A stretch of 64,000 nucleotides of DNA from Hyphomicrobiaceae bacterium. GTDB lineage: Bacteria > Pseudomonadota > Alphaproteobacteria > Rhizobiales > Hyphomicrobiaceae. Within the stretch, counting starts at the first letter, position 1. Every line of letters begins with the position of its first letter. The notes under the pieces were generated by a model. That model saw only the letters and a list, made by a program, of their open reading frames with translations. It did no database searches and was not told the DNA's origin. The stretch is from positions 16,454 through 80,453 of the forward strand of contig JAGRKS010000010.1 in NCBI GenBank assembly GCA_020442185.1. The letters run 5' to 3'. Position numbers and translations under genes: made by a program. Shown piece after piece: positions 1-64,000 of the stretch.

Positions 1-164
1 GGTGTGGCGTCTGGCAGAGCGGACCCTCGTGCGGCGTATCGGGTGGCTATTCGCATCGCGTGGGTCATTCGTGCTGCGCGGCCATCGCCGACGTTTCTGG
101 TCCCGGGCGCTGGTCGCCGCGCGGTCCAACGTGACGACGAGCGCGTGAGCGGCTCGGCCGCTCG

Positions 165-2021
165 TCAGCTCCGCGACCTGAGGCGTCGATAGTGCCGCGA
201 ATAGGACTCGGCTCTCGCAGCGTCGCGCGTCGCGTACCATTGGTTGTTCAGTCGTCTCGGTGTGCGCGGCTCCTGGGCCGCTATTGCGGCGTCCGGAACG
301 GGCTTTGCCGTCGGCAGAGGCGGCTCGTTCACAGATGTCGTAATGCCTCGGCGCACGATGACATTGTGCCGTCGCACCGGTAATGCAGGCTTGACCGCGG
401 CAGCCGTTGGCGGGGGCTCAGCCGTCGCAACGTCGGGGGTGGTGCGATCGGCCTGGCTCGGGCGACGTTGGGACATCTCGACTGCCATGCGGTGGGCGGC
501 GCGTGTCTCGGCTATGGCCTCGCCAATCGGTTCGCGCGTCGCTTCATGTTCGCTCTCACCGGGATTCGAAACAAGAACAGCAGGCTGCTTACCAGCAGGT
601 TTGTCGAGTTGAACTGCCTTGCGGCGCAACTTGCCCGGCTGCACGACCGGAGGCCGAAGTTCCTGGCGGGGCGGCTCCTTCACACTCGATTTCAGAATGC
701 TGCCGAGAAACTGATCCATGCTCACGGGAATGTTCTGGTCCTCGTCGTCCATCTCGATGGATACAGTGTCACCCGGCTCCACCAGCGACGCTTCGTGGGC
801 GACGATTTCCGTCGGGAACCCGGATACCACGCGTACGATCTTCATGATCGGCTTCTTCTTCGAGTTGCGGATCTGGCCACTCAACAACTTCGGTGCGACG
901 ACGCGCGATTCATAGAGAAGCCGCGCGGCAGTCTCGGCACGGGTCGCGAGATCCTGAAGTTTGGCCTGGGTCTGCCTGAGGTCGTTGGCAACCTCGTTTG
1001 TGATCTTGTTGCGTAGATCGAGGCTTGCGATGTCGGTCTTGCTGATCTCCTGCTGGGCTTTCGCTTCAGCGGTCGTCAGGCGAAGACGTTCGCTCTCGAG
1101 TTGTGCCTCGAGCCGGCGCAACTGAAGAAGCCGTGGCGCAGCGGCGAGGCCTTTGCTCTCGAGCACCTTCAACGTATCGAGTTCGCCTCGGACCAGCGAA
1201 ATCTGCGTCTGCTGCGTGTGGACCTGACCGGCAATGGATTCGAGCTCGGTCTCGAGGTAGGACTTCAGTTGCTGCAGAGCGGCAAGTTGCGAGGCCACGC
1301 TTGTTCTGCGGGTATCGAATATGAGGCGCTCCTGGTCGATGAGTATGCGAACCGCAGCATCATCAGCGCGGTCGAGAAGTTGCTTCGGGAACGCAATTTC
1401 GGTCGCCAGACTGATTTCCGCTTCGTAGCGTGCGCGACGTGCCAGCAGGCTGTCGATCTCGGTCTGCAGCGTTTTGATTTCGCCTTCGCCCGATATCGCT
1501 TCGCGTTCGAGACGCAGCAATCCAGGGTCGTTTGTCCGCTTCATTCCTCCGGCGAGTGCCACGGATTGCAGCAGCGTCAAACCGGGACGGTATGGGTATT
1601 CGCCCGGCCGTTCGACGTTTCCGACAATGAAGAACGGGCGATATTGCACGATCTCGACGGCCGTGTTCGGGGCATCGACGAGCTTCAGACGCTCCTTCAG
1701 CAGATTGCCGATGTTGTCCGAGAGTTCGGCCGTCGTCAGGCCGAGCGCGGACGTCACGCCGATCAGCGGCAAAGACAGGTTTCCGTCGGCACCGACAAAG
1801 AACTCCTCCCTCAGCGCCGGCCATTCGATGACTTCGTCCTTTGAGGCGCGCCATTGATAGACGCGGATACGAATCTTATCGAGTGGGCCGAGTGTGTAGT
1901 TTGCCGCGGCTGCGATGACCGGCCGGGCATCGGCGACGACAAGGGTGGGCAGAACCACCAGCGAAAGCAGCAGCGCGAAGATGCAGCGCAGACGCTTCTG
2001 CGAACCTTGGATGTTCGTCAT
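165..2021 (-). CDS. Polysaccharide export protein (Wza/ExoF/PssN-like, Poly_export + SLBB) with coiled-coil and Pro-rich C-terminal extension
   Basis: 618-aa ORF with an N-terminal signal peptide (LLLSLVVLPTLVVA). Next comes Poly_export/SLBB-type sequence (LGPLDKIRIRVY, FFIVGNVERPGEYPY, LTLLQSVALAGG). A long heptad-like middle and a Pro/Ala-rich tail are atypical additions. Confidence 0.8.
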   Translation of the reverse strand: MTNIQGSQKRLRCIFALLLSLVVLPTLVVADARPVIAAAANYTLGPLDKIRIRVYQWRASKDEVIEWPALREEFFVGADGNLSLPLIGVTSALGLTTAELSDNIGNLLKERLKLVDAPNTAVEIVQYRPFFIVGNVERPGEYPYRPGLTLLQSVALAGGMKRTNDPGLLRLEREAISGEGEIKTLQTEIDSLLARRARYEAEISLATEIAFPKQLLDRADDAAVRILIDQERLIFDTRRTSVASQLAALQQLKSYLETELESIAGQVHTQQTQISLVRGELDTLKVLESKGLAAAPRLLQLRRLEAQLESERLRLTTAEAKAQQEISKTDIASLDLRNKITNEVANDLRQTQAKLQDLATRAETAARLLYESRVVAPKLLSGQIRNSKKKPIMKIVRVVSGFPTEIVAHEASLVEPGDTVSIEMDDEDQNIPVSMDQFLGSILKSSVKEPPRQELRPPVVQPGKLRRKAVQLDKPAGKQPAVLVSNPGESEHEATREPIGEAIAETRAAHRMAVEMSQRRPSQADRTTPDVATAEPPPTAAAVKPALPVRRHNVIVRRGITTSVNEPPLPTAKPVPDAAIAAQEPRTPRRLNNQWYATRDAARAESYSRHYRRLRSRS

Positions 2022-2055
2022 CGTCCCGACCCTCGTTCAAGCGACCGCATCGCGG

Positions 2056-2925
2056 TCACAGCTTCAATGCATGCTCGGGCTCTATCCGGCCCTTTGCCAG
2101 ATGTAGTAACCCGATGAGATTTCCGACGAACCGTCCCCGTCTGTCGATGTGGGGCTCGGACCAGATACTTCTGACCGTGTTGGCGGCAAGATTGCGCGCA
2201 ATGAGCGCCAGGCCGCGCTTGCCCGTCACGGTGCCCTTGCGAATGAGATAGATTGGATTGACGACTTGCGAGTAGCCGAAGCGGCGGCCGCTGACGCGTC
2301 CCGCCTTGGCGCCGAGGTGAACGCCCCGGATGGAATCGAGCTTCACGACGCGGCCCGCGCTGCGCATCTGGCTCGAGAAGTCGACATCTTCCTGCCAGCC
2401 GTAGAGCGGTAGCCGCTCGTCGAACCTCAGTGGTCCAATGCTGTTCGTCCGGAAGGCCATATTGCAGCCATAGGTGCTGAATACCTCGCGCCAGCGCCAG
2501 TGCCTGATCGAGCGGGCATCACCAGCTATGGCCGCGATAGCCTCGTCGAAGGCGATGCCGCGGCCTTTGATCCCGTCGGCAATGACGTGTCCTGTCACCG
2601 CCACCCAGTCGGGATGCTTGGCAAAGCCCCGCTCGAGCAGTTCGATGTAGTCGTTCGCCGGTACGAAGTCGTCGTCGAAGAAGACGACGACGTCGGTGTC
2701 ACCCAACACCTTCTCGAGTGCCTGATTGCGTTGGGCGCTCAGGCCGTGCTTGCCGAAGCTGAACTCCACGGGGACCGCAGCGGCGGATAGCTCGCCGACA
2801 TGCGAGGCGTCGGGAGCGGAAATGACGATGCGGTCCGGCGGTCGCGACTGCTGCGACAAATGCGCAAGCAGACGCGCGACCAGCGCAGGCCTTCCATATG
2901 TCGGGACTATGACGGCAAGTCGCAT
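2056..2925 (-). CDS. Family 2 (GT-A) glycosyltransferase
   Basis: 289 aa. MRLAVIVPTYGRP N-terminus and the FFDDDFVP acidic motif are typical of GT2 enzymes. It lies in a polysaccharide gene context. Confidence 0.85.
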   Translation of the reverse strand: MRLAVIVPTYGRPALVARLLAHLSQQSRPPDRIVISAPDASHVGELSAAAVPVEFSFGKHGLSAQRNQALEKVLGDTDVVVFFDDDFVPANDYIELLERGFAKHPDWVAVTGHVIADGIKGRGIAFDEAIAAIAGDARSIRHWRWREVFSTYGCNMAFRTNSIGPLRFDERLPLYGWQEDVDFSSQMRSAGRVVKLDSIRGVHLGAKAGRVSGRRFGYSQVVNPIYLIRKGTVTGKRGLALIARNLAANTVRSIWSEPHIDRRGRFVGNLIGLLHLAKGRIEPEHALKL

Positions 2926-3293
2926 TCTCGATACCCGCGTTCATCGTCGGAACGGCTGGCGCCAGTCGCCGAAGACGGAACTCCACATCAGCCGCGATCA
3001 ATATTCGAATCTATGCCGATCACCTCTGCCGGATAGGGTTTATTTCGACCAGTGTCGCGCACTCACGTCCCCAAACGGAGGAGCCGCGTGATGCCGAAAG
3101 AGGTATGCGTGAGGCACAATGGCGGAGAAGGTGGCGCCAACCGGATCGATAGAAGACGAAGTGGCTTGTTGTCGGCGCAAGGCCGCGACGCGATGCTGGC
3201 TGAACGTGATGCCGGTCTGCCTTAGACGGGCGCTCGTGGTCGCCCCCGTTGGCGGGGCGAAATTTGGATCGAAGCCGCAAAGGACCGTGCAAC

Positions 3294-4538
3294 ATGTCGA
3301 CACCAGCCGATCGTCGAACGGCCGCAGTCCAAACCGCCGAAGTCATCAACATGCCGGATCGGGCGATTCCGACGGAGCGCACCGCGAAGACAAGCCAACC
3401 ACGCGTCGCCATCGTCCACGACTGGTGCCCGTCGTTTCGCGGCGGTGAGAGGGTGCTGGCCGAGCTGTGCGCGGTCTTCGAAGGTGCCGACGTCTTCACG
3501 ATCTTCGATTTCCTGCCCGCGGATGTGAAGGCGGAGTATTTCGAGAACGTCGCAATCCATACGTCTGTCGCCAATCGCCTGCCGTTCGTCGAGAAGTACT
3601 ATCGCAATCTGTTCTTTGCCTGTCCGTTCCTGATCGAGCAGTTCGACGTAACGTCGTACGACGCAGTGGTCAGTTCATCGGCGGCTTTTGCGCGTGGCGT
3701 CTTGACACGACCCGACCAGGCCCACCTCTCTTATGTGCACAGCCCCATCCGCTATGCGTGGGACGAGCAGTTCTCATATCTCGACCAGGGCGCCATGAAG
3801 TATGGCCCGAAAGGACTGCTGTTCCGCTACATGCTGCACAAGTTGCGCACATGGGATACGCGCACGGCCCACGGGCCGGATATCATGCTCGCCAACTCGA
3901 GCTATGTGCGCGCGCGCATCGGACGGATCTACGGACGCAACTCCGACGTCGTTTTTCCGCCGGTCGAAGTGGACAAGCTGACCTTCCGATCCGAGAAGGA
4001 CGACTATTACGTCACGGCCTCCTTTCTCGCACCCTACAAGCGCACCGACCTCGTCATTCAGGCATTCAACGAGATGCCAGACAGGCGGCTGGTTGTAGTC
4101 GGCGAAGGACAGCAGTCGAGCACACTACGCAAGCTCGCAAAGGCCAATGTCACCTTCACGGGCTTCCTGCCGCGCGCAGAGTACGTCGATACCGTGGCGC
4201 GCGCGCGGGCTCTGGTCTTTGCCGGCTGCGAGGATTTCGGCATCGCGCTCGCCGAGGCACAGGCCTGCGGCACGCCGCTCGTGGCACTTGGCAGAGGTGG
4301 CGCGCGCGATATCGTTCGTGCGCTCGGTCATGCGGCGCGTCCGACGGGTGTACTCTACAAACAGCAGACGGTGGCCGACACGATCGCAGCGGTGGAGCAT
4401 TTCGAGGACCATTCGAGCGAGATTACCGCGGAAGCATGCCGCGACAACGCAGTGCGCTTCGGTTCGGAGCGGTTCCGTCGGGAAATCCGCGCGGCATTCG
4501 AGAGATCTGTCGCAAGCCGCGATGCGGCATTTGGCTGA
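3294..4538 (+). CDS. Family 4 (GT-B, Glycos_transf_1) glycosyltransferase
   Basis: ORF track gives 3249..4538. ATG 3294 has AAGGA about 9 nt upstream, and ATG 3351 is an alternative. RVAIVHDW near the N-terminus and EDFGIALAEAQACGTPLVA in the C-terminal half are GT4-type. Confidence 0.8.
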   Translation: MSTPADRRTAAVQTAEVINMPDRAIPTERTAKTSQPRVAIVHDWCPSFRGGERVLAELCAVFEGADVFTIFDFLPADVKAEYFENVAIHTSVANRLPFVEKYYRNLFFACPFLIEQFDVTSYDAVVSSSAAFARGVLTRPDQAHLSYVHSPIRYAWDEQFSYLDQGAMKYGPKGLLFRYMLHKLRTWDTRTAHGPDIMLANSSYVRARIGRIYGRNSDVVFPPVEVDKLTFRSEKDDYYVTASFLAPYKRTDLVIQAFNEMPDRRLVVVGEGQQSSTLRKLAKANVTFTGFLPRAEYVDTVARARALVFAGCEDFGIALAEAQACGTPLVALGRGGARDIVRALGHAARPTGVLYKQQTVADTIAAVEHFEDHSSEITAEACRDNAVRFGSERFRREIRAAFERSVASRDAAFG

Positions 4539-4687
4539 AGGCGTCCACGTCCGCGGTTTGAGGCCGTCCGCGGTGTGAGGCCTTCGTGTGACGGCATCGA
4601 ACACGGCGATACGAGCCCGGCGATAATAGGGCGGGAGGTATCGGTTCACGCCGCGGTGCCGTCAGCGACCTTCGGGCTGGCGCCGTC

Positions 4688-6061
4688 TCATGTCTCCACA
4701 ACACCGCGCTGGACCACATCGCGCAGAGGCTGGCTCGTTCTGTCGAGACACTCACAGTAGATCCGCAGAAGCTCCTCAGACCAGGACTCGATCGTCAGGC
4801 AGCTCGCCGGTGCAACGGCATGGGCAGCGCGGCTCAACGCGTCGGCGAGTTCATCATCGCGGGCGACGTTTGAGATCTGAGCTGCGAGGGAGGCGACATC
4901 GCCGGATCTGCAGGTCAAACCCATGCCGGCTTCGACCACCTCGCGCGCAATAAAGGCTGTGTCAGTGATGATGACCGGAATACCACTCGTCAGGGCTTCC
5001 ATGGCGACAAGGCCGAAGGTCTCGCGCACGATGGTGGGAACGACGACGCAGCGCGCGGTGACGGCAACTTCGGCGATTGCGCGTGATGGCAGGCGGCCCA
5101 GAAGCTCGATCTCGGGATGCGTATCGGCGAGCCAGGGCGCGAGTGGTCCGTCGCCGACGACGCGAAGCCGGACGCCCGCCAGGCGTGCTGCACGCGCCAG
5201 CACGTCGATCCCCTTGTCCGCGTCGAGCCGGCCGACATAGAGGAAGTCGCTGTTGGCAGCGGCATCCACGCGCTTCTGCAACCACGGCGTCACCGGATTG
5301 CGAAGGATGCGGATCCGTTCGGATGCGATGCCGCCACGTTCAAGCAGCGGCCGCATGCCTTCATGGACGGCTAGAATGGTCGCGGACGTGTTGTTCAGTT
5401 CGATGGCGTGGTTGCGCACGGACTGGCGCACGACCCTCCAGGCTTTGTGGGCACGGCTGCGCTTATCACATGCTGTCAGCAGGCACGCAGCGCTCATCGG
5501 TCTTCGCTCGCATGGCATTGCACGCGGGTAGTCGTAGAAGCCGCCGTTGGGGCAGACGAGGAAGAAGTCGTGCTGCGAGAACACCAGGCGGTGCGATATC
5601 CGCCGTAGCGGCAGGAAGACCGAAGGCGAGAGATATTTGTGCCAATTGTGCAAATGGTAGATTGTGCCGGGCGTGTCGTTGCACGCGATCCAATGCCCAA
5701 GTTCGTGCCGCGTGCCGGGGTCGAAAAGGCCGCGCATCGCGGCCTTCGCACGCGCTCCTTCGAGCAGGTGTTGGCCGCCGAGGCGGACGACGGACGCGCC
5801 GATGTTGTCGAGTTCGGCGTTGATGGTTGCATCGCCGGTGAGCATCGTCACCTTGATGCCGCGTTGTCGCATGGCGCGGATGCCCGAGAGCGCGATGCTT
5901 GCCGCACCACCACTTTCGAAGCAATCGTCGTTGATCACAACGAGATGTTCAAGCGCACCTCTGGCTTCGCGTTGCGACGGGGCAACGGGCGGCAGCCCCC
6001 CGTCGAGGCCGTCCGTGCGTCGCGGTTGCACGCCGTGCCGCAAGAGTACGGGGCCATTCAT
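4688..6061 (-). CDS. Family 4 (GT-B) glycosyltransferase
   Basis: Maximal ORF is 4688..6112. ATG 6061 is preceded by GGAG and avoids overlap with the upstream gene. ETFGLVAMEALTSGIPVI and RLRVVGDGPL are Glycos_transf_1-type motifs. Confidence 0.75.
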   Translation of the reverse strand: MNGPVLLRHGVQPRRTDGLDGGLPPVAPSQREARGALEHLVVINDDCFESGGAASIALSGIRAMRQRGIKVTMLTGDATINAELDNIGASVVRLGGQHLLEGARAKAAMRGLFDPGTRHELGHWIACNDTPGTIYHLHNWHKYLSPSVFLPLRRISHRLVFSQHDFFLVCPNGGFYDYPRAMPCERRPMSAACLLTACDKRSRAHKAWRVVRQSVRNHAIELNNTSATILAVHEGMRPLLERGGIASERIRILRNPVTPWLQKRVDAAANSDFLYVGRLDADKGIDVLARAARLAGVRLRVVGDGPLAPWLADTHPEIELLGRLPSRAIAEVAVTARCVVVPTIVRETFGLVAMEALTSGIPVIITDTAFIAREVVEAGMGLTCRSGDVASLAAQISNVARDDELADALSRAAHAVAPASCLTIESWSEELLRIYCECLDRTSQPLRDVVQRGVVET

Positions 6062-6092
6062 GACGATGCTCCACAATTGTTGCGGCCACGTT

Positions 6093-7406
6093 TCAAGGTC
6101 CGCTCTCGGCATCCGTCACGGGCATTGCCGTCCGCTTCGGGTGAGTAAAGCGAACCGCGGCCGGGCCGGTCGAAAAGGCACAATGTGAAAGCCAACGCTG
6201 GAGCGGTCTCTCGATGTGGTCGTAACTCGCCAGCGAGATCGCGCAGACCAGAAAAAAGGTCAGGACAATCCCGAAGGCAGCTGGCACCGGGTCCGAGAAG
6301 CCGCTCCAGTGAAGGATTGTGACGCCCACGTTCTGATGGAGGAGGTACATACCGTAGGACGCCTGTCCAAGCCGTACCAGTGGCCGATACGAGAACCAGG
6401 ACATCACGACCTTGTGCCATGCGAAGGCATAGAAGATCAGGATGATTGCCGCATGCGCGAGGAGGTATTGGATCAGCTGTCCATACGCCTTGGAGCCTGG
6501 CGACAATGTGTAGATGGCGAGGTTTGCGAAAGCGTGGAAGACGGCGAACGCACCCAGGAAGCGCACCAGTCTCGTGCCCCGGCCGGTGAAGACGAGATAG
6601 GATGCAATGCCGAACGAGAAATACGGAATCGATTGCTGAAAGATGAGTCCGTCGAGCGCAGCAAGCGCGTTGCCGCCATGCAATCGGGCGGCCAACCCGA
6701 TGGCGAATGCGATCACCTCGAATATCAGCCAGTTTCGGATCAGAAATGATCGGTTCGCGAAGAACAGGACGCCGAACACGGCGTAGAAGCGAACCTCTGT
6801 CCATAGCGACCAGTACGCGCCGTCGAGCCATTGCCAGCCTTCGGTGCCGAGCAGACGGCCCAGGTGCTGTGGCGGGAAAATCAGCACCGAGGAGATGTAT
6901 TCCGGGACCGAGACGCGCAATTCCACCGGCCCGAACAGCGTGACAATCGCGAACGTCGCCGTGCCGAACAGAAGCAGCGGTGGCCAAAGACGAATGATGC
7001 GTCGGACGGCGAACTCGCCGAGGCTTCTGCATTTCTCGAGCGTCAGGAAGATCACAAAGCCCGATATCATGAAGAAGAGTTGAACGCCGAAGAACCCCAC
7101 GTCGACGAGCGGAATGCGCGCGAAGGTGTCGCCATAGGCGAGCAGGGGATCGCCGCCGCCCGTCGGTGTCCAGAAATAGAGGTAGTGGAAGAGCATGACC
7201 CAGAGCACGGCGACGGCGCGCATGCCATCGAGTGATGCGAGGCGTTCTTTGCCGTGATCGGACTGTGGTGATTGCTGGTTCCGCAAGCCGCCCTCGCCTG
7301 TCAGTCTGGAGGAAGTCGTGTCTAGATCTGCAGTTCGGAAGTGGCCCCGCCTGGCGAGTCTGCCCCGCCATCGCACCCGAGGGGGCGCCCCATTGCCAGC
7401 CACCAA
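6093..7406 (-). CDS. Acyltransferase family 3 membrane protein (OafA/ExoZ-type polysaccharide O-acyltransferase)
   Basis: LDGMRAVAVLWVMLFHY plus many hydrophobic segments through the whole protein. The true start is probably downstream of the maximal-ORF start at 7406. Confidence 0.8.
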   Translation of the reverse strand: MVAGNGAPPRVRWRGRLARRGHFRTADLDTTSSRLTGEGGLRNQQSPQSDHGKERLASLDGMRAVAVLWVMLFHYLYFWTPTGGGDPLLAYGDTFARIPLVDVGFFGVQLFFMISGFVIFLTLEKCRSLGEFAVRRIIRLWPPLLLFGTATFAIVTLFGPVELRVSVPEYISSVLIFPPQHLGRLLGTEGWQWLDGAYWSLWTEVRFYAVFGVLFFANRSFLIRNWLIFEVIAFAIGLAARLHGGNALAALDGLIFQQSIPYFSFGIASYLVFTGRGTRLVRFLGAFAVFHAFANLAIYTLSPGSKAYGQLIQYLLAHAAIILIFYAFAWHKVVMSWFSYRPLVRLGQASYGMYLLHQNVGVTILHWSGFSDPVPAAFGIVLTFFLVCAISLASYDHIERPLQRWLSHCAFSTGPAAVRFTHPKRTAMPVTDAESGP

Positions 7407-7723
7407 TTCGATAGCGTCGCCGGTTGCGGCCGGCCGGAGGCTACGTCTTCAGCGGTAGAGCGCAACTATCGAAGGAGGTCGGTTGCTGTCGCATGCAACC
7501 AACTGGGGTGCCCGGTCGGCGAGGGCAGCACGCTAGGGTCTAAGGGGCTGCATGATGCGGCGCCGGTCGGCATCCGCACGCATGCGACCGCCTGCTTGCC
7601 GAACAATGGGACCCTCGCGTGATGGAGACTTGCGAAGTCCGCACGAAGTTCGTGGACGATGGGAGTGCATCGGCGTGCGATGCCGCTGCGACCGTCAGGA
7701 CGACGTCCGAGGAGCCGGCTGCG

Positions 7724-8464
7724 ATGCCGCGTCGTGGCCAGGATCTACTTGGCCCTGGATCCGGCACACCTGTCGTGATCGATCTCTGGCTGGTGGATCT
7801 GCAAGCCGGCGAGGCGGAGACGCAGCGGTTGTCCGGCATCTGCAGCCGAGAAGAGCGTGAGAAGGCGGCGACCTTTCTGCATTCAGCCGACAGCCGCCGC
7901 ACGCTCGTTTGTCGTGGGCGTCTCCGCGAGATCCTCGCTCACTATGTGGGCGCTCCCCCGAATGGCCTCACGATTGGTGTGGGCCGACGCGGCAAGCCCT
8001 TCCTTGCTGAGCCAGGGTCGATCAAGTGTCGTAACAGACAGCCGTTCTTCAACGTCAGCCACTGCGGCGAGAAGGCGGCGATCGCAATATCCCTGCAACA
8101 AGATGTCGGCGTCGATATCGAGATGCCGCGCCATGTCGAACCGGAGATTGCAACGCTCTACTTCGCGGCTGCCGAGGTGGAGGCGCTCAGTCGCCTCAGT
8201 GGCGCTGCGTGGCGTCTCGGCTTCTTTCGTTGTTGGACGCGCAAGGAAGCATTCCTGAAGCTGCTCGGTTGTGGCTTGGCACGTACGCTCGACAGCTTCT
8301 CGGTGCCGATCGATGCGGACGGCGAGGCGCTGTCTGTCAGCTGCGGGGCGGCGAGTGCCAGTCGCTGGCGCTTGCAGTCGTTCGAAGACGGGACCGGGCT
8401 GATCGGCGCGGTGTGCGTCGAAAGCGGAGCGCGGCCGGTGGTCGTCAGGCGGTATTTCGCATGA
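7724..8464 (+). CDS. Sfp-type 4'-phosphopantetheinyl transferase
   Basis: ORF track gives 7619..8464. ATG 7724 gives a 246-aa protein, the usual Sfp size. Motifs: FNVSHCGEKAAIAIS, VGVDIE, WTRKEAFLKLLG. Confidence 0.85.
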   Translation: MPRRGQDLLGPGSGTPVVIDLWLVDLQAGEAETQRLSGICSREEREKAATFLHSADSRRTLVCRGRLREILAHYVGAPPNGLTIGVGRRGKPFLAEPGSIKCRNRQPFFNVSHCGEKAAIAISLQQDVGVDIEMPRHVEPEIATLYFAAAEVEALSRLSGAAWRLGFFRCWTRKEAFLKLLGCGLARTLDSFSVPIDADGEALSVSCGAASASRWRLQSFEDGTGLIGAVCVESGARPVVVRRYFA

Positions 8465-8552
8465 AGGCGCAGGCAACCCTATCGCTGGTGTGCAATCGCG
8501 TCGCCCGACCTTCAGTCGCGTCGTCAGGACTAGGAATCGTCGAGGCGACAGG

Positions 8553-10004
8553 ATGACCTTGGAGCCGATCGGATTACTGACGCTGCTTGCGGGCTTGTTC
8601 ATCCTTGTGCGCGGGCCGGACGTCGGCATCCACCTGTTGTTGCTGGCGACGCTACTCGGCTCTGCCGCCGCGACCAATTTGCCGGCCGTCGGCAACGCCA
8701 GCATACCGCCGAGCCACCTCCTGCTTCTGTTCTATATCATATCTATGGCCAATCAGCGTGGTGGCGTGGCGACGGCTTTCGAGGCACTCCGCTTCCCCAA
8801 TGCCGGTTTCTGGCTCTTGCTGTTCGTCGTCTACGGCGTCCTGACCGCGTTGCTGCTGCCGCGCGTGTTCGCTGGGGAGACGGATGTGTTTTCCATCGCG
8901 CGCAGCGGCATCAAGCGCTACGGGATCGTGACGCGGTCGCTGTCCCCAACCGCCGCGAACATTACGCAGACGGTGTACCTCCTCGGTGACTTCGCGATGT
9001 TCCTCGCGGTAACCGTGCATATCATGCTTCGCGGCGCGAGAGCGGTCGTGAGCGGGCTGCTGCTTGCGTGCGCCGTAAACATCGGCTTCGCCCTGCTCGA
9101 TGTCGTGACTTTCGCGACGGGTACAGATGCGGTGCTCTCGGTTATCCGCAATGCCAACTATGCAATCCTTTCCGACGCATCCATCGCGGGACTTAAGCGC
9201 ATTGTCGGTTCGTTCCCGGAGGCTAGCGCATTCGGCACCGCAACAATGTTCCTGTTCGTGTTCTCGACAGAGATGTGGTTGCGCAATCGGCACAAGATGC
9301 TGACCAGTTCACTTGCGGTCATCTCGTTCCTGCTGCTCGTGTTGTCGACCTCCTCGTCGACGTACTTCGGTTTGGGGATCTATGCGGCGGTGTTCTACTT
9401 CCGCGCCGTCGCATATGTGATCCGTGGCGACGCCTCCTTGCGGATCGTACTGCTGGTGGTCGCGGCCCCCGTAGCATTCATTGTGCTTTCGAGCATGGTC
9501 ATGCTGATACCCGCGATCTGGCAAACGATTGTCGATCTCGTCGAGCGGACTGTCTCGAATAAGCTGTCGAGCCATTCCGGCATCGAACGCGGCAACTGGA
9601 ATTCCCAAGGCTTGCGCGTCTTCCTCGATACCGGCTTTCTCGGAGCCGGTGTCGGCAGTGTCCGCACATCGAGTTTCATCGTGGCTCTACTGGCGAACAC
9701 GGGGATCGTCGGCCTCATCACTTTCTTCGCTTTTGTATCTGCCGTTGTCGCCTCAGCGGTGCGGCGCCGGGCGAGCCACTATGGCGCCGAGCGTGCCTCG
9801 GCCGCATGGGCCGCGGTCAGCGCCCTGCCTGCTGCCTCCGTGGCGCTGAGCAGCGTCGATCTCGGACTCTTCTTCTTTTGCTGTGCCGCACTCGCTGCGG
9901 CGTCGAATGCATCGGTGCATCACGCGTTTCCCGCTGGTCGCGACGTGCCGAGGCGCATCGGGGGATATCACATCGATACGGTCGTCAACCCCTCGCGGGC
10001 GTGA
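8553..10004 (+). CDS. O-antigen ligase/Wzy-like polysaccharide polymerase (polytopic membrane protein)
   Basis: ORF track gives 8490..10004. ATG 8553 opens directly into the first TM segment (MTLEPIGLLTLLAGLFIL). More than 10 hydrophobic segments. The GAGVGSVRTSSFIVALLANTGIVGLITFFAF region resembles the Wzy_C/O-antigen ligase signature. Confidence 0.7.
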   Translation: MTLEPIGLLTLLAGLFILVRGPDVGIHLLLLATLLGSAAATNLPAVGNASIPPSHLLLLFYIISMANQRGGVATAFEALRFPNAGFWLLLFVVYGVLTALLLPRVFAGETDVFSIARSGIKRYGIVTRSLSPTAANITQTVYLLGDFAMFLAVTVHIMLRGARAVVSGLLLACAVNIGFALLDVVTFATGTDAVLSVIRNANYAILSDASIAGLKRIVGSFPEASAFGTATMFLFVFSTEMWLRNRHKMLTSSLAVISFLLLVLSTSSSTYFGLGIYAAVFYFRAVAYVIRGDASLRIVLLVVAAPVAFIVLSSMVMLIPAIWQTIVDLVERTVSNKLSSHSGIERGNWNSQGLRVFLDTGFLGAGVGSVRTSSFIVALLANTGIVGLITFFAFVSAVVASAVRRRASHYGAERASAAWAAVSALPAASVALSSVDLGLFFFCCAALAAASNASVHHAFPAGRDVPRRIGGYHIDTVVNPSRA

Positions 10005-10024
10005 AACGAAATGGAAGCACCGCC

Positions 10025-11776
10025 ATGAACCGAATTCAGCCACAGGACTATTACGAGATTGCGAGCCATGCGCCGCAGCAGGAGCGCGTGTTCGGACTGC
10101 AGGATATCGTTTGGTACTTGAAGTTCGCATGGCCGCGTATCCTGATTGCAGGCGCGATCGCGACCGGCATTGCCATGCTCTACCTGTCGTTCGCGCCGAG
10201 AACCTACACCGCGACAGCCAGCGTCATTTTCGAACCGAGTACCGGGCCGAACTTCGACCAGAACTCACGCTGGTTGGAGCCAAGTGCTGAGATGACGACA
10301 CGGATCGAGAGCCAGGTCGAGGTTATAAAGTCGGAGCAGATAGCAAGTGCCGTCGTCGCGGATCTCAAGCTCGTCGACGATCCCGAGTTTCTCCCGACGC
10401 CCGGAATGCTCGGGCGCGTTCGCGGGATGTTCAATTTCGTCTCCGGTTCGCAAGTGACGCTCAAACCTGAACAGAAGAAGGCTCTGGTGAGCTCGGGACT
10501 GCTGCGGCAGCTGTCGCTGCGCCGCATCGGCCTTTCGGCGGTGATCGAGGTGAGCTTCACGGCCAGAACGCCAACCAAGGCCGCGCGTGTCGCCAATGCC
10601 TTCATTGTGGCCTACATCGAAAGCGGGTTGAAGCAGAAGGCGGAAGCCGCGCGGGGTGGTAGCGTCTGGCTGCAGGATCGGCTCCAGGAACTGCGGACGA
10701 AGGCGTTCGATGCACTCCGCGAGGCGGAATTGTTCAAGCGGCGTGCTGGCGGCGAGGTCAGCGACTCGACGGTTCGTCTCGCGGAACTCGAGAGCGTGGC
10801 ACAAGCCTACCGGAGACTGTACGAGAATTTCTTCCTGAAGTTCGCCGAGACGCTGCAGCGGGTATCGTATCCCGTCACCGATGCGCGTCTGGTTTCGGCT
10901 GCGTCGCGGGATGCCGTTGCAAGTTCACCGAAGGCGACCCTCGTCCTGGCGTTTGCGCTTGCGTTGGGCGCCATGCTGGGAGGCGCTGTCGCGCTGTCCG
11001 AACTCGCTCTCGATCGGCGTGTGCGGGATTCCCGAACGGTGGCGGAAACCGGGCTTCCGCTGCTTGGTACGGTATCATCGGACGCAGCGCTTGCCGGTTC
11101 ACCGGGCATTGTCGCGGGCGATGATGTGTCGGAGGCTTCTGCCGAAATGCAGGGTGTGTTCCAGTCAACTGCGCTGACGCAGTTGCGGCCGATACATGTC
11201 GATTTGAGAAAGATCGCCAAGCCTGGGCGGCGGCGCGTCGGGATCGTATCGGTCGGGAGAGGCGCCGGGGCAACCACGATCGCAGCCAAACTCGCTCAAT
11301 TCTCGTCGGCTGTCGGCGACAAGGTTCTGCTTGTTGATGCAAGCGTCGAAGATCCCGCGTTGACGCGCATATTGGCGTCGGGAGTCACGCATGGCTTGAT
11401 CGAGGTTATGCGCGGATCAGCGACACCGGAGGATACGATTGTCGAGGTCGCGGCGTGTGGATGCAGCTTGATGCCGCTGGTTCGACGACCTGGCGATACG
11501 ATGACGCCGGGTCTCGGTATGAATACGGATGGAGGGCAGCAAAGACTGGCTGGACTGCTCGGACAGTTCGATATCAGCATCGTCGACCTCTCATCGATGC
11601 CTGATTCTCCCGAAGCTCGACTTATCGCGCCGAAGCTCGACGGCGTCGTGCTCGTCGCGCAGTTCGGGCGGACGCAGATCGATGCCTTGACCGATGCGGC
11701 GCTCGAGATTGGGCGCAACGGCGGATCTGTTCTCGGCGTCATACTCAACAAGTGCCCGGCGGGGTTGCGGATATAG
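10025..11776 (+). CDS. Polysaccharide co-polymerase (Wzz/GumC/ExoP-like) with a C-terminal P-loop-like domain that lacks the Walker A lysine
   Basis: ORF track gives 9806..11776. ATG 10025 (MNRIQPQDYY) has GGAAG upstream. A Wzz-type N-terminal TM (ILIAGAIATGIAMLYLSF, TYTATASVIFEP) is followed by a coiled-coil periplasmic region and a second TM. The cytoplasmic ParA/MinD-like domain reads GIVSVGRGAGATT. Confidence 0.8.
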   Translation: MNRIQPQDYYEIASHAPQQERVFGLQDIVWYLKFAWPRILIAGAIATGIAMLYLSFAPRTYTATASVIFEPSTGPNFDQNSRWLEPSAEMTTRIESQVEVIKSEQIASAVVADLKLVDDPEFLPTPGMLGRVRGMFNFVSGSQVTLKPEQKKALVSSGLLRQLSLRRIGLSAVIEVSFTARTPTKAARVANAFIVAYIESGLKQKAEAARGGSVWLQDRLQELRTKAFDALREAELFKRRAGGEVSDSTVRLAELESVAQAYRRLYENFFLKFAETLQRVSYPVTDARLVSAASRDAVASSPKATLVLAFALALGAMLGGAVALSELALDRRVRDSRTVAETGLPLLGTVSSDAALAGSPGIVAGDDVSEASAEMQGVFQSTALTQLRPIHVDLRKIAKPGRRRVGIVSVGRGAGATTIAAKLAQFSSAVGDKVLLVDASVEDPALTRILASGVTHGLIEVMRGSATPEDTIVEVAACGCSLMPLVRRPGDTMTPGLGMNTDGGQQRLAGLLGQFDISIVDLSSMPDSPEARLIAPKLDGVVLVAQFGRTQIDALTDAALEIGRNGGSVLGVILNKCPAGLRI

Positions 11777-11818
11777 CACCCGCTGGAGGGCCGCAGCGGA
11801 CTCGGCCCGGACGATGCG

Positions 11819-13705
11819 CTATGGCGCTGCGGTGGCAGCGGATGATGTCGGGCGAGACACCGGGATCACGATCGCCGATGGTCTCTCCGTGGCGAACGCT
11901 ATGGTCGTCGTTGCAATCCGACTCGACGTCTCGAGATGGTTTCCCCGGCCGGTATTGAGGTTGCGTTCGAGCCGCGGGAAGCTCGACGATGCGATATGCA
12001 GGCCGATGCGGTGACCGGCCGGAACTTCATACGCAATTGGCGGAAACCGCAGGTCGATATCGATGGGCTTGCCGATCGGCATATCTTGCGGCGCGTCGAA
12101 ACTTCTGCGGTAGCGCATGCGACGGACGCCTTGCTGTATCGGCAGCATGACCCCGTCGGGGTGGATGTCGAGCAGAGTGACGATCAGATCCGTATCAGGG
12201 ACATCGGTCGAAATCGTCAACTCGGCGGAGATATCGCCGATGATCGACAGTGGCGCATCGAGGGGCATCGAGCGGAAGCTCAAGAGGTCCGACCGCGCGT
12301 CATTGGGCCGTTGATCCAAGGGGCCCGCGCGCATGTTCGGATCACCGGTGCAGCAGATCGCACCGCCGATCGAGGGCGTCGGATCGGTTGGATCGTATTT
12401 ATACGTCGCACTGCCTGGTTGCGGCGGCGATGTCTGGAGCCGGCCATCAGGCGCAAGATAGAACCGCAGTTCGCGCGTATCCGCTGGCGGCCAGACGTTC
12501 GATGTCTGCCACCGGTCGGCGCCGAGTACGTAGAACGTATAGGGTGCGAGTTCAGGCATGGGCCCATCGCGAAGCCAATGGTCGAGCCACGATGCGTAAA
12601 GAGCGTCGTAGTCGAAGGCGGCGCTCTTTTCAATTTTCAGATCGCCCACTGCGCCAACGTCGAATGGTTCGGAGAATGTACAGTGGTTGCCAGGTCCGAT
12701 CACGACAGGCTGGTTGTCTCGCGCTCTGGCGTTCTCGGCGTTGGCACGCATCAGCGCCGCGATCTCGAACGTACCGCGAACGCCGAGATCCTGCCACGTA
12801 TTGACATGCAATGCTGGTGAGGCGAAGCGGTCGTTCGGCGCCAGATAGCCGAGCCGGTCCCAGTAGGCATCGTCGCCGAAATTCCTCATGAACGCTTCGA
12901 AATCCGTTGGAGTCCGGCGGTGTCGCGAGACGAGAGTTCCAGTCGGCAGCTCGCTGAGCACCGCCGCCGGATCGACGTCCGCTCCGGCCATCGCATCCGG
13001 AGTCTTGCCGCCTGAGAATGCGAACCAGCCGAAGCCGCTTGCAAGGGTCGGAATGCCGCCTTCGTAGAAGCCGAAGTAGCCCCGTGACGCGCCTCCTCTT
13101 CCGATAGCGCCGCCCGCCGCTTCAAGCAGCAGTGCGGTATGGTGCGGATTGCGCGCCTTTGCGAGAATTGCCTGGTGTTCGCCGAGGGCCGAGCACCCGA
13201 CCGTCGCCACCCGGCCATTCGACCACGATTGTGCGGCGATCCAGTCGAGCGTTGCAGCGCCATCGGATACGGCATGATCGTATGGGGCGAACACGCCTTC
13301 CGAACCAAAGCGCCCGCGCATGTCCTGCACAACCACTGCGTAGCCCCTCGGGCCAAATGCGTGGACCCATTGCAGCGCACCGCCATACGTCGACTTTCCA
13401 TACGGAAGCCTGACAAGCAAAGCAGGTGCCGGTGTCGCGCCCCGATCGGGCAGGTAGATGTCGGTCGCCAGGCGCGTTCCGTCGGGCATGGCGATCATGA
13501 CGTCGCGGCGCATCTCGATCCCCTCCCGCAGCGCTGCGATTTCGAGGCGGAAGACGCGAATGATGGCGCGCGCAGCATCGATATGCATGGCCGCGAAGGC
13601 CGCAGCCACGATGCCGACGGCCAGAACTGCGGTCGCGACGGCCGCGATGCGCCAACGCTGTTGTCCCGACCATTCGTTCCCCGTTCGTCTCCTGTTTGGA
13701 AGCAT
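11819..13705 (-). CDS. CocE/NonD-family alpha/beta hydrolase (peptidase S15-like), N-terminally membrane-anchored
   Basis: 628 aa. Contains MPDGTRLATDIYLP, VVVQDMRGRFGSEG and a GCSALGE nucleophile region, followed by a C-terminal jelly-roll-like part as in X-Pro dipeptidyl-peptidase C domains. N-terminal TM: IAAVATAVLAVGIVAAAFAA. Confidence 0.8.
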   Translation of the reverse strand: MLPNRRRTGNEWSGQQRWRIAAVATAVLAVGIVAAAFAAMHIDAARAIIRVFRLEIAALREGIEMRRDVMIAMPDGTRLATDIYLPDRGATPAPALLVRLPYGKSTYGGALQWVHAFGPRGYAVVVQDMRGRFGSEGVFAPYDHAVSDGAATLDWIAAQSWSNGRVATVGCSALGEHQAILAKARNPHHTALLLEAAGGAIGRGGASRGYFGFYEGGIPTLASGFGWFAFSGGKTPDAMAGADVDPAAVLSELPTGTLVSRHRRTPTDFEAFMRNFGDDAYWDRLGYLAPNDRFASPALHVNTWQDLGVRGTFEIAALMRANAENARARDNQPVVIGPGNHCTFSEPFDVGAVGDLKIEKSAAFDYDALYASWLDHWLRDGPMPELAPYTFYVLGADRWQTSNVWPPADTRELRFYLAPDGRLQTSPPQPGSATYKYDPTDPTPSIGGAICCTGDPNMRAGPLDQRPNDARSDLLSFRSMPLDAPLSIIGDISAELTISTDVPDTDLIVTLLDIHPDGVMLPIQQGVRRMRYRRSFDAPQDMPIGKPIDIDLRFPPIAYEVPAGHRIGLHIASSSFPRLERNLNTGRGNHLETSSRIATTTIAFATERPSAIVIPVSRPTSSAATAAP

Positions 13706-13720
13706 CAGGCTGGCCTTGTT

Positions 13721-15331
13721 TCAGTGCGCAGGCGGAACGCCGGGCGAGCGGCGTCGCACGTCGATGACGAAGTGCCCGGCGCCGAAGCTGACATGATGGA
13801 CACCGTCGACCGAGGCAGCGAAGTCCGGCGTGATCGATCGCACCGCCTTCTCACGGTAATCACGGCGGTCGAGGCGCTCGATGACATTTATGTTGAGGCC
13901 ATAACCATAGGTGGCGAATGCGTTGATCTGTGATGGTCGGTAGAGACGCCCTCCCGCAGCAACGACCGGCCCGGCGTTACGTGCGACGGAACTGCCGATG
14001 ACGACGGGATTGCATCGATGCGGCTCGACGCGTCTCAGATCGGGTCCGTCCACCTCGAACAGGTAGAGCTCGCTCGAATGCTCCTGGAATGTGTGATGGT
14101 CCGACAGGTTGGTCATCAACCATCGCGTTCCGTCGGCGTCGAAATAGTTGGTGTCGGCGGCGAGCATCCCCTCGAGAGCGACGGCGTGCAGTTCCCAGCC
14201 GAATGGGAAGTCCGTCGACCGCCAGATCTCGAGCCGCTTGCGCTGCTGCGATTCCGGCATCATGAAAATGCTGCCGCGATGCCGGAACATGTACGGGTAC
14301 GACAAATGATGATCGAGCTTCAGTGCGATGCCGAGGCGGCGGAACCCCCCGTTCTCGAAAAGCCCGACAGAGATCCAGGCCGGTCCGCCGTCGCCATCGT
14401 CGGCCTCGTAGAACACGTATAGCCGGCCGTTGTGCTCGAACAGGAATGGGTCCGCCATATTGGTCTCTGTCCGCGTGACGGTTGCAGAGCAAGCGGGATT
14501 AAGGGAGGCGATTTCGCCCACTCCGAACCGCAGTTCCCAGTGCGGGGCGGTCTGGCGTATGCGGTCGCTCAGACGTTCGGTTGCGCGCGCGCCGAGCTTG
14601 CCACAAAGCCGCACGCCATATGCAAGAGCCGCTCGTGGTGAAGGCGACGGCGCCGCGGGTGGCGCGGGCAATGCAGCGCCAGAGTTGCCGAAGCAGCGCG
14701 TCTCTGCGATGCGCACGAGCGTTCGCTGCAGAAGAATGACCGACTTCTCGTGGATGAATGCCGCGGTCCGGGCCGAGCTGATTTTCGGATTGTAGTCCGC
14801 AGTCGATACGACAGTGCGCTGTGGTGTCCCGGTCGAGCGCGCGCACACGTCGACAGTGATTGTCGGCTCGCCGCGGAGAACTTCTGCAAACGCGGTCCAA
14901 TCGGCGGACGGATCGCGACTGTCGCAGAAGCTCAAAGAGCACTCCCCGATGCGGGCAACAGAAAGGTCGTCGCAATCGAGTTGCGTGCCGCCGAGGCGCA
15001 GCACGACGTCACATTGAGCACGCCCGCACGATCGATCCGGTGCCGAGAGGATTGGCAATTTCTCGATGCGGCTGCGGATCGGGAGAACATCGAACTCTTT
15101 GGTGCGCGCCAGAAACCGGCTGTCGGCTGCAAGGATGGTGGCGGCGATCCACGACAGAGATCGCGCCTGCGCGGGCGCTTTTGCGTTGATTCTACCGACG
15201 AGGGCGAAGCGGTCGTCGGCGGCAAGGCGTGCCAGCAGACGCCATTGCCAAGGAGTGATGGCGTCTAGGCCTTCGACCAGCAGGACGATCTCAAGCGGCG
15301 GACGTGCGGTTGCCCCGATACCCGCTTCCAA
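13721..15331 (-). CDS. Uncharacterised protein; C-terminal half resembles a GH43/GINT1-N-like beta-propeller
   Basis: The maximal ORF 13721..15514 overlaps the upstream C-T-TE gene by 224 nt. In-frame TTG 15331 (41-nt overlap) or GTG 15364 are more plausible starts. The C-terminal region (DPFLFEHNGRLYVFYEADD, HLSYPYMFRHRGSIFMMPE, DGTRWLMTN) looks like repeated propeller blades. Function is not assignable from sequence alone. Confidence 0.55.
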   Translation of the reverse strand: MEAGIGATARPPLEIVLLVEGLDAITPWQWRLLARLAADDRFALVGRINAKAPAQARSLSWIAATILAADSRFLARTKEFDVLPIRSRIEKLPILSAPDRSCGRAQCDVVLRLGGTQLDCDDLSVARIGECSLSFCDSRDPSADWTAFAEVLRGEPTITVDVCARSTGTPQRTVVSTADYNPKISSARTAAFIHEKSVILLQRTLVRIAETRCFGNSGAALPAPPAAPSPSPRAALAYGVRLCGKLGARATERLSDRIRQTAPHWELRFGVGEIASLNPACSATVTRTETNMADPFLFEHNGRLYVFYEADDGDGGPAWISVGLFENGGFRRLGIALKLDHHLSYPYMFRHRGSIFMMPESQQRKRLEIWRSTDFPFGWELHAVALEGMLAADTNYFDADGTRWLMTNLSDHHTFQEHSSELYLFEVDGPDLRRVEPHRCNPVVIGSSVARNAGPVVAAGGRLYRPSQINAFATYGYGLNINVIERLDRRDYREKAVRSITPDFAASVDGVHHVSFGAGHFVIDVRRRSPGVPPAH

Positions 15332-17978
15332 CCCCGGTCGTTCTCGCGCCTTCTCGTTCGACACGCTCAATGCCAAGTATCCTTCCTTCGACGATCCTTG
15401 CAACCTTTTGCGCCCCAACGTTCGAAATTGCGTCCTCGTGCCAGCCGGTGACGGGATAGACCGGCGTCGTGTCGTCGAGAACACCTTCCCAACCGAACAT
15501 GAGTGCAGATGCACGCGCGTTCGAGGCTTGGGTGGCGAACAGCAATGCCTCGCCGGAATATGGCTCCACGATGCTATCGCGGGTCATGTCGACAAGATGA
15601 TTGGCGATCTCGCCGAGCAGACTTTCCTCTTCAGTCAACGGTCGCACGAGGTTCCAGCGCCGCAGCAGCGCGTCGCCAAGTCCGTTCTTGCGCACGAGAT
15701 CGAATGTGGTGATGCGCCCGCTCAAGCGTTGCCCGATGTAATGCGTCCAGCGGCGCCGGCGCACTTCCCACTTGTGCAGGAACGCGGCTGCCGGAGACAG
15801 TTTCTTGAATGCGCCCGGTGCCCAGCTGTCGATCATGGCGATGCCCGCGACCTGGGCGCCGGCTTCGCGTAGGTGCCTGGCGACGTTGATCGCGACGCGG
15901 CCGTTGACGCAGAGGCCGAGGAGAACGATCGGGCGGTTGCCATACCGCTCCCTGATGCGGCTTGCGGCATCGATGCAGACGGCCTCGAATGTCATGGCCC
16001 GTTGCGCCGCGATGCTCGCGCGGTTCGGGATCCTGAGGTTCGATATTGTCAGGTTGTCCGAAAAGCGGTCGGCCAGGAGGTAGTAGAAGAAGGGATGATT
16101 TATGGTGACGATTACCGCCTGCTTGCGGTCGGCATTCCTTAATTCGATGAGTTCCCAGGCAGGCACGCGTTCGGGCTCCCGCACCTTTTCGTCGCGTCGT
16201 TGCAGAAGGGTCTCGATGGCGGACGCGAATGCGCGGAGATTGGGCGCCATGAGGAAGGCGCCGATACCGGGCTTGCAGCCGAACTCCGCATCGACGCGCG
16301 CCAGCATGCGTATGGCGAGCAGGGAATGGCCGCCGAGAGCGAAAAAGTCGCCGTCGCACGAGCTGCTGTCGATCCCGAGCAGTTCGGACCATATCCCCGC
16401 CAATCTCTGCCGGACGCCGCCTTGTTGCGGGCTCGGCGGGATTTCAACCGTCGCGTTCGTGCCATATGGCTTCGGCGTAGCTGTACGAGACGCTACATCG
16501 ATCACGTTCGATCGCGTCGGATCCGCCGGGGGGCGGGCGAGTTCGGCGGCGGCGGCCGGCTCTGTCGAGGCGGTCGGGGTCGCGGTCGTGACCATCCGGC
16601 TCGACGAAATCGCGGCGGTCGGATTCGAGAACGCCAACTCGAAGCAGGCAATGGCTTCGTCGAGCAACTTGTTGGCCGTCGTTTCGCTGAAGAGGTCCGT
16701 GCTGTATTCGACGGTCATCCGCCAGCCGTCCGGCCTGCCGATCAGCAGCATATTGAAATCGTAGAGCGTGCCAGGCGCGTGCGAAGGGCGGCTCAATAGT
16801 TCGAAGCCTTCGAATACCCGGTTCTGGAAGAAGGTCTTGCGCTGCAGATTGAAGTTTATCGAGATCAGTGGATTGCGCGAGAGGTCGCGTGTCGGTCGCA
16901 GTGCCTCGACAAGCCTGTTGAATGGCATGTTCTGATGTACAACTGCCGACTGGACCTTGCTCTTGGCGATTGCCAGCTGGTCCGCAAACGTCGAGTTCGC
17001 GTCTGTCGGCAGGCGCAGGACCAGGTTGTTGATGAAGACACCGATGAGCGGTTCGAGATCGACGTCGTCACGTCCAGCGATCTGCGTTCCGATCGTTACG
17101 TCCTTGCGGCCGGTCAGGCGGTGAAGGGCTGCGCTGATCACGCCGACGCCCAGTGCGAATACCGAAAGGTCATGAGCGCGCGCGGCTGCATCGAGGCGAT
17201 CGCCGAAGGAAGTCGGTAATGATCGATAGACGCTGGCGCCTCGTGTCGAGCGCACGGCGGGGCGGGGGAATTCGGCTGGAAGTTCGAAGTAGCGGGCGTT
17301 CTCGAGTTCCGATTTCCAGAAGCCGATGTCCGCGTCGAAGCTGCCGCTGGCCTGATAGTCGGCTTGCCACAATGCGAAATCGCCATACTGCAGGGGAAGG
17401 TCGTGGAGTTCAGCGGGTCGGCCGGTCTCGATTGCATCGGCAATGATGCCGAATTCGCGACCGAGAACGCCGATCGAGAAGCCGTCGAACACGCTCTGGT
17501 GGGCGACAATCAATAGCATCGCTCGCGTGGGGTCGAGTTGCGCCATCGTCACGCGGATCAAAGGTGGCTCGCCAAGATCGAAAGGGGCATCTGCTGTCGC
17601 GAGCGCGATCTCGTCGACGCGGCGCTCGCGCTCTTGCTCAGCCACCTTGGTCAGGTCGACGACGTCGAGCACAAAATCGACTGACGGCATGACCTCTTGG
17701 CAGGGCTCGCCGTCGCATTCCACGAGGCGTGTCCGCAGGATCTCGTGACGCTGGATGATGCGACGAAATGCGGCTTCTACAGTCGTTGCGCGCAACGCAC
17801 CGCGAATCTCCCACTTGACCGCTACATTGAGCGCGGGATCGCCGGGTCGCAGCTGGTCGAGAAACCAACAGCGAAGTTGGGTTGCCGTCAGGGGAAAGCG
17901 ATATTCCGGCAGTGCCTTGGTTTCCCTTGCAACCGCAGCGTCGCCAATGTTCTCCGAATGGCTCATGTCGATTTGCAC
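15291..17978 (-). CDS. Stand-alone NRPS C-T-TE protein (no A domain) with HQxxxDG condensation motif and Cys at the TE nucleophile position
   Basis: 895 aa. C domain is about nt 17906-16598, with active site VAHQSVFDG at 17501-17481. T domain is about 16436-16209, with GGHSL (Ser552 codon 16325-16323). TE-like domain is about 16134-15384, with GLCVNG (Cys690 TGC at 15911-15909), IAMIDSW and VTGWHED. Confidence 0.9.
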   Translation of the reverse strand: MQIDMSHSENIGDAAVARETKALPEYRFPLTATQLRCWFLDQLRPGDPALNVAVKWEIRGALRATTVEAAFRRIIQRHEILRTRLVECDGEPCQEVMPSVDFVLDVVDLTKVAEQERERRVDEIALATADAPFDLGEPPLIRVTMAQLDPTRAMLLIVAHQSVFDGFSIGVLGREFGIIADAIETGRPAELHDLPLQYGDFALWQADYQASGSFDADIGFWKSELENARYFELPAEFPRPAVRSTRGASVYRSLPTSFGDRLDAAARAHDLSVFALGVGVISAALHRLTGRKDVTIGTQIAGRDDVDLEPLIGVFINNLVLRLPTDANSTFADQLAIAKSKVQSAVVHQNMPFNRLVEALRPTRDLSRNPLISINFNLQRKTFFQNRVFEGFELLSRPSHAPGTLYDFNMLLIGRPDGWRMTVEYSTDLFSETTANKLLDEAIACFELAFSNPTAAISSSRMVTTATPTASTEPAAAAELARPPADPTRSNVIDVASRTATPKPYGTNATVEIPPSPQQGGVRQRLAGIWSELLGIDSSSCDGDFFALGGHSLLAIRMLARVDAEFGCKPGIGAFLMAPNLRAFASAIETLLQRRDEKVREPERVPAWELIELRNADRKQAVIVTINHPFFYYLLADRFSDNLTISNLRIPNRASIAAQRAMTFEAVCIDAASRIRERYGNRPIVLLGLCVNGRVAINVARHLREAGAQVAGIAMIDSWAPGAFKKLSPAAAFLHKWEVRRRRWTHYIGQRLSGRITTFDLVRKNGLGDALLRRWNLVRPLTEEESLLGEIANHLVDMTRDSIVEPYSGEALLFATQASNARASALMFGWEGVLDDTTPVYPVTGWHEDAISNVGAQKVARIVEGRILGIERVEREGARTTGVGSGYRGNRTSAA

Positions 17979-18024
17979 TCCTGTTTCTTCGGTGCGTGAT
18001 CACTGGGCCGCGTCGGCGTCGGGA

Positions 18025-19599
18025 TCAGCCACCCTTCAGGCTTCGGATCAGGACAGGAAAGTCGCGGGCGCGCAGCACGGCCACTCCGGTGAGGTAGAGG
18101 AGGGCCGCCGGTATCGCCGTGACGAGCAGCGTTACGAAGGGTGCGGCGCCGCGTGCGATGGCCTCGTCGCGGACGATCAGCGCGAGCACGGCCATGCCGA
18201 GCAGAACGGGCAGCAGGAAGATGCATCGGGCGGCGATGCGACGCCAATCGAGGCCGAGCACGCGCGTGTGGAGCCAGATCGTCGTCGCGAAAATGACGAA
18301 GCCCGAGGCAACCTGCGCCCAGGCGACGTGGATCACATCTACTTGCGAGGCCGGTAGTATGAGCGCGATTGCAACGACTGTGTTGAACAACGAAATGCGC
18401 GGCATATAGCGCATTTTGCCGGTCAGCCCCAACATGGGCTCGCTGAACACGGCCGGCGCGAGAAGCAAGCTGGCGAGTGCGAGTAGCGTGACGACTGGTG
18501 CGGCCGGTCGCCAGGCGTCGCCGAGCAGGAGTCCGAGAAGCTCCTCGGACATGATCGCGATTCCGAGATAGGTCGGCGCCGCGAGAGCGAGGAGGAGCGG
18601 CACCATCCACTCGAGTGCCCGTTGCATGTCGGCAGTCGCCGCAGGCCCGGACGGGTCGCCGTGGGGTGATGTGACCTTCCGCAAATGCAGCCATGTGATC
18701 GCGCGTGCCGGTTCGGAGAGGAGTTCGTGGACCGAGCCCAGAAGGCGCTGGCTTGCGCGGAAGAAGCCGACGCTTGCCGCACCGAGAAACGCCCCGATGA
18801 TGAAGGTGCTGAACGAATCACGGATGTTGCCGAGGATGCGCGCGCTTAGAACCGTCGATGAAAAATACGCGACGTCCTTGACGACGTCTTTGCTCACGCG
18901 CAATGACGGATACTGCCCCGTGAGGAACGTATAGCATGAGAGTTGCAGGCACTGAGCGGCTATCCGGGCGAATACCAAGGATGCCGCGCCGACACCCGCA
19001 GTGAGCAGCCAGAGCGCAATTGCGATACCGAACAGTTCGCCTGAAATCTCGCATGCGGCCGCGGCGCCCAACCGGCCCTGGCGGATCAGGATGGCCGCCT
19101 GCGCATCGGCTATCGGTGCGATCAAGATCCAGATTGAAAACAACAGCAGGAGAAGCGGGATCGTGGTCTGTCCCGTGACTTTGAAAACGATTCCGGCTGC
19201 GGTAGCCCCGACGAGAGCGACGGCCAGGCCCGTTGCGAACGCGATCGTGAGAACTTCCGACAACAGCTCCGGCGTGCCGCGCACACTCAGGATGTAGCTG
19301 TTGAAGCCCGCGAGCGCGACGACAACGGCGATGGCTGCTATTGCTGAAACGAGTGCATAGATTCCGAATTCGGTGGGCCCGAGAAAACGCGCTCCGACGA
19401 TGAATATTGCAAGCTGAGCCAGTTGCCGCGCGAGGCGGGCCGCCGCTATTCCGAGGCCGCCGAAGATGTAGCTACGGCCTGCCGGTTCTGCCGTGCGTTG
19501 AGGATCTGACAATTCGATGCTCGCGAAATTTGATTGAGCGGGCGCGAGATGTTTCGCGACGGCCGGCCTATGGGAGCCTTGGCCAGCGACATTCGACAT
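18025..19599 (-). CDS. Wzx-type oligosaccharide flippase (polysaccharide biosynthesis protein, MOP superfamily)
   Basis: The maximal ORF starts at GTG 19653; the first ATG is at 19599. Polytopic membrane protein with ARFLGPTEFGIYALV near the N-terminus, typical of the PST/Wzx family. Confidence 0.8.
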   Translation of the reverse strand: MSNVAGQGSHRPAVAKHLAPAQSNFASIELSDPQRTAEPAGRSYIFGGLGIAAARLARQLAQLAIFIVGARFLGPTEFGIYALVSAIAAIAVVVALAGFNSYILSVRGTPELLSEVLTIAFATGLAVALVGATAAGIVFKVTGQTTIPLLLLLFSIWILIAPIADAQAAILIRQGRLGAAAACEISGELFGIAIALWLLTAGVGAASLVFARIAAQCLQLSCYTFLTGQYPSLRVSKDVVKDVAYFSSTVLSARILGNIRDSFSTFIIGAFLGAASVGFFRASQRLLGSVHELLSEPARAITWLHLRKVTSPHGDPSGPAATADMQRALEWMVPLLLALAAPTYLGIAIMSEELLGLLLGDAWRPAAPVVTLLALASLLLAPAVFSEPMLGLTGKMRYMPRISLFNTVVAIALILPASQVDVIHVAWAQVASGFVIFATTIWLHTRVLGLDWRRIAARCIFLLPVLLGMAVLALIVRDEAIARGAAPFVTLLVTAIPAALLYLTGVAVLRARDFPVLIRSLKGG

Positions 19600-19653
19600 G
19601 CCGTCCCGCTGTTGAAGCCAGATAAGCACCGGGCGCCTAGCATGTCTCACCAC

Positions 19654-19917
19654 ACAAAGCTCCTGTGGCGCTGCAAAACAGCCGATGCGTTGTCGCGTCT
19701 GTTCTAATCAATGCCGAAATTGGTTTAGAGGCATCAGCCAAATTGGCGAGCCTAATGCAAAGGAGGTAGGCATTTCGCCCATTATTCTTCTCGCGTCGTC
19801 AGTGTGCATGCCCGGGTTGGCTCTTGCTGTTGACGAAGTCGGTATTGCAGTGCGGTTGCGCGTCGGCTTTCGTGGCTTGAGCACGGATGGATACCGGATC
19901 AAGCCTGCGAGGATGCG
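19654..19917. promoter_or_regulatory. Divergent promoter region between the Wzx/C-T-TE operon and the A-T/megasynthase operon
   Basis: A 264-nt non-coding gap between two divergently oriented long operons. It is relatively AT-rich for this window. No specific -35/-10 boxes or operator could be assigned by eye. Confidence 0.4.
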
Positions 19918-21849
19918 ATGGTTTCAACTGAGGGTGCGACACGGGCGTGTCAGCCGGAGATCTGCGCGAGCTATCCGCGCGATTCTTGCGTCCACGAGGT
20001 GTTTACAGCGGTGGCTGCCGGGCGGCCCGGGGCCGTCGCCCTGATCGAAGGCGATCGGGAACTCACGTACGGCGACGTCGATGCGCGGACGAACCAGATC
20101 GCGCGCCGCATGCAGCAGCTGGGCGTCGTCCCCGGTTCTGTGGTCGGCTTTCTCAGCGTCCGCTGCATCGACACGCTGCTCGGCTGGCTGGCGGCGTTGA
20201 AATGCGGCGCGATCTACATGCCACTCGATCCATCTTATCCGATACAGGCGCTGGAGCACCCGATCGGCGAAGCGAACCCCGTCGTGATCTTCGCCCAACG
20301 CAGCCACTTCGACATCCAACAAACCATTCTCGGTCGGCAAGCCCACGATCTCGAGCACGAATGGTCCGAGGCCGAACACCTGTCCGATGCGCCGCTGCCA
20401 GAAATCGGGGCGGCGACCGACGCCGCATATGTCATGTACACGTCCGGCTCGACCGGCAGGCCCAAGGGTGTCCTCGTCACCCATCGCGGCATCTTGCGCC
20501 TCAATGTGGGCCAGGAATTGCTCACTCTCGATGCCGCCGACTGCACTCTATTCGCAGCGTCTTTGACCTTCGACGTCTGCACGCGCGATGTGTGGGGCGC
20601 GTTGCTCAACGGCGGCCGTCTCGCCATCGTTTCGGGCACGCGCGTCTCCGTTCACGAGTTGGCCGATGCCATCGTCAGCTACGACGTGACGGTCTTCAAT
20701 ACGACGGCCGCACTGTTTCATCTGCTCGTCGAGCATTCCCTCGAGACTCTGGGCCGGCTCAGGGTGTTGATCGTCGGCGGCGATGTGATGTCGGTTCCGC
20801 GGGCATTGGAAGCCGTGCGCGCGCACCCGACCCTCAACTTGTACAACGCCTATGGGCCGACGGAAAATGCCACCATTTCGACCTGGTTTCGAGTTCCCGC
20901 GGAGGGCTGGGGTGACGGCCCCGTGCCGATCGGGCGTGCTTTGTCCAACAGCTCCGCTTATGTCCTGGATGACCAGCGTCGTCCCGTGGCTGCCGGTGAA
21001 GCGGGTACGCTCTGGGTTGGCGGCGATGGGGTTGCGCTCGGCTATCTGAAACGACCCGATTTGACGTGTGAACGCTTCTGCATCGATCCGTTCAGAGCGG
21101 AGGTCGATGCCCGCATGTACAACACCGGTGATCTCGCCAGATTGCGCGCGGACGGCAACATCGAATTCATCGGCCGGCAGGACCGCCAAGTGAAGATCGC
21201 GGGCAAGCGGATCGAACTCGACGAGATCGAGCACGTGATCCGGCAGAACACCGACGTCGCGGATGCCGCGGTCGTCCTGCAGCATCGCGGCGGCGACGAC
21301 AAGCGCATCATAGCCTTTGCGGCAGCCGTATCGACTGCCGCCAGATTGCGGCTGACACAAGCGCTCGCACTGCAGCTTCGCGAGACCCTGCCGGAGCACA
21401 TGATACCGGCGGCATTGCACATCCTCGACGAGCTCCCGATCACCACCAACGGCAAGATCGATCGCGCAGCCCTCATCGCGCGTGCGGTTGTCGACGTGCC
21501 GGCGCAGCGCGTGGTCGACGACCCGCACGAAGACATCGAGAGCCGCCTGATCGCGATCTGGAAGGCTGCATTGAAGATCGAGCGAGTGGGCAGGACGGAC
21601 AACTTCTTCGATCTGGGCGGCAGGTCGTTGCAGATTCTCGAGGTGCACGCCGAGCTGCGTCGGACAATTGCACCGGACATCGCGGTCATCGAATTGTTCC
21701 GTCGCCCGACAATCGCAAATCTTGCGGCCTACCTGAAATCTGGCGGGGCGTCCGACACGGAAGCGATGACAGCCGCAAAAGATCGTGCCGCTCAACAGAA
21801 ACGCGCGCTTGCGAGGGCGCGCTCACAGCGAACGAAGACAGCAAGATGA
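19918..21849 (+). CDS. NRPS loading didomain protein (adenylation + thiolation)
   Basis: 643 aa with GAGGA upstream of ATG 19918. A-domain cores: LTYGDVDARTNQIA, YVMYTSGSTGRPKG, NAYGPTE, YNTGDLARLRADGNIEFIGRQDRQVKIAGKRIELDEIE, NGKIDRAAL. T domain: FFDLGGRSL (Ser570 codon 21625-21627). Its stop overlaps the next start (ATGA at 21846-21849). Confidence 0.92.
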   Translation: MVSTEGATRACQPEICASYPRDSCVHEVFTAVAAGRPGAVALIEGDRELTYGDVDARTNQIARRMQQLGVVPGSVVGFLSVRCIDTLLGWLAALKCGAIYMPLDPSYPIQALEHPIGEANPVVIFAQRSHFDIQQTILGRQAHDLEHEWSEAEHLSDAPLPEIGAATDAAYVMYTSGSTGRPKGVLVTHRGILRLNVGQELLTLDAADCTLFAASLTFDVCTRDVWGALLNGGRLAIVSGTRVSVHELADAIVSYDVTVFNTTAALFHLLVEHSLETLGRLRVLIVGGDVMSVPRALEAVRAHPTLNLYNAYGPTENATISTWFRVPAEGWGDGPVPIGRALSNSSAYVLDDQRRPVAAGEAGTLWVGGDGVALGYLKRPDLTCERFCIDPFRAEVDARMYNTGDLARLRADGNIEFIGRQDRQVKIAGKRIELDEIEHVIRQNTDVADAAVVLQHRGGDDKRIIAFAAAVSTAARLRLTQALALQLRETLPEHMIPAALHILDELPITTNGKIDRAALIARAVVDVPAQRVVDDPHEDIESRLIAIWKAALKIERVGRTDNFFDLGGRSLQILEVHAELRRTIAPDIAVIELFRRPTIANLAAYLKSGGASDTEAMTAAKDRAAQQKRALARARSQRTKTAR

Positions 21850-24800
21850 CAAACGTCGAAGCGGATGACGATGAATTCGGGCGTGAACAGTCCGATCCAT
21901 CAATGCAAGGGGCCATTGCGATCGTCGGTGTCGCGGGGCGCTTCCCCAAGGCGAAGACGATTGGCCAATTCTGGCAGAACCTCGTCGAGGGCCGAGACTG
22001 TGTCACCCACTTCGCGGCGCACGAGCTCGAGGATTGCTTCGACGATGAAACGCGCTGTTCTGACGCGTTCGTAAAAGCGCGCCCCATCGTTGACGACGTC
22101 GAGCTGTTCGACGCCGAGTTCTTCGGCATGTTCTCGCGGGAAGCGGCGCTGACCGATCCGCAGCACCGGTTGTTTCTCGAATGCGCCTGGGAAGTGCTCG
22201 AGAGCGCGGGCTATGATCCTGCTGCCTATCCCGGCGCGATCGGTGTTTTTGCTGGCTGTAGCTTGAGCACGTATCTTCTCAACCACGTCTGCACGGATCG
22301 ATCGGTTGTCGAGCGGATCGCGTCGGACTACCAGCTCGGCAGCTTTCCGATCCTGATCGGCAGTATCCAAGATGTGCTGGCGACGCGCGTCGCATACAAA
22401 CTCGATCTTCGCGGACCGGCCGTCACGCTCGGTTCGGCGTGTTCGACGTCGGCCGTCGCGATCGTCCAGGCCTGCCAGAGCCTCATGCTGTACCAGGCCG
22501 ACATGGCGATCGCGGGCGGCGTGTCGGTCTCGTTCCCGCAGAAGCGGGGCTACATGTATCTCGAAGGTGGCATGGGAGCCGAAGGCGGTGTGTGCCGCCC
22601 ATTCGATGCCAACGCACGTGGCACGATATTCGGCAGCGGTTGTGGTGCGGTGCTGCTGAAGCGGCTCGAGGATGCGATTGCCGATCGCGATCATATCTAT
22701 GCGGTGGTGCGCGGGTTCGGCATCAACAACGACGGCGGCAACAAGGTGGGCTTCACGGCACCGAGCGTCGATGGACAATCCGCCTGCATCGCCGCCGCGC
22801 ACGCCATGGCCGACATCGACGCCGGCACGATCGGCTATGTCGAGGGGCACGGAACCGCGACTCCGCTCGGCGATCCAATTGAATTCGCGGCACTGAAGCA
22901 GGCATTCCAGGGATCGACGGCAAGACGCGGATACTGTGCGATCGGCTCATCGAAGGCCAACATCGGCCACCTCGATGCGGCGGCAGGCGTCACGGGCCTG
23001 ATCAAGGCCGCTCTCTGCCTCGATAGCAAGATGATACCGCCGCTGGCGAATTTCGAAACGCCGAATCCGGCGCTCGATGTCGAGAACAGCCCCTTCTACT
23101 TTCCGAAATCGCTTCAGCCGTGGGAATGCAGAGAAAGTCCTCGGCGCGCTGGTGTGAGTTCGTTCGGTGTCGGCGGCACGAATGTGCATATCGTTCTCGA
23201 AGAGGCGCCGGCGCGCGCGATCGAAGTGCAAGACGATGCAATCGATAGGCCCCATGTGTTGCCGCTGGCGGCGCGCAGCGAAACCGCGCTGGCCGCGATG
23301 CGCACGGCACTCGCCGATCATATCACCGCGACGCCTGATGTGAGGCTTGCGGACATCGCCTTCACCCTTCAGTCGGGTCGCAAGCCATTCGCGTACCGCA
23401 GTGCCGTTGTGGCACGCTCAGCCGACGAGGCCGTTAGGCAGTTGCGCGCGGCACCCGCGATCACCGGGAATTCAGCGGATAACTTCGCGGACGGCGGTGC
23501 AGGGGCCGCATTCATGTTTCCCGGTCAGGGCGCGCAATATCCCGGCATGGGGCGGGCGCTCTACGAGAGCGAGCCGATCTTCCGCGATGTCGTCGATCAG
23601 GGAGATGAGATACTGCGGCCGGTGATCGGCGAGAGCATGGTCTCGTTGCTCTACGGCGAGACCCCGACAGATGATGAGGCACCACATCCGATTCGCTCGA
23701 CGATCCTCGCGCAGCCAGCGCTTTTCATAATCGAGCACGCCGTCGCGAGACTGTGGATGAGCTACGGCGTAACGCCGACGGCGATGATCGGGCACAGCGT
23801 CGGCGAGTTCGTTGCGGCGTGCCTCGCTGGCGTGTTCTCCTATGAAGATGGCTTGAAGTTGATTGCCGCGCGCGGACGACTGATGCAGTCGGCGCCCGGC
23901 GGTGCGATGCTTGCCGTCCGGGCTGACGAGGCGGCGGTGCGCGGACTTCTCTCCCAAGATTCCGAGATTGCCGCCATCAACGCGCCGAACCTCTGTGTCG
24001 TTGCTGGTCCTTTTGCAGCGATAGATGCGCTCGAGGCGCGGCTCGAATTGGCAGGTCTTATCGGCCGGCGGCTGCACACATCGCACGCATTCCACTCCGC
24101 TATGATGGACCCTGTCGTTCCGGCTCTTGCCGACGTCGTTGCCGGCATGCGGCTTAACGCACCGGAAATCCCCTACATCTCTTGTGTCAGCGGCACCTGG
24201 ATCACCGCGGCCCAGGCGACCGACCCCAGCTATTGGGCCGGGCACTGTCGCGCGACGGTTCGCTTCGCCGACGGAATCGCGGTGCTGCGCGAGAATGGCG
24301 ACGTTGCAATGATCGAGTGCGGCCCCGGCCGAACGCTTGCGACATTCGCGGCGCAATCGCCAGGCAAGGCGCCGAACGGTCGTCGTCGCGCGGTCATAAC
24401 GAGCATGCCCGAGTTCGCGGATGCGGAGAGATGCAGGGAGCATTTCCTGGAGGCGCTGGCGCGGTCGTGGTGCGATGGCAGCGCCATTTCCTGGTCGCGT
24501 CTTGAGGGCGCTGGCAGCCGTAGGGTGCCATTGCCGACGTATCCCTTTGAACGCTCGCGGCATTGGATCGATGCGCCGGCCTCGGCTTCGCGCAGCGGCA
24601 CGGGTGTGCCATCGGCGGCGATCCAGCAGGCAGCCGCGCCGGCGGTCGCAACGGGGGCGATGAACGCTGCCAGTCTCGGAAGTGATGCATGTTCGATGCC
24701 GACAGCGGCGGTCGCAACTGCGGTGGTCGCGACGACCACAGTCGATCAATCCGTTCAACAGGAAAACGACAACATGAGCGAACGTGAGCGCGCGTTGGGT

Positions 24801-27800
24801 CAGCAGGTTCTGAGGCTTCTGGAAAAGCTGTCGGGTGCATCGCTCGATAGCGCGGCACTCGATACCAGCTTCGTCGAGCTGGGCTTCGATTCCCTCTTCC
24901 TCGGCCAGCTTGCGACGGAAGTGAACAAGGCCTTCGGCGTCAAGATCGCGTTCCGCAAGCTGCTGCGCGAGTATCCATCGGCGACGGCACTGGCGGCGCA
25001 TCTTGCTGCGACGCTGCCCGCTTCGGCTGCGCCCCCGCCAATCGCCGCGGATGGCGGTGCCGCGCCCCTTGCACCAACCGCACCTGTTGCCCAGGCCGTC
25101 GCTGTCACAGCGACCGCGCCTGTCGCTGTGAACCCGAATGCGACGGCGACCGTGACGCTGCAGAAGGCGCCGCAGCCGATCGAGAGCGCGGTTCCCGGCG
25201 CGGCTTCGAGCAGTCTCATCGAAACCGTGCTGCGCGATCAGATGACTGCCATGCAACAGCTGATGTCGCGGCAACTCGACCTTCTGCAAGGCACCGACTT
25301 ACGCCAGAGCGCTGCTGTCGCGGCAACGCCACCCGCAGACGCCCGGCCTGTCGCGACGAACGTCGAAGCGGGCTCGCCGCATGCAACGACGTCGCCGGCG
25401 CCCGCGGTCCAAGTGATTTCCAGCGGCGATGCAGGCGGGGGAGCGGAACGGTCCCGCTTCGATGCCTACAAGCTCGTCAAGGGCGGCAAGGATACGCGCG
25501 GGACGACGCCGGCGCAGGAGAAATTCATCAGCAGTCTCATTCAGCGCTACAACGCACGGACCGCGTCGTCGAAGAGCTTCACGCAGCAGCATCGCAAGGT
25601 GCTGGCTGATCCGCGCACAGCCAATGGCTTCCGCTCCGAGTGGAAGGAGATGGTGTATCCACTTGTCTGTCCGCGATCGAAAGGCTCGAAGATCTGGGAC
25701 CTCGATGGGAACGAATACGTCGATCTCGTCAACGGCTACGGTCCGATCGCCTTCGGGCACGCACCGGAGTTCGTAACCAAGGTCGTCGCGGAACAGCTCG
25801 AGAAGGGATTCGCGATCGGTCCGCAAAGTCCGCTTGCGGGCGAGGTTGCCGACCTCTTCGTCGAGATGACGGGCAATGAGCGCGTCACGTTCTGCAATAC
25901 GGGTTCGGAAGCCGTGATGGCCGCGATGCGTCTGTCCCGCGCTGTGACTGGGCGCTCGCGCATCGTCACTTTTGCGGGGGCCTATCACGGCCAGTTCGAC
26001 GAAGTGATCGTCAAGGGTAATCCGAAGGGCCGCGCGCCGGGTGCCAACCCGGCGGCCTCGGGCATTCCGCCCGAACTTGTCTCCAACATAATCGTGCTGC
26101 CTTACGGCACGCCCGAAAGCCTCGAATTCATCCGCGCGCACGCAGGCGACCTCGCCGCCGTATTGGTCGAGACGGTGCAAAGTCGGCGACCCGGCTTCCT
26201 GCCCGAGGCGTTCCTTCGCGAACTCAGGGAGATCACCGCCACGTCGGGTGCCGCTCTGATCTTCGACGAGGTCGTGACGGGCTTCCGCGTGCATCCAGGT
26301 GGCATGCAGAGCTATCTCGGCATCCGCGCTGATCTCGCGACCTACGGCAAAGTGGTTGGCGGCGGCCTTCCGGTCGGCGCACTCGCGGGCAAGGCCGAAT
26401 TCATGGATGCGCTCGACGGCGGCCATTGGCAATACGGCGATGATACGGTGCCCGAGGTTGCGCCGACATTCTTCGCTGGCACATTCGTGCGGCATCCGCT
26501 CGTTCTGGTTGCGATGAAAGCGGTGCTCGAACATCTCAAGGCCGAAGGACCGGCGCTTCAGGAACGATTGGCCGAGCGCACGCGCGGCCTCGTCGGCGAT
26601 ATCCGCGCGGCCTTCGCGCGGCGTGGCATCAACGCAAGCATCGAAACGTTCAGCAGCTATTTCCATATCGACCTTTCAGGCTGCGGCCCGCTTGCGGCGC
26701 TGTTTTATCCGCTCATGCGGCTCAACGGCATTCATATGCAGGAAGGTTTCCTCGGATTCCTGACGACAGCGCACAGCGATGCGGATCTGGCGCTTATCGT
26801 CAGAGCTGTCGAGCGCAGTCTCGACGAACTGGTCGCGGCGGGGATCCTCGGCGCCGGTGATGTGGGTGCAGTGGCTTTGGCGGCACCCGCAACCACAACG
26901 AAACCGAAACCGGCAATGGAACCGGCACCGGCCGCGGCTGCGCTTGCGGCCACGGCCTGCGACGAGTGCGATGCAGCGCTGCCAGTCGAGCAGGTGGTGC
27001 CGCTGACGGAGGTGCAGCGTGAGATCTGGATGGCGGCGCAGATGGGCGATAGGGCGTCGTGCGCGTTCAACGAATCGGCGAGTCTCCGGCTCGAGGGCGC
27101 CGTGGACGTCGACGTGCTCATCGAAGCCGTCAATGATGTGGTCGGTCGGCATGACGCGCTGCGCGCCAGCTTCGGCGCGACCGGCGAGCGCATGCGTGTC
27201 GCCTCGGCCGTGCGTCTCGACGTCGCGCTCGTGGATTTCTCCCGCGCGCCTGATCCGCAAGCAGACTTCGCGGCGCTGATCGCAGCGGATGCCGCAACGC
27301 CGTTCGATCTCGCGAATGGCCCGTGTGCGCGTGCGATTGTCGTCAAGGTGTCCGAGACGCAGAGCATTCTCGTCTTCACGGCACACCACATCGTCTGCGA
27401 CGGCTGGTCCATGAACATCATCATGAGCGAGCTTTCGTCATTCTACGATGCGCGCAAACGTGGTTCGACGGCAGCCCTTGCGCCGGCACTGTCCTATTGC
27501 CGCTACGCGCGCGATGAGGCTGCGAAGGGTGGTGCCGACGCGGATGTCGAAGCCTTCTGGCTCGAGCAATACAAGACGGTTCCTGCGTGGCCGGAACTGC
27601 CGAGCGACAGGCCGAGACCAGAGCGGCGCACCTACGGTGGGGCGACGTACTGCGATCAGATCGACCGGGATCTCTATCGGCAGGTCAAGCAGGCCGGCGC
27701 GCGGGAAGGCTGCACGCTGTTCGTCACGCTGTTCGCGGCGTTCCAGGTCTTGATAGGGCGGCTAGCACAACACGACGACGTCGTTGTCGCCGTGCCCATG

Positions 27801-30185
27801 GCCGGGCAAAGCCTCGTCGACGACGGGGATACCCTGGTCGGGCATTGCGTGAACTTCCTTCCGCTCCGTGTACCATTCGCCTTCGACACCGCGTTCTCCC
27901 GGCATCTCAAGTCCGTGAACGAGCATGCGCAGGAGGCCTTCGACCGGCAGGACTATACACTCGGAACGCTCGTGCGCCGCCTGGCGCTGCCGCGTGACAT
28001 GAACCGGCTGCCATTGACCGAGCTGCAGTTCAATCTCGAGAAGATCGGCGGCAACCTCGAATTCGCCGACCTCGAAGCGTCCATCGGTGCCAACCCGAAA
28101 TCGTTCTCGAACTTCGACATCTTTTTCAACGTCATCGAGAGCGCTGTTGGCCTGCGCATCGAGTGTGACTACAACACCGACATTCTCGATCGCGACACCA
28201 TTGCACGCTGGGTATCGCACTATTGCAATCTGCTGCGCGAAGTTGTCGCGAACGCGGACCAGCCGATTGGTGCGATCCCGCTGCTCAGCGAGCAAGAACG
28301 CACCTGGTTGATTGATGATCTCAACAAGACAGCCTGTGTCTTTCCGGTAGGAGCAACCGCGCACCGCCTCATCAGCGACCAGGCGAAACGTGTGCCAGCG
28401 AACATCGCCGTTCAGTACGCAGACGCCACCATGACCTATGCCGAGCTCGAGGACGCCGCCAATCGCATGAGCCGCCATCTTTCGCGGCTGCTGCCGGCGC
28501 CCGGATCTCGCGTCGCGGTCGCACTCGATCGATCTCCCGACATGCTGGTGACGCTGCTTGCCATCATGAAATCGGGACACGCCTACGTGCCGCTCGATCC
28601 CGATCATCCCGAAGAGCGACTGCGTCTCGTGCTCGAAACCGCGAGGCCGGCGGCGCTCGTTTGCAACCGTCCTGCGATCGCGGATCTCGCCCCATCGGGC
28701 TGCGCCCTCGTCCACATCGATCGGGATCGTGGGGCAATCGCCGCCGAGGCGAGCATGCCACCGGCGTGTGCCGATGCATCGCCGGCAGATCCCGCGTACG
28801 TGATCTTCACGTCTGGGTCCACCGGCACCCCGAAGGGTGTCGAGGTGCCGCACCGCGCACTGACGAACTTCCTGCTGTCCATGCAGGCGTCGCCCGGCTT
28901 CAGTGCCGAAGATACGATCGTTGCGGTGACGACCGTGTCGTTCGACATCGCTGTTCTCGAGCTGTTGCTGCCGCTTGTCGCCGGCGGCCGCGTCGTTATT
29001 GCAAGCCGGGATGATGTGAAAGGTGGCTTCGGTCTGGTCGACCTGATCGCCTCGAGCGGCGCGACGATGCTGCAGGCAACGCCGTCGCTGTGGCGGATAC
29101 TGCTCGAGGCCGGCTTCAGGCCGCGCAGCGGATTGAAGATGCTTTGCGGTGGCGAACCACTGCCGCGTGATCTGGCGGATGCGCTCGTCGCGACCGGCGG
29201 GGAACTCTGGAACATGTATGGCCCGACGGAGACGACGGTATGGTCGAGTATGGCGAAAGTCGGGACTGGCCCCATCGTGATCGGTGAGCCGATCGCCAAT
29301 ACGCAGCTGCATATTCTCGATCAACGGGACCAGGTGCAGCCGATCGGCATACCTGGACAGCTGCACATCGGCGGCAATGGACTGGCGAACGGCTACTTCG
29401 ATAGGCCCGATCTGACGCAGAACGCATTCGTCGAGATCGCTCTCGCGAGGCGTGGCACGTCACGGCTTTATCGTACCGGCGATCTTGCCGTCCGGCGTGC
29501 CGATGGATCGATCGATTTGCTCGGACGCATCGACCAGCAAGTCAAATTGCGCGGCTTCCGCATCGAACTGGGCGAGATCGAGGCGGCCATCAGGGCGGTT
29601 CCTGGAGTGACCGACGCGGCCGTGGCCTTGCGCTCAGTGGCTGGCAAGGACCCGCGTCTCGTCGGCTACTATGTGCTCGCGGAAAATTCGCGGCTGGCGA
29701 CGTCGGATCTCTCCGAACGATTGACGCATGCCCTTCCCGACTACATGGTGCCGACGGCATGGAAGCAACTCGATCGATTGCCGATGACGCCAAACGGCAA
29801 ACTCGATCGCAAGGCGCTTCCCGATGTCGAGCAAGCTGGTGTCATCGTTCGTGACGTGCCGCAGTCCCTGCCGTCGACGCCGACCGAGATTGCGCTCGCG
29901 GCGATCTGGCAGGATGTGCTCGGGCTCGAGAGCATCGGTGTTCACGATGGCTTGTTCTCGCTCGGCGCGGATTCCCTACAGGTGTTCCGCATCGCCGCGC
30001 GGTTTGGTGAGTGTGGCATCAAGCTGCAAGCGAAGCATCTGCTGGAGCATCCGACAATCGCCGAGCTTGCAGCATTTGCCGACGCGCAAGTTGGTGGTGA
30101 TGCAGCGGTAGGTGGCAAAGTTGCATCTCTGCGCGAGTTCCGCCACGGCGCCAGGCGGCGCGGGCTCATTGGCGGGGCAGCGTGA
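21846..30185 (+). CDS. Hybrid PKS-NRPS megasynthase, KS-AT-ACP-AMT(PLP aminotransferase)-C-A-T
   Basis: 2779 aa.
- KS about 21903-23190: GSACSTS Cys199 at 22440, EGHGTATPLGD, KANIGHL.
- AT about 23511-24430: GHSVG Ser651 at 23796, HAFH at 24084-24095.
- ACP about 24800-25020: LGFDSL Ser1016 at 24891.
- An Ala/Pro-rich linker follows.
- Class-III aminotransferase about 25490-26830: YGK Lys1502 at 26349.
- C about 26990-28300: HHIVCDG at 27384.
- A about 28350-29830: YVIFTSGSTGTPKG, NMYGPTE, YRTGDLAVRRADGSIDLLGRIDQQVKLRGFRIELGEIE, PNGKLDRKAL.
- T about 29885-30095: LGADSL Ser2710 at 29973.
- No terminal TE or R domain. Confidence 0.95.
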   Translation: MTNVEADDDEFGREQSDPSMQGAIAIVGVAGRFPKAKTIGQFWQNLVEGRDCVTHFAAHELEDCFDDETRCSDAFVKARPIVDDVELFDAEFFGMFSREAALTDPQHRLFLECAWEVLESAGYDPAAYPGAIGVFAGCSLSTYLLNHVCTDRSVVERIASDYQLGSFPILIGSIQDVLATRVAYKLDLRGPAVTLGSACSTSAVAIVQACQSLMLYQADMAIAGGVSVSFPQKRGYMYLEGGMGAEGGVCRPFDANARGTIFGSGCGAVLLKRLEDAIADRDHIYAVVRGFGINNDGGNKVGFTAPSVDGQSACIAAAHAMADIDAGTIGYVEGHGTATPLGDPIEFAALKQAFQGSTARRGYCAIGSSKANIGHLDAAAGVTGLIKAALCLDSKMIPPLANFETPNPALDVENSPFYFPKSLQPWECRESPRRAGVSSFGVGGTNVHIVLEEAPARAIEVQDDAIDRPHVLPLAARSETALAAMRTALADHITATPDVRLADIAFTLQSGRKPFAYRSAVVARSADEAVRQLRAAPAITGNSADNFADGGAGAAFMFPGQGAQYPGMGRALYESEPIFRDVVDQGDEILRPVIGESMVSLLYGETPTDDEAPHPIRSTILAQPALFIIEHAVARLWMSYGVTPTAMIGHSVGEFVAACLAGVFSYEDGLKLIAARGRLMQSAPGGAMLAVRADEAAVRGLLSQDSEIAAINAPNLCVVAGPFAAIDALEARLELAGLIGRRLHTSHAFHSAMMDPVVPALADVVAGMRLNAPEIPYISCVSGTWITAAQATDPSYWAGHCRATVRFADGIAVLRENGDVAMIECGPGRTLATFAAQSPGKAPNGRRRAVITSMPEFADAERCREHFLEALARSWCDGSAISWSRLEGAGSRRVPLPTYPFERSRHWIDAPASASRSGTGVPSAAIQQAAAPAVATGAMNAASLGSDACSMPTAAVATAVVATTTVDQSVQQENDNMSERERALGQQVLRLLEKLSGASLDSAALDTSFVELGFDSLFLGQLATEVNKAFGVKIAFRKLLREYPSATALAAHLAATLPASAAPPPIAADGGAAPLAPTAPVAQAVAVTATAPVAVNPNATATVTLQKAPQPIESAVPGAASSSLIETVLRDQMTAMQQLMSRQLDLLQGTDLRQSAAVAATPPADARPVATNVEAGSPHATTSPAPAVQVISSGDAGGGAERSRFDAYKLVKGGKDTRGTTPAQEKFISSLIQRYNARTASSKSFTQQHRKVLADPRTANGFRSEWKEMVYPLVCPRSKGSKIWDLDGNEYVDLVNGYGPIAFGHAPEFVTKVVAEQLEKGFAIGPQSPLAGEVADLFVEMTGNERVTFCNTGSEAVMAAMRLSRAVTGRSRIVTFAGAYHGQFDEVIVKGNPKGRAPGANPAASGIPPELVSNIIVLPYGTPESLEFIRAHAGDLAAVLVETVQSRRPGFLPEAFLRELREITATSGAALIFDEVVTGFRVHPGGMQSYLGIRADLATYGKVVGGGLPVGALAGKAEFMDALDGGHWQYGDDTVPEVAPTFFAGTFVRHPLVLVAMKAVLEHLKAEGPALQERLAERTRGLVGDIRAAFARRGINASIETFSSYFHIDLSGCGPLAALFYPLMRLNGIHMQEGFLGFLTTAHSDADLALIVRAVERSLDELVAAGILGAGDVGAVALAAPATTTKPKPAMEPAPAAAALAATACDECDAALPVEQVVPLTEVQREIWMAAQMGDRASCAFNESASLRLEGAVDVDVLIEAVNDVVGRHDALRASFGATGERMRVASAVRLDVALVDFSRAPDPQADFAALIAADAATPFDLANGPCARAIVVKVSETQSILVFTAHHIVCDGWSMNIIMSELSSFYDARKRGSTAALAPALSYCRYARDEAAKGGADADVEAFWLEQYKTVPAWPELPSDRPRPERRTYGGATYCDQIDRDLYRQVKQAGAREGCTLFVTLFAAFQVLIGRLAQHDDVVVAVPMAGQSLVDDGDTLVGHCVNFLPLRVPFAFDTAFSRHLKSVNEHAQEAFDRQDYTLGTLVRRLALPRDMNRLPLTELQFNLEKIGGNLEFADLEASIGANPKSFSNFDIFFNVIESAVGLRIECDYNTDILDRDTIARWVSHYCNLLREVVANADQPIGAIPLLSEQERTWLIDDLNKTACVFPVGATAHRLISDQAKRVPANIAVQYADATMTYAELEDAANRMSRHLSRLLPAPGSRVAVALDRSPDMLVTLLAIMKSGHAYVPLDPDHPEERLRLVLETARPAALVCNRPAIADLAPSGCALVHIDRDRGAIAAEASMPPACADASPADPAYVIFTSGSTGTPKGVEVPHRALTNFLLSMQASPGFSAEDTIVAVTTVSFDIAVLELLLPLVAGGRVVIASRDDVKGGFGLVDLIASSGATMLQATPSLWRILLEAGFRPRSGLKMLCGGEPLPRDLADALVATGGELWNMYGPTETTVWSSMAKVGTGPIVIGEPIANTQLHILDQRDQVQPIGIPGQLHIGGNGLANGYFDRPDLTQNAFVEIALARRGTSRLYRTGDLAVRRADGSIDLLGRIDQQVKLRGFRIELGEIEAAIRAVPGVTDAAVALRSVAGKDPRLVGYYVLAENSRLATSDLSERLTHALPDYMVPTAWKQLDRLPMTPNGKLDRKALPDVEQAGVIVRDVPQSLPSTPTEIALAAIWQDVLGLESIGVHDGLFSLGADSLQVFRIAARFGECGIKLQAKHLLEHPTIAELAAFADAQVGGDAAVGGKVASLREFRHGARRRGLIGGAA

Positions 30186-30190
30186 ACCCC

Positions 30191-30228
30191 GCGCTGCGTC
30201 CGGCCCGCCACTTGCAGCCGGACGCAGC
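30191..30228 (+). terminator. Perfect 13-bp stem-loop immediately after the megasynthase stop codon (terminator-like, no U-tract)
   Basis: CGCTGCGTCCGGC (30191-30203) pairs perfectly with GCCGGACGCAGCG (30216-30228) around a 12-nt loop, 6 nt after the TGA at 30183-30185. The following sequence is AAAATTGG, so it is not a canonical intrinsic terminator. Confidence 0.4.
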
Positions 30229-30602
30229 GAAAATTGGACGCCGCGTCTGCCACGACTTGAGTTCCTTAAATTCGTGAATCCCCCTCGGTGGCAGGCCGGG
30301 CAATGGCTGCTGCGACGTGGAGACGGCTGCCCATCTGGTATCTGGCCCGGCGGCTTCCCTTGTTTGAGCCTTGGATAGGGCTTGCGTCGTGTGGTAGTTG
30401 GAAGACTTCGAACTTCGCGGACAAACGAGGGTTGGGGGGCGCCGCTGCGCCGGCTTCTGGCGCGATACGCGGCGCGCTTCGTCGATGCGGCCGGTCGATG
30501 TGTGGGGCGTGCGAAAATGCCGGGCTCAAAACATGCCGAACCAGATCGCCCCTGTTCTTGCCGTTCGTTCGCCGGTCTAGATTGATGTGAGCATAGTGTG
30601 CG

Positions 30603-30839
30603 ATGGCCACCTGGAATTTCATAGTTGCCGGTATCGTTGGCCTTGCTCTCGGCAGCCGCTATCGCATTGGCGCGCTGATAGGGGCTACCTTGTTGTTTGC
30701 CGCAGCCATGGCCGCGGCATTCTCGATGGGTCGGCTCGGTATCGGGGAGGGCGTACTTGTCTTGGTGACGCTTCAACTCAGCTATTTCGCAGGGCTCGTC
30801 CTGAGCTCGCTATGGCGACGCCGCTCTGGGCTGGACTAG
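30603..30839 (+). CDS. Possible small membrane protein (78 aa, two hydrophobic segments)
   Basis: ATG ORF with two clear hydrophobic stretches (FIVAGIVGLALG..., VLVLVTLQLSYFAGLVLSSL). There is no convincing Shine-Dalgarno sequence and no recognisable family. Confidence 0.35.
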   Translation: MATWNFIVAGIVGLALGSRYRIGALIGATLLFAAAMAAAFSMGRLGIGEGVLVLVTLQLSYFAGLVLSSLWRRRSGLD

Positions 30840-31018
30840 TCTGGCGTACATTGCTCGAAAGTTGAGACCAGCATTGCCGCGCCATCGGTCGGCCATGGCG
30901 CACCGGGCCGCTGGTCGCAGCGGACCGATCTCCGGAGCAAACGACGGACGAGCTATGCCGGGCTGGCCACAGCTCAGCCGTTCCCGACGCCGGTCCTGAC
31001 CATCGCGCTGCCAAGGCC

Positions 31019-31987
31019 TCACGACGTGCTGGCTGGTCGCATGACGGCCGGTATGGTTTTCAGGAGAATGACAACATCGGTAAGGAAGCTCCAATTGCGC
31101 ACGTAGTGCGCATCGAGGGCTACGCGGGCATCGTATGTCAGGCTATTGCGGCCGCTCACCTGCCATAGACCACTGATGCCCGGGCGGGCGCGCATGTAGT
31201 GCGCCATGTCGGCGCCATAGCGCTCGACCTCGCTGTCGACGATCGGGCGAGGTCCGACGCAGCTCATATCGCCTTTCAGGACATTCAGCAGTTGCGGCAA
31301 CTCGTCGATGCTCGACTTGCGCATGATGTGGCCGAGAAAGGTGACGCGAGGATCGTGCTTGAGTTTCTGATTCTCGCGCCACTCGTTCGCGGCTTCCGAA
31401 TTGGAGGCAAGGTAGTCGCGAAGAACGCCGTCTGCATTCGGAACCATCGTGCAAAACTTGTAGCAATAAAACTTCCGTCCTGAAAAACCGATCCGCTCAT
31501 GCTTGAATATGACAGTGTTCCGTTGGGTCACCCAGATCAGTGCCGCAACGGTCAAAATTAGCGGGGAAAACAGCAAGAGGACGGTCGAGGCAACGGCGAT
31601 ATCGAACGCGCGCTTCACCCGGCCGCCAATGGGGATCTCGGGCGTGTGGCCGTCGGAATATCTCTCACGGCGCGCTCCCATCATCCATGGCCGCTCCGAC
31701 TGGAAGATCGGTGGCGCCTGCGCGCTCAATCGCCCTCCAGGAACGTCAACACTTTCGAACTTGCCCGCGATACTCATCTCTGATCCAAAAAATGCTGGTG
31801 AGAAACTGCTCGTCCAAGCGTCGGCCGTGGGTTGCTCGTCGCCACGTCGGAGAGGGGTCGCTGACCTCGCAGTCATGGTCCTGTTCACTTGCCCTCCGCG
31901 GCTCGATCCGCTTACTGCATCCAGCCTCTGCGCCGAGCCGCAATGTGCAGCTGCCTCATCCTCGTCCAACATGTCCGCGTCCAACAT
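31019..31987 (-). CDS. Priming sugar-phosphate transferase (Bac_transf; ExoY/WbaP C-terminal type)
   Basis: Contains [72 protein letters not shown]. Coordinates are the maximal ORF. An internal ATG at 31684 (GGAG upstream) would give an ExoY-sized protein of 221 aa. Confidence 0.85.
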
Positions 31988-32329
31988 CGACGCGTCGAAC
32001 GACTAGCCGCGTGGGACCTTCGCAATTCTTCTGCGTTTCGAGAGGTTGCGGCAAGGCTTTCAAAGGACGTAGCGGCGACGTGTCAGGCACCTTTGCTTAA
32101 CACTTACGGGGGGCTTTTGAGCGTTTGACACCGTGCTTCGGCAATCGGCACCAGCGGGTTGCAATTTGGCGCGAGCGCAACGGGGCACGCCCCATGGCGC
32201 ATTTCAGATGGTGCGCGGTATTCCACGGTGCGGCAGGCTGCGGAAATGGCGATCGACCGAGACCGCCCGAGGGCTCTTGCGCTGGAATTTGGCGGGTGTT
32301 TTTAGCTGAATAAGTCAGCTGAATAAGAA

Positions 32330-32359
32330 TGTGAGCGGAACCTTATGGCGCCGCTCACA
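32330..32359 (-). terminator. Probable intrinsic terminator downstream of the LuxR-type regulator gene
   Basis: A 9-bp stem, TGTGAGCGG (32330-32338) with CCGCTCACA (32351-32359), around a 12-nt loop. It lies about 35 nt past the stop at 32394. On the minus strand it is followed by the T-rich ATTCTTATTC. Confidence 0.45.
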
Positions 32360-32393
32360 GCTTTCAGTTTCAGCACCGCATCAAGAGCATCGT

Positions 32394-33146
32394 TCAGCCG
32401 GAAAGCTGGACGTCGCCGTTGAGGAAACCATTGGCCAGGAAAGCAACTTCCGTCCGATTTTTGGCTTTGAGCTTCTTCATGATGCTGCGCACATGCACTT
32501 TGACTGTACTTTCGCGCATGTTGAGTTCGTAGGCGATGATCTTGTTGGCCTTTCCGCGGCGCAGTGCTTCGACGACAGCCGCCTGCCGCGCCGTGAAGAT
32601 GCCGTTGTAGAACCGTTGCGGGCTGGCTTCGTCCGGTGCGCGTTTTGCCGCCATCAAGCCGCTGGCCGGCACATAAACGCCACCTGCCTGGACGAGCCGC
32701 AACGCTTCGACAGCGATCTTCAGCGGTAGGCTCGTCGTGATGTATCCGCGTGCTCCGTGATCGAGGGCTTCGACAATATCGTCGAGGTCCTCGTCGTCCG
32801 ACAGCAACGCCATCGGGATGTCTTCGGTCGAATGCGTGAGAAGCGCGATTTCTTCCTCGATCGCCGCGTCGGTCAACTTGCGTCCGATGGAGTACACGAC
32901 GATCGAAGTGTTTTCGTAGTCTTTGGATCCGAGCCAGCGATCGACCGTCGGATAGGTGACGACGCGATCTTGGCAGTGGGCTCGCAAACTTTCGGTAAGG
33001 CAATCCCTGATAAGTGTTCGCTTCTCGATGAGGGCAATTACTTTGGTGGTAACAGTGTCGAGGATCGTTCTACTTCCCGCATTTCTTTGGTTAATTTCTT
33101 CGTCCGATGAATTGCATTGCGATAATTGAAGCTTACTTGCAGGCAT
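32394..33146 (-). CDS. LuxR/FixJ-family transcriptional regulator with an atypical (probably non-phosphorylatable) receiver domain
   Basis: 250 aa with a strong AGGAG upstream of ATG 33146. C-terminal GerE/LuxR HTH: TARQAAVVEALRRGKANKIIAYELNMRESTVKVHVRSIMKKLKAKNRTE. The N-terminal receiver-like fold lacks the usual acidic pocket (see finding). Confidence 0.85.
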   Translation of the reverse strand: MPASKLQLSQCNSSDEEINQRNAGSRTILDTVTTKVIALIEKRTLIRDCLTESLRAHCQDRVVTYPTVDRWLGSKDYENTSIVVYSIGRKLTDAAIEEEIALLTHSTEDIPMALLSDDEDLDDIVEALDHGARGYITTSLPLKIAVEALRLVQAGGVYVPASGLMAAKRAPDEASPQRFYNGIFTARQAAVVEALRRGKANKIIAYELNMRESTVKVHVRSIMKKLKAKNRTEVAFLANGFLNGDVQLSG

Positions 33147-33433
33147 TTCACACTCCTGCTCTGAAAATTAGGACTAGACTAGACGAAACCGGGGGGAGTT
33201 CGCCTGTTTTCATGTGCTTTCATTGCACATAATGGCCATTGTTAACATGCCGTTGAAACCGGACAAGCAATTTATTGATAGAGGTGCTGCCTCCTCGGCG
33301 GTATTCGTGTTGACCGCAAGTGGTAGAGGCAGTTTTGGCACAGTTTTTCTGCGTATTCATGATCGTTTGAGTGCCGAAGGTTCGAGTGATTACTAATCCG
33401 GCCCAATGCGCACGATCGCGGTGTGCAGGAGCC
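33147..33433. promoter_or_regulatory. AT-rich intergenic region upstream of the LuxR-type regulator gene
   Basis: The most AT-rich non-coding stretch seen in the window (for example TTTCATTGCACATAATGGCCATTGTTAACATGCC). It lies directly upstream of a regulator gene with a strong RBS. No boxes were assigned. Confidence 0.4.
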
Positions 33434-34954
33434 TCACGCCTCGAGCGTCGTCGGGTCGATGACGAGGAAGTCGGGCGTCGAAACGATGAACTTCCCGCCC
33501 CACTCCTTGATGAAGTGGAGCTCCTTCATCAATTCGCCTTGCAGGTGCCAAGGCAGGATCAATACGAAGTCCGGCTTGGTGGCGCGGAGGGCTTCCGGCG
33601 GCATGATGGGGATGCGCTTGCCGGGTGTGAACCGGCCATGCTGGTTCGGGTCGCTGTCGATCAGAAAGTCGAGGAAATCGGGGCCAATCCCGCAAAAATG
33701 GAAGAGCGTGTTGGCGTGGCTCGGCGTGCCGCAACCGCAGATCGTCTGGCCGGAGTTGCGGCTCGATATCAGGAACGACAGCAGCTTTCGCTTGAGCGCT
33801 TGAGAGCGTTGCGAAAAGCTCGTGTAGGTCTTGAGGTCGAATATGCCGCTCTTGCGTTCGTGGCCAAGAATGCGCGCCACGGAATTGTTGAGGGGTCTCG
33901 CCGAGGATGAGTGAGAAAGAAGCACGCGGAGCGAACCTCCGTCATGTGAAAGTTCGTGCGCCTCGGTAATCTTGAGCTTGTGCCTGCCCACCAATCTTTC
34001 GAGCGTACTGAGTGACAAGTACGACAGTTGGTCATGGTGGATGGCATCGAATTGAGTATCGACGATAAGCCTTTCGGCGTAGGGGAACTCGAGAATTGCG
34101 ACACCGCGCGGTTTCAGCAGCCGCGCGATCCCTGCGACGAGGTCGTGCAGGTCCGGCACTTGGGCAATCACATCGCCGCCGATTATGACGTCGCCCAGCT
34201 TGCCGCGCGCAGCGAGTTCGCGCGCCAGCTTCTCGGTGAAGGTCTCGACGCGGGTCGCGATGCCGCTGTCTATCGACTGGTGCGCCGACCGCTGGTGCGG
34301 GTCGATGCTCAGGACCGGGACGTCTAATTCCTTGATGTGTGGTAGAAAATTTCCATGCCCGCCGATTTCGATTGCAAGTGAATCGGGGCCGAGATTGAGC
34401 CGCTTGACGATTGTGCGGGAGAAGCGGCGATGGTCCTGGAGCCGTCGTGGGCTCGCCGCCGGAAGTCCTGCATATTCGCTCAGCATTTCAGCCGGCGGCA
34501 GCACATCCTTGAGCTGCACCAGGTAGCAATTGCTGCACACAAGGGCGTGAAGAGGGTAGTAGCGCTCCATCGACGCGAGATCGTCGCGCGTCAGCGAAGT
34601 TCCGCGCAATGGCGACATCCCGAGATCAACGAATGTGGTGGTGATGTCCGCATTACAGAGCCTGCAGGTTCCGAGCCGTTGTTTGATCAACGCAGGGGGC
34701 TGCGGCGTGCGCTTGCGTGAAACCTTCTTCGGCCGAGCCTTGGCTGCCGGTTCGGGCTTTTTCTGCGGCTTCTTCTTCTTTTTTTTCTGCTCTGGTTTTC
34801 GACCCGGCTTTTTGGTGGTCTTCCGTACCGCCAGCAAAGGTCCGATTGGCGGAAGGCCTAAGATGGTGGCCTCGGTTTGACCGGGGAAGGATTGCTCTCC
34901 CGTTTCGCCGGTGCGCGTGCCGTCGGCGGACGCACTCCTGACGCCGGGCATCAT
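33434..34954 (-). CDS. Class I SAM-dependent methyltransferase of the NDP-sugar C-methyltransferase type (Zn-ribbon + MTase + C-terminal domain) with a Lys-rich N-terminal extension
   Basis: 506 aa. Zn-ribbon: CRLCNADITTTFVDLGMSPL...LVCSNCYLVQL. MTase core: LAIEIGGHGNFL. C-terminal domain: FIVSTPDF. The start ATG 34954 lies 3 nt after the upstream stop, so the basic N-terminal 90 aa is probably translated. Confidence 0.85.
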   Translation of the reverse strand: MMPGVRSASADGTRTGETGEQSFPGQTEATILGLPPIGPLLAVRKTTKKPGRKPEQKKKKKKPQKKPEPAAKARPKKVSRKRTPQPPALIKQRLGTCRLCNADITTTFVDLGMSPLRGTSLTRDDLASMERYYPLHALVCSNCYLVQLKDVLPPAEMLSEYAGLPAASPRRLQDHRRFSRTIVKRLNLGPDSLAIEIGGHGNFLPHIKELDVPVLSIDPHQRSAHQSIDSGIATRVETFTEKLARELAARGKLGDVIIGGDVIAQVPDLHDLVAGIARLLKPRGVAILEFPYAERLIVDTQFDAIHHDQLSYLSLSTLERLVGRHKLKITEAHELSHDGGSLRVLLSHSSSARPLNNSVARILGHERKSGIFDLKTYTSFSQRSQALKRKLLSFLISSRNSGQTICGCGTPSHANTLFHFCGIGPDFLDFLIDSDPNQHGRFTPGKRIPIMPPEALRATKPDFVLILPWHLQGELMKELHFIKEWGGKFIVSTPDFLVIDPTTLEA

Positions 34955-34957
34955 GAC

Positions 34958-36985
34958 CTACCTCATCCGTGAGATGGACGAGACGCCAGGCAAACGGGCC
35001 TTATCTTCGGATCGCGCCATGGCGATCAAGGCGTCGCGATGCTGTCTGAACTCGTCGGAGGCGATGATGAGCGCGTAGAATTCGCGCCGGCTGATGCGGC
35101 CCTGGCTGAGGGATGTCGCGTAGGAGTTATGGCTCGCTGCGTCGGGATCGCGTCCGAGCAGCAGGCGATAGCAGAGAGTCACGAAGTCCTGGTTCGTCAA
35201 CGCATCTATGCGATACCGGCTCATGAATTCGCTGGAGTAGAGCAGCCGCAGGAGCAATCCGTCGAAGCTCAGTCCGTTTTTCACGGCATCGGACCAGGCC
35301 AGCAAACCGTGCCCGTCGGGCCAACGGCCGAGAACGAGGCAATAGGCGAGCAGGGTCTTCTCGCGCGCAGTATTTGTTTCTTTCACGGCGCCGGGGGTGC
35401 AGTGACGGCGGGCTTCGGGAACGGGCGGCGGCAACGCTTGAGCCGTCTGCTTCTTGGCAATGGGTTTGTAGAGCGTATCGTGACGCACGCGGAATTCCCT
35501 CGAGCCGATGAGCCGCTTGACGAACGCGGTTCGGCCGCCTCCCGCCCCAACAGTCGCCGCCAGTGCCTTGAGCGCGGCATTTCTCACGATGTCGGGCGGT
35601 ACGTGATCGAGCAGAAGTTCGTGCATGCCGACGATGAAGGCCTCGTCCGTCTGTCGGTCGACGTCGAATTTGCGCTGAAACTCGTCACTCGCGAGAAGTT
35701 CGAGAACCAGCCCCTCGACATCGAGTTCGTCATGAATTCGCTTCGTATAGGCGGTCAGACCTGCGCCGTCTGCCGCTCGGCCGAGCACCAGACAGTAGGC
35801 GTAGGTGACGAGTGCCGTCGCTGATACGCTTTTGCCGCCCTTCACCGGCACCATGCTGCAGGTCCGCACCGACGTGATTTTCGGCGGCGGGGCAACGGGT
35901 TCGATGATCGAGGGCGTGCCCGGGCCGATGAGTTCGCGCAGCGCGGCATACGCTGGTTTCGTCGCTCCAGCGGCCCAGCCCGTGCCGCGACGTTCGAGCT
36001 GCACGAGCCCCATGTACGCTTCGTGGTGCGGCGCCCAGTACGTCTGATCGAGCAACTCGTAGACATGGGCCGCTTCGATCCTGTAGCGCTTGCTGAGTTC
36101 CTTCAGACGTTTCGCCGTCGCAACCAAACCCTGCGCCTGAACGTTGGCGCCTTTCTGGCTGCCAAAGGCGGCATTGAACTCGGTGATCCAGATCGGACGG
36201 CCGTAGGCGTCGAGTTCCTTGAGTGCCCATTCCGGATCCTGCCCATACATGTGCCAGACGGTGATTTCCCAGGGAACGCGATCCTGCTGCAATCGCTTGA
36301 AAGCGCCCACGTGGCCCCATCCGGCAGTGCCGATCGCGCGCGTTGCCGCCGGGTCCGCCGCCTTGACGCCGCGTGCCAGCCCCTTCAGCACCGCACTGAC
36401 CTTGCTCCAGCGCCCACCGTGATAGTCTAGCGCGATCGTGCCGCCGGCGGGCCCAAAGGAGCAATCGTAGATCGAACCGTCGTCACGCTTTTCGCAGGGT
36501 TGCAGGATCGCGTAGTTCTCGAGTTCGTTGCCAAGCTCCCACACGCGGATCTCGCCCTTGAAGGGCCTGACCATCGCTACCGCCAGATCGTGGGCCCTCT
36601 GTTCGAGCGCCTCGGGGGTTGATTTTTCGAAATCGAGCCGCGGTGTGATGACTGGCAGGATCTCGATGCCGCGGGCTTTGGCGGCGTCGAGCAAAGGTCG
36701 CATCCGTTTCGACGCGCGGATGTCCGGCACGTCGACGCGATAGGATTTCATACCGAGATCGACGATGTAATCCAGTTGTCGTTGAATGGAGACGCCCGGA
36801 TAGGAGACGAGCGGGTGACCGTTCACGCCCCAAGCAATATCGGCACGGGCCGTCCCGGCGAGACACGATATCGCGCAGAATACGGCGAAGGCCCGACGCA
36901 GCGTTTGGCCCGAAGCCTCATATCTCAGCATTGCAATCGTTCGCTTCTCTGTGCCCTTGAACGGGCATTGCTGTTTCTTCGGCAT
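34958..36985 (-). CDS. Secreted clan GH-A glycoside hydrolase-like protein with four DUF4214-like repeats (candidate EPS glycanase)
   Basis: Signal peptide FAVFCAISCLAGTARA; an alternative start is ATG 36931. TIM-barrel markers are VWELGNELEN (acid/base NE) and PIWITEFNAA (nucleophile E). Four C-terminal repeats have the form LLGR-x-D/PD-x-G...SDEF (DUF4214-like). Confidence 0.72.
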   Translation of the reverse strand: MPKKQQCPFKGTEKRTIAMLRYEASGQTLRRAFAVFCAISCLAGTARADIAWGVNGHPLVSYPGVSIQRQLDYIVDLGMKSYRVDVPDIRASKRMRPLLDAAKARGIEILPVITPRLDFEKSTPEALEQRAHDLAVAMVRPFKGEIRVWELGNELENYAILQPCEKRDDGSIYDCSFGPAGGTIALDYHGGRWSKVSAVLKGLARGVKAADPAATRAIGTAGWGHVGAFKRLQQDRVPWEITVWHMYGQDPEWALKELDAYGRPIWITEFNAAFGSQKGANVQAQGLVATAKRLKELSKRYRIEAAHVYELLDQTYWAPHHEAYMGLVQLERRGTGWAAGATKPAYAALRELIGPGTPSIIEPVAPPPKITSVRTCSMVPVKGGKSVSATALVTYAYCLVLGRAADGAGLTAYTKRIHDELDVEGLVLELLASDEFQRKFDVDRQTDEAFIVGMHELLLDHVPPDIVRNAALKALAATVGAGGGRTAFVKRLIGSREFRVRHDTLYKPIAKKQTAQALPPPVPEARRHCTPGAVKETNTAREKTLLAYCLVLGRWPDGHGLLAWSDAVKNGLSFDGLLLRLLYSSEFMSRYRIDALTNQDFVTLCYRLLLGRDPDAASHNSYATSLSQGRISRREFYALIIASDEFRQHRDALIAMARSEDKARLPGVSSISRMR

Positions 36986-37433
36986 CGATCAGGATGCGAT
37001 GGCTGCAAATGGAGTTCGACGTCGACATCCGTCGAACCGATGCTACCTATTCGGCGAGTTCGATAACGCTGCCTACCTCCAAGGGCGGTCGCCGGGCGCT
37101 ATTGGATGGCGTCGCCGCATCGCACTTACGTCCTACGAGGCCTGCATCGAATTTCGCCGCAGCATTTTTCCAAGCCGTCCTCGTCGTGTGTCGCCGCCGG
37201 CGTGATCCTTGACATGAGCCCGCGTTGCGGCTTCCGGTGACAGCTTTCCGCGGCGGATAAATCGATGGGTGAGGGTCTTTCCTGATGCCGACATACCGCC
37301 CCCCGATGTAGGTTTGCATCTTGCGCTGCGATAGCGCTGGCCTGCCCTTCTCACAAAGGTGTGGGCCGTCATCGCACTGACGCGCGCATCGGCGCGCGAA
37401 CCGGCGCGCGCACGGACAGGTTGAGGAGCAGCA

Positions 37434-39767
37434 ATGACGAACATCTTCGCCCGCATCGCCAGGGAACTCGGGATCGACACGGTACAGGTCGCGGCGGCGG
37501 CGGCATTGTTCGCGGAAGGCGCCACGGTGCCGTTCGTTGCCCGGTATCGCAAGGAAAAGACCGGCGGCCTCGACGATACGCAGCTGCGCAAGCTCGATGA
37601 GCGGCTCGGATACTTGCGTCAGCTCGAGGACCGCCGCGTCACGGTCGTGAATTCGATCGCCGAGCAGGGCAAGTTAACTCCGGAATTGAAGCGCGCGATT
37701 GAGGCGGCGGAAAGCAAGGTCGAGCTCGAGGACCTCTATGCTCCGTTCAAGCCGAAGAGAAGGACGAAGGCGCAGATCGCCCGCGAGAGTGGTCTTGAGC
37801 CGCTGGCTGATGCGCTGCTGGCGCAGCCTGTTCTCGTTCCCGAAAGAGAGGCTGAAAAATATGTCGACGTCGCGAAAGGCGTCGCCGACGTTCGCGCCGC
37901 GCTCGAAGGAGCGCGTTCTATCGTCATCGAACGCATCGGCGAGAATGCTCGCCTGGTCGGTGATCTGCGTGAGCAGCTGTGGCGCCAGGGTCGGATGTCG
38001 TCGAAAGCTGTGAAGGGAAAGATGACCGACGGTGCCAAGTTTTCCGACTATTTTGATTTCTCCCAGACGATGCGGGATTTGCCGTCGCACCGCGCACTTG
38101 CGATTCTGCGTGGCGGAAACGAGGGGGTTCTTACACTTGATCTCGATTTCGCCGTCGAGCCAGGTCATCCGCATCCGGCCGAAGCGAAGATCAAGTCGGC
38201 ATTTCAGATCGCCGATCGCGGCAGGCCTGGGGATGGTTGGCTCATCGAATGTGCCAGACAGGCTTGGAAGTCAAAGCTGCACAAGTCGCTCACGACAGAC
38301 CTCATCGCCCGCATCAAGGAACGCGCCGACGCGGCAGCGATCGACGTCTTCAAGGCGAATTTGAAGGATCTGCTGTTGGCGGCACCGGGTGGCCCGCGAG
38401 TCACGATGGGACTCGATCCAGGTATTCGCACCGGCGTCAAAGTGGCGGTGGTGGATCGCACGGGCAAGCTGGTCGATACGGCGGTCGTCTATCCGCACGA
38501 GCCGAGACGGGACTGGAGCGAGGCGATTGCCACGCTCGGTACACTGTGCATCAAACACGGCGTCGAAGTCATCGCGATCGGCAACGGTACGGCGAGCCGT
38601 GAGACCGACCGGCTGGCAGCCGATCTCATCAAGACGATGCCGACGGGAAGGCCGCAGAAGGTCATGGTCTCGGAGGCGGGCGCATCGGTTTATTCGGCGT
38701 CGGAACTCGCAGCCAAGGAGTTTCCCGATCTCGATGTCAGTTTGCGTGGTGCCGTTTCGATCGCGCGGCGCCTGCAGGACCCGCTTGCCGAACTCGTCAA
38801 GATCGAACCCAAGGCGATCGGCGTCGGCCAGTATCAGCACGATGTCGACCAGGGCGATCTGCAACGCTCGCTGGACGCCGCGGTCGAAGACTGCGTCAAC
38901 GCCGTCGGCGTCGATGTCAACATGGCGTCGGCACCGCTGCTGGCGCGCGTTGCGGGCCTCAACACGACGATCGCCCAGAACATCGTTGTGCACAGGGATG
39001 CCAATGGTGTTTTCAAGAAGCGGTCGGACATCAAGAAGGTGGCGCGTCTCGGCCCGAAAGCGTACGAACAGGCGGCAGGCTTCCTGCGCATCATGAACGG
39101 GGCAAATCCGCTCGATGCATCGGCCGTCCATCCCGAAGCCTATGTCGTTGTCGAGCGTATCGCCGAGGCAACGAGAAAGCCGGTCAAGGCCATCATCGGC
39201 GACACGCAATTCCTGCGTTCGCTCCGTCCGGAAAAATTCGCGGATGCGCACTTCGGCATCCCAACCGTCACCGACATCCTTGTGGAGCTGGAGAAACCGG
39301 GGCGCGATCCCCGCCCGGAATTCAAGACGGCGTCGTTCGAAGAGGGCGTCGAGAAAATATCGGATCTTCGCGCTGGGATGGCGCTCGAGGGCGTTGTCAC
39401 GAACGTCACCGCGTTCGGAGCATTCGTGGATGTCGGGGTTCACCAGGATGGATTGGTGCACGTATCGGAACTCGCCGACCGCTTCGTCAAGGACCCGAGA
39501 GAGATCGTGAAGGCAGGCGACGTCGTCAGGGTGCGGGTCAAGGACGTTGATGTCGACCGCAAGCGGATCGCACTCACGATGAGGACCGGCGCCATCGAGA
39601 CGCACGCGACGAGGACCGGCGCGGCGGATCGCGAAGCGGCAGGCGGCAAGAACCGCGCTGGCGGGGCAAATACCGGTCTGCGGCCGCAAAACCAATCAGC
39701 GGGTTCCCGCAAACCGGAGGGCGAATCCGCGTTGGCGGCAGCACTCCGCCGGGCGCGTGAGACCTGA
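37434..39767 (+). CDS. tex: Tex transcription accessory protein (YqgF/HhH/S1 domains)
   Basis: 777 aa. The N-terminus [17 protein letters not shown] is highly characteristic of Tex. The C-terminal S1 domain reads [30 protein letters not shown]. Confidence 0.95.
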
Positions 39768-39962
39768 GACCGCGTTTTCCTGGCATGACGGACGTCGAGG
39801 TGCGTCTGTCGCTTGGCCGCGGTCGGCCGCTCTGCCGGTTGGGCATGGTTGTCGGGCGGTCGGCGGTGGGACGCCAGCGCATCGAGCCCCTGGGCGTGGC
39901 ATCCCGAAGCGGTATCCTATTCCCTGGCTGATGCATGGGCACCAGGCGTCACGGCGGGAACC

Positions 39963-40895
39963 CTACTCCGTGGCCAGGGAATACTTGGCGGTGAACGTTG
40001 CGACCTCCTGACTGAGGCTCGCGCCGGAGCTCGGGCAGGAGACTTCCGCACGCTCCGGCGGAAGCAGTCGCGAACGCGACGCAAGCACGGCACTCGCCAT
40101 TTTGTCTTGCACCGAGCGGCACGTGTTGCTCGACACCACATCTTTCGGCAGAAGCGACGGATCGAGCATCTCGTTGATGCCGGCGAGCAGAACCTTGTAG
40201 GCCCCATCGGCCGTCAGCGCTTTGCGATCGGCGAAGCGGCAGGGGGTGCGCTCGAGTTTGCGCGCGGCACTGCGCCATTCCATGAGCATTGCGATGTTGG
40301 GATCCGCGGCGGCGGCATCCCCCATGCAGGCGGCGAGCGCGCAAAGTGTATCGTCGATGTCGGCGAGGGTCGAGGCGTCGCGCGGAATACTGCGGCGTGG
40401 GCAGGCGCGGTCGAGCGGTGCGATTTCGATGACGGAGGGTGGAGCAAGCGCGGTGACCGCCGCGATCTGTTTGGTGGCGGGCGGTGCAGCCGCGCCCGGC
40501 GGCGATGATCCGACGGGCGGGGCGGCGGCGACGGCCGGTGCCTGCAACGGGGCCTGCAGGGGCGATGATGGCGCCGATGCCACAGGCGCTGCCGCCGGCG
40601 ATGTTGCCGGTGCCGCCGCCTTCTTCAGTCGCGCCGCAGCCTTCTCGATGCTCTCCTCATTTGTAAGGATGGAGCAAACGCGAGCCATGGATGTTGTTCC
40701 ACCGTTCGCACGCGCTTGCGCAACGAGAGGCGCACACAAATCGATATCCAACTTGGTAAGGATCGGCGCGTGAAAGATCGTTGCGAGGCCAGTGAGCACC
40801 GTAGCAAGCGCTCCGAGGACGATACGAAGCGGATGCTTGATGTGTTTCTCGCCGCCTGGCTGCTCCCCGCCCTGCGTCTGCGATGACTTGCTCAT
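39963..40895 (-). CDS. Membrane-anchored protein with TonB/TolA-like architecture (N-terminal TM, Pro/Ala-rich spacer, Cys-containing C-terminal domain)
   Basis: Start ATG 40895 forms an ATGA overlap with the upstream stop. TM: HPLRIVLGALATVLTGLATIFHAPIL. Spacer: APATSPAAAPVASAPSSPLQAPLQAPAVAAAPPVGSSPPGAAAPPA. The C-terminal domain of about 170 aa has 6 Cys and no recognisable TonB_C motif. Confidence 0.55.
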   Translation of the reverse strand: MSKSSQTQGGEQPGGEKHIKHPLRIVLGALATVLTGLATIFHAPILTKLDIDLCAPLVAQARANGGTTSMARVCSILTNEESIEKAAARLKKAAAPATSPAAAPVASAPSSPLQAPLQAPAVAAAPPVGSSPPGAAAPPATKQIAAVTALAPPSVIEIAPLDRACPRRSIPRDASTLADIDDTLCALAACMGDAAAADPNIAMLMEWRSAARKLERTPCRFADRKALTADGAYKVLLAGINEMLDPSLLPKDVVSSNTCRSVQDKMASAVLASRSRLLPPERAEVSCPSSGASLSQEVATFTAKYSLATE

Positions 40896-41338
40896 TTCTC
40901 GTTCCCCGGTCCGCCTTGCAGGCTTACATCCCCATTTTCGCCGACGACCACGCGCAGCGGGCGGCACTTCTGGCGTGCGGCGCACTGATCAAAAACGATA
41001 TCACGCAACATCTGCGCCGTGCCGCCCGTCAACGCGACCTCGAACGTGCCACGCATGCCGCCCGGCTCCGACAGTTCGGCGCAAAAGGGACAGCCGACGT
41101 AGACCGCGCCTGACCAGCCTTCACCGCCGGTCGGTGTCCAGCCGGCGTCCTCGGATTGTGCGAAGCGGGCGCCCGACTGGTCGCGGAATACGAGGCGCGC
41201 GCCCGACTGCGGCAGGTGGTTGGCGGCGAACGTGATCTCGTAGACGTCCTTCTGACTGACCACGATGAGCATCACCATGAGCAGCATCAAAAGGTCCATC
41301 AGGATGACCAGGGGCGGATGCGATCGCGGCGCCTTCAT
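40892..41338 (-). CDS. ExbD/TolR-like protein
   Basis: 148 aa with a single N-terminal TM carrying the family-typical intramembrane Asp (PPLVILMDLLMLLMVMLIVV). The periplasmic domain has 4 Cys. Both ends form ATGA overlaps with neighbouring genes. Confidence 0.6.
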   Translation of the reverse strand: MKAPRSHPPLVILMDLLMLLMVMLIVVSQKDVYEITFAANHLPQSGARLVFRDQSGARFAQSEDAGWTPTGGEGWSGAVYVGCPFCAELSEPGGMRGTFEVALTGGTAQMLRDIVFDQCAARQKCRPLRVVVGENGDVSLQGGPGNEK

Positions 41339-42264
41339 GCTGGTGCGTCCTCAGCGGTCCGCGTCGGGGCAGAGGACGGCCCGTGGCCGCTGAGCCGGGC
41401 CGAGAACGTCGCGTAGACGAGGAGGTTGATGACGTAGATGAGGCCCCCGACGACCGTTGTGGCGGCCGCGTCGAAGAAGGCCTTGCTGAACATTTCACCC
41501 GAGATCACCGAGCCGGCAGACGCCGAAATGAAGCCCGAGAACGCGATCACCGTGCCGACGACACCAAGGATCGGCGGTGCGTTGATGGCCCAGTCGGCGA
41601 ACGAGGCGAGGGTCGGCGTTGCGATCCTGATCGAGGAGATCGACATCGTGAGATTGACGATGCCAAGCCAGAGGACCAGCGACAGGCAGAGTGTCAACGA
41701 CAGGTAATTCCACCACTGCGGACTTTTGACGATGGGGGTGAGGCCGGTGACGAGCCAATCGAGGACTGCCGGATGCGGCGATGCACTCTCTGCGTTTGCC
41801 GTCGTCGCCTTCGTCGACCGGGCGTTGCTGATCGGCTCCTGATCCGTCGTGGCGCCGATTGGCCGGCGCCCGCCGCTAGAGGTGGCGGCCGTTCCGCCTG
41901 GACCGGCGGATGCATCGCTCGGTTCGGCAATCTCGCCCATCAGAATCTTGTGTTGCCGCTCCAGCATCTTGACGCGGGCGTCGAATTCGGTGAGCGACAC
42001 CCGGCCGCCGGCCATGCCAGCGGTTGCTCCGCCAGCGGTTGCTGGACGAGAGGTGTCATGCGGCCCACTCATCGTTCTCCCGCCCTGCGCATCGGGCGTG
42101 CCTCTGGGGGGGGTGGTACGATCGGCCGGCGCGGGCGCCGTCGTGGTCACGGACTGGGGCGCCAGCATGCCGACTGCAACGAGATCGATCATGCCGACCA
42201 GCATGGCCGTCGAGAGCGTCATGGCCGCCAGAGCTGTCACCAGAAGTCCGGCGATACGCATCAT
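41335..42264 (-). CDS. MotA/TolQ/ExbB-family proton-channel-like protein with long N-terminal periplasmic extension
   Basis: 309 aa. The C-terminal 130 aa has three TM segments, with NAPPILGVVGTVIAFSG and AAATTVVGGLIYVINLLVYATF resembling the AP-LG-LGTV and TT-GL motifs of ExbB/TolQ. The N-terminus has a signal/anchor, a low-complexity region and a short coiled coil. Confidence 0.7.
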   Translation of the reverse strand: MMRIAGLLVTALAAMTLSTAMLVGMIDLVAVGMLAPQSVTTTAPAPADRTTPPRGTPDAQGGRTMSGPHDTSRPATAGGATAGMAGGRVSLTEFDARVKMLERQHKILMGEIAEPSDASAGPGGTAATSSGGRRPIGATTDQEPISNARSTKATTANAESASPHPAVLDWLVTGLTPIVKSPQWWNYLSLTLCLSLVLWLGIVNLTMSISSIRIATPTLASFADWAINAPPILGVVGTVIAFSGFISASAGSVISGEMFSKAFFDAAATTVVGGLIYVINLLVYATFSARLSGHGPSSAPTRTAEDAPA

Positions 42265-42857
42265 TCCCCCCGAAACTTGTCGATGTCTTTCGAGATTGCC
42301 GACAGTCCTTCGGTGAAAGCGGCTAGGCGCTTTTCGGACGCCTCCTTCTTGCGCTCGAACGAGCAGGAGTTGGTCATCTGGTTGCGCCAGGTGGCGAGGT
42401 ATCCATGCGTTTCCTCGATCACCGTAAACATTTTCAGCGCAGGCTCACGGCACATCGCGCCATTTTCGCGATCCGAGGACAACCGATCGAGGATAAAGAC
42501 GAGACCGCGGCGCACGCCGCCGCCGGAAAGCACACCCTGGGCCCACTCGTCGCACTGGTCGAGCTTGCTGATCGCGGCAAACCAGTCGCGGACCCAGCTT
42601 GCCGCTTCGCGCTGTTCTGCGGTGGCGGCACACTCCTGCAGTCGAACGATCGCCGCGTTTGGCATCTCGGTGTCGGGGATGGGCTTGGGATTGAAGCCGC
42701 GATAGCCGACCTCGGAGAACGGGCCGGTGCTGCTCGGCGCGGCGCGCGCGGGGAGGTTGAGATGCTCGGCCGATTGGCAGCCGCAGACAACGATACCGGC
42801 GGCGAGGATCAGCATGCTCGCGAAATAGCAACGGCTGCGGTCCCCTCCAGGCCTCAT
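42261..42857 (-). CDS. Putative lipoprotein, unknown function
   Basis: 198 aa. The hydrophobic N-terminus ends in AGIVVCGC (lipobox-like). The mature part has about 5 further Cys. Both ends form ATGA overlaps. Confidence 0.55.
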   Translation of the reverse strand: MRPGGDRSRCYFASMLILAAGIVVCGCQSAEHLNLPARAAPSSTGPFSEVGYRGFNPKPIPDTEMPNAAIVRLQECAATAEQREAASWVRDWFAAISKLDQCDEWAQGVLSGGGVRRGLVFILDRLSSDRENGAMCREPALKMFTVIEETHGYLATWRNQMTNSCSFERKKEASEKRLAAFTEGLSAISKDIDKFRGE

Positions 42858-44545
42858 CGACGTTCCTTGGGCTCGTCGTCGATGATCGTATCGCGAGGCA
42901 CGCCGCCGGAGCGGAGGTCACCCGCGCGGCGCTCCATCTCTCCGTCCGGTTTCACCAGCTTCACCGGCTTCAGGCTGCTGCGCGATACCCAGCCGACATC
43001 GTCGCCGATCTTGACGAAGGCCCACCGCTTCGGCTTCCCCCTCGCGCCATCGGAAGTGGCTCCGGCGTCCGCCGCTTCAGCCTCCTGATAGAGAACGCTG
43101 ACGGGTTGATCCGCAGCCAGCTTGTAGAGGGCCCTGGCCTTGTCGTAGGGGCGCGCGCGCAGGTTCGTGGACGCCGAGATCAACGCCGCGTGGGGCTCCT
43201 CCTGTCCCTTGCCGAGCAGATGCGATAGGAAGCCGCCCTTGGCCTCGGGCTTCGGGTATTCGATGAACGGGCCGATGTCGCTTTCCCGCAGCCAGACGAC
43301 CTCGTTCCGGCCGTGCACTGTGAACTGGCCCCAGTTGACGCCGAGACGCGCGACCCTTTCAAGGGCGTGTCCTGGCTGGACGGCGTAGGTGCCGCCCTTG
43401 TCACCGACGATTGCCGCGGCGATCTCGCGCCTGACGCCGTCATACTCATCGCCCTCCTGGCGCGTGACCGGCTGGGATCGAGGCAGATACGGTGCGGCCG
43501 CGATGGCCTTGCTGGAGATGCCGAGGTCCGTCAGAACCTCCGTCGCGGTCGCGATGACGCTCTTGGCAAGCGGTGCCGACAGCGGCTCCTGCCACTGGCC
43601 GACGATCGCGCCCGTCGACAGGTCGACAAGGTAGCTCGCCCCTTCGAGCGACGTCGCGGCGTCGATCATCGGCAAAGCGAGGATGGGCGCGGGACTGGCG
43701 GCCTCAGCGGTGGCGACCGGCAGGATGCCGGCGCGCAAAAGCGGTACGGACTGAGCCAGCAATTCGCCGGCGGCCTTGCGCTTCCAGAGCGACATGGCGT
43801 TGGCGACGACGAACGCCATCGTTGGCGCGGCGACGGACTGCTCGTCGCCAGACGTTGGCATGGCCTCTTTGACGAGGGCGGCGAGAGCTGCGACCACTTC
43901 GGATGGCGCCGCGGGAAACTGAGCCTGCTTCCACGCGGCCTTGAAGGTGGTGTCGTTACCGACGAGTTCCGCGGCGATGAGCGCTCCCTTGTCGACGAAA
44001 AGCACGCGATAGATCAGGCGGTCACCAGTGCCGAGGGTCAGCGGCGCGATTGCATTCCTGTCGGATTTGCCGATGCGGACCAGCCGGCCGTAGAGCGCCG
44101 CGGTCACGTCCTTGATTGGTCGGGTGCTGTCCGGGGAACTGGATTCGGTGCCGGCGATGGCGTCGGACAAGGCAACGGCGCGGGCGAGCAGACGAAGCGA
44201 CTCGAGCGTGTTCCCGCTCGCTTCTAGCGAGATTGCGTGTTGCAGGGCTTCGAGCACCCGGCTACGGGCGGAAAGCTCACCGGCCGGATCTTTGCCAGAG
44301 GCGGCGATTGTCGCGCCGCGCTCCTGGATCGCGGTGCTGGCAGCCTCGAGGGCGGCACCGGCCTGCTTCGCTGGTGCGGCAGCGGCGGCGGCAATCGCGC
44401 GATCGACGTCGGCCAGCGTGCGTGCTTGGGACGGCTGCGACACGGCCGCGAGACAGGCAACCAATGCCCACGCGATCGCGAGTGTACGAGCCGGAAGCCG
44501 CAACGGAGAGCCGACGAGGAATCTGGACATGCGCTCGGGACTCAT
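42854..44545 (-). CDS. Secreted protein, unknown function, with C-terminal SH3b-like domain
   Basis: 563 aa. Signal peptide: LAIAWALVACLAAVSQPSQA. The Ala-rich helical N-terminal region is followed by a C-terminal NLRARPYDKARALYKL...WAFVKIGDDVGWVSRSSL that resembles bacterial SH3 domains. The start is 2 nt after the upstream stop. Confidence 0.6.
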   Translation of the reverse strand: MSPERMSRFLVGSPLRLPARTLAIAWALVACLAAVSQPSQARTLADVDRAIAAAAAAPAKQAGAALEAASTAIQERGATIAASGKDPAGELSARSRVLEALQHAISLEASGNTLESLRLLARAVALSDAIAGTESSSPDSTRPIKDVTAALYGRLVRIGKSDRNAIAPLTLGTGDRLIYRVLFVDKGALIAAELVGNDTTFKAAWKQAQFPAAPSEVVAALAALVKEAMPTSGDEQSVAAPTMAFVVANAMSLWKRKAAGELLAQSVPLLRAGILPVATAEAASPAPILALPMIDAATSLEGASYLVDLSTGAIVGQWQEPLSAPLAKSVIATATEVLTDLGISSKAIAAAPYLPRSQPVTRQEGDEYDGVRREIAAAIVGDKGGTYAVQPGHALERVARLGVNWGQFTVHGRNEVVWLRESDIGPFIEYPKPEAKGGFLSHLLGKGQEEPHAALISASTNLRARPYDKARALYKLAADQPVSVLYQEAEAADAGATSDGARGKPKRWAFVKIGDDVGWVSRSSLKPVKLVKPDGEMERRAGDLRSGGVPRDTIIDDEPKERR

Positions 44546-44547
44546 CG

Positions 44548-45186
44548 TTAGTTCGTTGGGATAGATTTGTTGCGCGGATCAAATTTGACGAGTGTCCTTT
44601 TGGCTTCGTCAACTTCGCCGTTGAGCTTTTTCTCAAGTTCGTATTTCAAGCGGTCGCGGGCATTGGTGTCTGCTTCCTCCCCGAGAAATTTCACTTCGAG
44701 GGAGACGCGCTCGACAGCTTCCTCGACGCTTGCGAGAACCCGGCTGTGATGCCCCGTCAAGGCGACCATCCGCAACACTTCGGCGCTGCAGTCCTTTACC
44801 CGGGATGAAAGCTGGTTCAGCATTCTCGCGCTCAGGCCAGCTTGTTCGGCACGCGCCTTACGCGACTTGGTCAACTCGCATTCGGCGGCCGTGTTGTTGG
44901 CCTCGACGGCATATTTGCTGAACAGTTCAGCGGTCGCCGCCCATTTTGTGCTGATCGAATTTCCCTCGCCGATGCGCGATTGCATATCGCTGAACTCTTT
45001 GGTCAGCTTCTTGATCCGCTTGTCCAATTCCTGCTGCGACAGGCGCACCGAGCTAGCTGAGGGTGCCGCCGCCGCCGCGCCCGGCGGTTCGCTGCCGGTA
45101 ATGCGGGCGGGCGGCTCCTGCGCCAAGGCCAGCCCGACACCAGCTGAAAACATCATTGCTGTGGAAAGAAGCAGGGTCGCGCGCAT
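44548..45186 (-). CDS. Secreted coiled-coil protein, unknown function
   Basis: 212 aa. Signal peptide MRATLLLSTAMMFSAGVGLALAQ. The remainder is heptad-like and charged, with 2 Cys. Confidence 0.6.
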   Translation of the reverse strand: MRATLLLSTAMMFSAGVGLALAQEPPARITGSEPPGAAAAAPSASSVRLSQQELDKRIKKLTKEFSDMQSRIGEGNSISTKWAATAELFSKYAVEANNTAAECELTKSRKARAEQAGLSARMLNQLSSRVKDCSAEVLRMVALTGHHSRVLASVEEAVERVSLEVKFLGEEADTNARDRLKYELEKKLNGEVDEAKRTLVKFDPRNKSIPTN

Positions 45187-45234
45187 TGCTACACCAATAG
45201 CTTTCTCGAGTTTCCCACGTGACGCCGGAGCGCG

Positions 45235-45801
45235 TCAGTTCACCTTGCCAGGACACATGCGCCGGAGCGCATCGCGATCATCGTCGTAGCCGCTGAGTTC
45301 CTGCGAGAGCTTGTCGCGCTCATCGCGACACGTCGAAGCCAGCGCGGAACCCTGGCGGGCGCTGCCGCAACTCTGCTCGAGGCTGGTGAGCAGCTTGCGG
45401 GTATCCTGTTCCTGCCGAGCGATGCCTTGGAGGACACTCGCCACGCCGCCGCACTTGCCTTCCGCGATGATGTCAGTCAGCTGGGCACGCGCAATCCTGA
45501 AGCGCTGGGCGCTCTGGCGAGCCTGGTTGACCATCTCCCGCAGGGTCTCGCGCTCCTTTTCGATGGCGTTCGCGGCGTCCTGATCCTTGATGTCGTCGAG
45601 GACACCGGCTGGGCCGCGGCGGGTAGCACCCTGGCGGGGTGGCGCCGGCTCGGCCGTCGCGCCGCCAGCGGGTGCCGCTTGCGCGGGCTCATCGGCTGGC
45701 GGTGGCGGATTGGACTGCGCGGTGCTGACGCGCGCCAAGCCGGTCATCAGCACGAGACCGAGGATGATGGCCGGAACAGCAGTCGGTTTCTTCGAAAACA
45801 T
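45235..45801 (-). CDS. Secreted coiled-coil protein, unknown function
   Basis: 188 aa. Signal peptide AVPAIILGLVLMTGLARVSTAQ, then a Pro/Ala-rich linker, then helical charged sequence with 4 Cys. Confidence 0.6.
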   Translation of the reverse strand: MFSKKPTAVPAIILGLVLMTGLARVSTAQSNPPPPADEPAQAAPAGGATAEPAPPRQGATRRGPAGVLDDIKDQDAANAIEKERETLREMVNQARQSAQRFRIARAQLTDIIAEGKCGGVASVLQGIARQEQDTRKLLTSLEQSCGSARQGSALASTCRDERDKLSQELSGYDDDRDALRRMCPGKVN

Positions 45802-45816
45802 GGGCCTTCCTGACGC

Positions 45817-46515
45817 TCAGTTGATGTTCGAAGCCGGCGACGCGAGACGCGCCGCGTCCGGCGGCTCCATGCGTTCTGCGGTCTCCTTGGGCGGGGCCCG
45901 GCCGGAAATGCGCAGAAACAGCACGTCGCCGATGTGCACCAATCCCGACCACGACAGCTCCGAGGGGAATTCGGTCTTGTAGAAGGTGATCCGCTCGCGA
46001 TCGACGAAGACGGTGTCCTTGTCGCCGCAACGCGCGCGCTCGCGGAATTGGTCCTTGGGGACAGGCTCGTAGCGGACGGGCAGACCTGGGATGTCGTCAC
46101 GTACGGCCTGTGTCGCGCCAACCGCGATCTCGGCGGGGAAAGCGGCGGCGGTATCTTTGACGAGGCGTGCGTGCAGCAGGCTGGCATCGATAGCGTTGCC
46201 GCGCCATGCCTTGGCGTTTTCACCGATCGCCCGCAGAGCATCCTTGAACGATGCCGTCAGGTATGGCGCCTTCGCTGGCATGCGGTAGGCAATGCAGATC
46301 GGCAGCGCCTTGGCGAGCGAGCGAACCTTCATCATTTCGAAGCGCCGTTCGACCGATGCGACCTCCGTGCCACCGCTATTGAGTGCGTCGCGAATGGAGT
46401 TGGTCTGCAGCGGCGCTCCGTTCGAGGATGCGCAGCCCGCGATCGCGAGGCCGGCACCGACAACGACGGCGGCAGCTGGCGTCAGGTGCAACCGGGCGCG
46501 CATTAGGGATCGCAT
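45817..46515 (-). CDS. Putative lipoprotein, unknown function
   Basis: The maximal ORF runs to 46584. ATG 46515 (MRSLMRARLHL...) gives a classical lipoprotein signal ending in the LAIAGC lipobox. Confidence 0.6.
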   Translation of the reverse strand: MRSLMRARLHLTPAAAVVVGAGLAIAGCASSNGAPLQTNSIRDALNSGGTEVASVERRFEMMKVRSLAKALPICIAYRMPAKAPYLTASFKDALRAIGENAKAWRGNAIDASLLHARLVKDTAAAFPAEIAVGATQAVRDDIPGLPVRYEPVPKDQFRERARCGDKDTVFVDRERITFYKTEFPSELSWSGLVHIGDVLFLRISGRAPPKETAERMEPPDAARLASPASNIN

Positions 46516-46640
46516 CCGGCCGCCTGCGGCTCGAACGCCCCGTAATGCAACGATGCCAGTGCCTGCCTTGCCTTCGATCCCCATCGCTGTTGTCTGCCCC
46601 TTTCGGCATGTTCGTGCGAACCAAGGAACGTCATTCCGGC

Positions 46641-47516
46641 TTAAAGCGTTGCTTGTTGCCCAGCCTGCTGCGGCTGCACGAGCCAGTTGCCATCGGCTTG
46701 CTTGCAGCCTCGGAACGTACCTTCTTCGGCCTTCTGCCCGCCCTTGAGGATCTCGTAGTTCAGGTCGCGGCAGGTGGTGGTGACGGAGACGTCGCTCGCG
46801 ATCATGCCACTGCCGGCCACAGGTTCGGCCGTTGGCGCTGCCGCGGTAACGATCGTGGACATCGGCGCATTCGCGGACGGAGTGAGTTTGCCGGATGCAA
46901 CGTAGCCGACCGTGACGTTGTTGCGACTGACGACGTACCAGGGTTGTCCGGTGACCTGGCCGACGACCATGATCTCCTCACCCTTCTTGAGATGGCCGAC
47001 ACTTGTGCCGCCGGAACCCGGCCGAGAGCGGATGTCGGATTTGCCGTTGGCGCGGTAGGACGCCGCGATGAGATCGAGTCCCGGCGGCGCATCTACGATG
47101 GAGGGCCGCAACATGCGGGTCTGCGAGACATAAGATTGCGGCGCGTTCGGCGTGTAGTTGGCGACGGCCGATTGATCCGGCGTGGTCCAGGTGTGCTTCT
47201 GGCCGGCCTTGCCTTGGCTCATTCCGAGCGCGAACTTCTGATGGGCGATGCGACGATTTTCGGGACTCAAGGAGTGGCCGATCTCGTAGCCGATCATCCC
47301 GCCGATGGCCGATCCGATGAGCGCACCTGCGATCATGCCGCCGCGACCGCCAAAATGCCGCCCGATAGCACCGCCGACGACGGCACCCGTGACCATGCCT
47401 GTCCCTTGGCCGACCTGGGCAGTATTCCCGCCAGCGCATCCCCCGAGGGCGAGCGTGGCACCGCATAGCAATATTATCGAGCGGTGTTGCCACCGCTTTG
47501 CTGCAATGAATTGCAC
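46641..47516 (-). CDS. Lipoprotein with glycine-zipper (17-kDa surface-antigen-like) segment and SH3b-like domain
   Basis: The maximal ORF starts at GTG 47558. GTG 47516 gives (M)QFIAAKRWQHRSIILLCGATLALGGC, a textbook lipoprotein signal. Gly-zipper: GAVVGGAIGRHFGGRGGMIAGALIGSAIGGMIG. SH3b-like: IRSRPGSGGTSVGHLKKGEEIMVVGQVTGQPWYVV. Confidence 0.7.
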   Translation of the reverse strand: MQFIAAKRWQHRSIILLCGATLALGGCAGGNTAQVGQGTGMVTGAVVGGAIGRHFGGRGGMIAGALIGSAIGGMIGYEIGHSLSPENRRIAHQKFALGMSQGKAGQKHTWTTPDQSAVANYTPNAPQSYVSQTRMLRPSIVDAPPGLDLIAASYRANGKSDIRSRPGSGGTSVGHLKKGEEIMVVGQVTGQPWYVVSRNNVTVGYVASGKLTPSANAPMSTIVTAAAPTAEPVAGSGMIASDVSVTTTCRDLNYEILKGGQKAEEGTFRGCKQADGNWLVQPQQAGQQATL

Positions 47517-47948
47517 GCCTACCCCCCCACAATGACGCTTGCGCACCCCGTAACGCACCGTTCCCGGAATTAACTATTCGATATCCAACTTATCGCCGTC
47601 AACATCCATTTGACTGAGGAGGCTTCGCGATCCGCTCGCAGTCTCTGACGGCACACACTTCACATGGGGGGGGCTCGTCACATTGGGGCTGCGAGATTTC
47701 GCATAAACGGGGGTGGCATCAGCTTCACCAAGTTCTCTTCCGGCTAGGTCTGCCATCTCGTGGTCCAACGAGCATGCCGCCGCCAGTCGGAAGGCATAAC
47801 GGTCTACGTTTCAATGCAATTTCCGAGATCGCGGCCGACGACAATGCCAACCGGAAGATGGCCGATTCTGTCCGGGCGACGACCCGCCCCGCAACAGGAT
47901 CGAGAAGGCCGACCGAGATACTCGAGATGCGGCGATGGGCTTGCCGCA

Positions 47949-49406
47949 TCAGCCAACGAGCTTTGCGACACTGCTCAACGTCAGTGCGTCGAGGCCGTCG
48001 ACATGAAGGTCGCCACGGCGCTTCACGATCGAGTCGTCGTCGCGCAGCAGGAGGTTGAGAAGCGTGCCCGCGACCAGCGTGCCTCCGACTGGTCCCAGTC
48101 GGCCTCCGAATGCCTCGGCTTCTGCCAGCACATAGAACCATAGAGGCGTCTGGTCGAGTTGGGCGTCGATGACCTTTTGATGCTTGTCGATTGGGTGGAC
48201 GCCGAGGGCTTCCGCCACGACCTCGCCATAGGGCAGCCGGAAGGTTTGCTGACCACGCTGCATGTTCCGGAAGGGCAGCGAAACCGGACCGCCGTCGGCG
48301 ACACGATCGGGGAGGTTGAGGAGCGTGTCGGCGATGCGGGTGTCGATCTGGCGGGCGAATTGCACCTTGCCGTCGCCGTGGTCGAAGAAAAGATTCCAGT
48401 CGATGTTGTGGTCGGCCGGCACGGCCTGGAAGCCTCCGAGGTCGAACAGGCGGACGCGCCGAGATGCGTTGACCATGTAACTGCCGCGCACCTGCGAATG
48501 GCCAAACCGAAACGCCGCCGCGGAAAATTCAAAGGGCATGTCGGGCGCTTCGTCCCAATTGTACGGGCCGGGCAGCTTGCCATTCCAGAAGCCTTCGAGA
48601 AGCGGACGGAGAACGTCGCCGTCGACGATCGCCGGCAGGTAGTCATCGACGATTATGCCCTGGTAGACGTCGCGAACCTTTCGCTGCGCGCGAGCGAAGT
48701 GCTCCGCGGTCGGGTCGCTTCCGCCCGTCATGTCGTCCAGGATGAAATTGTGCAGTCGCAGGAACAGGCCATGGAGCTGCGAAATGAACAAATTTTCGTC
48801 ATTGCGAGGGTCGCCGATCAACGCGACGTCGGCGTTGTTGCGGGGAAGGTCGCGTGGATTGCTGCTGGTTCCCGCCACGAGGTGAAAGCGCCGGTCGTAG
48901 AGGAAGGGGAACATGCCGGGGCCGCTTCGATAGACGGAATCGAGTTCGAGGCGCGGCGTGCGGAAGTTCGGGAGCTCCTCGTCGTTTTGTTCCGTTATGC
49001 CGAGCTTGCTGATCGTTTCCAGCGTAAGGTCATGATCGATGAACTGGCCAAGAAACGTCATGCCGGCTGGTATGGAGCTGAGGCCGCTGGCGTCGTCCTG
49101 CTGCTCGCGCATGGCATTGGCAAGTGCGGCGAGTTTCTCGTCGCTCGGCTGTTCTTCCTGCCGCGGGAACATGCGTCCGAACACGTGCTCCGTTGCTCTC
49201 AGCTTCGCCACGGTTCGAGGATCCGATGTCTCTGCTGCCTCGATTTCAGGCCGGTCAGGCTTCAAAATTCCCTGCAGCCTTTCGAGAAAGGCGCCGTGTC
49301 CATTCGACATATCGAACAACTCCATTCGGTTATAGTGCAACGGGCGTGGGCTGGCCATCGCAGACGGAAGCTGATGCCGCCGCGCCGAAGAAATCGTGTG
49401 TTTCAA
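47949..49406 (-). CDS. Animal-haem-peroxidase (peroxidase-cyclooxygenase) superfamily protein, short bacterial form
   Basis: 485 aa. FLGQFIDHDLTLE (distal His region) and SAAAFRFGHSQV (proximal His region) are signature motifs of PF03098-type peroxidases. The start could be one of several in-frame ATGs. Confidence 0.85.
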   Translation of the reverse strand: MKHTISSARRHQLPSAMASPRPLHYNRMELFDMSNGHGAFLERLQGILKPDRPEIEAAETSDPRTVAKLRATEHVFGRMFPRQEEQPSDEKLAALANAMREQQDDASGLSSIPAGMTFLGQFIDHDLTLETISKLGITEQNDEELPNFRTPRLELDSVYRSGPGMFPFLYDRRFHLVAGTSSNPRDLPRNNADVALIGDPRNDENLFISQLHGLFLRLHNFILDDMTGGSDPTAEHFARAQRKVRDVYQGIIVDDYLPAIVDGDVLRPLLEGFWNGKLPGPYNWDEAPDMPFEFSAAAFRFGHSQVRGSYMVNASRRVRLFDLGGFQAVPADHNIDWNLFFDHGDGKVQFARQIDTRIADTLLNLPDRVADGGPVSLPFRNMQRGQQTFRLPYGEVVAEALGVHPIDKHQKVIDAQLDQTPLWFYVLAEAEAFGGRLGPVGGTLVAGTLLNLLLRDDDSIVKRRGDLHVDGLDALTLSSVAKLVG

Positions 49407-49796
49407 TTTTGCGGATTATTCGTGCGCGTTGGTTTCCGAACTAACTTGGTGTTCCTAGGTGTTCGCCTTCATGACGAGAGCCGGTTATGTCTCTCAACGG
49501 ATACTCGCGACGATTTTTCTCTACCTCGAAAGGGCCGGCTTGGCTGTGAGGTTGCGCACAACGGGTCCCGGGCGGCGCTGTCGGGGCAGCCGAAGTGGCG
49601 CCGAACGCGCCGGTCACGCACCAGTCTCGCGCCGGGCGAAGCCGCCTGAACTTGACGATGCCGGTGGGGAGACTTACAGATTTTCGACCCGCAGTCGTCG
49701 GCTCGTGTCAGTTGGGGCAACACCCGGTCATGACGTTGCGGGATGAGCAGACAGAAAACTTGATACTTCGCATCTTGGCCACTTGAGAGGCCCGAC

Positions 49797-50507
49797 TTGT
49801 TGGTTGATGATCGAAGTCGATTGGCGGAAATTCCGCTGTTCGCCGGAGTCGACCCTCTCGTCGTCGGCGAAATTGCCAACCTATTTTCTGTCCGCGATTA
49901 CGCGGCCGGAAGTGAAATCGTCCGCCACCTCGAAGATGACACCGACGTCTATTTCGTTCTCGCCGGCCGGGTTAAGGTCCGGATCTATTCCTGCCAAGGA
50001 CGGATTGTTGCATTCCGTCAGATTGAATGCGGCGAAATTTTCGGCGAGTATGCGGCCCTCGACGGGACGCCACGATCCGCGAGCGTCGAGGCGGAAATCG
50101 ACACACGTGTGGCGGTGCTGAGCGCGGCGGATTTCAATGCGATCGTTGCTGGGCATTCCTCGATCGCGCAGGCTCTCATCCAGCAACTGGTCAAGCAGAT
50201 CCGGGACTTGACAGTGCGCTATTCGGAGCTTTCGACACTGGCCGTCAACGGCCGCATCGAAGCGGAGTTGCTGCGAATTGCGCGACACGACGGCCAGACG
50301 GTCCAGGCGGAGCCCAACAAGATCCTGATCAAGACACCGCCGACACAATACGAGCTTGCCAACCGGGTCAGTACGCATCGCGAGGCTATCAGCCGCCACT
50401 TGAGCCACCTGAGCAGAATTGGACTGATCCGGCGGACGCGACACGCGCTGGTCATCGAGGATATGCAGCGCCTGCAAGAGATGGTTCAGCGGTCCGGTGC
50501 CGATTGA
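49797..50507 (+). CDS. Crp/Fnr-family transcriptional regulator
   Basis: 236 aa with a TTG start. cNMP-binding-like domain: IPLFAGVDPLVVGEIANLF...GEIFGEYAALDG. C-terminal HTH: ELANRVSTHREAISRHLSHLSRIGLI. No N-terminal Cys cluster, so it is not an FNR-type O2 sensor. Confidence 0.9.
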   Translation: MLVDDRSRLAEIPLFAGVDPLVVGEIANLFSVRDYAAGSEIVRHLEDDTDVYFVLAGRVKVRIYSCQGRIVAFRQIECGEIFGEYAALDGTPRSASVEAEIDTRVAVLSAADFNAIVAGHSSIAQALIQQLVKQIRDLTVRYSELSTLAVNGRIEAELLRIARHDGQTVQAEPNKILIKTPPTQYELANRVSTHREAISRHLSHLSRIGLIRRTRHALVIEDMQRLQEMVQRSGAD

Positions 50508-50802
50508 TCGGCCGATTGTCGGAACGAGACGTTCGAGGCTTGACGCGTGCCGGTTGCCAGCTGAATTTCACATGCGGGAGAGCCGCCCAGTGCCGAACGT
50601 CTACGACCGCTTCGACGTTGTCGGTGCCGAATACTCAGTCACATGATGGCGTCCAAGTATCGACACGGTTGACCCTGAGCAGGTGGCGTCGGCGATGGGT
50701 CTGGACCAGTGATGGGGATGTGAGAAGTCTCACAGACACGTCTTGCGCAGCCGTCTATCGTCACGGCGTTTCAGGTAGCGAAGTGCGCTGTCCTCCCCCC
50801 CC

Positions 50803-50818
50803 GCCACTGAGCTACACC
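50803..50818 (-). other. tRNA 5'-half-like fragment (acceptor/D-arm-like GGTGTAGCTCAGTGGC), not an intact tRNA
   Basis: The minus strand reads GGTGTAGCTCAGTGGC followed by G8. I could not fold the downstream sequence into a D-stem closure, a 7-nt anticodon loop or a T-arm. Confidence 0.3.
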
Positions 50819-51116
50819 TTCAACCGTTGTGGCATGGAGCCTTTTCGGAAACGTGCGGTGTGGACGACTGTTGATGTGGTGACGCCCTGCCTGACCACAC
50901 CTCAGGCAGGGCGGATCCTTTGATTTCGATGGGGTTGCAGTTTTAAAAATGTGCCGGTTCAAAGCCGCTTCGAAAAACTGCTTCGAGGTGGGGCCTGCCG
51001 CACGGAAAATCCGCTTCGCGGCACTTCGACTGCCGGTAAGCGTGCGATTGCGGTTCCAGGGAATGGGCCCTAAGGTTTTCGCCCAGGGGAGCTGTTGCGT
51101 GGTGGAGGGTGGTCGC

Positions 51117-52823
51117 ATGAGCTTCGTGGCACGGAATTCCATTCTGCTCGCGCGTAGCTTCTGCGTGGCTATATGTCTTTTGGCCATCGGGCCTGGCAAG
51201 TCGGTTGCCGACGACGTGAAAAGTTCGGTTGTCGACACCGATCAAGGGCAAGCCTGGACCAGGGAACTGCGCGAGCAGTTCTACAGTCTCGACCAGGGCT
51301 CGCGCATCATTCCGCTCAGCTGGTTGATGGCGCTGAAGCTGCCGGATGGTCGCGATTTCCTCCACGACAACTTGGCGCGCTACGGATATCTGCCCGCCGA
51401 CAAGGGACTCTATCGACTACCGATCGGCTTCACGGCAGCGGGACCGTTCGGCGAGGAAATGGTCGGCATGACGTGTGCGGCCTGCCACACGCGGCAGATT
51501 TCAGCCGGTGGGCGGACATTTCGCGTCGATGGCGGGCCGGCCTTCGCCGACTTCCAGGCCTTCGTCGCCGATCTCGACACGGCGGTGCGGAGGGTGATCG
51601 ACGACCCGCATGCCTACAAGGCGTTTGTCCGGGATGTGTTGGGGCCGAACGTCGGGACGGCAACCGAGGACAAGCTGCGCTGGTCACTCAGTCAGTGGTA
51701 CTACCGTTTCCACACGCTGATGGAAGGCTCTCTGCCCCGGAACGTCAAATGGGGCGCTGGCCGGCTGGACGCCGTTGCCATGATCTTCAATCGTCTGACA
51801 GGGCTCGACCTCGGGCCGGCGCCACACTTCATTATTGCTGACAATATCGTACCCGCCACCGCACCTGTCCGCTATCCGTTCCTTTGGAACACGCACCGCC
51901 AGGAGGTCGTCCAGTGGACCGGCATCGCCGACAACAAGACGCCTTTGCGTGTCTTGGCGCGTAATGTCGGGCAAGCATTGGGGGTGTTTGCCGAATTCGT
52001 TCCAAAGAAATCCCTGCAGCCGAATGGCGACTACGTTTTCGATCTCTTTGCTGTCAACTCCATCCAATTCGGCAACCTCAAGAAGCTCGAAAAGCTGATG
52101 TGGGCCATCGGCCCGCCCAAGTGGCCGTGGCCAGTCGATCAGGAGCTTGCCGAACGCGGCGCGCGAATTTTCGGTGTCGCGTGTGCCGGCTGTCATGGCG
52201 CACGAGAGGTGGGAGGGTTCTGGGAAACCAACGTATATGTGGTGGGGACAGATCGCAGCGCGGTCCGGCTGCTCCTGCGAGACGTCGATACCGGGGTCTT
52301 TGCCGATGCCGGTTTTGCCCGGCGCGAACCAGCCGCAAAGGTTCTGCAGCTGACCGCGGGTGCACTGGCCGCGTCTTCGGAGCAGCGTGACGACAGCAGA
52401 ATGCAGATCCTCGCCGGTCCGTCGCAGCTGCGTACGCTGGAGGTCAATCTGCAGTTGCTGCGCACCAATACGCCACCGCCACCTGACGCTGCAGGGCCTC
52501 GTCAACGTCAGCCCGGTGGGTACGTGGCGCGCGTCCTGCACGGTGTCTGGGCGGCGGCTCCCTTCCTGCACAATGGCTCCGTGCCGACGCTCAGGGATCT
52601 ACTGAAGCCTCCGGATGAGCGCCCGGCAGAATTCGCGGTCGGCGCTGACTACGATCCCGTTGCAGTCGGTCTGGCGGCCAAGCAGTCGGGGCGCGCGACA
52701 ACGATGACCACGACGGGGTGCCACGATCTCGATTCGGGCAACAGCCGTTGTGGACATGCATTCGGAACCGAGCTTTCTCCAAGTGAACGGGATGCTTTGA
52801 TTGAATACCTGAAGACGTTGTAA
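51117..52823 (+). CDS. Secreted di-haem cytochrome c, CCP/MauG/RoxA-like
   Basis: ORF track gives 50949..52823. ATG 51117 opens a signal peptide (MSFVARNSILLARSFCVAICLLAIGPG). Two CXXCH motifs (CAACH, CAGCH) and APFLHNGSVPTLRDLL, which is typical of the bacterial di-haem peroxidase superfamily. Confidence 0.8.
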   Translation: MSFVARNSILLARSFCVAICLLAIGPGKSVADDVKSSVVDTDQGQAWTRELREQFYSLDQGSRIIPLSWLMALKLPDGRDFLHDNLARYGYLPADKGLYRLPIGFTAAGPFGEEMVGMTCAACHTRQISAGGRTFRVDGGPAFADFQAFVADLDTAVRRVIDDPHAYKAFVRDVLGPNVGTATEDKLRWSLSQWYYRFHTLMEGSLPRNVKWGAGRLDAVAMIFNRLTGLDLGPAPHFIIADNIVPATAPVRYPFLWNTHRQEVVQWTGIADNKTPLRVLARNVGQALGVFAEFVPKKSLQPNGDYVFDLFAVNSIQFGNLKKLEKLMWAIGPPKWPWPVDQELAERGARIFGVACAGCHGAREVGGFWETNVYVVGTDRSAVRLLLRDVDTGVFADAGFARREPAAKVLQLTAGALAASSEQRDDSRMQILAGPSQLRTLEVNLQLLRTNTPPPPDAAGPRQRQPGGYVARVLHGVWAAAPFLHNGSVPTLRDLLKPPDERPAEFAVGADYDPVAVGLAAKQSGRATTMTTTGCHDLDSGNSRCGHAFGTELSPSERDALIEYLKTL

Positions 52824-52891
52824 TAAAATCGGGCACAAGCTCTGAACATCTGTGTGCGGTCAATATTTCGTCGCGCGCACTTTGGGTGGAC

Positions 52892-55800
52892 ATGCCTATT
52901 CCAGGGTTCGATGCGAGCACGAGCGGACCGCCTTTGACCGGGCGTCAAAGGCGTTTTCTGGTCGTCATGTTCGCCGATCTTTCGCATTCGACACGGCTGT
53001 CGGCCGAGATGGAGGCCGAGGACTACGCCGAACTGCTCGATGAGCTTCGCGCGAAATACGATCATGTCCTCGAGCGACATGGCGGCATGGTCTTTCGTGT
53101 GCAAGGTGATGGCCTGCTTGCGTGCTTCGGCTACCCGAATGCCAGGGAGGATGACGCGCGAAGAGCCGTCGAAGCAGCACTTGAACTGCATCAGGCTGTC
53201 GCGACGCGCAACCCTGACGGCCGCCGCTTGTGTCTGCACACCGGCATCCATGCCGGGCTCGTATTGCTGGCGCCGGGGGACGATGTCAGCGGCCGGCTCG
53301 TGCTGTTCGGTCAGGCCGTCAACATTGCAGCGCGCCTGGCAGATGTGGCGTTGGACGACGAGATCCTCGCAAGCCAGGATTCGCTCGGGGCGGAATGTCA
53401 CTTTTTCGAGACCGACGCCGGCCGGGTCCTGAGCCTTCCGGATATCGACAAGCCGATTGCGGTCTGGAGCATCCGCAAGAAGGCCAATGTCGCAAATCGC
53501 TTCGAGGCCCGTTCTCTGCGCGGGTTGACGCCGTTCGTCGGACGCCACGACGAATTGCGCCGTCTCGGGAGTCGCATGGACGCGGTCGTGAGTGGCTCGG
53601 CGCATTACCTGGCAATTTCGGCTCCGCCCGGGCAGGGAAAATCGCGATTGGCAGATGAGTTCATTTCACGCCTGGATCACGATCGCATTCACGTCCTCCG
53701 CGGCTACTGCGAGAGCTATCTGAGCGCCCCGCCCCTGCAACCATTCCTTCAGATGCTGCGGTCGATTTGCAGGATCGAATACAGCATGTCGGCCGCCGAC
53801 GCCCGGGAAGCGGTTCGGCGAACGCTGGCGCAGATCAGTCCATCCCTGACCCATCATGCTCCCTCGTTGTTCGCCGCATTGTCCTACGAGAGTTCGACGG
53901 AGGGTGAGGAGGGGGGCGGTGCGCAACAGGCGAGCGTCGCAAGCGGAGCGGCGTTCTCGGCGCTCTTCGATGCACTTGCTCTAGAGCGGCCGTTGTTGAT
54001 TTTCATCGACGACTGGCAATGGGCTGACGATGCGACGCGGCAGCTGTTGGCAGGAATCCGCGGCCGAATAGAACGTTCGATCTGCGTCGTCGTGGCGACT
54101 CGGCTCGTCAACTTCGAGGGCGTGGAACTGGCCGGTGCGGAACGCATTTCGCTGAAACCTCTTCGTGACGAGGAGTCCGACGCAACGATCAAGACACTGC
54201 TGCAGTCGGCAAACACGTTCGAAATTTCACAGATCCGCGAAGAAGCAGGCGGGAACCCCTTGTTTCTGGAGGAACTGTGTCATTCGGCATCGCAGCGCAT
54301 GCCGCGCCATCAAGCCACGGGGACGAGTGGCGCATCGGCATGGCTCAGCAGGCTACTTGCAGCGCGCGTTGAGCGCCTCACGACCGAGCATCGCGATATC
54401 GTGCGCACGGCTGCCGTCATTGGCAACGTCATACCTGCAAGGGTTCTCGAGATCGTGTCGGGTGCGTCGGGCCTCCAGGCGACGATGTGCGAACTGTCGA
54501 ATCTTGATGTCATACATCCAGCAGAGCAGCTTGGGATGTATCGTTTCAAACATGGGATTGCGCGCGAGGCGATCTACGAGACGGTTGGTGCGCGTGAACG
54601 CCAGATCCTGCACTTGCGGATTGCCGAGGCCCTCGAGGGATTGGCCGCTCTCGGGCAAACGGAGTTGTTACACGAGCAATTGGCCTATCATTATGCCGCG
54701 GCCGCCCGATGGACAGAAGCCGCGAAATATTCCGAACGCGCCGGGGACAAGGCCATCGCGGCCTCGGCGCTCGATCGTGCGCAGGCCCAATATCAAGCTG
54801 CCCTCGACGCACTGGGCCGCACAGAACTGACCCAAGAGAATTACGTGAAGTGGCTCATGATCGCGCGCCGCCTGGGTCTCGTTTGTGTTTTCGACCCATC
54901 GGCAGAGCATCTCGATGTCCTCATGCGTGCGATTGAAGTGGCCAGGCGTTTCAACGATGAAAATGGCTTGGGGCACGCCGAATACTGGGTCGGGTATGTC
55001 TATTACGGGCTCGGCGACTTCAAGCGTGCGACCATGCATCTCGAAGTCGCCCTGGCGCGGGCGCAGCGGCTCGGAGATGCCTCCCTCATGAAGTGGTGCG
55101 GCGCAACTCTCGGGCAAGCGTATGCCGCGGCGAGTCAGTACGACCGCGCGTTGGACCTGCTCGGCCAGGCCATCGACGAAAAGCGACGCCAGAAGCGCAT
55201 GACGAGGCCGGCCGTCGGGTATGCCTATTCGCTCGCGTGTCAGGCATCAGCCTTGGGTGACCGCGGCGAATTCGACGCCGCGGCGGAGTGTTTCCGGGAG
55301 GCACTACAGGCGGTCGAGGGGGCCGGACACGAAGTCGAGGGATCGATCTGCTGCTGGCAGAGTGGCGTGCAGCTCTGGCAGGGGCGGTGGCAGGATGCGT
55401 TGGACAGTTCGCGGCGCGCCCAACGTGTCGCCGAGCGCGTCAAGAGTCTCTACCTCTATGCAATGAGCCGTTCGCTCGGCGGATATGCAAGTTGGAAGCT
55501 CGATGGCCGTTCGGATGCGCTGCAGACGATCCTGGAATCCACAGCCTGGCTGGAGCGCGCAGGCAAGGCCCTGTTCATTTCCCTCAACTATGGCTGGCTC
55601 GCCGAGATCCTTGTTGCCAATCGCCTGCAGCATGCCGGACGGCAGTATGCCGCGCGAGCGCTCGGGCGCATCCGTAGTCATGACCGCATCGGTGGTGCGA
55701 TGGCGTTCCGGGCGATGGCGCAGGCCGCAGCCTCAGGCCGCTACCATAAGACATCAGAACACTATTTGAGGTTGGCGGCGGAGAATGCCGCTTTGCGTCA

Positions 55801-56014
55801 GTCGCCACACGAAATCGTGGGCAACGCCATGTGCGCGGCAGAAATCTTGTCGAATGCGGGGGAAGTCGCCCGGGCGCGCGAACACTATGAGCAAGCTCTG
55901 TACCTTTCGAATAGGCTCGGAATGACGTGGCATGCTGAATTGGCAAGCGCGCATTTGAACGGACATTTGCGCCAGATAGCAGGGCTTCCAGCACCGGTCG
56001 CCAAGCCGCTCTAG
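52892..56014 (+). CDS. Class III adenylate/guanylate cyclase domain - AAA/STAND NTPase - TPR-like repeat protein
   Basis: Cyclase domain: RRFLVVMFADLSHST, FRVQGDGLLACFGYP. P-loop: ISAPPGQGKSRLADEF. The long C-terminal part is helical repeats. GTG 52886 or ATG 52892 could be the start. Confidence 0.9.
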   Translation: MPIPGFDASTSGPPLTGRQRRFLVVMFADLSHSTRLSAEMEAEDYAELLDELRAKYDHVLERHGGMVFRVQGDGLLACFGYPNAREDDARRAVEAALELHQAVATRNPDGRRLCLHTGIHAGLVLLAPGDDVSGRLVLFGQAVNIAARLADVALDDEILASQDSLGAECHFFETDAGRVLSLPDIDKPIAVWSIRKKANVANRFEARSLRGLTPFVGRHDELRRLGSRMDAVVSGSAHYLAISAPPGQGKSRLADEFISRLDHDRIHVLRGYCESYLSAPPLQPFLQMLRSICRIEYSMSAADAREAVRRTLAQISPSLTHHAPSLFAALSYESSTEGEEGGGAQQASVASGAAFSALFDALALERPLLIFIDDWQWADDATRQLLAGIRGRIERSICVVVATRLVNFEGVELAGAERISLKPLRDEESDATIKTLLQSANTFEISQIREEAGGNPLFLEELCHSASQRMPRHQATGTSGASAWLSRLLAARVERLTTEHRDIVRTAAVIGNVIPARVLEIVSGASGLQATMCELSNLDVIHPAEQLGMYRFKHGIAREAIYETVGARERQILHLRIAEALEGLAALGQTELLHEQLAYHYAAAARWTEAAKYSERAGDKAIAASALDRAQAQYQAALDALGRTELTQENYVKWLMIARRLGLVCVFDPSAEHLDVLMRAIEVARRFNDENGLGHAEYWVGYVYYGLGDFKRATMHLEVALARAQRLGDASLMKWCGATLGQAYAAASQYDRALDLLGQAIDEKRRQKRMTRPAVGYAYSLACQASALGDRGEFDAAAECFREALQAVEGAGHEVEGSICCWQSGVQLWQGRWQDALDSSRRAQRVAERVKSLYLYAMSRSLGGYASWKLDGRSDALQTILESTAWLERAGKALFISLNYGWLAEILVANRLQHAGRQYAARALGRIRSHDRIGGAMAFRAMAQAAASGRYHKTSEHYLRLAAENAALRQSPHEIVGNAMCAAEILSNAGEVARAREHYEQALYLSNRLGMTWHAELASAHLNGHLRQIAGLPAPVAKPL

Positions 56015-56039
56015 CCCGCACCCCTGTGCGGATGGCGCT

Positions 56040-57242
56040 CTAGGAAGCTGCTACAGGCTCCATCAGTCCGGTGATGGTCCCGAGCATGATCGCGATTGCG
56101 GCCTCGTAGCCGGGACAGGCATGGGTCGGATGGTGGCGAGCGCTTCTGTCACCTCCAAAGACGACGAAGACGTCTGTCTTGCCACTTTCGAGGTCGGAGG
56201 CTGTCACGGAAGCGATGTCGACGACGACCTGATCGCCTGTCCGGACGTTCTCGTCGCCGAGGGTATGATCGCTTGTTGCCGTTCGCCAGACTTCTGGCGG
56301 CATTGGCCGGCCTTGTATTGCCTGGAACATCGGTTCGGCCAGCGCGGCATAGGCCCGTTCGTATCCATTGTTGCCCGGGTGAGCGCTCAATGCGTTCTGC
56401 AACCGCGTGAAGGTCGCCCCGCCCTGCGCCCGCCAGGCCGCGAGGACAAACTTGAGATTGAAATAGGTGGTGGGCAGCATGCCCATCATGACGCCGACGA
56501 TACTGCGTGCGATGAGGTCGTCGTCGCCTTCGGGGTAGGCCTCGAATACCGCGCGTGAGACAATCCCCTTGGGCTTTTCTCCCTCGCGTCGCAAGCGCGC
56601 GATATAGCTGGCATGAGAGTCGCGCAGGATGTGCCCAATCGATCGCGCGTCTTCGGACATGAGCTTGTCGCCATCGGCGTAGAACATGCAGGCGGATGGA
56701 ACGCCGTAGTCTGCGGGACACAATGCTGGCGGCTGCGGCGGCGTGCTGGTCCTTCCGCCACCCTCGACAATCTCGACGCCATCGGGAAGATCGAACCACA
56801 GTGTGCACATGTGCGCCAGCACCGACACGATGACGGCTTCATCGATTGCGCCCGGCGCGGCTTCCAGTTTGCCTCGCGTGGCGTCGAGCGATTGTCTGAA
56901 CGCTTCGTCGGCGGACAGTGCCTGGATCGCGATGTTGATTTTGGTGGCCTGGCGGTCGTATTCGTCCCCCTTGTCCAGACCGAGGTAGATCTCTCCGAAC
57001 AGCTGGCGTGCGCGTTCGTTGTAGCCGCGGACCGAGTAGACCGCATCGGCGTCGGCCAGGACCTTGTTGGCGAGGTCCTTGGTGCGCGCGTGGATGCGCT
57101 TGTTGGCGCGCGCGCTTTCAACCGAGGCCTGGACTGGCACGGCGCGACTGAGGGGATGCGCTTGCGGTTCGCAGCCGTGGGTCACCGCATCCTCGAGGCA
57201 GAGGCGAATGAACTCGTCAACGCTGTTGTTCTGGTGTGGCAT
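56040..57242 (-). CDS. Cytochrome P450-like (haem-thiolate-like) protein with an extended Cys-ligand loop
   Basis: The maximal ORF runs to 57317. ATG 57242 has AGGTGA upstream. The C-terminal FGGDRSARHHPTHACPGYEAAIAIMLG resembles the P450 FxxGxxxCxG loop with about 7 extra residues, and VGVMMGMLPTT may be the I-helix. The family call is tentative. Confidence 0.5.
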   Translation of the reverse strand: MPHQNNSVDEFIRLCLEDAVTHGCEPQAHPLSRAVPVQASVESARANKRIHARTKDLANKVLADADAVYSVRGYNERARQLFGEIYLGLDKGDEYDRQATKINIAIQALSADEAFRQSLDATRGKLEAAPGAIDEAVIVSVLAHMCTLWFDLPDGVEIVEGGGRTSTPPQPPALCPADYGVPSACMFYADGDKLMSEDARSIGHILRDSHASYIARLRREGEKPKGIVSRAVFEAYPEGDDDLIARSIVGVMMGMLPTTYFNLKFVLAAWRAQGGATFTRLQNALSAHPGNNGYERAYAALAEPMFQAIQGRPMPPEVWRTATSDHTLGDENVRTGDQVVVDIASVTASDLESGKTDVFVVFGGDRSARHHPTHACPGYEAAIAIMLGTITGLMEPVAAS

Positions 57243-57470
57243 TTCATTCACCTGAATTGATGGTGACGTGCGTCTGCTGTCCGCGCGGGGCGCTACACTC
57301 GCGGCCTGGACATCCAACGGTTGCGCGGTTTGCTCAAGGTCGATTTCGAGAAGTCTACCGCAACGAGAGCCCCATTCCTGTGGGAAAAATCACGAAGGCC
57401 GGGGAAAGTGTCTGTGCTGATGAACCGACGGCTCGGCTCGATATGACGGGCAGTTCTGCCGTCGTGGAAT

Positions 57471-58919
57471 TCAGGTCCGGCAATGCCTGTCGAGCGTTCG
57501 AGTGGACACGCCACTACACCACGTTCTCAGCCGCGAGCACGCAGCGGTGATCGGCAATTCCAGGCACTCGCGCGAACTCGGCCCCTTCCCACAAGCGCGC
57601 GCCTGATCGTTGACGATCTGCTCCTGCTCCAGACATTCCGTGCGTCGTTCGGTGTCGCAGCCCTGTGTCAGAAGTTTTTCGACATTCTTGAAGGTCTGGG
57701 CCTCGAACGCTTGATCGTCCTTCTTGCGGAAAGCGCAGTTGTAGAAATTATAGTGCAGCCGCATCGGCCTATATAGCTCGCGACAGATTTTTGCGGCGAA
57801 GCAGTGTCCCGTCAGCGCACACGTGGCGGTGTCGTGCATGCGCATGCTCAATTTACGAACCGGCTGAATGATGTGGTGCTGTTCCAGGAAGGGGCGAATG
57901 GCGTCGCAATGCGATTTGCCGGTGTCCTGTCGGAATTTCTTGAACATCTCGTATCCACCCTGGTCGCTGAAAAAGGCCGCTTCTCGCGCGTTGTGCTCGA
58001 TATCGGCCGAGGCGGCGTGGAGCTTCTGGTCGGTGATGTAGAGCCGGTAAGCCTCGTAGATGCCGAACAGGACGAGCGTGGTCAGGATCGTGGCGAAGAC
58101 ATAGGAGGACCTGCGCCGGAAGCGATCGATCGTTCGGTAGAGCCCGGCCTCGACCGACCAGAGAAACGTTCGCCATCTGCCGAATTCGCCGACATCGTGG
58201 AGCGCTGCGATGCTGCGGACCGAATAGGCCAGAATGACGTTGCTCAGATGCAGATAGATGTCCGGTGCGACGCCACGGATCTGGATTCCGGCAACACCGC
58301 CGGCGCTCGCGGAACATAGTCCTGCGCCGCTGAAGCCGTGGTCGTTGGCCTGATCGCTCGAAAGATGCAGCAATTCGACGTTGTCGGCAGGGTTCGGCTT
58401 GAAGGTGCCGATCAGCTTCGCATCGGCAGGTGTCAGGTTGGCGAGCGCCTGGCTGAAGCCCCAGATCCTGAAATTGCCGTCCTGCCGCTTCAGGAGGCTG
58501 ACAGGGAGAAATGTCGGCGGTCTTCGCAATTTGAGTTTACAGAGCGCGAAGTCGACAAAGGAAGCTCTGTCATAGCCAAATGCCAGAACGTCGAAATCAG
58601 CGTTGACGAAGGGTTGCTCATGATCACCTTCGCCGGGGAGAACGGCGTGGAAATTCGTTGCGATCCATTTCTTGGTGCTGGTTTCGTCAGCCGCGGCGCC
58701 TTGCCAGTCGGGGTCGTTGGCAAAGATATGGAAGCAGCTGATGAAGTGCCCTTTCGGTGAGATTGCGACGGCGGATGCGCTTTTCCCCGTGCGCTTGCTC
58801 TCCAGCTTGAATGTCGCGGCCCGATGGCGTTCGTCGAGAAGGTTTGGAAGTGGCAGTCGCAGGCGTATGCGCTTCCATAGGTCCATGATGGCGCGGGGCT
58901 GCGGGATGGGGGTGGGCAT
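57471..58919 (-). CDS. Trypsin-like serine protease domain - single TM - Cys-rich C-terminal domain protein
   Basis: 482 aa with no signal peptide. The N-terminal about 230 aa carries a His (HFISCFHIF), an Asp (DFDVLAFG) and a GxSG-type Ser (DHGFSGAGL) in chymotrypsin-fold order. TM: YVFATILTTLVLFGIYEAYRLYI. The C-terminal about 190 aa has about 14 Cys. The start lies 9 nt after the upstream stop. Confidence 0.7.
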   Translation of the reverse strand: MPTPIPQPRAIMDLWKRIRLRLPLPNLLDERHRAATFKLESKRTGKSASAVAISPKGHFISCFHIFANDPDWQGAAADETSTKKWIATNFHAVLPGEGDHEQPFVNADFDVLAFGYDRASFVDFALCKLKLRRPPTFLPVSLLKRQDGNFRIWGFSQALANLTPADAKLIGTFKPNPADNVELLHLSSDQANDHGFSGAGLCSASAGGVAGIQIRGVAPDIYLHLSNVILAYSVRSIAALHDVGEFGRWRTFLWSVEAGLYRTIDRFRRRSSYVFATILTTLVLFGIYEAYRLYITDQKLHAASADIEHNAREAAFFSDQGGYEMFKKFRQDTGKSHCDAIRPFLEQHHIIQPVRKLSMRMHDTATCALTGHCFAAKICRELYRPMRLHYNFYNCAFRKKDDQAFEAQTFKNVEKLLTQGCDTERRTECLEQEQIVNDQARACGKGPSSRECLELPITAACSRLRTWCSGVSTRTLDRHCRT

Positions 58920-58928
58920 GGCAAGCCC

Positions 58929-59333
58929 TCATCGCGCCGATGGTGCAGCCGTGCCACCGGCCCAGCAACAGCTCTTGTCGGTGCGCGTGCAGCAATCAAT
59001 TTCGATCTGCATTCTGGAACCCGCTCCGTCGAGTGGCTTCGCGATCGGCTCTCCGATTTTGTCCGAGACGATGTTGGAGTGGCCGGTCTCCTTGTCCTTG
59101 GCGGCCGGTGTCTGGATAGGGCTCTTGTCCTTCTTTATGACCTCGGCTTGGGCAAGCCGGCGCGACTGATGAGAGCCGCTCTTGGCGCATTCGCTTCCCC
59201 GGCCAGGGCCCGAGGGGGGCGTCGCACAGGACAGACAATGTGCAGTCGCTGGGAGGAGGGGCGCTTTGGCGTCAGCGGTCGGCGCTGCAAGGACAAAGAA
59301 AATCGCCAGTACGATTTGCATTTCGACGGACAT
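58929..59333 (-). CDS. Small secreted Cys-rich protein (about 134 aa precursor)
   Basis: ATG 59333 is preceded by GGAGGTG. Signal peptide: MSVEMQIVLAIFFVLAAPTADA. The mature part has 8 Cys, including HCLSC and DCC...SCC clusters. Confidence 0.6.
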   Translation of the reverse strand: MSVEMQIVLAIFFVLAAPTADAKAPLLPATAHCLSCATPPSGPGRGSECAKSGSHQSRRLAQAEVIKKDKSPIQTPAAKDKETGHSNIVSDKIGEPIAKPLDGAGSRMQIEIDCCTRTDKSCCWAGGTAAPSAR

Positions 59334-59456
59334 AGGGGTCACCTCCGTTCGCGAGCGCTTCAGGTCACTTGAATGAACCGTCTTGCGCAACTGTCGAGAC
59401 GTTCGCTACACGCTTCTCGGCTGGGTAGAATAGCTGTCGTTTCGATCGGAAAGACA

Positions 59457-62123
59457 CTAGCGGAGCATCACGAACAGGGCTTGCGCATCGAGCATCCCGA
59501 ACCCGAATCCAGAGTTATGGCGTCCATTCACGCCCATGGCCGTGCGGCACAGGGCGGCCCGCAACTGGCGCGCATTGTACTGAGGCCGGTTCGGTGCTTG
59601 CGGATGTCTGTGAGACAAGACGAGTGCCAGCGCCCCGGTCACATGAGGCGCCGCCATGCTGGTGCCAGGGAAGGCGATGGTCGCACGGTGATCGTCGGTA
59701 TTCGCGAGCGCCGCTTCGATGTGTGCCCCCGGCGCGCAGACGTCGGGCTTGGCTCGGCGGTCGCGGGTCAGGCCATATGAAGATACATTGATGAGACGGA
59801 GCGGCAAGGACGAATGACACGCGCCGACGGTGATCACGGTGTCGGCCGTCCCCGGCACGCTCAGCGTCATGTCCTCGTCGGGGATCGTGAATTTCAATGC
59901 CCTGTCATTGGTGCGTTCGATCCACAGGTCAACGCGCGGTGATCCGCTTCTCACGAGCGTTCCCTCGATGTCCAGGCGCCAACGGCCGCGCTGGATCTCT
60001 CGGCTGCCAGGCACGATCGTGATGACGACACGACTGTCGCCGTTATCGGGATGCAAGGTCGTCATGCGCAGACGGCAGACGTTACCGCCGAGCGAGGCAC
60101 GAATGTCGGGGGTCGTTGCGGACAAGGTGGCGGATTGATCGCCGGACGGGGCCGTCAGTTTGAATTCCAGTTCGTCGAGGCCGTCATACCAGACCTCGAT
60201 ATAGTCCTCGAAGCGATCGATATCGAGCGAATCCCATTCGACTGGCTGCGACGCAAGGAAGGCGTCGATACGGGCATGCCCTGCATGTCCGCGCTCGTTG
60301 CCCGCCGACTTGACGATGACAAAGCCAGGGTCGCGGCCGTTGCCGGAGAGCGCATCGAACATTCCCTCGAGGATCGAAGTCCCGTCGTGCGCGCCGGCAT
60401 TCATGCCCAGGCTGACATTTACAGCGATCGGACGCCGCTCGGCGAGAACGGTATTACCGCCCGACGCCGCGGACTTCAGAAAGTGCAATGCATCGACATG
60501 GCTGACGGAGTAGCCGAGGCTCGGGGGGTCGCCAGGCCGCGTCTTCGTGTCGGGAACGACTGCGATGATCGATGCGTCGGGTGCAACGCCGTCACCAAGT
60601 GTGCCGACAGCACGACCTGCGGCGATGCTGGCAACGTGGGTCCCATGCTGCAAGGGGTCACGCAACGAGAGGCGGGGCACGGCACCTTGCGCGATGAATT
60701 TCGCAATATCCCTTTGCGTGTAGACCGTCCCGAAATCCTGGGTGAAATGCGCCGGATCGAGGGCGTGCGGCGAGGGACCCGTCTTGTCGTTCTGAATCCA
60801 GACAGCGAGTATGCGGGAGTTGCCTTCGCCGTCGAGAAAGGCCTCGTGCAGAACGTCGATGCCGGTGTCGATGAGGCCGACGATTGCATTGCCGCCCCTC
60901 TCGTCGATCGGTGGACGGTGGAGCGGGTCGGCCTTGACGAACGGGATCGAGCGCGTCAACTCCTCGGAGCCGCCATCCCGGCTCGCCTCGACCGACATCA
61001 CGCTTGCGTCCTCCCGCAGCGCCTGCAGCGCGCTCTTGGGAGCCTGGATGGTCGCGTAGTTGCCGAACCTGGAATTCACCCGGATCGATGCGGGGGGGCG
61101 CCAATTCTGGTCGCGAAGCCGGACCAGGGCGGGCATCAATTCGCTGTCGACGGAAAGCTCGACCGTATTGCGATCGAATGCCTCGATTGCATTTTCCGTT
61201 GCGAAACGATGTAGCTTGCGGTTCTCGTTCTGGATCAGGAAGACGGGGTCGATGCTTTCTCCCCTCTCGGTTGCGAGCCTGCTGATGATGGCGACGTAGC
61301 GGGAGATCCTGTGGCTGACGAGGCTGGGGTAAAGACCTTCGACACTGCGATCCAAGGCATCGTCGGAAAATTCCAGCCCGCTTGTCCTGAACGCCGTCTC
61401 GACTGTCCTGATGTCGACCTTGAGTTTCTCGAACTCGGCCTGGTTCATGGCAGGCTGTGCAGCGGGGACGCCGCCGTCCACTTCAACCGCCGCACGCTTC
61501 AGAAGGCCCGTGCCGTCGAATTGCATCAGTTTTCCGACATGTTCGAAGCCGGGTGGCACCCGCGTCACGAGGTCGGTATCGTTGACGAAGCGCCGGAAGC
61601 GCGTGCCGAACGAGGCATCGAAATGCTTCTGCGTGGAGAGGTCACCCAGACGCGGCTGGCCGAACGTGTGGACGCCCGACAGGGCACCGGCCTCGGCGAA
61701 CTCGCCGGCGGTCAGAGCCGCCAATGCGCCACCCAGACTGTGACCAGTCAGCCAGATTTTACGTTTGTCACGCACCGCTCTCTCGATCGCGGCACCCGTT
61801 AGGTCGCGAACGAGATTAAGGGCCGAGAAGAAGCCGGCATGGATCGATCCATAGGGTCGTTCCACCCAGGAAATGTTCAGATTGCCAAGCCAGTCCGCAA
61901 TGCTGTCCGTTCCGCGGAAGGCCACGAGCAGGACCTGATCGTTTTCAGCGATGAAACCCTGGGTTCGCCCGACGTTGAAGATCCGCGTATCGGAAAAGCC
62001 CCAGCTTGCAGTGGTTCGCTTGACGGCACTGTCGTCGTCGTAGGCCACCTTGCTCGCAACCGCCAACGATAGTGCCGTGTGCCAGGAAAAGTCTTCGAAC
62101 TGCAATGATTTGATTTTGAACAT
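59457..62123 (-). CDS. Fusion protein: N-terminal class 3 lipase (alpha/beta hydrolase) + C-terminal subtilisin-like S8 peptidase, no signal peptide
   Basis: 888 aa. Lipase_3: VAFRGTDSIADWLGN, LTGHSLGGALAALTA, FVNDTDLVTRVP. S8 triad: VGLIDTGIDVLH (Asp), HGTHVASIAAG (His), GTSMAAPHVTGALAL (Ser), with oxyanion Asn in NVSLGMN. A beta-rich insert lies between His and Ser. Confidence 0.9.
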   Translation of the reverse strand: MFKIKSLQFEDFSWHTALSLAVASKVAYDDDSAVKRTTASWGFSDTRIFNVGRTQGFIAENDQVLLVAFRGTDSIADWLGNLNISWVERPYGSIHAGFFSALNLVRDLTGAAIERAVRDKRKIWLTGHSLGGALAALTAGEFAEAGALSGVHTFGQPRLGDLSTQKHFDASFGTRFRRFVNDTDLVTRVPPGFEHVGKLMQFDGTGLLKRAAVEVDGGVPAAQPAMNQAEFEKLKVDIRTVETAFRTSGLEFSDDALDRSVEGLYPSLVSHRISRYVAIISRLATERGESIDPVFLIQNENRKLHRFATENAIEAFDRNTVELSVDSELMPALVRLRDQNWRPPASIRVNSRFGNYATIQAPKSALQALREDASVMSVEASRDGGSEELTRSIPFVKADPLHRPPIDERGGNAIVGLIDTGIDVLHEAFLDGEGNSRILAVWIQNDKTGPSPHALDPAHFTQDFGTVYTQRDIAKFIAQGAVPRLSLRDPLQHGTHVASIAAGRAVGTLGDGVAPDASIIAVVPDTKTRPGDPPSLGYSVSHVDALHFLKSAASGGNTVLAERRPIAVNVSLGMNAGAHDGTSILEGMFDALSGNGRDPGFVIVKSAGNERGHAGHARIDAFLASQPVEWDSLDIDRFEDYIEVWYDGLDELEFKLTAPSGDQSATLSATTPDIRASLGGNVCRLRMTTLHPDNGDSRVVITIVPGSREIQRGRWRLDIEGTLVRSGSPRVDLWIERTNDRALKFTIPDEDMTLSVPGTADTVITVGACHSSLPLRLINVSSYGLTRDRRAKPDVCAPGAHIEAALANTDDHRATIAFPGTSMAAPHVTGALALVLSHRHPQAPNRPQYNARQLRAALCRTAMGVNGRHNSGFGFGMLDAQALFVMLR

Positions 62124-62600
62124 ATCCGCACCATGACTGAGCGTTCGGTATCAGGTCGCCGCAACGATTGGAGCTTCGGGTTGACGCGCAGGACGTATTC
62201 CGGGGTCTACAGCAATGCCCGTCGATACTATGTTCTATCGTTCGCCGGTGATGTGAGAATTGCCACGTCGCTTCTGCTCACACATATCGTCAGCACGCGC
62301 GGCGTGATGCAAGCCTCGCGATGCGCGTGATCCCATTCAGGGTGTGAACGTCTACATCCGATGTGGCGGGGGGGGCGCGCTGAGACAATTCGCATTCACA
62401 TCTTCCAGGACGTCTGAACACGACCGATCATCACCTTGGACGAGCAGCGGGAAAGGGCTGATCACGAAATTGTTGACGTTGCCCGTTGCACGCTTCGCGT
62501 CGGTCGGTTGGGAATTGGTCGCGGCCGCACTAAATTCGAAGGCAGTCCACCGCCACTATTCCAACGAACGAGCCATGTGTGCTCACGAGGAGGAACTCGT

Positions 62601-63089
62601 ATGTCTGCCGTCCAATTCAGCCGTCGCGGCCTACTCGTCGCAGGCGGCATTGTCGTTGCAACAGGGGTCTCCGCTCTCGTGCTCCCAGCCAGCGCGCAAG
62701 GGCTCGCCGCCACGCCTTCGATGCGGGGTGGCGCGAACAACTACCTCCCCGGCGCGCCGATCGTGAAGCGTATCGGTGGCGGGGGCTTTTGGATGACGGG
62801 CACTGTGCGCCGGGCCGGCGATGGCGCGCCGCTTCCCGGTCAGAGAATCCAGATCTGGGCGCACACCACCGAAGGCTATGAGCGGGACCCGCACAGCCAT
62901 GGTGCGACGCTGACGGACGCCAATGGCGTGTTTCGCCTCGAGATGCCGCAGATCGTGCCCGCCTTCGGCCAGCCGCATGGCCATCTCGCCTATGACAGCG
63001 GTGACTTCGAAACCGTATTTCTGCGTCCCGTGATGTCGAGCTCCAAGGACAAAAGTCTCGAAGCGCACTTCGTGCTTCAGCCGGTCTGA
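62601..63089 (+). CDS. Tat-exported small intradiol-dioxygenase-like (Dioxygenase_C-like) protein
   Basis: ORF track gives 62436..63089. ATG 62601 has GAGGAGGA upstream. Twin-arginine signal: FSRRGLLVAGG...ASAQG. GTVRRAGDGAPLPGQRIQIWAHTTEGY and QPHGHL resemble the Fe-ligand regions of intradiol dioxygenases. Confidence 0.65.
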   Translation: MSAVQFSRRGLLVAGGIVVATGVSALVLPASAQGLAATPSMRGGANNYLPGAPIVKRIGGGGFWMTGTVRRAGDGAPLPGQRIQIWAHTTEGYERDPHSHGATLTDANGVFRLEMPQIVPAFGQPHGHLAYDSGDFETVFLRPVMSSSKDKSLEAHFVLQPV

Positions 63090-63109
63090 TCGGGTTGACG
63101 TTGGATCGA

Positions 63110-63739
63110 ATGAAACTGGCCCGTACGACACTGATCTGGGCCGCTCTTGTTGCCGCGGTTGGAGTGCCGATCGCCGCCGCCGCAACGAGCCCGCTGCTCG
63201 CATGGCGTGATCCGATCTATATCGCCGCCGGATTTGCCGGGGTTGCCGCATTGGGCATCATGCTTGTGCAGCCCTTGCTCATCGGCGGTTACTTGCCAGG
63301 GTTGCCAGCAATTCGCGGCCGGAGGGTGCATCGCTGGACCGGCGGTGCGCTCGTCGCAGCCGTCGTGGCTCACGTCGCGGGACTGTGGATCACCAGCCCG
63401 CCGGATGTGATCGACGCTCTCCTCTTCGCTTCACCTACGCCGTTCTCCGCCTGGGGCGTCGTTGCGATGTGGGCGATCTTTGCCGTCGCGATCTTGGCGG
63501 CACTTCGCCAGCGGCTCGGGCTGCGACCGCAAACGTGGCGCCTCGGTCATACGGTCCTCGCGGTTGTCATCGTCACCGGAAGCGTGGTCCATGCCCTTCT
63601 GATCGAGGGAACCATGGAGACGGTGTCGAAGGCCGCGCTGTGCGCGCTGGTTCTCCTGGCGACCATCAAAGTCATGACGAGCCTCCGCGTCTGGAGATTC
63701 CGCACACCTGTCCGCCGTCGTCGCCTCCAGGATCGTTGA
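63110..63739 (+). CDS. Ferric-reductase-like transmembrane (YedZ/MsrQ-like) haem b membrane protein
   Basis: About 6 TM segments with conserved His in TMs (RRVHRWTG, AHVAGLWI, GHTVLAV, VVHALLIEG). ATG 63110 lies within the TTG-initiated ORF 63095..63739. Confidence 0.65.
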   Translation: MKLARTTLIWAALVAAVGVPIAAAATSPLLAWRDPIYIAAGFAGVAALGIMLVQPLLIGGYLPGLPAIRGRRVHRWTGGALVAAVVAHVAGLWITSPPDVIDALLFASPTPFSAWGVVAMWAIFAVAILAALRQRLGLRPQTWRLGHTVLAVVIVTGSVVHALLIEGTMETVSKAALCALVLLATIKVMTSLRVWRFRTPVRRRRLQDR

Positions 63740-63932
63740 GGCGATGGCCTTTCCGCCGTGCCTGCGGCTCAGCGAGGTGATCTCTCCGTTCCGCAAGAGG
63801 CCGCCGAAACTCATATGCATGGTTCGATGTCCGAACAGGCAATAGTCTTTGTCTGATCATCGACCTTTGCGGCCCGCTTTGCTAAACGGATCGAACAAGG
63901 GTTGCGCGCCGAGCGCTGGAGGGAACGGTCCG

Positions 63933-64000
63933 ATGAACCTATTCGCAAAGCTGAGGGAACGGGCCGAACAGGACAATCGGGTCCGAGTTGGCATGATCGG
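63933..64000 (+). CDS. 5' end of a CDS running off the window (unknown; N-terminus compatible with a Rossmann-fold protein)
   Basis: ATG 63933 has GGAGGG upstream. It translates as MNLFAKLRERAEQDNRVRVGMIG... Only 22 codons are visible. Confidence 0.3.
   Translation, partial: MNLFAKLRERAEQDNRVRVGMI

Follow-up and report, generated by a model that had tools for sequence, protein, structure and literature searches.

Within the yersiniabactin pathway, HMWP1 contains an A-less module that is served by the A domain of another module. An active-site Cys is used by SyrC and CmaE, and the TE of Pks13 reportedly off-loads its acyl chain onto a sugar, trehalose. CmnI is a further A-less module loaded by the A domain of another module (PMC12400406), and the loss of the second His is tolerated by several C domains (PMC10510592). 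In the TEs of ObiF and SulM, the triad Asp is located after beta7 (termed position II), with SulM possessing a Q-C-N motif, and the C-terminal residue in the ObiF1 and SulM systems bears a beta-hydroxyl or beta-sulfamate nucleophile (PMC11298585). In the structure of the A domain of AB3403, glycine was modelled as the ligand and described as a representative substrate. The product of the AB3403 pathway, Ac-505, contains glycine (PMC5376624). No published characterisation was found in the literature for the family of C-T-TE proteins described here.

Organisation of the locus

The window (the whole 64 kb stretch of DNA analysed) was found to encode an assembly line and genes related to glycan assembly, the main features being as follows:

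7619..8464, plus strand: Sfp-type phosphopantetheinyl transferase (Pfam scan)
13721..15331, minus strand: partner gene, 536 aa, overlapping the stop of the C-T-TE gene by 41 nt
15291..17978, minus strand: ORF of the C-T-TE gene, 895 aa from a GTG at 17978, stop codon at 15291-15293
18025..19653, minus strand: gene for a Wzx-type flippase, the direct upstream neighbour of the C-T-TE gene and co-directional with it
19918..21849, plus strand: A1-T1 loading didomain, approximate specificity code DVRNIGATIK
21846..30185, plus strand: KS-AT-ACP-aminotransferase-C-A2-T2 megasynthase, 2779 aa, with no TE (Pfam and codes)
31019..31987, minus strand: initiating phosphoglycosyl transferase, Bac_transf (Pfam scan)

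The in vivo start of the C-T-TE gene is likely to be the ATG at 17966, giving a protein of 891 aa; the database copy of the protein also starts at Met5 with 891 aa. Pfam identified a Condensation domain (aa 28-466, 269 bits), a PP-binding domain (aa 524-588) and a Thioesterase domain (aa 632-722, 31.6 bits), with no AMP-binding domain in the protein. The positions given by a preceding sequence-only reading for the motifs around Gln161, Ser552 and Cys690 (HQSVFDG, GGHSL and GLCVNG) were all found to be correct within this ORF.

Concerning the upstream enzymes, A1 was identified as an amino-acid adenylation domain and not a fatty-acyl ligase. The AT of the megasynthase carries HAFH and is predicted to use malonyl, its C domain possesses the motif HHIVCDG (at aa 1847) and its last domain is a T domain. 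The A2 code (DILQLGMVWK) is predicted to specify glycine, with a glycine code present in all seven lines that were read.

Synteny was compared with eight other loci (L001 and L084-L090). The synthase is directly followed by the C-T-TE gene in seven of these (L001 and L085-L090), the start of the latter overlapping the synthase stop by 4 nt in L001, L085, L086, L087, L088 and L090, and being separated from it by a 29-nt gap in L089. This arrangement shows the C-T-TE protein to be the terminal module of a line composed of A1-T1, KS-AT-ACP-AmT-C-A2(Gly)-T2 and C-T3-TE, and it supports the earlier suggestion that this protein is the missing release module of the TE-less megasynthase.

Conservation was counted among 120 homologues with 40-59% identity to the C-T-TE protein. 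Residues Ser552, Gly688, Cys690, Gly693 and Asp717 were invariant in all of them; the unusual features of the protein are thus conserved, more than chance would give, and the A-less architecture with a Cys release domain is kept across a large alphaproteobacterial protein family.

Condensation domain

16581..17897, minus strand: Condensation domain, aa 28-466 (Pfam, best solved matches)
17481..17501, minus strand: C3 motif HQSVFDG, aa 160-166, with Gln161 instead of the second His

The best solved match of the C domain was TycC6 (2e-63), followed by Txo2 and Txo1, and judged by these matches, which are elongation C domains, it appears to be LCL-like. The second His of the LCL-type HHxxxDG motif is lacking, with Gln161 (codon CAG, 17496-17498) aligning opposite this residue in TycC6 and Txo2. 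Among the homologues, position 161 is occupied by Gln in 93, His in 21 and Asn in six; the second His is therefore substituted in 99 of the 120, and HH is kept in the other 21. These three residues were found to interchange between close relatives with the remaining C motifs all kept, motifs C1, C2 and C4-C7 and the HxxxxDG core being strongly conserved. Since the other motifs are retained, the residue at position 161 varies in this manner and the second His is dispensable elsewhere, the C domain with Gln161 is likely to be still active in condensation. The sequence-only reading had given weight to the replaced catalytic His, but with this interchange among relatives Gln161 need not denote a dead or exotic C domain.

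Identity with a glycopeptide X domain was also considered and rejected; the domain here retains the other C motifs and is N-terminal rather than situated between T and TE.

Thiolation domain and the absence of an adenylation domain

16410..16580, minus strand: Pro/Ala/Thr-rich linker, aa 467-523, at the usual place of an A domain
16215..16409, minus strand: thiolation domain T3, aa 524-588 (Pfam PP-binding), with GGHSL starting at aa 549
16323-16325, minus strand: Ser552, phosphopantetheine attachment site in GGHSL

A vestigial A-subdomain was identified at the site of the linker in 38 of the 120 homologues, with the position of the A10 lysine not conserved in them. No further adenylation domain was identified in the 64 kb using tblastn with both adenylation sequences (the sole other match being a weak T-domain similarity), nor in Pfam scans of the large ORFs. 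Since the module of T3 lacks an A domain, we infer that T3 is most likely loaded in trans.

Thioesterase domain

15333..16154, minus strand: type I thioesterase fold with a long helical lid, aa 609-882 (Pfam, model, Foldseek)
15909..15911, minus strand: Cys690 (TGC), nucleophile-elbow residue in GLCVNG (from aa 688), 120/120 homologues
15828..15830, minus strand: Asp717 in IAMIDSW, predicted triad aspartate at position I (after beta6), invariant
15438..15440, minus strand: His847 in VTGWHED, predicted triad histidine, found in 119/119 aligned homologues

The score for PF00975 was above the threshold (cut-off 26.4 bits), with the match covering only positions 16-106 of the 226 in the profile. 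A G-x-Nu-x-G elbow accompanied by Asp and His was identified (G688-L-C690-V-N-G693, D717 and H847), with Cys in place of Ser, and Cys690 aligns with both the serine elbow of EntF and the GWCFGG elbow of AB3403. In an AlphaFold model (pLDDT 90.5) Cys690 is situated on the nucleophile elbow, between strand 89-94 and helix 96-110, and Asp717 directly follows the next strand beyond the elbow helix. It aligns with the equivalent Asp in EntF and AB3403, which the SulM study assigns to position I (PMC11298585). Top Foldseek matches were the Pks13 TE, AB3403, EntF and NocB, with Vlm2 also found (probability 1.00); the margin is small, with an E-value of 4e-12 for the Pks13 TE against 2e-11 for ordinary releasing thioesterases, at a TM of about 0.55-0.6. 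The release domain is a PF00975 type I thioesterase with a predicted Cys-His-Asp triad. The earlier placing of Cys690 at the elbow was borne out, its candidate Asp and His proving to be the invariant partners Asp717 and His847.

The best solved sequence match of the TE was AB3403 (E 2.6e-6). A Cys elbow was present in 132 of the 150 nearest representative clusters, whether or not an A domain was present, and in 13/13 C-A-T-TE and 9/10 A-T-TE relatives, all of which have their own A domain. With its Cys elbow, position I Asp and closest relatives sharing the Cys, the TE is, on sequence, a member of the AB3403-type Cys clade, of which AB3403 is the only solved member. As the Cys characterises the clade as a whole, modules with their own A domain among them, it need not reflect a special acceptor here. 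Cys-nucleophile NRPS thioesterases had been described as rare, which holds true only among studied enzymes: these are few and tend to be treated as catalysts of strained-ring formation, and here Cys is the rule throughout a broad clade.

Glycan genes and the partner protein

The product of the partner gene combines an N-terminal domain with a beta-propeller of five blades (Pfam GINT1_N) that resembles enzymes of GH43, GH117 and GH130. A gene for a sugar-binding beta-propeller is present in six of the eight other loci. Glycan-assembly genes, in varying mixes of Wzx, phosphoglycosyl transferase, GT2/GT4/GT41, DegT and Wza, were identified in the window and likewise in 6/8 other loci; at L084 (Ruegeria) none were present within the 10 kb visible, on one side. 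The C-T-TE assembly line sits inside a polysaccharide gene cluster. A DegT homologue was absent from the window, so an amino-sugar acceptor is not general. The options raised from the sequence had been an unusual cyclisation via the free beta-amine and transfer of the chain to a non-thiotemplate acceptor such as a sugar; transfer to a sugar agrees with the conservation of glycan genes and with the GH43-like partner protein, and the link drawn to strained-ring thioesterases did not hold.

That Wzx, a phosphoglycosyl transferase, glycosyltransferases and a sugar-binding partner so steadily accompany the line points to a surface glycan decorated with peptide in bacteria associated with plants and algae, which, if true, would be of interest for the biology of symbiosis and biofilms. 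Culturable hosts of the family include Sinorhizobium, Ensifer, Rhizobium, Nitratireductor and Ruegeria, thereby providing a practical system in which to ask about the role of the Cys.

Proposed mechanism and alternatives

The reading preferred here, tentatively and at somewhat below even probability, is that T3 receives its substrate in trans, that condensation is still performed by the C domain and that the Cys TE hands the chain on to a glycan-linked acceptor. What the analysis shows is the order of the domains, their motifs and how these are conserved, the fold, synteny and the glycine code predicted for A2; trans loading, C domain activity and the nature of the off-loading nucleophile are inferred. 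A1-T1 would activate an alpha-amino acid, to which KS-AT-ACP would add one malonyl unit, the aminotransferase domain would convert the beta-keto group to a beta-amine and C-A2-T2 would add glycine. T3 would then be aminoacylated in trans, most likely with glycine from A2, and the C domain would still form the peptide bond despite Gln for the second His. The chain would pass from T3 to Cys690 as a thioester acyl-enzyme on the Cys-His-Asp triad, and acyl transfer would off-load it to an acceptor, a hydroxyl or amine on a sugar, that belongs to the glycan pathway encoded alongside; the beta-propeller protein, which is translationally coupled, may present this acceptor. It is considered rather unlikely that the module is a device coupling thiotemplate to glycan, in which the Cys TE, as a thioester relay, donates the diaminoacyl-glycyl chain made by the NRPS-PKS line to a sugar in the precursor of a Wzx-dependent polysaccharide and the GH43-like propeller presents the acceptor; in a variant of this device, the TE may move the chain onto T3, from which the C domain, lacking the second His, would release it to a free amino sugar. 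If real, such a device would give alphaproteobacteria a widespread means of adding assembly-line peptides to their exopolysaccharides.

Ordinary release, in which trans loading and condensation are followed by transfer of the chain to Cys690 and liberation of a linear acid by water, the glycan genes being independent or later-acting, is held to be unlikely. The C-terminal type I TE fold after a T domain suits it, domains of this kind hydrolyse by default and a clade-wide Cys implies no special adaptation of the C-T-TE protein, but no conserved second activating enzyme able to re-activate the hydrolysed acid for attachment was identified in the loci compared, and most loci have glycan genes and the sugar-binding partner alongside the line. 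Cyclising release, the main idea of the sequence-only reading, is given a low probability; a free beta- or gamma-amine would attack the Cys690 thioester to give a 7- or 8-membered lactam, or a 10- or 11-membered ring should T3 add a second glycine. Two free amines are expected, one introduced by the aminotransferase domain and the other on the A1 amino acid, which is not acylated; glycine favours ring closure, and the characterised Cys thioesterases are cyclases (PMC11298585). However, the triad is of position I and not position II as in ObiF/SulM, the Q-C-N motif is absent, the predicted C-terminal glycine has no beta-nucleophile and the coupled sugar-binding partner would be left unexplained.

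The Cys domain could also serve as a shuttle between carriers instead of a releaser, taking up an aminoacyl or peptidyl group from T1 or T2 as a thioester and moving it to the A-less T3, with the C domain or partner protein performing release. This single idea would cover both the missing A domain and the Cys for Ser, and there is precedent in LgnA, which loads the A-less LgnD C1-T1 from LgnB A1-T0 (PMC8748450), and in CysB, SyrC and CmaE (PMC7966384). It is nevertheless given a low probability, as relatives with their own A domain share the Cys elbow, the domain is a PF00975 type I thioesterase by its match and sits fused at the C-terminus as releasing thioesterases do, and the loci share no further release enzyme. 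That the C domain is a non-catalytic scaffold akin to the glycopeptide X domain, T3-TE obtaining the chain otherwise, has very little probability: frequent replacement of the second His and the absence of a cognate A domain would agree with it, but the conserved motifs and core described above, and the homologues that retain HH, argue against it; the Pfam-scanned ORFs on either side of the synthase genes contain no P450, nor is any other recruited enzyme conserved in the vicinity.

Comparison with known systems

CmnI/VioI and HMWP1, which are C-T or Cy-T modules served by the A domain of another module, resemble the module described here, for which such loading is predicted, in lacking an A domain; CmnI differs in keeping HHxxxD and in having no TE. 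SyrC, CmaE, CysB and the TEII LgnA have an alpha/beta-hydrolase fold, transport aminoacyl groups from one T domain to another and load modules that lack an A domain (PMC8748450, PMC7966384), but they are stand-alone proteins, LgnA having a Ser, whereas the domain here is fused to a module and matches PF00975. The Pks13 TE of Mycobacterium tuberculosis, the top Foldseek match, is similar in fold (E 4e-12, TM 0.55-0.60), yet its nucleophile is Ser, it shares 19% identity with the TE here and it is part of a PKS.

The thioesterases of ObiF1 and SulM are, like this TE, of the NRPS type I kind with Cys as the nucleophile. Assignment to their beta-lactone/beta-lactam type was rejected, and with it the earlier link to strained rings as in obafluorin and sulfazecin, given an Asp at position I rather than position II, L-C-V-N rather than Q-C-N and an upstream residue predicted to be glycine, with no beta-substituent to act as nucleophile. 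AB3403 (A1S_0115 of Acinetobacter baumannii, PDB 4ZXH/4ZXI) differs in possessing its own A domain (C-A-T-TE) and in being encoded in a lipopeptide-type operon without glycan genes, and it shares with the C-T-TE protein both the Cys elbow and the Asp after beta6, at position I (PMC11298585).

Domain content and conservation of the C-T-TE protein

The C-T-TE gene was found to be an intact ORF encoding 895 amino acids from a GTG start, with the database copy of its product being 891 amino acids and beginning at Met5. No adenylation domain was identified in the protein by Pfam scan. The ORF, its motifs and their codons, described previously from the sequence alone, were all recovered at the same positions:

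15291-17978 (-): C-T-TE ORF
aa 28-466: Condensation (Pfam, 269 bits)
aa 524-588: PP-binding (Pfam), the T domain referred to below as T3
aa 632-722: Thioesterase (Pfam, 31.6 bits against a cut-off of 26.4)
HQSVFDG: Gln161, CAG at 17496-17498
GGHSL: Ser552
GLCVNG: Cys690, TGC at 15909-15911
IAMIDSW: Asp717
VTGWHED: His847

Gln161 was found to align with the second His of the HHxxxDG motif of TycC6 and Txo2, and the C domain of the megasynthase in the same window possesses HHIVCDG. A search of 5.8 billion proteins (E <= 1e-10) identified 696 relatives. The top 120 are 40-59% identical to the C-T-TE protein and derive mainly from Rhizobiales and Rhodobacterales, with hosts including Rhizobium, Sinorhizobium/Ensifer, Nitratireductor, Chelativorans and Ruegeria. 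Cys690, Asp717, Gly688, Gly693 and Ser552 are invariant in the alignment of these 120 homologues, while His847 is kept in all 119 of those aligned at this position. Residue 161 is Gln in 93, His in 21 and Asn in six, and its states are mixed among near kin, with homologue P0005 (53% identity) possessing HH versus HQ in P0002-P0004. Judged from this alignment, the features of the C-T-TE protein are conserved and not due to chance.

Between the C and T domains, 38 of the 120 homologues were found to possess an A-subdomain in which the position of the A10 lysine is not conserved. The ancestral module is therefore considered to have been C-A-T-TE, its A core having been lost long ago. A split A domain, comprising this remnant in homologues and an A core acting in trans, was considered and rejected, as the unconserved A10 lysine position gives the remnant a vestigial appearance. 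Homologues of approximately 1390 amino acids (P0047, P0070 and locus L085, 10001-14173) were likewise considered as modules with a decayed A core; these were instead identified to be C-C-Asub-T-TE proteins with two tandem C domains.

Thioesterase fold and distribution of the cysteine elbow

An AlphaFold2 model of residues 596-895, built on 61 sequences (mean pLDDT 90.5), placed Cys690 between a strand and a helix at the nucleophile elbow, Asp717 straight after the next strand and His847 after a late strand. The elbow is occupied by no other Ser. Comparison of the model with the PDB using Foldseek matched it to type I thioesterases at a probability of 1.00 (Pks13, AB3403, EntF, NocB, Vlm2 and PKS thioesterases), showing the fold to be that of catalytic thioesterases. 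Two of the circumstances that the sequence-only reading had named as fatal to its assignment, a different Ser at the elbow and a non-catalytic alpha/beta fold, were thus found not to apply.

The best solved sequence match was the thioesterase of AB3403 (E 2.6e-6), of which the elbow GWCFGG aligns with GLCVNG and the MID aspartate with Asp717; the GYSLGG serine elbow and LLD aspartate of EntF align likewise. Apart from ObiF and SulM, AB3403 alone among solved NRPS thioesterases possesses a Cys; its Asp is at position I, and theirs lies after beta7 (position II), with SulM also possessing a Q-C-N motif (PMC11298585). By Asp position and motif, the TE domain is therefore of the AB3403 type and not of the ObiF/SulM type. 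The link proposed earlier to the strained-ring Cys thioesterases ObiF and SulM is consequently not upheld, given that Asp717 aligns with position I.

The extent of the Cys elbow was investigated using phmmer with the TE segment against 1.84 billion representatives at 50% identity, giving 388 hits at E <= 1e-3. Among the best 150 of these, the elbow residue is Cys in 132, Ser in seven and Gly in three, with eight fragments ending short of the elbow.

Table. Elbow residue by domain architecture among the best 150 of 388 matches
C-T-TE: 51, all Cys
C-TE (T under threshold): 18, of which 15 Cys and 3 Gly
C-A-T-TE: 13, all Cys
A-T-TE: 10, of which 9 Cys and 1 Ser
Shorter pieces (T-TE 23, TE alone 23): 46, mostly Cys
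Other, rarer architectures: 9 further sequences

The Cys elbow extends across these architectures and is thus a trait of the clade, independent of whether a module possesses its own A domain.

Upstream assembly line and gene order

Two genes on the opposite strand encode the remainder of the assembly line:

19918-21849 (+): A1-T1 protein, amino-acid adenylation (TIGR01733)
21846-30185 (+): KS-AT-ACP-aminotransferase-C-A2-T2 megasynthase (synthase), directly next in line

The A1-T1 protein scored 377.7 bits against the amino-acid adenylation model TIGR01733 (cut-off 317.4) and its counterpart is fused to the KS in loci L084 (Ruegeria), L088 and L089; on both grounds an iturin-like reading of it as a fatty-acyl-AMP ligase was rejected. 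The KS of the megasynthase retains its Cys, His and His residues, its AT (GHSVG, HAFH) is predicted to be malonyl-specific and a T domain lies at its C-terminal end. The A2 code, read by alignment to the GrsA motifs as DILQLGMVWK, is that of glycine, and DILQLG[MV][IV]WK was found in all seven lines examined. The approximate A1 code of the window, DVRNIGATIK, gave no substrate match; A1 codes are Val/Ile/Leu-like in rhizobia and Gln/Glu-like in L088. As the A1 code varies between loci with A2 always specifying glycine, the C-T-TE family is likely to yield several related compounds. For the chain, a 3,4-diamino acid linked to glycine is predicted, the diamino acid arising by C2 extension of an amino acid and subsequent transamination. 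No further adenylation domain was found in the 64 kb using tblastn with both adenylation sequences, the extra match being weak T-domain similarity only, and Pfam scans of the large ORFs agreed.

Eight other loci (L001, L084-L090) were gathered for synteny from contigs encoding C-T-TE homologues; scanning genome contigs with generic NRPS motifs returned unrelated synthetases only. The C-T-TE start lies 4 nt before the synthase stop in L001, L085, L086, L087, L088 and L090, and 29 nt past it in L089, with the two genes being divergent in the window and in Ruegeria. A scan for promoters and terminators gave counts at chance level. The earlier observation is confirmed and its interpretation partly supported: the Cys690 elbow and, through this synteny, the position as terminal release module stand, with the ObiF/SulM link not upheld.

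Partner gene and glycan context

Downstream of the C-T-TE gene lie the partner gene and a hydrolase gene:

13721-15331 (-): partner gene, 536 aa, overlapping the C-T-TE stop by 41 nt
11819-13705 (-): CocE/NonD-family (S15) hydrolase, last in the same-strand run of Wzx, C-T-TE and partner

A partner copy adjoins the C-T-TE gene in L001, L084, L086, L087 and L090 and lies close by in L089, and the taxon range of its family is similar to that of the C-T-TE family. In L085, a PAF-acetylhydrolase-like hydrolase takes the place of the partner, with further NRPS/PKS genes downstream. The CocE/NonD-family hydrolase was absent from the other loci examined. The partner protein carries a GINT1_N domain, and its model (pLDDT 92.5) possesses a C-terminal five-bladed beta-propeller matching GH117, GH43, GH130 and GH32 enzymes; its N-terminal 260 amino acids, an alpha/beta domain, gave no family or solved-structure sequence match (Pfam, NCBIfam, PDB profile search).

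Glycan genes of the window encode Wzx, Wzz, Wza, a GT2, two GT4, a phosphoglycosyl transferase and a sugar-type C-methyltransferase, with comparable sets in six of the eight other loci (L001, L086-L090). A DegT aminotransferase is encoded in four of those six and is missing from the window. An amino-sugar acceptor was considered and rejected, the window having neither a DegT nor a GMC homologue. Additional features were observed within and outside the cluster:

8490-10004 (+): 504-aa protein with no family match, 29% identical to an unannotated L088 gene (15334-16827); may be a cluster-specific component
32001-34000: G+C 0.56 against about 0.62 elsewhere, spanning a LuxR-family regulator gene (32394-33146)
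33434-36985 (-): cluster edge, genes for a sugar-type C-methyltransferase (Methyltransf_13/14) and a DUF4214/glycoside-hydrolase-like protein, together suggesting a branched-sugar polysaccharide
47949-49406: outside the cluster, animal-haem-peroxidase-like protein
50949-52823: outside the cluster, RoxA-like cytochrome c
52886-56014: outside the cluster, adenylate cyclase-AAA-TPR protein
59457-62123: outside the cluster, class 3 lipase-subtilase fusion

Proposed mechanism and comparison with known systems

The architecture, conserved triad with Cys, fold and synteny observed here are the starting point for a proposed mechanism in which T3 would be loaded in trans, a mode with a direct precedent in CmnI, which is loaded by CmnA-A1 (PMC12400406). 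The C domain would stay active with Gln161. Several C domains can do without the second His, the role now ascribed to it being the positioning of the acceptor amine (PMC10510592), and Gln or Asn at this site could do likewise. The rival for this step is a C domain that serves as a scaffold only. Cys690 would then form a thioester acyl-enzyme, from which the chain would be handed to an acceptor of the glycan pathway.

For this last step, plain hydrolysis by the TE is a rival. Acyl transfer is tentatively favoured over it, at somewhat below even chance, because no conserved enzyme able to re-activate a free acid was found and because the module is translationally coupled to a predicted sugar-binding protein. 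A further rival is cyclisation, in which the free amines would form a lactam. A carrier-to-carrier shuttle role like that of SyrC, CmaE and LgnA (PMC8748450, PMC7966384) is attractive in that it accounts for both anomalies of the protein together; it is weakened by the retention of this Cys in relatives that possess an A domain themselves.

Just one pathway with an AB3403-type TE has been studied; its product, Ac-505, contains glycine and is suspected by the authors to derive from an electrophilic precursor (PMC5376624). No paper on the C-T-TE cluster family was found within the literature searched. The Cys-TE clade far exceeds in size the few cases studied. A-less modules, Cys thioesterases and C domains without the second His are each known already; what is new is their conserved combination, found across a large and as yet uncharacterised family whose members lie within glycan clusters.

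Follow-up and report, generated by a model that had tools for sequence, protein, structure and literature searches.

A nine-gene operon of envelope proteins with a putative, highly divergent motor-like pair in a Hyphomicrobiaceae bacterium

Gene content and layout of the locus

Nine consecutive open reading frames, g1 to g9 in transcription order, occupy the minus strand at positions 39963-47558 of the window, meaning the whole stretch of 64,000 nucleotides that was analysed (Table 1). Re-analysis found all nine at the coordinates given in an initial annotation made from the sequence alone, and the four ATGA start/stop overlaps (42854-57, 42261-64, 41335-38 and 40892-95) and the 2-nt spacer between g4 and g5 (44546-47) were exactly as claimed there. 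The remaining intergenic gaps are 56, 15 and 48 nt, and no credible terminator was found between the genes. The sigma-70-like pair preceding g1 is a candidate operon promoter, suggestive only, since a single such site in 8.5 kb equals the chance expectation (1.1). Translation of g1 probably starts at the GTG at 47516 and not at 47558, which leaves a signal peptide of 27 aa, and g9 starts at the ATG at 40895 and not at the GTG of the longest reading frame at 40985, independent gene callers agreeing on a length of 310 aa. GC content rises slightly across the operon, from about 62% to 64-66%.

Table 1. Positions of the genes and the promoter-like element in the window
Feature	Position	Strand	Remark
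sigma-70-like -35/-10 (TTGACG, 18 nt spacer, AATAGT)	47602-47573	-	just upstream of g1
g1	46641-47558	-	
g2	45817-46584	-	
g3	45235-45801	-	
g4	44548-45186	-	
g5	42854-44545	-	
g6	42261-42857	-	
g7	41335-42264	-	
g8	40892-41338	-	
g9	39963-40895	-	

All nine genes are real: an independent metagenome contig, L002, carries orthologues of every one of them in unchanged order, 32-64% identical. The block g5-g9 or g6-g9 recurs in six more lineages (L001, L005, L007, L009, L012 and L013), which include a Hyphomicrobium MAG. The set is thus kept as a block in a few soil and water bacteria. What is conserved is a co-linear nine-gene set and not only the motor-like pair, the point on which the initial annotation had let its proposal of an envelope machine depend. 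As it had also claimed, every product carries a signal peptide, lipobox or membrane anchor when the sequences are read directly and checked against orthologues. Lipoboxes are found in g1, g2 and g6, cleavable signal peptides in g3, g4 and g5, four hydrophobic segments in g7 and one N-terminal anchor each in g8 and g9. We are highly confident that the nine genes form one real and conserved operon encoding envelope proteins.

Lipoproteins and secreted proteins

The product of g1 has the lipobox LALGG|C41, followed by a glycine-zipper 2TM region at aa 54-94, by SH3_3 at aa 176-223 and by a small C-terminal domain with two Cys; both Pfam domains are kept in the 57% identical orthologue on L002. 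Its scores of 35.8 bits for SH3_3 (cut-off 27) and 25.4 bits for Rick_17kDa_Anti (cut-off 24.2) make it the only one of the nine genes with curated family matches above cut-off. The earlier view that only the motor-like pair resembles nameable families is hence reversed, because that pair has no direct family match; it is g1, and weakly the C-terminus of g5, that the curated libraries name. For g2 (lipobox LAIAG|C51; orthologue on L002 62% identical over 171 aa) no known domain was found. Also g6 gave no family match; it encodes a lipoprotein, helical and rich in Cys, in which the motif WVRDWFAA is conserved, has orthologues on L001, L002, L005, L007, L009, L012 and L013, and lies directly upstream of the g7/g8 pair at every locus. 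None of the three lipoproteins has Asp at position +2, and they are therefore predicted, by the E. coli rule, to reside in the outer membrane.

The g3 protein has a signal peptide, a Pro/Ala-rich N-terminus and then a helical, coiled-coil-like region with four Cys; its Pfam matches are weak coiled-coil-type noise, and its L002 orthologue is 45% identical. The secreted g4 protein is likewise helical and coiled-coil-like, with two Cys and a 42% identical orthologue on L002, and L007 and L001 each end in a C-terminal fragment of it. The g5 protein, annotated as a 563-aa secreted SH3-containing protein, does have that length and a signal peptide, as do its orthologues once their starts are corrected, and it has no conserved lipobox Cys. 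Its SH3 assignment holds less well, being a weak, sub-threshold match confined to an SH3b-like C-terminus (SH3_3, E=9.4e-4; in three orthologues E 0.012, 0.11 and 0.19 (SH3_6)). A g5 profile had no match among PDB sequences, and outside this C-terminus the protein is novel.

The motor-like pair and the g9 protein

By hydropathy analysis g7 has four hydrophobic segments and a long loop between TM1 and TM2, and its core motifs are DWAINAPPILGVVGT(238) and FFD(265)AAATT(270)VVGG. No direct match was found in Pfam, NCBIfam, PADLOC or PDB sequences, and neither sequence nor profile comparison linked g7 directly and significantly to a MotA/ExbB/TolQ model or PDB chain. When 1.84 bn representatives were searched with a g7 profile, 125 relatives emerged, which share SDWAINxPPILGVLGT...FFDAAxTTIIGG. 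Weak matches to Pfam MotA_ExbB (PF01618) were obtained with 13 of 52 distant relatives (best E 4.6e-5), spanning about positions 42-109 of the profile, the TM2/TM3 hairpin. The link from g7 to this family would accordingly be transitive and mostly sub-threshold, the majority of these matches falling below the gathering score of 22.9 bits. By hhalign (E=0.11) and MAFFT, T238, D265 and T270 of g7 align with T148, E176 and T181 of E. coli ExbB, and ExbB G144, G147, T148, A177, T181 and G184 are invariant across the bridging sequences. A Foldseek search of 350,542 PDB chains, made with a poor g7 model (pLDDT 56), ranked ExbB/TolQ first, and nearly all of the top 30 or so were ExbB/TolQ chains (e.g. 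2.6-2.8 Å over 77-83 columns), none significantly so (top E 0.25-1.6, all above 0.2).

The g8 gene always overlaps g7. It encodes a small bitopic protein with a single N-in helix bearing the motif PPLxIxMDL with an invariant membrane Asp15, the residue being Asp in seven and Glu in one of eight members of the extended family. An Asp is expected in the 'transpore' helix of ExbD, TolR and MotB. The periplasmic domain is beta-rich with four invariant Cys (83, 86, 119 and 125); its AF2 model (pLDDT 77) retrieved no ExbD/TolR/MotB structure among the Foldseek matches, g8 did not match Pfam ExbD, and hhalign aligned only one column with ExbD. The label ExbD-like can thus be kept for its position after g7 and its N-terminal Asp helix but not for its periplasmic domain, which is predicted to be novel. 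For g7 the label ExbB-like stands on the in-register pore motifs and the top structural ranks but not on any direct family match.

That every direct similarity statistic is non-significant, and the relatives' Pfam matches mostly below the gathering score, would fit an operon that is no motor at all but a passive scaffold or stress-response complex of periplasmic proteins and lipoproteins, with g7 and g8 as structural anchors whose likeness to ExbB and ExbD is convergent, a product of Gly/Thr-rich helices and a chance Asp. We regard this as unlikely, since independent weak signals agree in register, with the Pfam matches on the same hairpin and Thr, acidic and Thr residues aligned, since ExbB/TolQ still comes first in the fold search, and since g8 retains its acidic helix residue from 25%-GC to 69%-GC organisms. 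The relatives' weak Pfam matches, the pore motifs, the Foldseek ranking and the g8 Asp together make it quite probable that g7 is a divergent MotA/ExbB/TolQ-like channel subunit and g8 its partner of the ExbD/TolR kind. The TM1-TM2 loop of g7 is probably periplasmic, judged from hydropathy, from paired Cys in distant relatives and from the constraint that the hairpin must retain its orientation, and g7 appears to have essentially no cytoplasmic domain.

The bitopic g9 protein is held in the inner membrane by an N-terminal anchor, which a Pro/Ala-rich linker joins to a helical C-terminal domain rich in Cys, in which C185, C190, C219, C259 and C287 are invariant in the orthologue alignment. The TonB architecture proposed for it is borne out by this three-part layout, but no TonB_C or TolA match and no conserved SHLS/His motif was found; it seems to resemble TonB in architecture only, the Cys-rich head being apparently novel.

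Such an anchor, linker and head are the layout of a force transducer, and new non-TonB transducers on TolQR-like motors have been described (PMC12204202). The g7, g8 and g9 products could then power the passage of a substrate, for instance the polysaccharide or PKS-NRPS product of the neighbouring genes, or a protein, through the periplasm or outer membrane, with the lipoproteins and periplasmic proteins as conduit. The neighbouring genes invite this, as polysaccharide and PKS-NRPS genes do lie beside the operon in the window; what had been called an EPS locus also holds a hybrid PKS-NRPS. A Tex gene stands between the operon and the opposite-strand EPS genes. Such a Ton-like transporter or secretion device is nonetheless improbable: none of the nine encodes a beta-barrel, a TonB-dependent receptor, a secretin or an ABC component, the Tex gene intervenes, and the neighbours are not conserved with the operon, which is flanked by folD, trpA and accD in L001 and by an integrase fragment in L002.

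Distribution, proposed complex and known systems

The operon family is very rare, with seven clusters among 5.8 billion proteins and presence in one of 185,579 species genomes, and its flanks differ from genome to genome. Parts of the arrangement recur more distantly: a lipoprotein, a secreted Cys-bearing coiled-coil protein, g7 and g8 in a 40%-GC gammaproteobacterial MAG, whose g7 homologue falls in one cluster with a protein labelled Ca. Parabeggiatoa; only lipoprotein-g7-g8 on a short 25%-GC contig; and, on a 27%-GC contig, g7-g8 with a lipoprotein and secreted proteins after them. The sparse distribution and island-like flanks elsewhere would fit an accessory role better than a housekeeping, Tol-like one.

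In Zorya a MotAB-like unit senses envelope perturbation. An accessory, horizontally moving defence or competition system of similar spirit, acting at the envelope with all its components outside the cytoplasm, would explain the patchy distribution, the variable flanks with a tyrosine-recombinase fragment next to the operon in L002, the integrase and STAND-like genes near the g7/g8 pair in L016, the toxin-antitoxin, TPS and AAA_35 genes near it in L026, and the slightly raised GC. We give this little credence, as PADLOC found no match to ZorA/ZorB or another defence family, the operon encodes no cytoplasmic effector such as a nuclease or NTPase, phages, plasmids and viral contigs gave no matches, and in the window the operon is not bordered by a tRNA, an integrase or flanking repeats.

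Remote-homology searches, for which the initial annotation had called, covered Pfam, NCBIfam, PADLOC, PHROGs, PDB sequences and PDB folds and assigned the set to no described system. The reading we prefer, at a probability of roughly 0.55, is an undescribed, probably ion-driven complex spanning the envelope. In the inner membrane g7 would be a very divergent ion channel of the MotA/ExbB/TolQ superfamily, g8 would supply the Asp of the transpore-type helix, and the anchored g9 would span the periplasm with its linker and present its Cys-rich head. The periplasmic tier would consist of the disulfide-bearing helical proteins g3 and g4 and the large g5, whose SH3b-like module is a presumed peptidoglycan binder, and the outer-membrane tier of g1, g2 and g6, with g1 contributing a SlyB-type glycine-zipper membrane hairpin and its SH3_3 domain. 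An oligomer of g7 around g8, for which we infer energisation by the proton motive force, would conduct ions and turn their flow into conformational or rotary work, to be relayed by those parts of g7, g8 and g9 that lie in the periplasm to a peptidoglycan- and outer-membrane-bound module. With no apparent cytoplasmic domain in g7, unlike in Ton, Tol and Mot, all output would be extracytoplasmic. The logic would be that of Tol-Pal, envelope tethering or remodelling, and not of TonB-dependent import, though this narrower reading is held only tentatively and at well below even odds.

Among known components, g1 alone resembles SlyB, YfgH and Pcp, in its lipobox and above-cut-off glycine zipper, and differs in its added SH3_3 and 2-Cys domains and in opening a motor-containing operon. 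SlyB and YfgH are reported as outer-membrane stabilisers in two preprints (bioRxiv 10.64898/2026.06.08.730324; 10.64898/2025.12.22.696046). With Zorya (ZorAB plus ZorC/D or ZorE) the operon shares a repurposed MotAB-type unit and a patchy accessory locus, but it has neither a long cytoplasmic ZorA tail nor a PADLOC match, and its products are all extracytoplasmic or membrane proteins. The vWA-headed force transducers of Williams-Jones et al. 2025 (PMC12204202) also belong to TolQ/TolR-like motor operons, and in them a disordered Pro-rich linker connects a TMH to a head that is not of the TonB kind; their motors are however recognisable TolQ/TolR where g7 and g8 are matched by no curated model, the g9 head is Cys-rich and helical instead of vWA, and their operons have a TPR gene where this one has its lipoprotein and coiled-coil genes. 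The likeness to Ton (ExbB-ExbD-TonB) lies in the g7 pore residues and structural matches, the N-in Asp helix of g8 and the g9 layout, whereas PF01618, PF02472 and TonB_C matches are lacking, the g8 periplasmic fold differs, the SHLS motif is missing, and no TonB-dependent receptor is nearby, as had been noted.

Tol-Pal (TolQ-TolR-TolA-TolB-Pal-CpoB) is near-universal in Gracilicutes (PMC12204202), in contrast to the extreme rarity of this operon. The nine products pass no Tol model and include no TolB beta-propeller, OmpA-like Pal, TolA_C or TPR CpoB, in agreement with the initial annotation, which had listed Pal/TolB and OmpA-like genes as absent. Here the gene order also runs the other way, the motor genes closing the operon, lipoproteins and periplasmic proteins number three each, and the g7 channel seems to lack a cytoplasmic part. 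Both nevertheless combine in one operon a MotA/ExbB-type channel, an Asp-bearing bitopic partner, an anchored periplasm-spanning protein, soluble periplasmic proteins including coiled-coil ones (cf. CpoB) and a lipoprotein with a peptidoglycan-binding-type module (SH3_3 of g1, cf. the OmpA-like domain of Pal), with no outer-membrane barrel encoded, and on the best reading it is Tol-Pal to which the operon is closest in logic.

The nine-gene operon, its conservation and its surroundings

All nine minus-strand genes proposed in the initial annotation (39963-47558), numbered here g1 to g9 in transcription order, were recovered as open reading frames, and their junction sequences agree exactly with the four ATGA overlaps and the single 2-nt spacer described there. 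The other gaps between the genes measure 56, 15 and 48 nt, as read from the same junctions. No terminator-like sites were found between the nine genes, and a single sigma-70-like site precedes the longest g1 ORF by 15 nt. The true start of g1 is most likely GTG 47516, since a G-rich Shine-Dalgarno sequence stands ahead of it and a 27-aa signal peptide as in the orthologue then results. A signal peptide, lipobox or TM anchor, claimed for every product, is readable in each sequence: lipoboxes in g1, g2 (LAIAGC, divided before the Cys) and g6, cleavable signal peptides in g3, g4 and g5, and a single N-terminal anchor in each of g8 and g9. Blastp showed no paralogy within the set of nine proteins. 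A 19-nt direct repeat (ACWAWTCGATATCCAACTT, 17/19 identical) has one copy within g9 and a second that overlaps the promoter-like -10 ahead of g1; chance alone would give about 0.2 such pairs in 8.8 kb, and the pair may be a coincidence.

Coordinates of the operon genes and of other features in the window
Feature	Position	Strand	Length	Remark
g1	46641-47558	-	305 aa	
g2	45817-46584	-	255 aa	
g3	45235-45801	-	188 aa	
g4	44548-45186	-	212 aa	
g5	42854-44545	-	563 aa	
g6	42261-42857	-	198 aa	
g7	41335-42264	-	309 aa	ExbB-like
g8	40892-41338	-	148 aa	ExbD-like
g9	39963-40895	-	310 aa	TonB architecture
Direct repeat, copy 1	40736-40754		19 nt	
Direct repeat, copy 2	47573-47591		19 nt	
Animal-haem-peroxidase-family protein	47949-49406	-		directly upstream of operon
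Crp/FNR regulator	49797-50507	+		upstream of operon
RoxA-like multihaem cytochrome c	50949-52823	+		upstream of operon
Cyclase-AAA_16-TPR protein	52886-56014	+	1042 aa	
Lipase-subtilase protein	59457-62123	-	888 aa	
Wzz-like	9806-11776			polysaccharide gene
C-PCP-TE protein	15291-17978	-		NRPS gene
Wzx-like	18025-19653			polysaccharide gene
Stand-alone A-PCP	19918-21849	+		NRPS gene
Hybrid PKS-NRPS	21846-30185	+	2779 aa	KS-AT, aminotransferase, C-A-PCP
Sugar transferase	31019-31987			polysaccharide gene

A 9.2-kb contig from a public sequencing run (L002) carries all nine orthologues in unchanged order at 32-64% identity, so that synteny extends beyond the ExbB/ExbD-like pair; an absence of such synteny had been named as a ground for refutation. 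The stretches g5-g9 or g6-g9 occur, joined by the same overlaps, on short contigs from other samples and in a Hyphomicrobium sp. MAG, and a more distant contig (L013) has the order g5'-g6'-g7'-g8'-g9'. The gene calls of g5 are truncated in two loci, where ORF extension restores the signal peptide. Judged from these sequences, the nine-gene arrangement is more than chance. The operon is rare, which limits its general physiological importance: a word-index search among 5.8 billion proteins gave only seven 90%-identity clusters for g7, a second one using A2 added only the database protein P0108, a scan of 185,579 species genomes returned the Hyphomicrobium MAG only, and a JGI metagenome scan returned one contig of 2.3 kb.

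Parts of this gene arrangement also surround more remote g7/g8 pairs in other organisms. A profile of the g7 family matched 125 proteins at E<=1e-3 among 1.84 billion representatives; only five of these scored <1e-30, the remainder being proteins of 200-250 aa. The contigs of distant relatives that were examined range from 25% to 40% GC, and several are too short to show gene context. In a 40%-GC gammaproteobacterial MAG an eight-gene run (L026, 6400-11114, plus strand) ends in a g7/g8 pair. The genes ahead of it encode two proteins with signal peptides, of which one has a Tat-like RRKF motif, two Cys-bearing coiled-coil proteins that are secreted, and two lipoproteins. The g7 homologue of this MAG falls into one 90%-identity cluster with a protein that bears the name Ca. 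Parabeggiatoa, and the run is read as a remote version of the g1-g9 system in a large, Ca. Parabeggiatoa-like sulfur bacterium. A lipoprotein stands ahead of g7-g8 on a short 25%-GC contig (L014), and on a 27%-GC contig (L016) a lipoprotein and secreted proteins come after g7-g8; a g9-like gene after g8 is absent from L026 and L016.

The flanks differ at every locus compared, and the haem-peroxidase, Crp/FNR and RoxA-like neighbours are not kept beside the operon in other genomes. On L002 a 110-aa C-terminal tyrosine-recombinase fragment (…HATLQEVSRYTKAA…; 1-330, minus strand) lies beside g1 and runs to the contig end, a hint that the cluster can occur at the border of an integrative island. 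The surroundings of g7/g8 on L016 include an integrase and STAND-like genes, and those of the L026 run include toxin-antitoxin, TPS and AAA_35 genes. Such neighbours would suit an island-borne defence or competition system. Against this, PADLOC gave no match to ZorA/ZorB or another defence system, its sole hit being a spurious Cmr5 (E 0.0094) on g6, no copies were found on plasmids, phages or viral contigs, and neither repeats marking island boundaries nor a tRNA was found in the window; ARAGORN likewise found no tRNA on L002. A role in defence or competition is regarded as unlikely. No RNA families were matched by Rfam in 39500-49800.

On its downstream side the operon is convergent with Tex, whose DNA shows about 68% identity to Azospirillum chromids, and beyond which an EPS locus had been annotated. 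Polysaccharide genes are indeed present there, but they are interspersed with NRPS genes and a hybrid PKS-NRPS, and the locus therefore resembles a mixed cluster for polysaccharide together with a lipopeptide or glycolipid. Two further genes of the window encode multidomain proteins, one an adenylate/guanylate cyclase with AAA_16 and TPR (MalT-like) regions in a STAND-type signalling architecture, the other a class-3 lipase domain followed by a C-terminal subtilase (Peptidase_S8) domain.

The putative motor pair g7 and g8

The ExbB-like character claimed for g7 held for its pore residues, which fall in register with those of ExbB, but not for direct family membership or, as it seems, for the presence of a cytoplasmic domain. 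Pfam gave no PF01618 match for g7 even at E<=1, NCBIfam gave none, and the g7 orthologues also lack precomputed Pfam domains. PF01618 (MotA_ExbB) was matched by 13 of 52 g7-profile relatives, with a best E of 4.6e-5; the three matches inspected, each of them on the TM2/TM3 hairpin (profile 42-109), reached 13.8-18.5 bits where the cut-off is 22.9. The relatives share the C-terminal core SDWAINxPPILGVLGTIxSF...FFDAAxTTIIGGxxYVINL. In hhalign g7 aligned with E. coli ExbB at a non-significant E=0.11, yet exactly in register, and both hhalign and MAFFT placed g7 T238, D265 and T270 onto ExbB T148, E176 and T181, the residues of the ExbB pore. T270, G234, A266 and G273 of g7 are invariant across 52 sequences, and in a MAFFT alignment with ExbB, TolQ and three bridging proteins G144, G147, T148, A177, T181 and G184 are invariant. 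The AF2 model of g7 is poor (mean pLDDT 56); nearly all of its about 30 best PDB Foldseek matches are ExbB/TolQ chains, at weak values (E 0.25-1.6, TM about 0.2-0.3). Phmmer and profile hmmsearch against PDB sequences with g7, g8, A1, A2 and the g8 and g5 alignments (A3, A5) did not match ExbB, ExbD, TolQ or TolR; B. subtilis MotA (E=0.8) was the one match of relevance. Phmmer with E. coli ExbB and TolQ reached <=10.7 bits against 135 fetched proteins. The motor assignment thus rests on several weak concordant signals and not on one significant test; taken together they make g7 probably a genuine, extremely divergent member of the MotA/ExbB/TolQ superfamily.

By hydropathy, g7 has four hydrophobic segments, tiny termini, a short TM2-TM3 loop and a single large loop, TM1-TM2, in which most distant relatives have a conserved Cys pair. 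This loop must be periplasmic if the hairpin, which is conserved, is oriented as in ExbB, and because it is the only large loop, g7 seems to be without a cytoplasmic domain. The 309-aa form of g7 is the right one, as its N-terminal helix is conserved; the 226-aa database call P0001 begins inside the TM1-TM2 loop and so loses that first helix. Between residues ~35 and 165, the loop in the g7 of the window is longer by ~60 low-complexity residues, rich in Pro/Thr/Ala/Gly, than that of the orthologues of 244-248 aa.

The partner gene g8 always overlaps g7, here by ATGA. Its product begins MKxxxxPPLxIxMDLLMLL, with Asp15 invariant in eight orthologues, and in the extended family the position is acidic in 8/8 members (D in seven, E in one), being Asp in L014 and L026. 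The one Glu occurs on L016 (7777-8262, plus strand; APQIMVMFEIL), where the position of the otherwise invariant transmembrane Asp is kept and the residue is not. An acidic residue in the helix is the hallmark of the ExbD/TolR/MotB transpore helix (PMC12204202), and g8 resembles ExbD/TolR in being adjacent to the A subunit and in having a single N-in helix whose conserved Asp is close to the cytoplasmic end. The ExbD-like label is supported by these features, but not by PF02472 or any other family in Pfam and NCBIfam, which matched neither g8 nor its orthologues, nor by the modelled periplasmic fold, which did not match the ExbD/TolR type. When A3 was compared with E. coli ExbD in hhalign, only D15 was aligned, to D25 (E=0.17). 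Four Cys are invariant in the periplasmic part, which is beta-rich with one long helix in the AF2 model (pLDDT 77); among 347 Foldseek matches in the PDB there was no ExbD, TolR or MotB chain and nothing at E<=0.001.

The non-significant similarity values for g7 and g8 would be compatible with a passive scaffold whose resemblance to ExbB/ExbD is only convergent. The register of the pore residues in g7 and the acidic residue kept in g8 speak for a motor instead, and a scaffold appears improbable.

The remaining components and a proposed mechanism

The TonB architecture described for g9 is borne out by the alignment of five orthologues (A6), in which an N-terminal anchor is followed by a Pro/Ala-rich linker of 60-80 aa and a globular, helical C-terminal head with five invariant Cys. 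Pfam and NCBIfam found no TonB_C or TolA domain in g9 or its orthologues; the anchor has no SHLS motif or conserved His and no invariant residues, and the His ahead of the anchor helix in 4/5 sequences is neither aligned nor conserved. A Ton-like transporter could account for the anchor, linker and head of g9; we give it a low probability.

In g1, a Gly-zipper/SH3 lipoprotein as annotated, the lipobox LALGGC is followed by Gly-zipper 2TM and SH3_3 domains above the Pfam cut-offs, and the orthologue on L002 is alike (lipobox LLTGC; PF05433 at 25.4 bits in g1 and 24.8 in the orthologue against a cut-off of 24.2). The description of g5 as a secreted SH3-containing protein stands for its signal peptide, but the SH3b-like signal at its C-terminus is sub-threshold in all four orthologues. 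Cys residues, noted earlier in several periplasmic parts, are present in g3, g4 and g6, all helical periplasmic proteins and g6 a lipoprotein, besides those invariant in g8 and g9. Neither Pfam, NCBIfam, PADLOC nor PHROGs gave a family match for g2, g3, g4, g6, g7, g8 or g9; predicted structures and Foldseek cover g7 and g8 only.

In the best-supported of the proposed models, g7 and g8 would form an ion-conducting unit of the MotA/ExbB type in the inner membrane with g9 as the periplasm-spanning partner, and g3, g4 and g5 would be soluble components of the periplasm. The lipoproteins g1, g2 and g6, which have no Asp at +2 and by the E. coli rule would go to the outer membrane, may constitute with the periplasmic proteins a peptidoglycan- and outer-membrane-associated module. 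The SlyB-type glycine zipper of g1 would insert into the membrane, by comparison with SlyB and YfgH, and g1 and g5 presumably bind peptidoglycan through their SH3b modules. Ion flow would be turned into mechanical work delivered wholly outside the cytoplasm. The proton-motive-force-energised envelope complex first suggested is supported in part: the operon, its conservation, export signals, motifs and architecture are observed, and the oligomer, the ion coupling, the way the tiers touch and the biological role belong to the model.

The most far-reaching reading, with a probability of roughly 0.35, is that g7/g8 would represent a novel kind of ion-driven MotA/ExbB-type motor in which the cytoplasmic domain of the channel subunit is swapped for a periplasmic one. 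The pair would be wired to dedicated, novel, disulfide-bonded periplasmic proteins and lipoproteins, in an envelope machine that would differ from Ton, Tol-Pal, Mot, Gld/Por, Agl-Glt and Zorya, with remote versions in the Ca. Parabeggiatoa-like gammaproteobacterial MAG and in low-GC organisms.

Comparison with known systems

No route is known by which energy reaches the Gram-negative periplasm and outer membrane other than ion-driven 5:2 motors (Mot, Ton, Tol, Gld, Agl, Zor), and each new client system of such motors has revealed new envelope biology. The present operon, conserved, completely unannotated and architecturally unusual, combines a motor pair missed by every curated model with seven partner proteins. 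If confirmed, the operon would widen the range of sequences and architectures in the superfamily, provide seed alignments for annotating ~125 orphan protein clusters and offer a compact nine-gene system for studying force transfer to peptidoglycan- and outer-membrane-bound lipoproteins.

Placement of the set in a system already described had been named as the other ground for refutation, and searches of Pfam, NCBIfam, PADLOC, PHROGs and PDB sequences and folds did not place it; no described equivalent of the operon was found in the literature searched. The T9SS GldLM/PorKLMN and Agl-Glt systems were rejected as readings of the operon, as were a T4SS, the NCBIfam matches to VirB3 and TraP (E>0.04) being noise, and T6SS TagV, whose match (E 0.0065) is confined to the SH3 region. 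The absence of Pal and TolB was confirmed by Pfam and NCBIfam, which found no TolB beta-propeller and no OmpA-like Pal lipoprotein in the nine proteins. Tol-Pal and Ton are the systems that the nine-gene set would most resemble in its working, yet it fails the PF01618, PF02472, TonB_C, TolB and Pal tests. The cytoplasmic domain lies after TM1 in ExbB/TolQ and between TM2 and TM3 in MotA; g7 differs from all three in its four hydrophobic segments, minute termini and single large TM1-TM2 loop, and by hydropathy appears to have no such domain between its TM helices. A 2025 stator phylogeny sorts non-flagellar homologues by their two- or three-helix condensed cytoplasmic domains, and has no category for a member without one, as g7 appears to be (PMC12505986). 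The closest precedent in concept is a set of transducers, described recently, that have a vWA head and TolQR-like motors (PMC12204202), in which every component is different from g1-g9.

Follow-up and report, generated by a model that had tools for sequence, protein, structure and literature searches.

Positions 57471 to 62123 of the window, that is, the 64,000-nucleotide stretch of Hyphomicrobiaceae DNA analysed as a whole, are occupied by three genes on the minus strand, designated A (59457..62123, 888 aa), B (58929..59333, 134 aa), and C (57471..58919, 482 aa). A previous reading of this DNA from the sequence alone (the sequence-only reading) had described three co-directional genes at these coordinates, which agree with our own inspection, and the same genes were called independently on two metagenome contigs carrying identical DNA. 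Genes A and B are separated by 123 nt, and the start of C lies 9 nt beyond the stop of B, as had been noted. The strong ribosome-binding site reported ahead of B is likewise present (GGAGGTG, 6 nt before the ATG).

The description of a three-gene module was nevertheless incomplete. Genes A, B, and C are real, but the unit comprises at least four genes, because gene D (56040..57242, minus strand, 400 aa) had been overlooked. Gene D points the same way as A, B, and C and is likely the fourth member of the operon. In locus L083, the only other locus with the same gene order, the D orthologue is 62% identical and its start overlaps the stop of C by 4 nt, indicating translational coupling. Consensus scans revealed neither promoters nor terminators, and the operon structure is regarded as putative. 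The D protein has no match in Pfam or NCBIfam, and its single-sequence AF2 model, with a pLDDT of 38, is of no use for fold assignment. Five of its seven weak PDB matches are cytochromes P450 with colinear alignments (E 0.18-1.7), and the candidate motifs comprise an I-helix-like G250-x-x-x-G-x-x-x-TT259, a K-helix E317-x-x-R320, and F362-G-G...C376-P-G. D is thus probably a divergent protein of the cytochrome P450 fold.

Convergent with the module lies a cyclase-STAND gene (52886..56014, plus strand, 1042 aa), which encodes an N-terminal class III nucleotide cyclase domain followed by an AAA_16 STAND NTPase and TPR repeats. A nearby STAND NTPase on the opposite strand had been reported correctly, but its start is at 52886 instead of 52892 and the cyclase domain had not been mentioned. 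An orthologue with 61% identity is found at the same position in L083, and the protein may be a linked regulator of the module. L088 and L090 also have AAA_16 STAND genes close to their A homologues, with no detectable orthology to the window gene. A gene for a Crp-family cNMP-binding regulator adjoins the module as well. The wider surroundings include a PKS-NRPS cluster as well as genes of ordinary metabolism, and the flanks of the locus in the window contain neither mobile-element genes (integrase or transposase) nor known defence genes.

The lipase-subtilase fusion encoded by gene A

Protein A consists of an N-terminal Lipase_3 domain (approximately residues 1-280; Pfam match at residues 67-191, E 6e-27), a conserved linker with a putative subtilase prodomain (approximately 300-400), and a Csp-like Peptidase_S8 domain (approximately 400-888; E 5e-32). 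The lipase residues S129 (in GHSLGG), D184, and H271 and the subtilase residues D419, H496, N609, and S822 are invariant in an alignment of 25 family sequences, so that the earlier assignment of two intact catalytic sets is confirmed. The earlier statement that A has no export signal also agrees with hydropathy, as no hydrophobic segment was found in the first 60 residues (best 15-residue Kyte-Doolittle mean of 0.87). The best PDB matches are Csp germination proteases (E 2e-40), with about 470 residues aligned including a Csp-specific insertion. The best NCBIfam match is CspBA with 170 bits, which is far under the family cut-off of 1250 bits. Subtilases of the Csp-like class process themselves and the prodomain stays bound. 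By analogy, A is proposed to be a zymogen.

The A family is widespread, with at least 273 full-length homologues at 40-59% identity, some of which are fused to TIR or EF-Tu. A need not be accompanied by B and C, and is also found alone or with other partners: B and C are missing in seven of the nine contexts examined, and in L086 the A homologue stands alone between housekeeping genes. Other A homologues are located beside Trypsin_2 genes (L003, L088, L090) or a caspase gene (L089), and EAD1, STAND, OLD-like, and caspase-like genes are further neighbours of the family. Together with the TIR fusions, these neighbours back the resemblance to conflict systems that the sequence-only reading had pointed out.

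The membrane-anchored protease C and its secreted partner B

Protein C was predicted earlier to contain a chymotrypsin-fold protease, one transmembrane segment, and a Cys-rich domain, and this architecture agrees with our analyses. The match to Trypsin_2 (E 5.6e-5, 24.3 bits) is under the Pfam gathering score of 27.6, and the AF2 model (mean pLDDT 73) matches DegS, DegP, HtrA, and Rv3671c with a Foldseek probability of 1.0 (E ~3e-7 for the DegS/HtrA fold). The protease domain spans approximately residues 36-240, with H64, D123, and S197 invariant in the family alignment. It is followed by a single hydrophobic helix (approximately 271-287) with five K/R residues upstream and two downstream. An upstream excess of K/R is found in eight of nine C-family members, the exception being P0121 with two on either side. 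The single helix and the charge bias are consistent with the suggested topology, in which the protease domain would be cytosolic and the Cys-rich domain periplasmic. The region behind the helix contains 12 Cys residues rather than about 14 as reported before. It is all-helical, and Cys 367, 373, 379, 421, 429, and 443 are invariant among members that are ~21-41% identical, while residues 432-482 form a Cys-rich, clade-specific C-terminal extension.

Protein B has a hydrophobic, signal-peptide-like N-terminus ending with ADA, a low-complexity middle part, and a C-terminal CC-x6-CC tag (CCTRTDKSCC). The earlier description of B as a signal-peptide-bearing protein with eight Cys holds for the N-terminus, but the number of Cys residues is seven. 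A secreted protein ending with CC-x6-CC is encoded directly upstream of the C-family gene in all seven loci considered (the window, L083, L091, L172, L173, L174, and L175), and the two genes often overlap. Apart from these proteins, the pattern was matched at the C-terminus of just six short spurious frames in 2.24 Mb with 26,809 ORFs, and no CC-x6-CC protein was found in A loci that have no C-family gene. The pairing of B with C, previously proposed for this locus, is therefore a real feature of the family. In distant relatives, the tagged partners are complete periplasmic binding proteins, such as a LivJ-like one in Mesorhizobium (374 bits, NF011933) and ribose-type ones elsewhere, which here are reduced to B. 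Signal-like N-termini are present in these partner proteins but absent from A and the stand-alone S8 proteins. Since the same tag is carried by complete ligand-binding proteins, the B-C pair may well be a sensor. The C proteins of the window and L083 share 40% identity and the B proteins cannot be aligned beyond the tag, compared with 59-66% for the neighbouring proteins; sensor components typically evolve fast.

The C family is very rare. An exhaustive HMMER search of 1.84 billion representatives gave 30 matches, of which about nine have the full architecture. All 90% clusters are singletons, the distribution is patchy, and viral contigs and plasmid records yielded no members. A second protease is encoded at every C-family locus for which flanking sequence exists: lipase-S8 fusions in the window and L083, S8 proteases in the independent and distant loci L091 and L173, a caspase (C14) and M10 in L175, and M4 and M10 in L174. 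Coupling with another protease in the cytosol, as suggested earlier, is thus a conserved theme, which is also reflected in the trypsin-like genes beside A homologues. However, the S8 domain of A is only distantly related to the stand-alone S8 proteases, and C is not related to the products of the trypsin-like genes that accompany other A homologues. The association accordingly exists at the level of enzyme classes and not of orthology.

Proposed mechanism, alternatives, and related systems

The locus might constitute an outside-in, proteolysis-gated effector module, a reading in which we place about even confidence. Exported B would use its CC-x6-CC tag to engage the six-Cys helical domain of C in the periplasm, and the contact would probably involve a disulfide-stabilised hairpin or disulfide or metal bridges. 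Ligand binding, loss of the partner, redox changes, or envelope damage could serve as the trigger. We infer that the signal would then cross the membrane via the single helix of C, probably by oligomerisation, and reach the cytosolic HtrA-like protease, which in turn would cleave the cytosolic zymogen A. The class-3 lipase of A lies N-terminal to the prodomain that presumably keeps the Csp-like subtilase inactive, so cleavage could activate the subtilase and release the lipase to attack membrane lipids. The likely outcome would be growth arrest or cell death, as in abortive infection or programmed cell death, and the P450-like protein D would probably act alongside or downstream of the lipase.

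The B-C pair, perhaps together with D, might also be the true unit, with A adjacent merely through ancestry shared by the window and L083. The exact A-B-C triad, whose recurrence in other genomes had been raised as a question, was found in L083 but in no further locus, so it is limited to two independent loci. As D, the STAND gene, and a peroxidase gene are likewise common to both loci, within a six-gene syntenic block, part of this co-occurrence, and with it the proximity of A to B-C, could stem from inheritance rather than function. The occurrence of A elsewhere without B or C and the longer A-B gap fit this explanation. However, synteny between the window and L083 ends exactly at the 5' end of A, which makes A the edge of the conserved block. 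Moreover, a protease gene lies at most three genes away in all other flanked C-family loci (S8 in two of them), and the four genes are co-directional with no terminator-like site detected on their coding strand in the consensus scan. An independent A is regarded as unlikely. Still less compatible with the data is an exported antibacterial lipase toxin, e.g. a Tle-like T6SS effector, with B as the immunity protein. Class-3-type GxSxG lipases do act as toxins between bacteria, with immunity proteins in the periplasm, and B is secreted and encoded directly after A, but B tracks the C family and not A, it is largely of low complexity, A is fused to a subtilase of cytosolic type, and no secretion-system genes were found among the genes examined in the window or around A homologues. 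This explanation is considered highly improbable.

Two further alternatives concern the output. B, or the binding protein in relatives, could signal the presence of a nutrient or metabolite in the periplasm to C, whose protease would process regulatory or metabolic targets in the way BlaR1 cleaves BlaI, with A as a regulated housekeeping lipase/protease. The bona fide solute-binding proteins of distant relatives, the metabolic surroundings without integrase or transposase genes, and the adjacent Crp-family and cyclase-STAND genes favour such signal transduction. It is rendered rather improbable by the variable second component (S8, caspase, M4, M10, lipase-S8), a typical sign of conflict systems exchanging their effectors, by the association of the A family with EAD1, caspase, OLD-like, and TIR components, by the rarity and patchiness of the C family, and by the fact that no transcription factor is conserved beside C-family genes. 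Alternatively, the protease-gated lipase could release fatty acids that are oxidised by D and nearby haem enzymes, resulting in an oxylipin-like signal instead of death. Routes from a lipase via a dioxygenase to an atypical P450 are found in plants and animals. Gene D, with its P450-like features and its coupling to C in L083, would fit this pathway, as would a di-haem peroxidase/RoxA-like gene retained in the window and L083 (434 bits), an animal-haem-peroxidase-family gene at 47949-49406, and a DyP-type peroxidase gene following the A homologue in L084 (E 1e-37 to PDB 7anv). On the other hand, the P450 fold of D is putative, the genes for the haem enzymes either lie several positions off or face the opposite way, and such enzymes are missing at other C-family modules and most A homologues. 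A lipid-mediator pathway is considered an unlikely explanation.

The proposed effector module has parallels in several known systems. BlaR1/MecR1 combine an extracytoplasmic sensor domain with a cytosolic protease domain, and once the latter is activated, a target in the cytosol is cleaved. Signal passage through transmembrane helices would be common to both, but BlaR1/MecR1 are zinc metalloproteases with a penicillin-binding sensor and no separate secreted partner, their output is derepression of transcription, and they have no homology to C. DegS and HtrA share the protease fold of C, and DegS is switched on by the C-terminal tails of other periplasmic proteins, a conceptual parallel to the CC-x6-CC tag. 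In contrast to C, which has no PDZ domain and a protease domain predicted to be cytosolic, they contain PDZ domains and act in the periplasm. The Csp germination subtilases (CspB, CspA, CspC) resemble A in the S8 domain and in having no signal peptide, but are clostridial, whereas A is from an apparent proteobacterium and carries a fused lipase.

PADLOC matched no system; its only hits were generic models, 'subtilase' for A and PycC-type cyclases for the STAND protein. Nevertheless, the earlier statement that no system of such composition has been described was too strong. System 3 (Kaur et al. 2020, eLife, PMC7159879) comprises TM-fused trypsin-like peptidases, which C resembles in class and membrane fusion, and an S8 domain fused to a NucA effector, for which a proteolytic cascade deploying the effector has been proposed. 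The S8 domain within the effector polypeptide and the occasional EAD1/STAND partners, also found next to the Cupriavidus A homologue (L088), are shared features. System 3 is mostly alphaproteobacterial, and one C-family member is from Mesorhizobium. Its effector is a nuclease and not a class-3 lipase, and the text as searched has no mention of a secreted partner, a CC-x6-CC tag, binding-protein partners, or a periplasmic Cys-rich domain. In the modules of Evans et al. (2025, bioRxiv, PMC12642450), latent effectors (alpha/beta-hydrolase, MBL, Pepco, EACC1) are licensed when a neighbouring protease of the trypsin-like, caspase-like, or S8 type cuts them at a specific site, and a protease-activated alpha/beta-hydrolase acts as death effector. 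There, phage proteins are detected by cytosolic sensors (STAND/Avs, WD40) to which the proteases are fused, while C is membrane-anchored with a predicted periplasmic domain and a secreted partner, and the hydrolase in A is itself fused to a second protease. The three genes thus resemble an uncommon form of the bacterial systems in which a protease triggers self-destruction or defence. The element not described for either system is a proposed sensor pair facing outside the cytoplasm, consisting of a secreted protein with a four-Cys C-terminal tag and a membrane-anchored protease. The periplasmic binding proteins paired with C-family members in distant relatives suggest small-molecule sensing, which is unusual for anti-phage systems.

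Genes B and C: a tagged secreted protein and a membrane protease

The sequence-only reading had proposed that three minus-strand genes, A, B, and C, form a module with conflict-type logic, in which a periplasmic sensor pair is coupled to a cytosolic protease. The three open reading frames are as described there, and the same genes were obtained by independent calling on two metagenome contigs containing this DNA (ENA WANG18-1 scaffold_982 and k141_90280). Gene B (58929-59333, minus strand) follows the ribosome-binding site GGAGGTG and encodes a protein of 134 amino acids with a signal-like N-terminus. The start codon of gene C (57471-58919, minus strand) lies 9 nt past the stop codon of B, and its product of 482 amino acids combines a Trypsin_2 domain with a TM helix and a Cys-rich domain. 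While these features agree with the sequence-only reading, as do the domains and catalytic sets of A, the cysteine counts have to be revised: B contains seven instead of eight cysteines, and 12 instead of about 14 follow the TM helix of C.

The Trypsin_2 match of C (E 5.6e-5, 24.3 bits) is under the Pfam cut-off of 27.6. In the AF2 model built from nine family members (mean pLDDT 73), a beta-rich domain (residues 36-233) is followed by a long helix (248-318) and an all-alpha C-terminal domain, and the model matches DegS, DegP, HtrA, and Rv3671c with a Foldseek probability of 1.0. In the alignment of the same nine sequences, the triad H64/D123/S197 and six cysteines following the TM helix (C367, C373, C379, C421, C429, and C443) are invariant. 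Each member has one hydrophobic helix, with an excess of K/R on its N-terminal side in eight of nine cases and equal numbers in the single homologue P0121. Because of this charge bias, the N-terminal protease domain is placed in the cytoplasm; this fits the topology proposed earlier, with the protease inside and a Cys-rich domain that would be periplasmic and disulfide-bonded.

The C family is rare. An exhaustive HMMER search was required for its detection and returned 30 matches among 1.84 billion representative proteins, while word-index protein searches with the single sequence or a nine-sequence profile returned essentially nothing. P0121 (41% identity) is the only full-length relative among the 30; seven matches of 373-403 amino acids share the region from the protease through the TM helix into the first part of the periplasmic domain, and the others match in the protease domain only. 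Every cluster at 90% identity is a singleton, and no members were found in plasmid or viral collections. One member is encoded in Mesorhizobium sp. M0998 (WP_353022559.1).

At all seven C-family loci (the window, L083, L091, and L172-L175), the gene directly upstream encodes a protein with a C-terminal four-cysteine tag, CC-x6-CC. In the window, B ends ...IDCCTRTDKSCCWAGG..., and the partner in L083 is a secreted protein of 117 amino acids ending ...LDCCRPGRLTCCFDIRQ. In the distant members, the tagged partner is a complete periplasmic solute-binding protein. That of L091 is LivJ-like (374 bits, NF011933) and ends CCREGNRSCCPKN. Peripla_BP_4 proteins are found in L173 and L175, ending CCTESNKSCCPPPPKK and CCWGRNTGCCPRRK, respectively, and a weak BP_4 protein in L174, ending CCTKGNKSCCPRQ; the upstream reading frame in L172 is incomplete and ends CCTANDKSCCGPK. 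Upstream stop and C-family start overlap in L091 and L173. A scan of the retrieved DNA (2.24 Mb; 26,809 stop-to-stop reading frames) for CC-x6-CC at a C-terminus gave no further occurrences besides six spurious frames, each 45-64 codons long, and none in A-family loci without a C-family gene. Since a tagged upstream gene recurs at seven of seven loci and the tag is otherwise confined to spurious frames, B is best read as the minimal form of a conserved partner that consists of signal peptide, spacer, and tag. The pairing of B and C can be stated with high confidence, and the tag and the six-cysteine domain of C would be the obvious candidate sites of contact. Between the window and L083, C is only 40% identical compared to 59-66% for its neighbours, and B can be aligned in the tag only; a faster-changing C together with an unalignable B would fit a diversifying sensor.

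The lipase-subtilase fusion and its genomic company

Gene A (59457-62123, minus strand) encodes a fusion protein of 888 amino acids with Lipase_3 (E 6e-27; matches within the alpha/beta hydrolase clan) and Peptidase_S8 (E 5e-32) domains according to Pfam. The absence of an export signal claimed earlier is borne out by a hydropathy scan, in which an N-terminal hydrophobic segment is absent. In an alignment of 25 family members, S129 (GHSLGG), D184, and H271 of the lipase as well as D419, H496, N609, and S822 of the subtilase are invariant. About 87 residues separate D184 from H271, which is part of a conserved motif, and a variable insertion lies between the two; as in the class-3 lipases of fungi, H271 is taken to be the catalytic histidine of the lipase.

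The nearest kin of the S8 half, both in NCBIfam and in the PDB, are the clostridial Csp germination proteases. Residues 410-880 align end to end with residues 23-456 of 9sj6_C (E 2e-40), including the S8 triad and the Csp-specific insertion. A differs from Csp-type subtilases in scoring far under the respective cut-offs (170 bits to CspBA with a cut-off of 1250, 96 bits to CspC with a cut-off of 675), and it does not share their assignment to spore germination.

A protein search yielded at least 273 matches to A, mostly full-length and 40-59% identical, from Alpha-, Beta-, and Gammaproteobacteria, and the Lipase_3-S8 architecture is kept in more than 100 homologues. Many of them carry the JGI label 'endonuclease G', which is probably an annotation transfer from NucA-S8 fusions of the type found in System 3, a NucA-peptidase conflict system (Kaur 2020), and hints that the S8 halves of both kinds of fusion are related. 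Some homologues have additional domains reminiscent of conflict-system architectures, such as the complete EF-Tu GTPase domains (PF00009, PF03144, PF03143) in P0087 (1343 aa) and a TIR domain (PF13676) in P0092 (1305 aa). Scans seeded from A returned mostly generic Csp-like subtilases from genomes and mostly stand-alone lipases from metagenomes, each with one extra full-length A locus among the matches listed (L003 and L092, respectively). The plasmid collection gave matches at the level of the S8 domain only. Among the matches listed for viral contigs (L176-L255, IMG/VR), there are more than 470 confirmed stretches of stand-alone class-3 lipases, 28-40% identical to the lipase domain of A, and no lipase-S8 fusion of the A type as judged by identity.

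An additional protease gene lies within three genes of the C-family gene at all six loci having flanking sequence. In the window and L083 this is the gene for the lipase-S8 fusion; elsewhere it encodes a stand-alone cytosolic S8 protein of 416-442 amino acids in L091 and L173, a caspase C14 together with an M10-like protease in L175, and M4 together with M10 in L174. The stand-alone S8 proteins belong to one family (36-39% identical), which also includes an S8 protein of Thiocapsa (L090) whose gene directly follows that of the A homologue. Nine contexts of A-family genes were examined (the window, L083, L003, L088, L090, L089, L084, L086, and L092). A homologues are accompanied by another Trypsin_2 protein in Paracoccus ravus (L003), by EAD1-trypsin and EAD1-trypsin-AAA_16 proteins in Cupriavidus (L088), by a 1617-aa trypsin-HD-CE protein in L090, by caspase and OLD-like genes in L089, and by serine recombinases and a DyP peroxidase in L084. 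The surroundings in L086 and L092 contain nothing notable, and L092 is left out as evidence because its A homologue appears to be broken into two ORFs.

The subtilase half of A and the stand-alone S8 proteins are distant relatives only, and the trypsin genes adjoining other A homologues show no relationship to C; therefore, the association between A-type and C-type genes holds at the level of enzyme classes, which is weaker than orthologous co-occurrence and normal for modular conflict systems. The exact A-B-C triad occurs at only two independent loci, the window and L083, and A is able to occur alone (L086). Synteny between these two loci starts exactly at A and extends through B, C, the P450-like gene D, a cyclase-STAND gene, and a di-haem peroxidase gene, with unrelated DNA upstream of A. 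That A merely happens to lie next to B and C is considered improbable, and A is regarded with moderate confidence as the target of C. A reading of A and B as a toxin-immunity pair of the T6SS Tle/Tli kind is rejected, since in the retrieved DNA B-like CC-x6-CC proteins accompany C-family genes and never A by itself, so that B tracks C, not A; secretion genes, including those for T6SS (VgrG/PAAR), were not found among the genes examined in the window and around A homologues.

Several relatives of A have neighbours of their own. In L003 (9944-17404), an apparent five-gene operon encodes a lipase-S8 fusion, an unknown protein of 444 amino acids, a member of a family of 253-268 amino acids, a GDSL lipase, and a Trypsin_2 protein, so that two different lipases are paired with two serine proteases. 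The 253-268-aa family (alignment A5, 24-49% identical) adjoins lipase-S8 genes in L003 (14086-14847), L088 (5455-6219), and L089 (10658-11422) as well as, in L175 (1138-1944), a module of PBP and C-family genes that also has caspase and M10 genes. Apart from a weak SLATT-like match, it has no counterpart in Pfam, NCBIfam, PADLOC, or the PDB; these proteins are candidate protease-activated effectors, and an identification as gasdermins is unsupported in the same four resources. In L084 (833-10173), two large serine recombinases are encoded upstream of a lipase-S8 gene whose product is 53% identical to A. The two genes downstream are not equivalents of B and C: one encodes an unknown protein of 161 amino acids without relation to them, the other a DyP-type peroxidase (E 1e-37, PDB 7anv). 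The L084 fusion gene is also faced by a convergent giant gene (more than 3455 aa), and another of more than 3297 aa follows the C-family module on the plasmid-like Mesorhizobium contig L091.

Relation to described protease-gated systems

The proteolytic cascade proposed for System 3 couples a NucA nuclease with S8 domains and with trypsin-like peptidases that are fused to TM segments; the system occurs mostly in Alphaproteobacteria and sometimes includes EAD1 and STAND-trypsin components (Kaur 2020, PMC7159879). C resembles its peptidases, which are encoded in the same operon and often TM-fused, in combining a Trypsin_2 domain of the DegS/HtrA fold with one TM helix, and the Lipase_3-S8 architecture of A resembles the subset in which S8 is fused to the effector polypeptide. 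EAD1 and STAND-trypsin components are likewise found in a subset of System 3, whereas no EAD1 is encoded by the window genes and EAD1 was seen beside an A homologue in L088 only. Since the NucA (Endonuclease NS) effector of the HNH superfamily is absent from A, B, C, and D, where Pfam and NCBIfam detect Lipase_3 and S8 and no nuclease, the module lacks the defining feature of System 3.

An alpha/beta-hydrolase, an MBL nuclease, Pepco, and EACC1 have been shown experimentally to be latent death effectors, which are licensed by adjoining trypsin-like, caspase-like, or S8 proteases (Evans 2025, PMC12642450). A is similar in class to the alpha/beta-hydrolase of these modules, with its Lipase_3 domain fused to S8 and encoded two genes from C, and the variable insertion between D184 and H271 is only suggestive as a counterpart of the internal fragment whose excision at two sites activates the LcHydrolase family there. 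The proteases of these modules are fused to cytosolic phage-sensing domains (STAND/Avs, WD40), whereas C has a TM helix and a Cys-rich helical domain predicted to be periplasmic; the module differs from them because its proposed sensor faces the periplasm and not the cytosol. C shares the chymotrypsin fold and the H-D-S triad with HtrA/DegS proteases (S1C), in which the protease is periplasmic and joined to PDZ; in contrast, C has no PDZ match and no signal peptide, and its protease is predicted to be cytosolic. Closest in working principle are BlaR1, with an outside sensor and an inside protease, and DegS, which is switched on by the C-terminal tails of other proteins, although neither is an architectural homologue of C.

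PADLOC recognised no system. Its only match for A was the generic 'subtilase' model (E 4e-20), and otherwise generic PycC-type cyclase models matched the STAND protein. In PADLOC, Pfam, NCBIfam, and the PDB, none of the proteins B, C, and D matched a gasdermin. Literature searches with the domain combination and with CC-x6-CC gave no description of the A-B-C module, and no mention of the tagged partner, of PBP partners, or of the six-cysteine domain was found in the literature searched; the motif string itself led to granulin and metallothionein papers only. The earlier inference is largely reasonable, while the claim of complete novelty was too strong, because Kaur 2020 and Evans 2025 describe the general logic. 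The module is a variant of protease-gated effector systems, and its new element is the sensor, that is, a CC-x6-CC-tagged secreted partner combined with a TM trypsin-like protease.

Proposed mechanism, alternatives, and adjacent genes

Csp subtilases autoprocess, and their prodomain stays bound. For this reason, a latent state of A in which the lipase-prodomain piece is clamped onto the S8 domain is plausible. A would be the effector and a double zymogen, with a class-3 lipase and a putative prodomain (about residues 300-400) ahead of the Csp-like subtilase. B and the periplasmic domain of C would act as the sensor, and the TM helix and the cytosolic HtrA-like protease of C as the transducer, which could relieve latency through cleavage of A within the linker, within the prodomain, or within the variable D184-H271 insertion of the lipase. 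The freed lipase might then attack membrane lipids and the S8 domain proteins. These steps go beyond the domain assignments and are inferred, and confidence in a role of the module in death or defence is moderate to low.

Two further readings concern the purpose of such a pathway. A ligand-sensing pathway outside conflict would suit the partners, which are genuine PBPs, and the ordinary genomic setting, but the swapping of effector proteases between loci and the company kept by A speak against it and leave it with a small probability. A lipid-mediator pathway, which is compatible with the same activation mechanism and differs in its output, is similarly unlikely; it could draw on the combination of the lipase with the P450-like protein D and the conserved di-haem peroxidase, on a gene of the animal-haem-peroxidase family (47949-49406, minus strand), and on the DyP peroxidase beside the L084 homologue of A.

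To our knowledge, cytosolic sensors control the known protease-gated death effectors of bacteria, for example gasdermins, MBL nucleases, alpha/beta-hydrolases, Pepco, and EACC1. The locus points to a version with a periplasm-facing sensor, in which relatives borrow ordinary solute-binding proteins via a four-cysteine tail. If confirmed, this would provide extracellular inputs for regulated proteolytic pathways of cell death or immunity, a compact tag-and-receptor pair, and a function for a widespread uncharacterised family of lipase-subtilase fusions with hundreds of homologues across Proteobacteria. More tentatively, B and C might represent a previously unrecognised class of TM receptors, in which a tag-docked sensor, often a full solute-binding protein, acts on the six-cysteine domain and thereby on a cytosolic serine protease, a protease cascade, and effectors for death or lipid signalling, as an outside-in route to programmed cell death or immunity. 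Cells would then answer extracellular cues, such as metabolites of lysed kin or envelope attack, and not intracellular phage components.

Gene D (56040-57242, minus strand) encodes a protein of 400 amino acids, is co-directional with A, B, and C, and has a 62% identical orthologue in L083, whose start overlaps the stop of the C-family gene there by 4 nt. It has no Pfam match even at E 10 and no NCBIfam match, and its AF2 model, calculated from the single sequence only, reaches a pLDDT of 38. Five of its seven weak PDB matches are cytochromes P450, colinear at equivalent positions (E 0.18-1.7). ExxR (E317/R320) and FGG...C376-P-G near the C-terminus are kept in both orthologues and may correspond to the K-helix and Cys-pocket of P450 enzymes.

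The adjacent genes include a Crp/Fnr cNMP-binding regulator (49797-50507, plus strand), the di-haem cytochrome c peroxidase/RoxA-like protein (50949-52823, plus strand; 434 bits), and the cyclase-AAA_16-TPR STAND protein (52886-56014, plus strand), the latter two being kept beside the module in L083. Together with the gene of the animal-haem-peroxidase family, these three might form a set of haem enzymes under cNMP control, perhaps linked to the lipase. With the P450-like and haem-peroxidase genes nearby, it is also possible that the lipase supplies an oxidised-lipid signal. Consensus scans for promoters and terminators were uninformative, and no tRNA or integration hallmark was found in the window. 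A hybrid PKS-NRPS cluster (15291-30185), which comprises a 2779-aa KS-AT-aminotransferase-C-A-PCP protein, a stand-alone A-PCP, and a C-PCP-TE protein, appears to be unrelated to the module.
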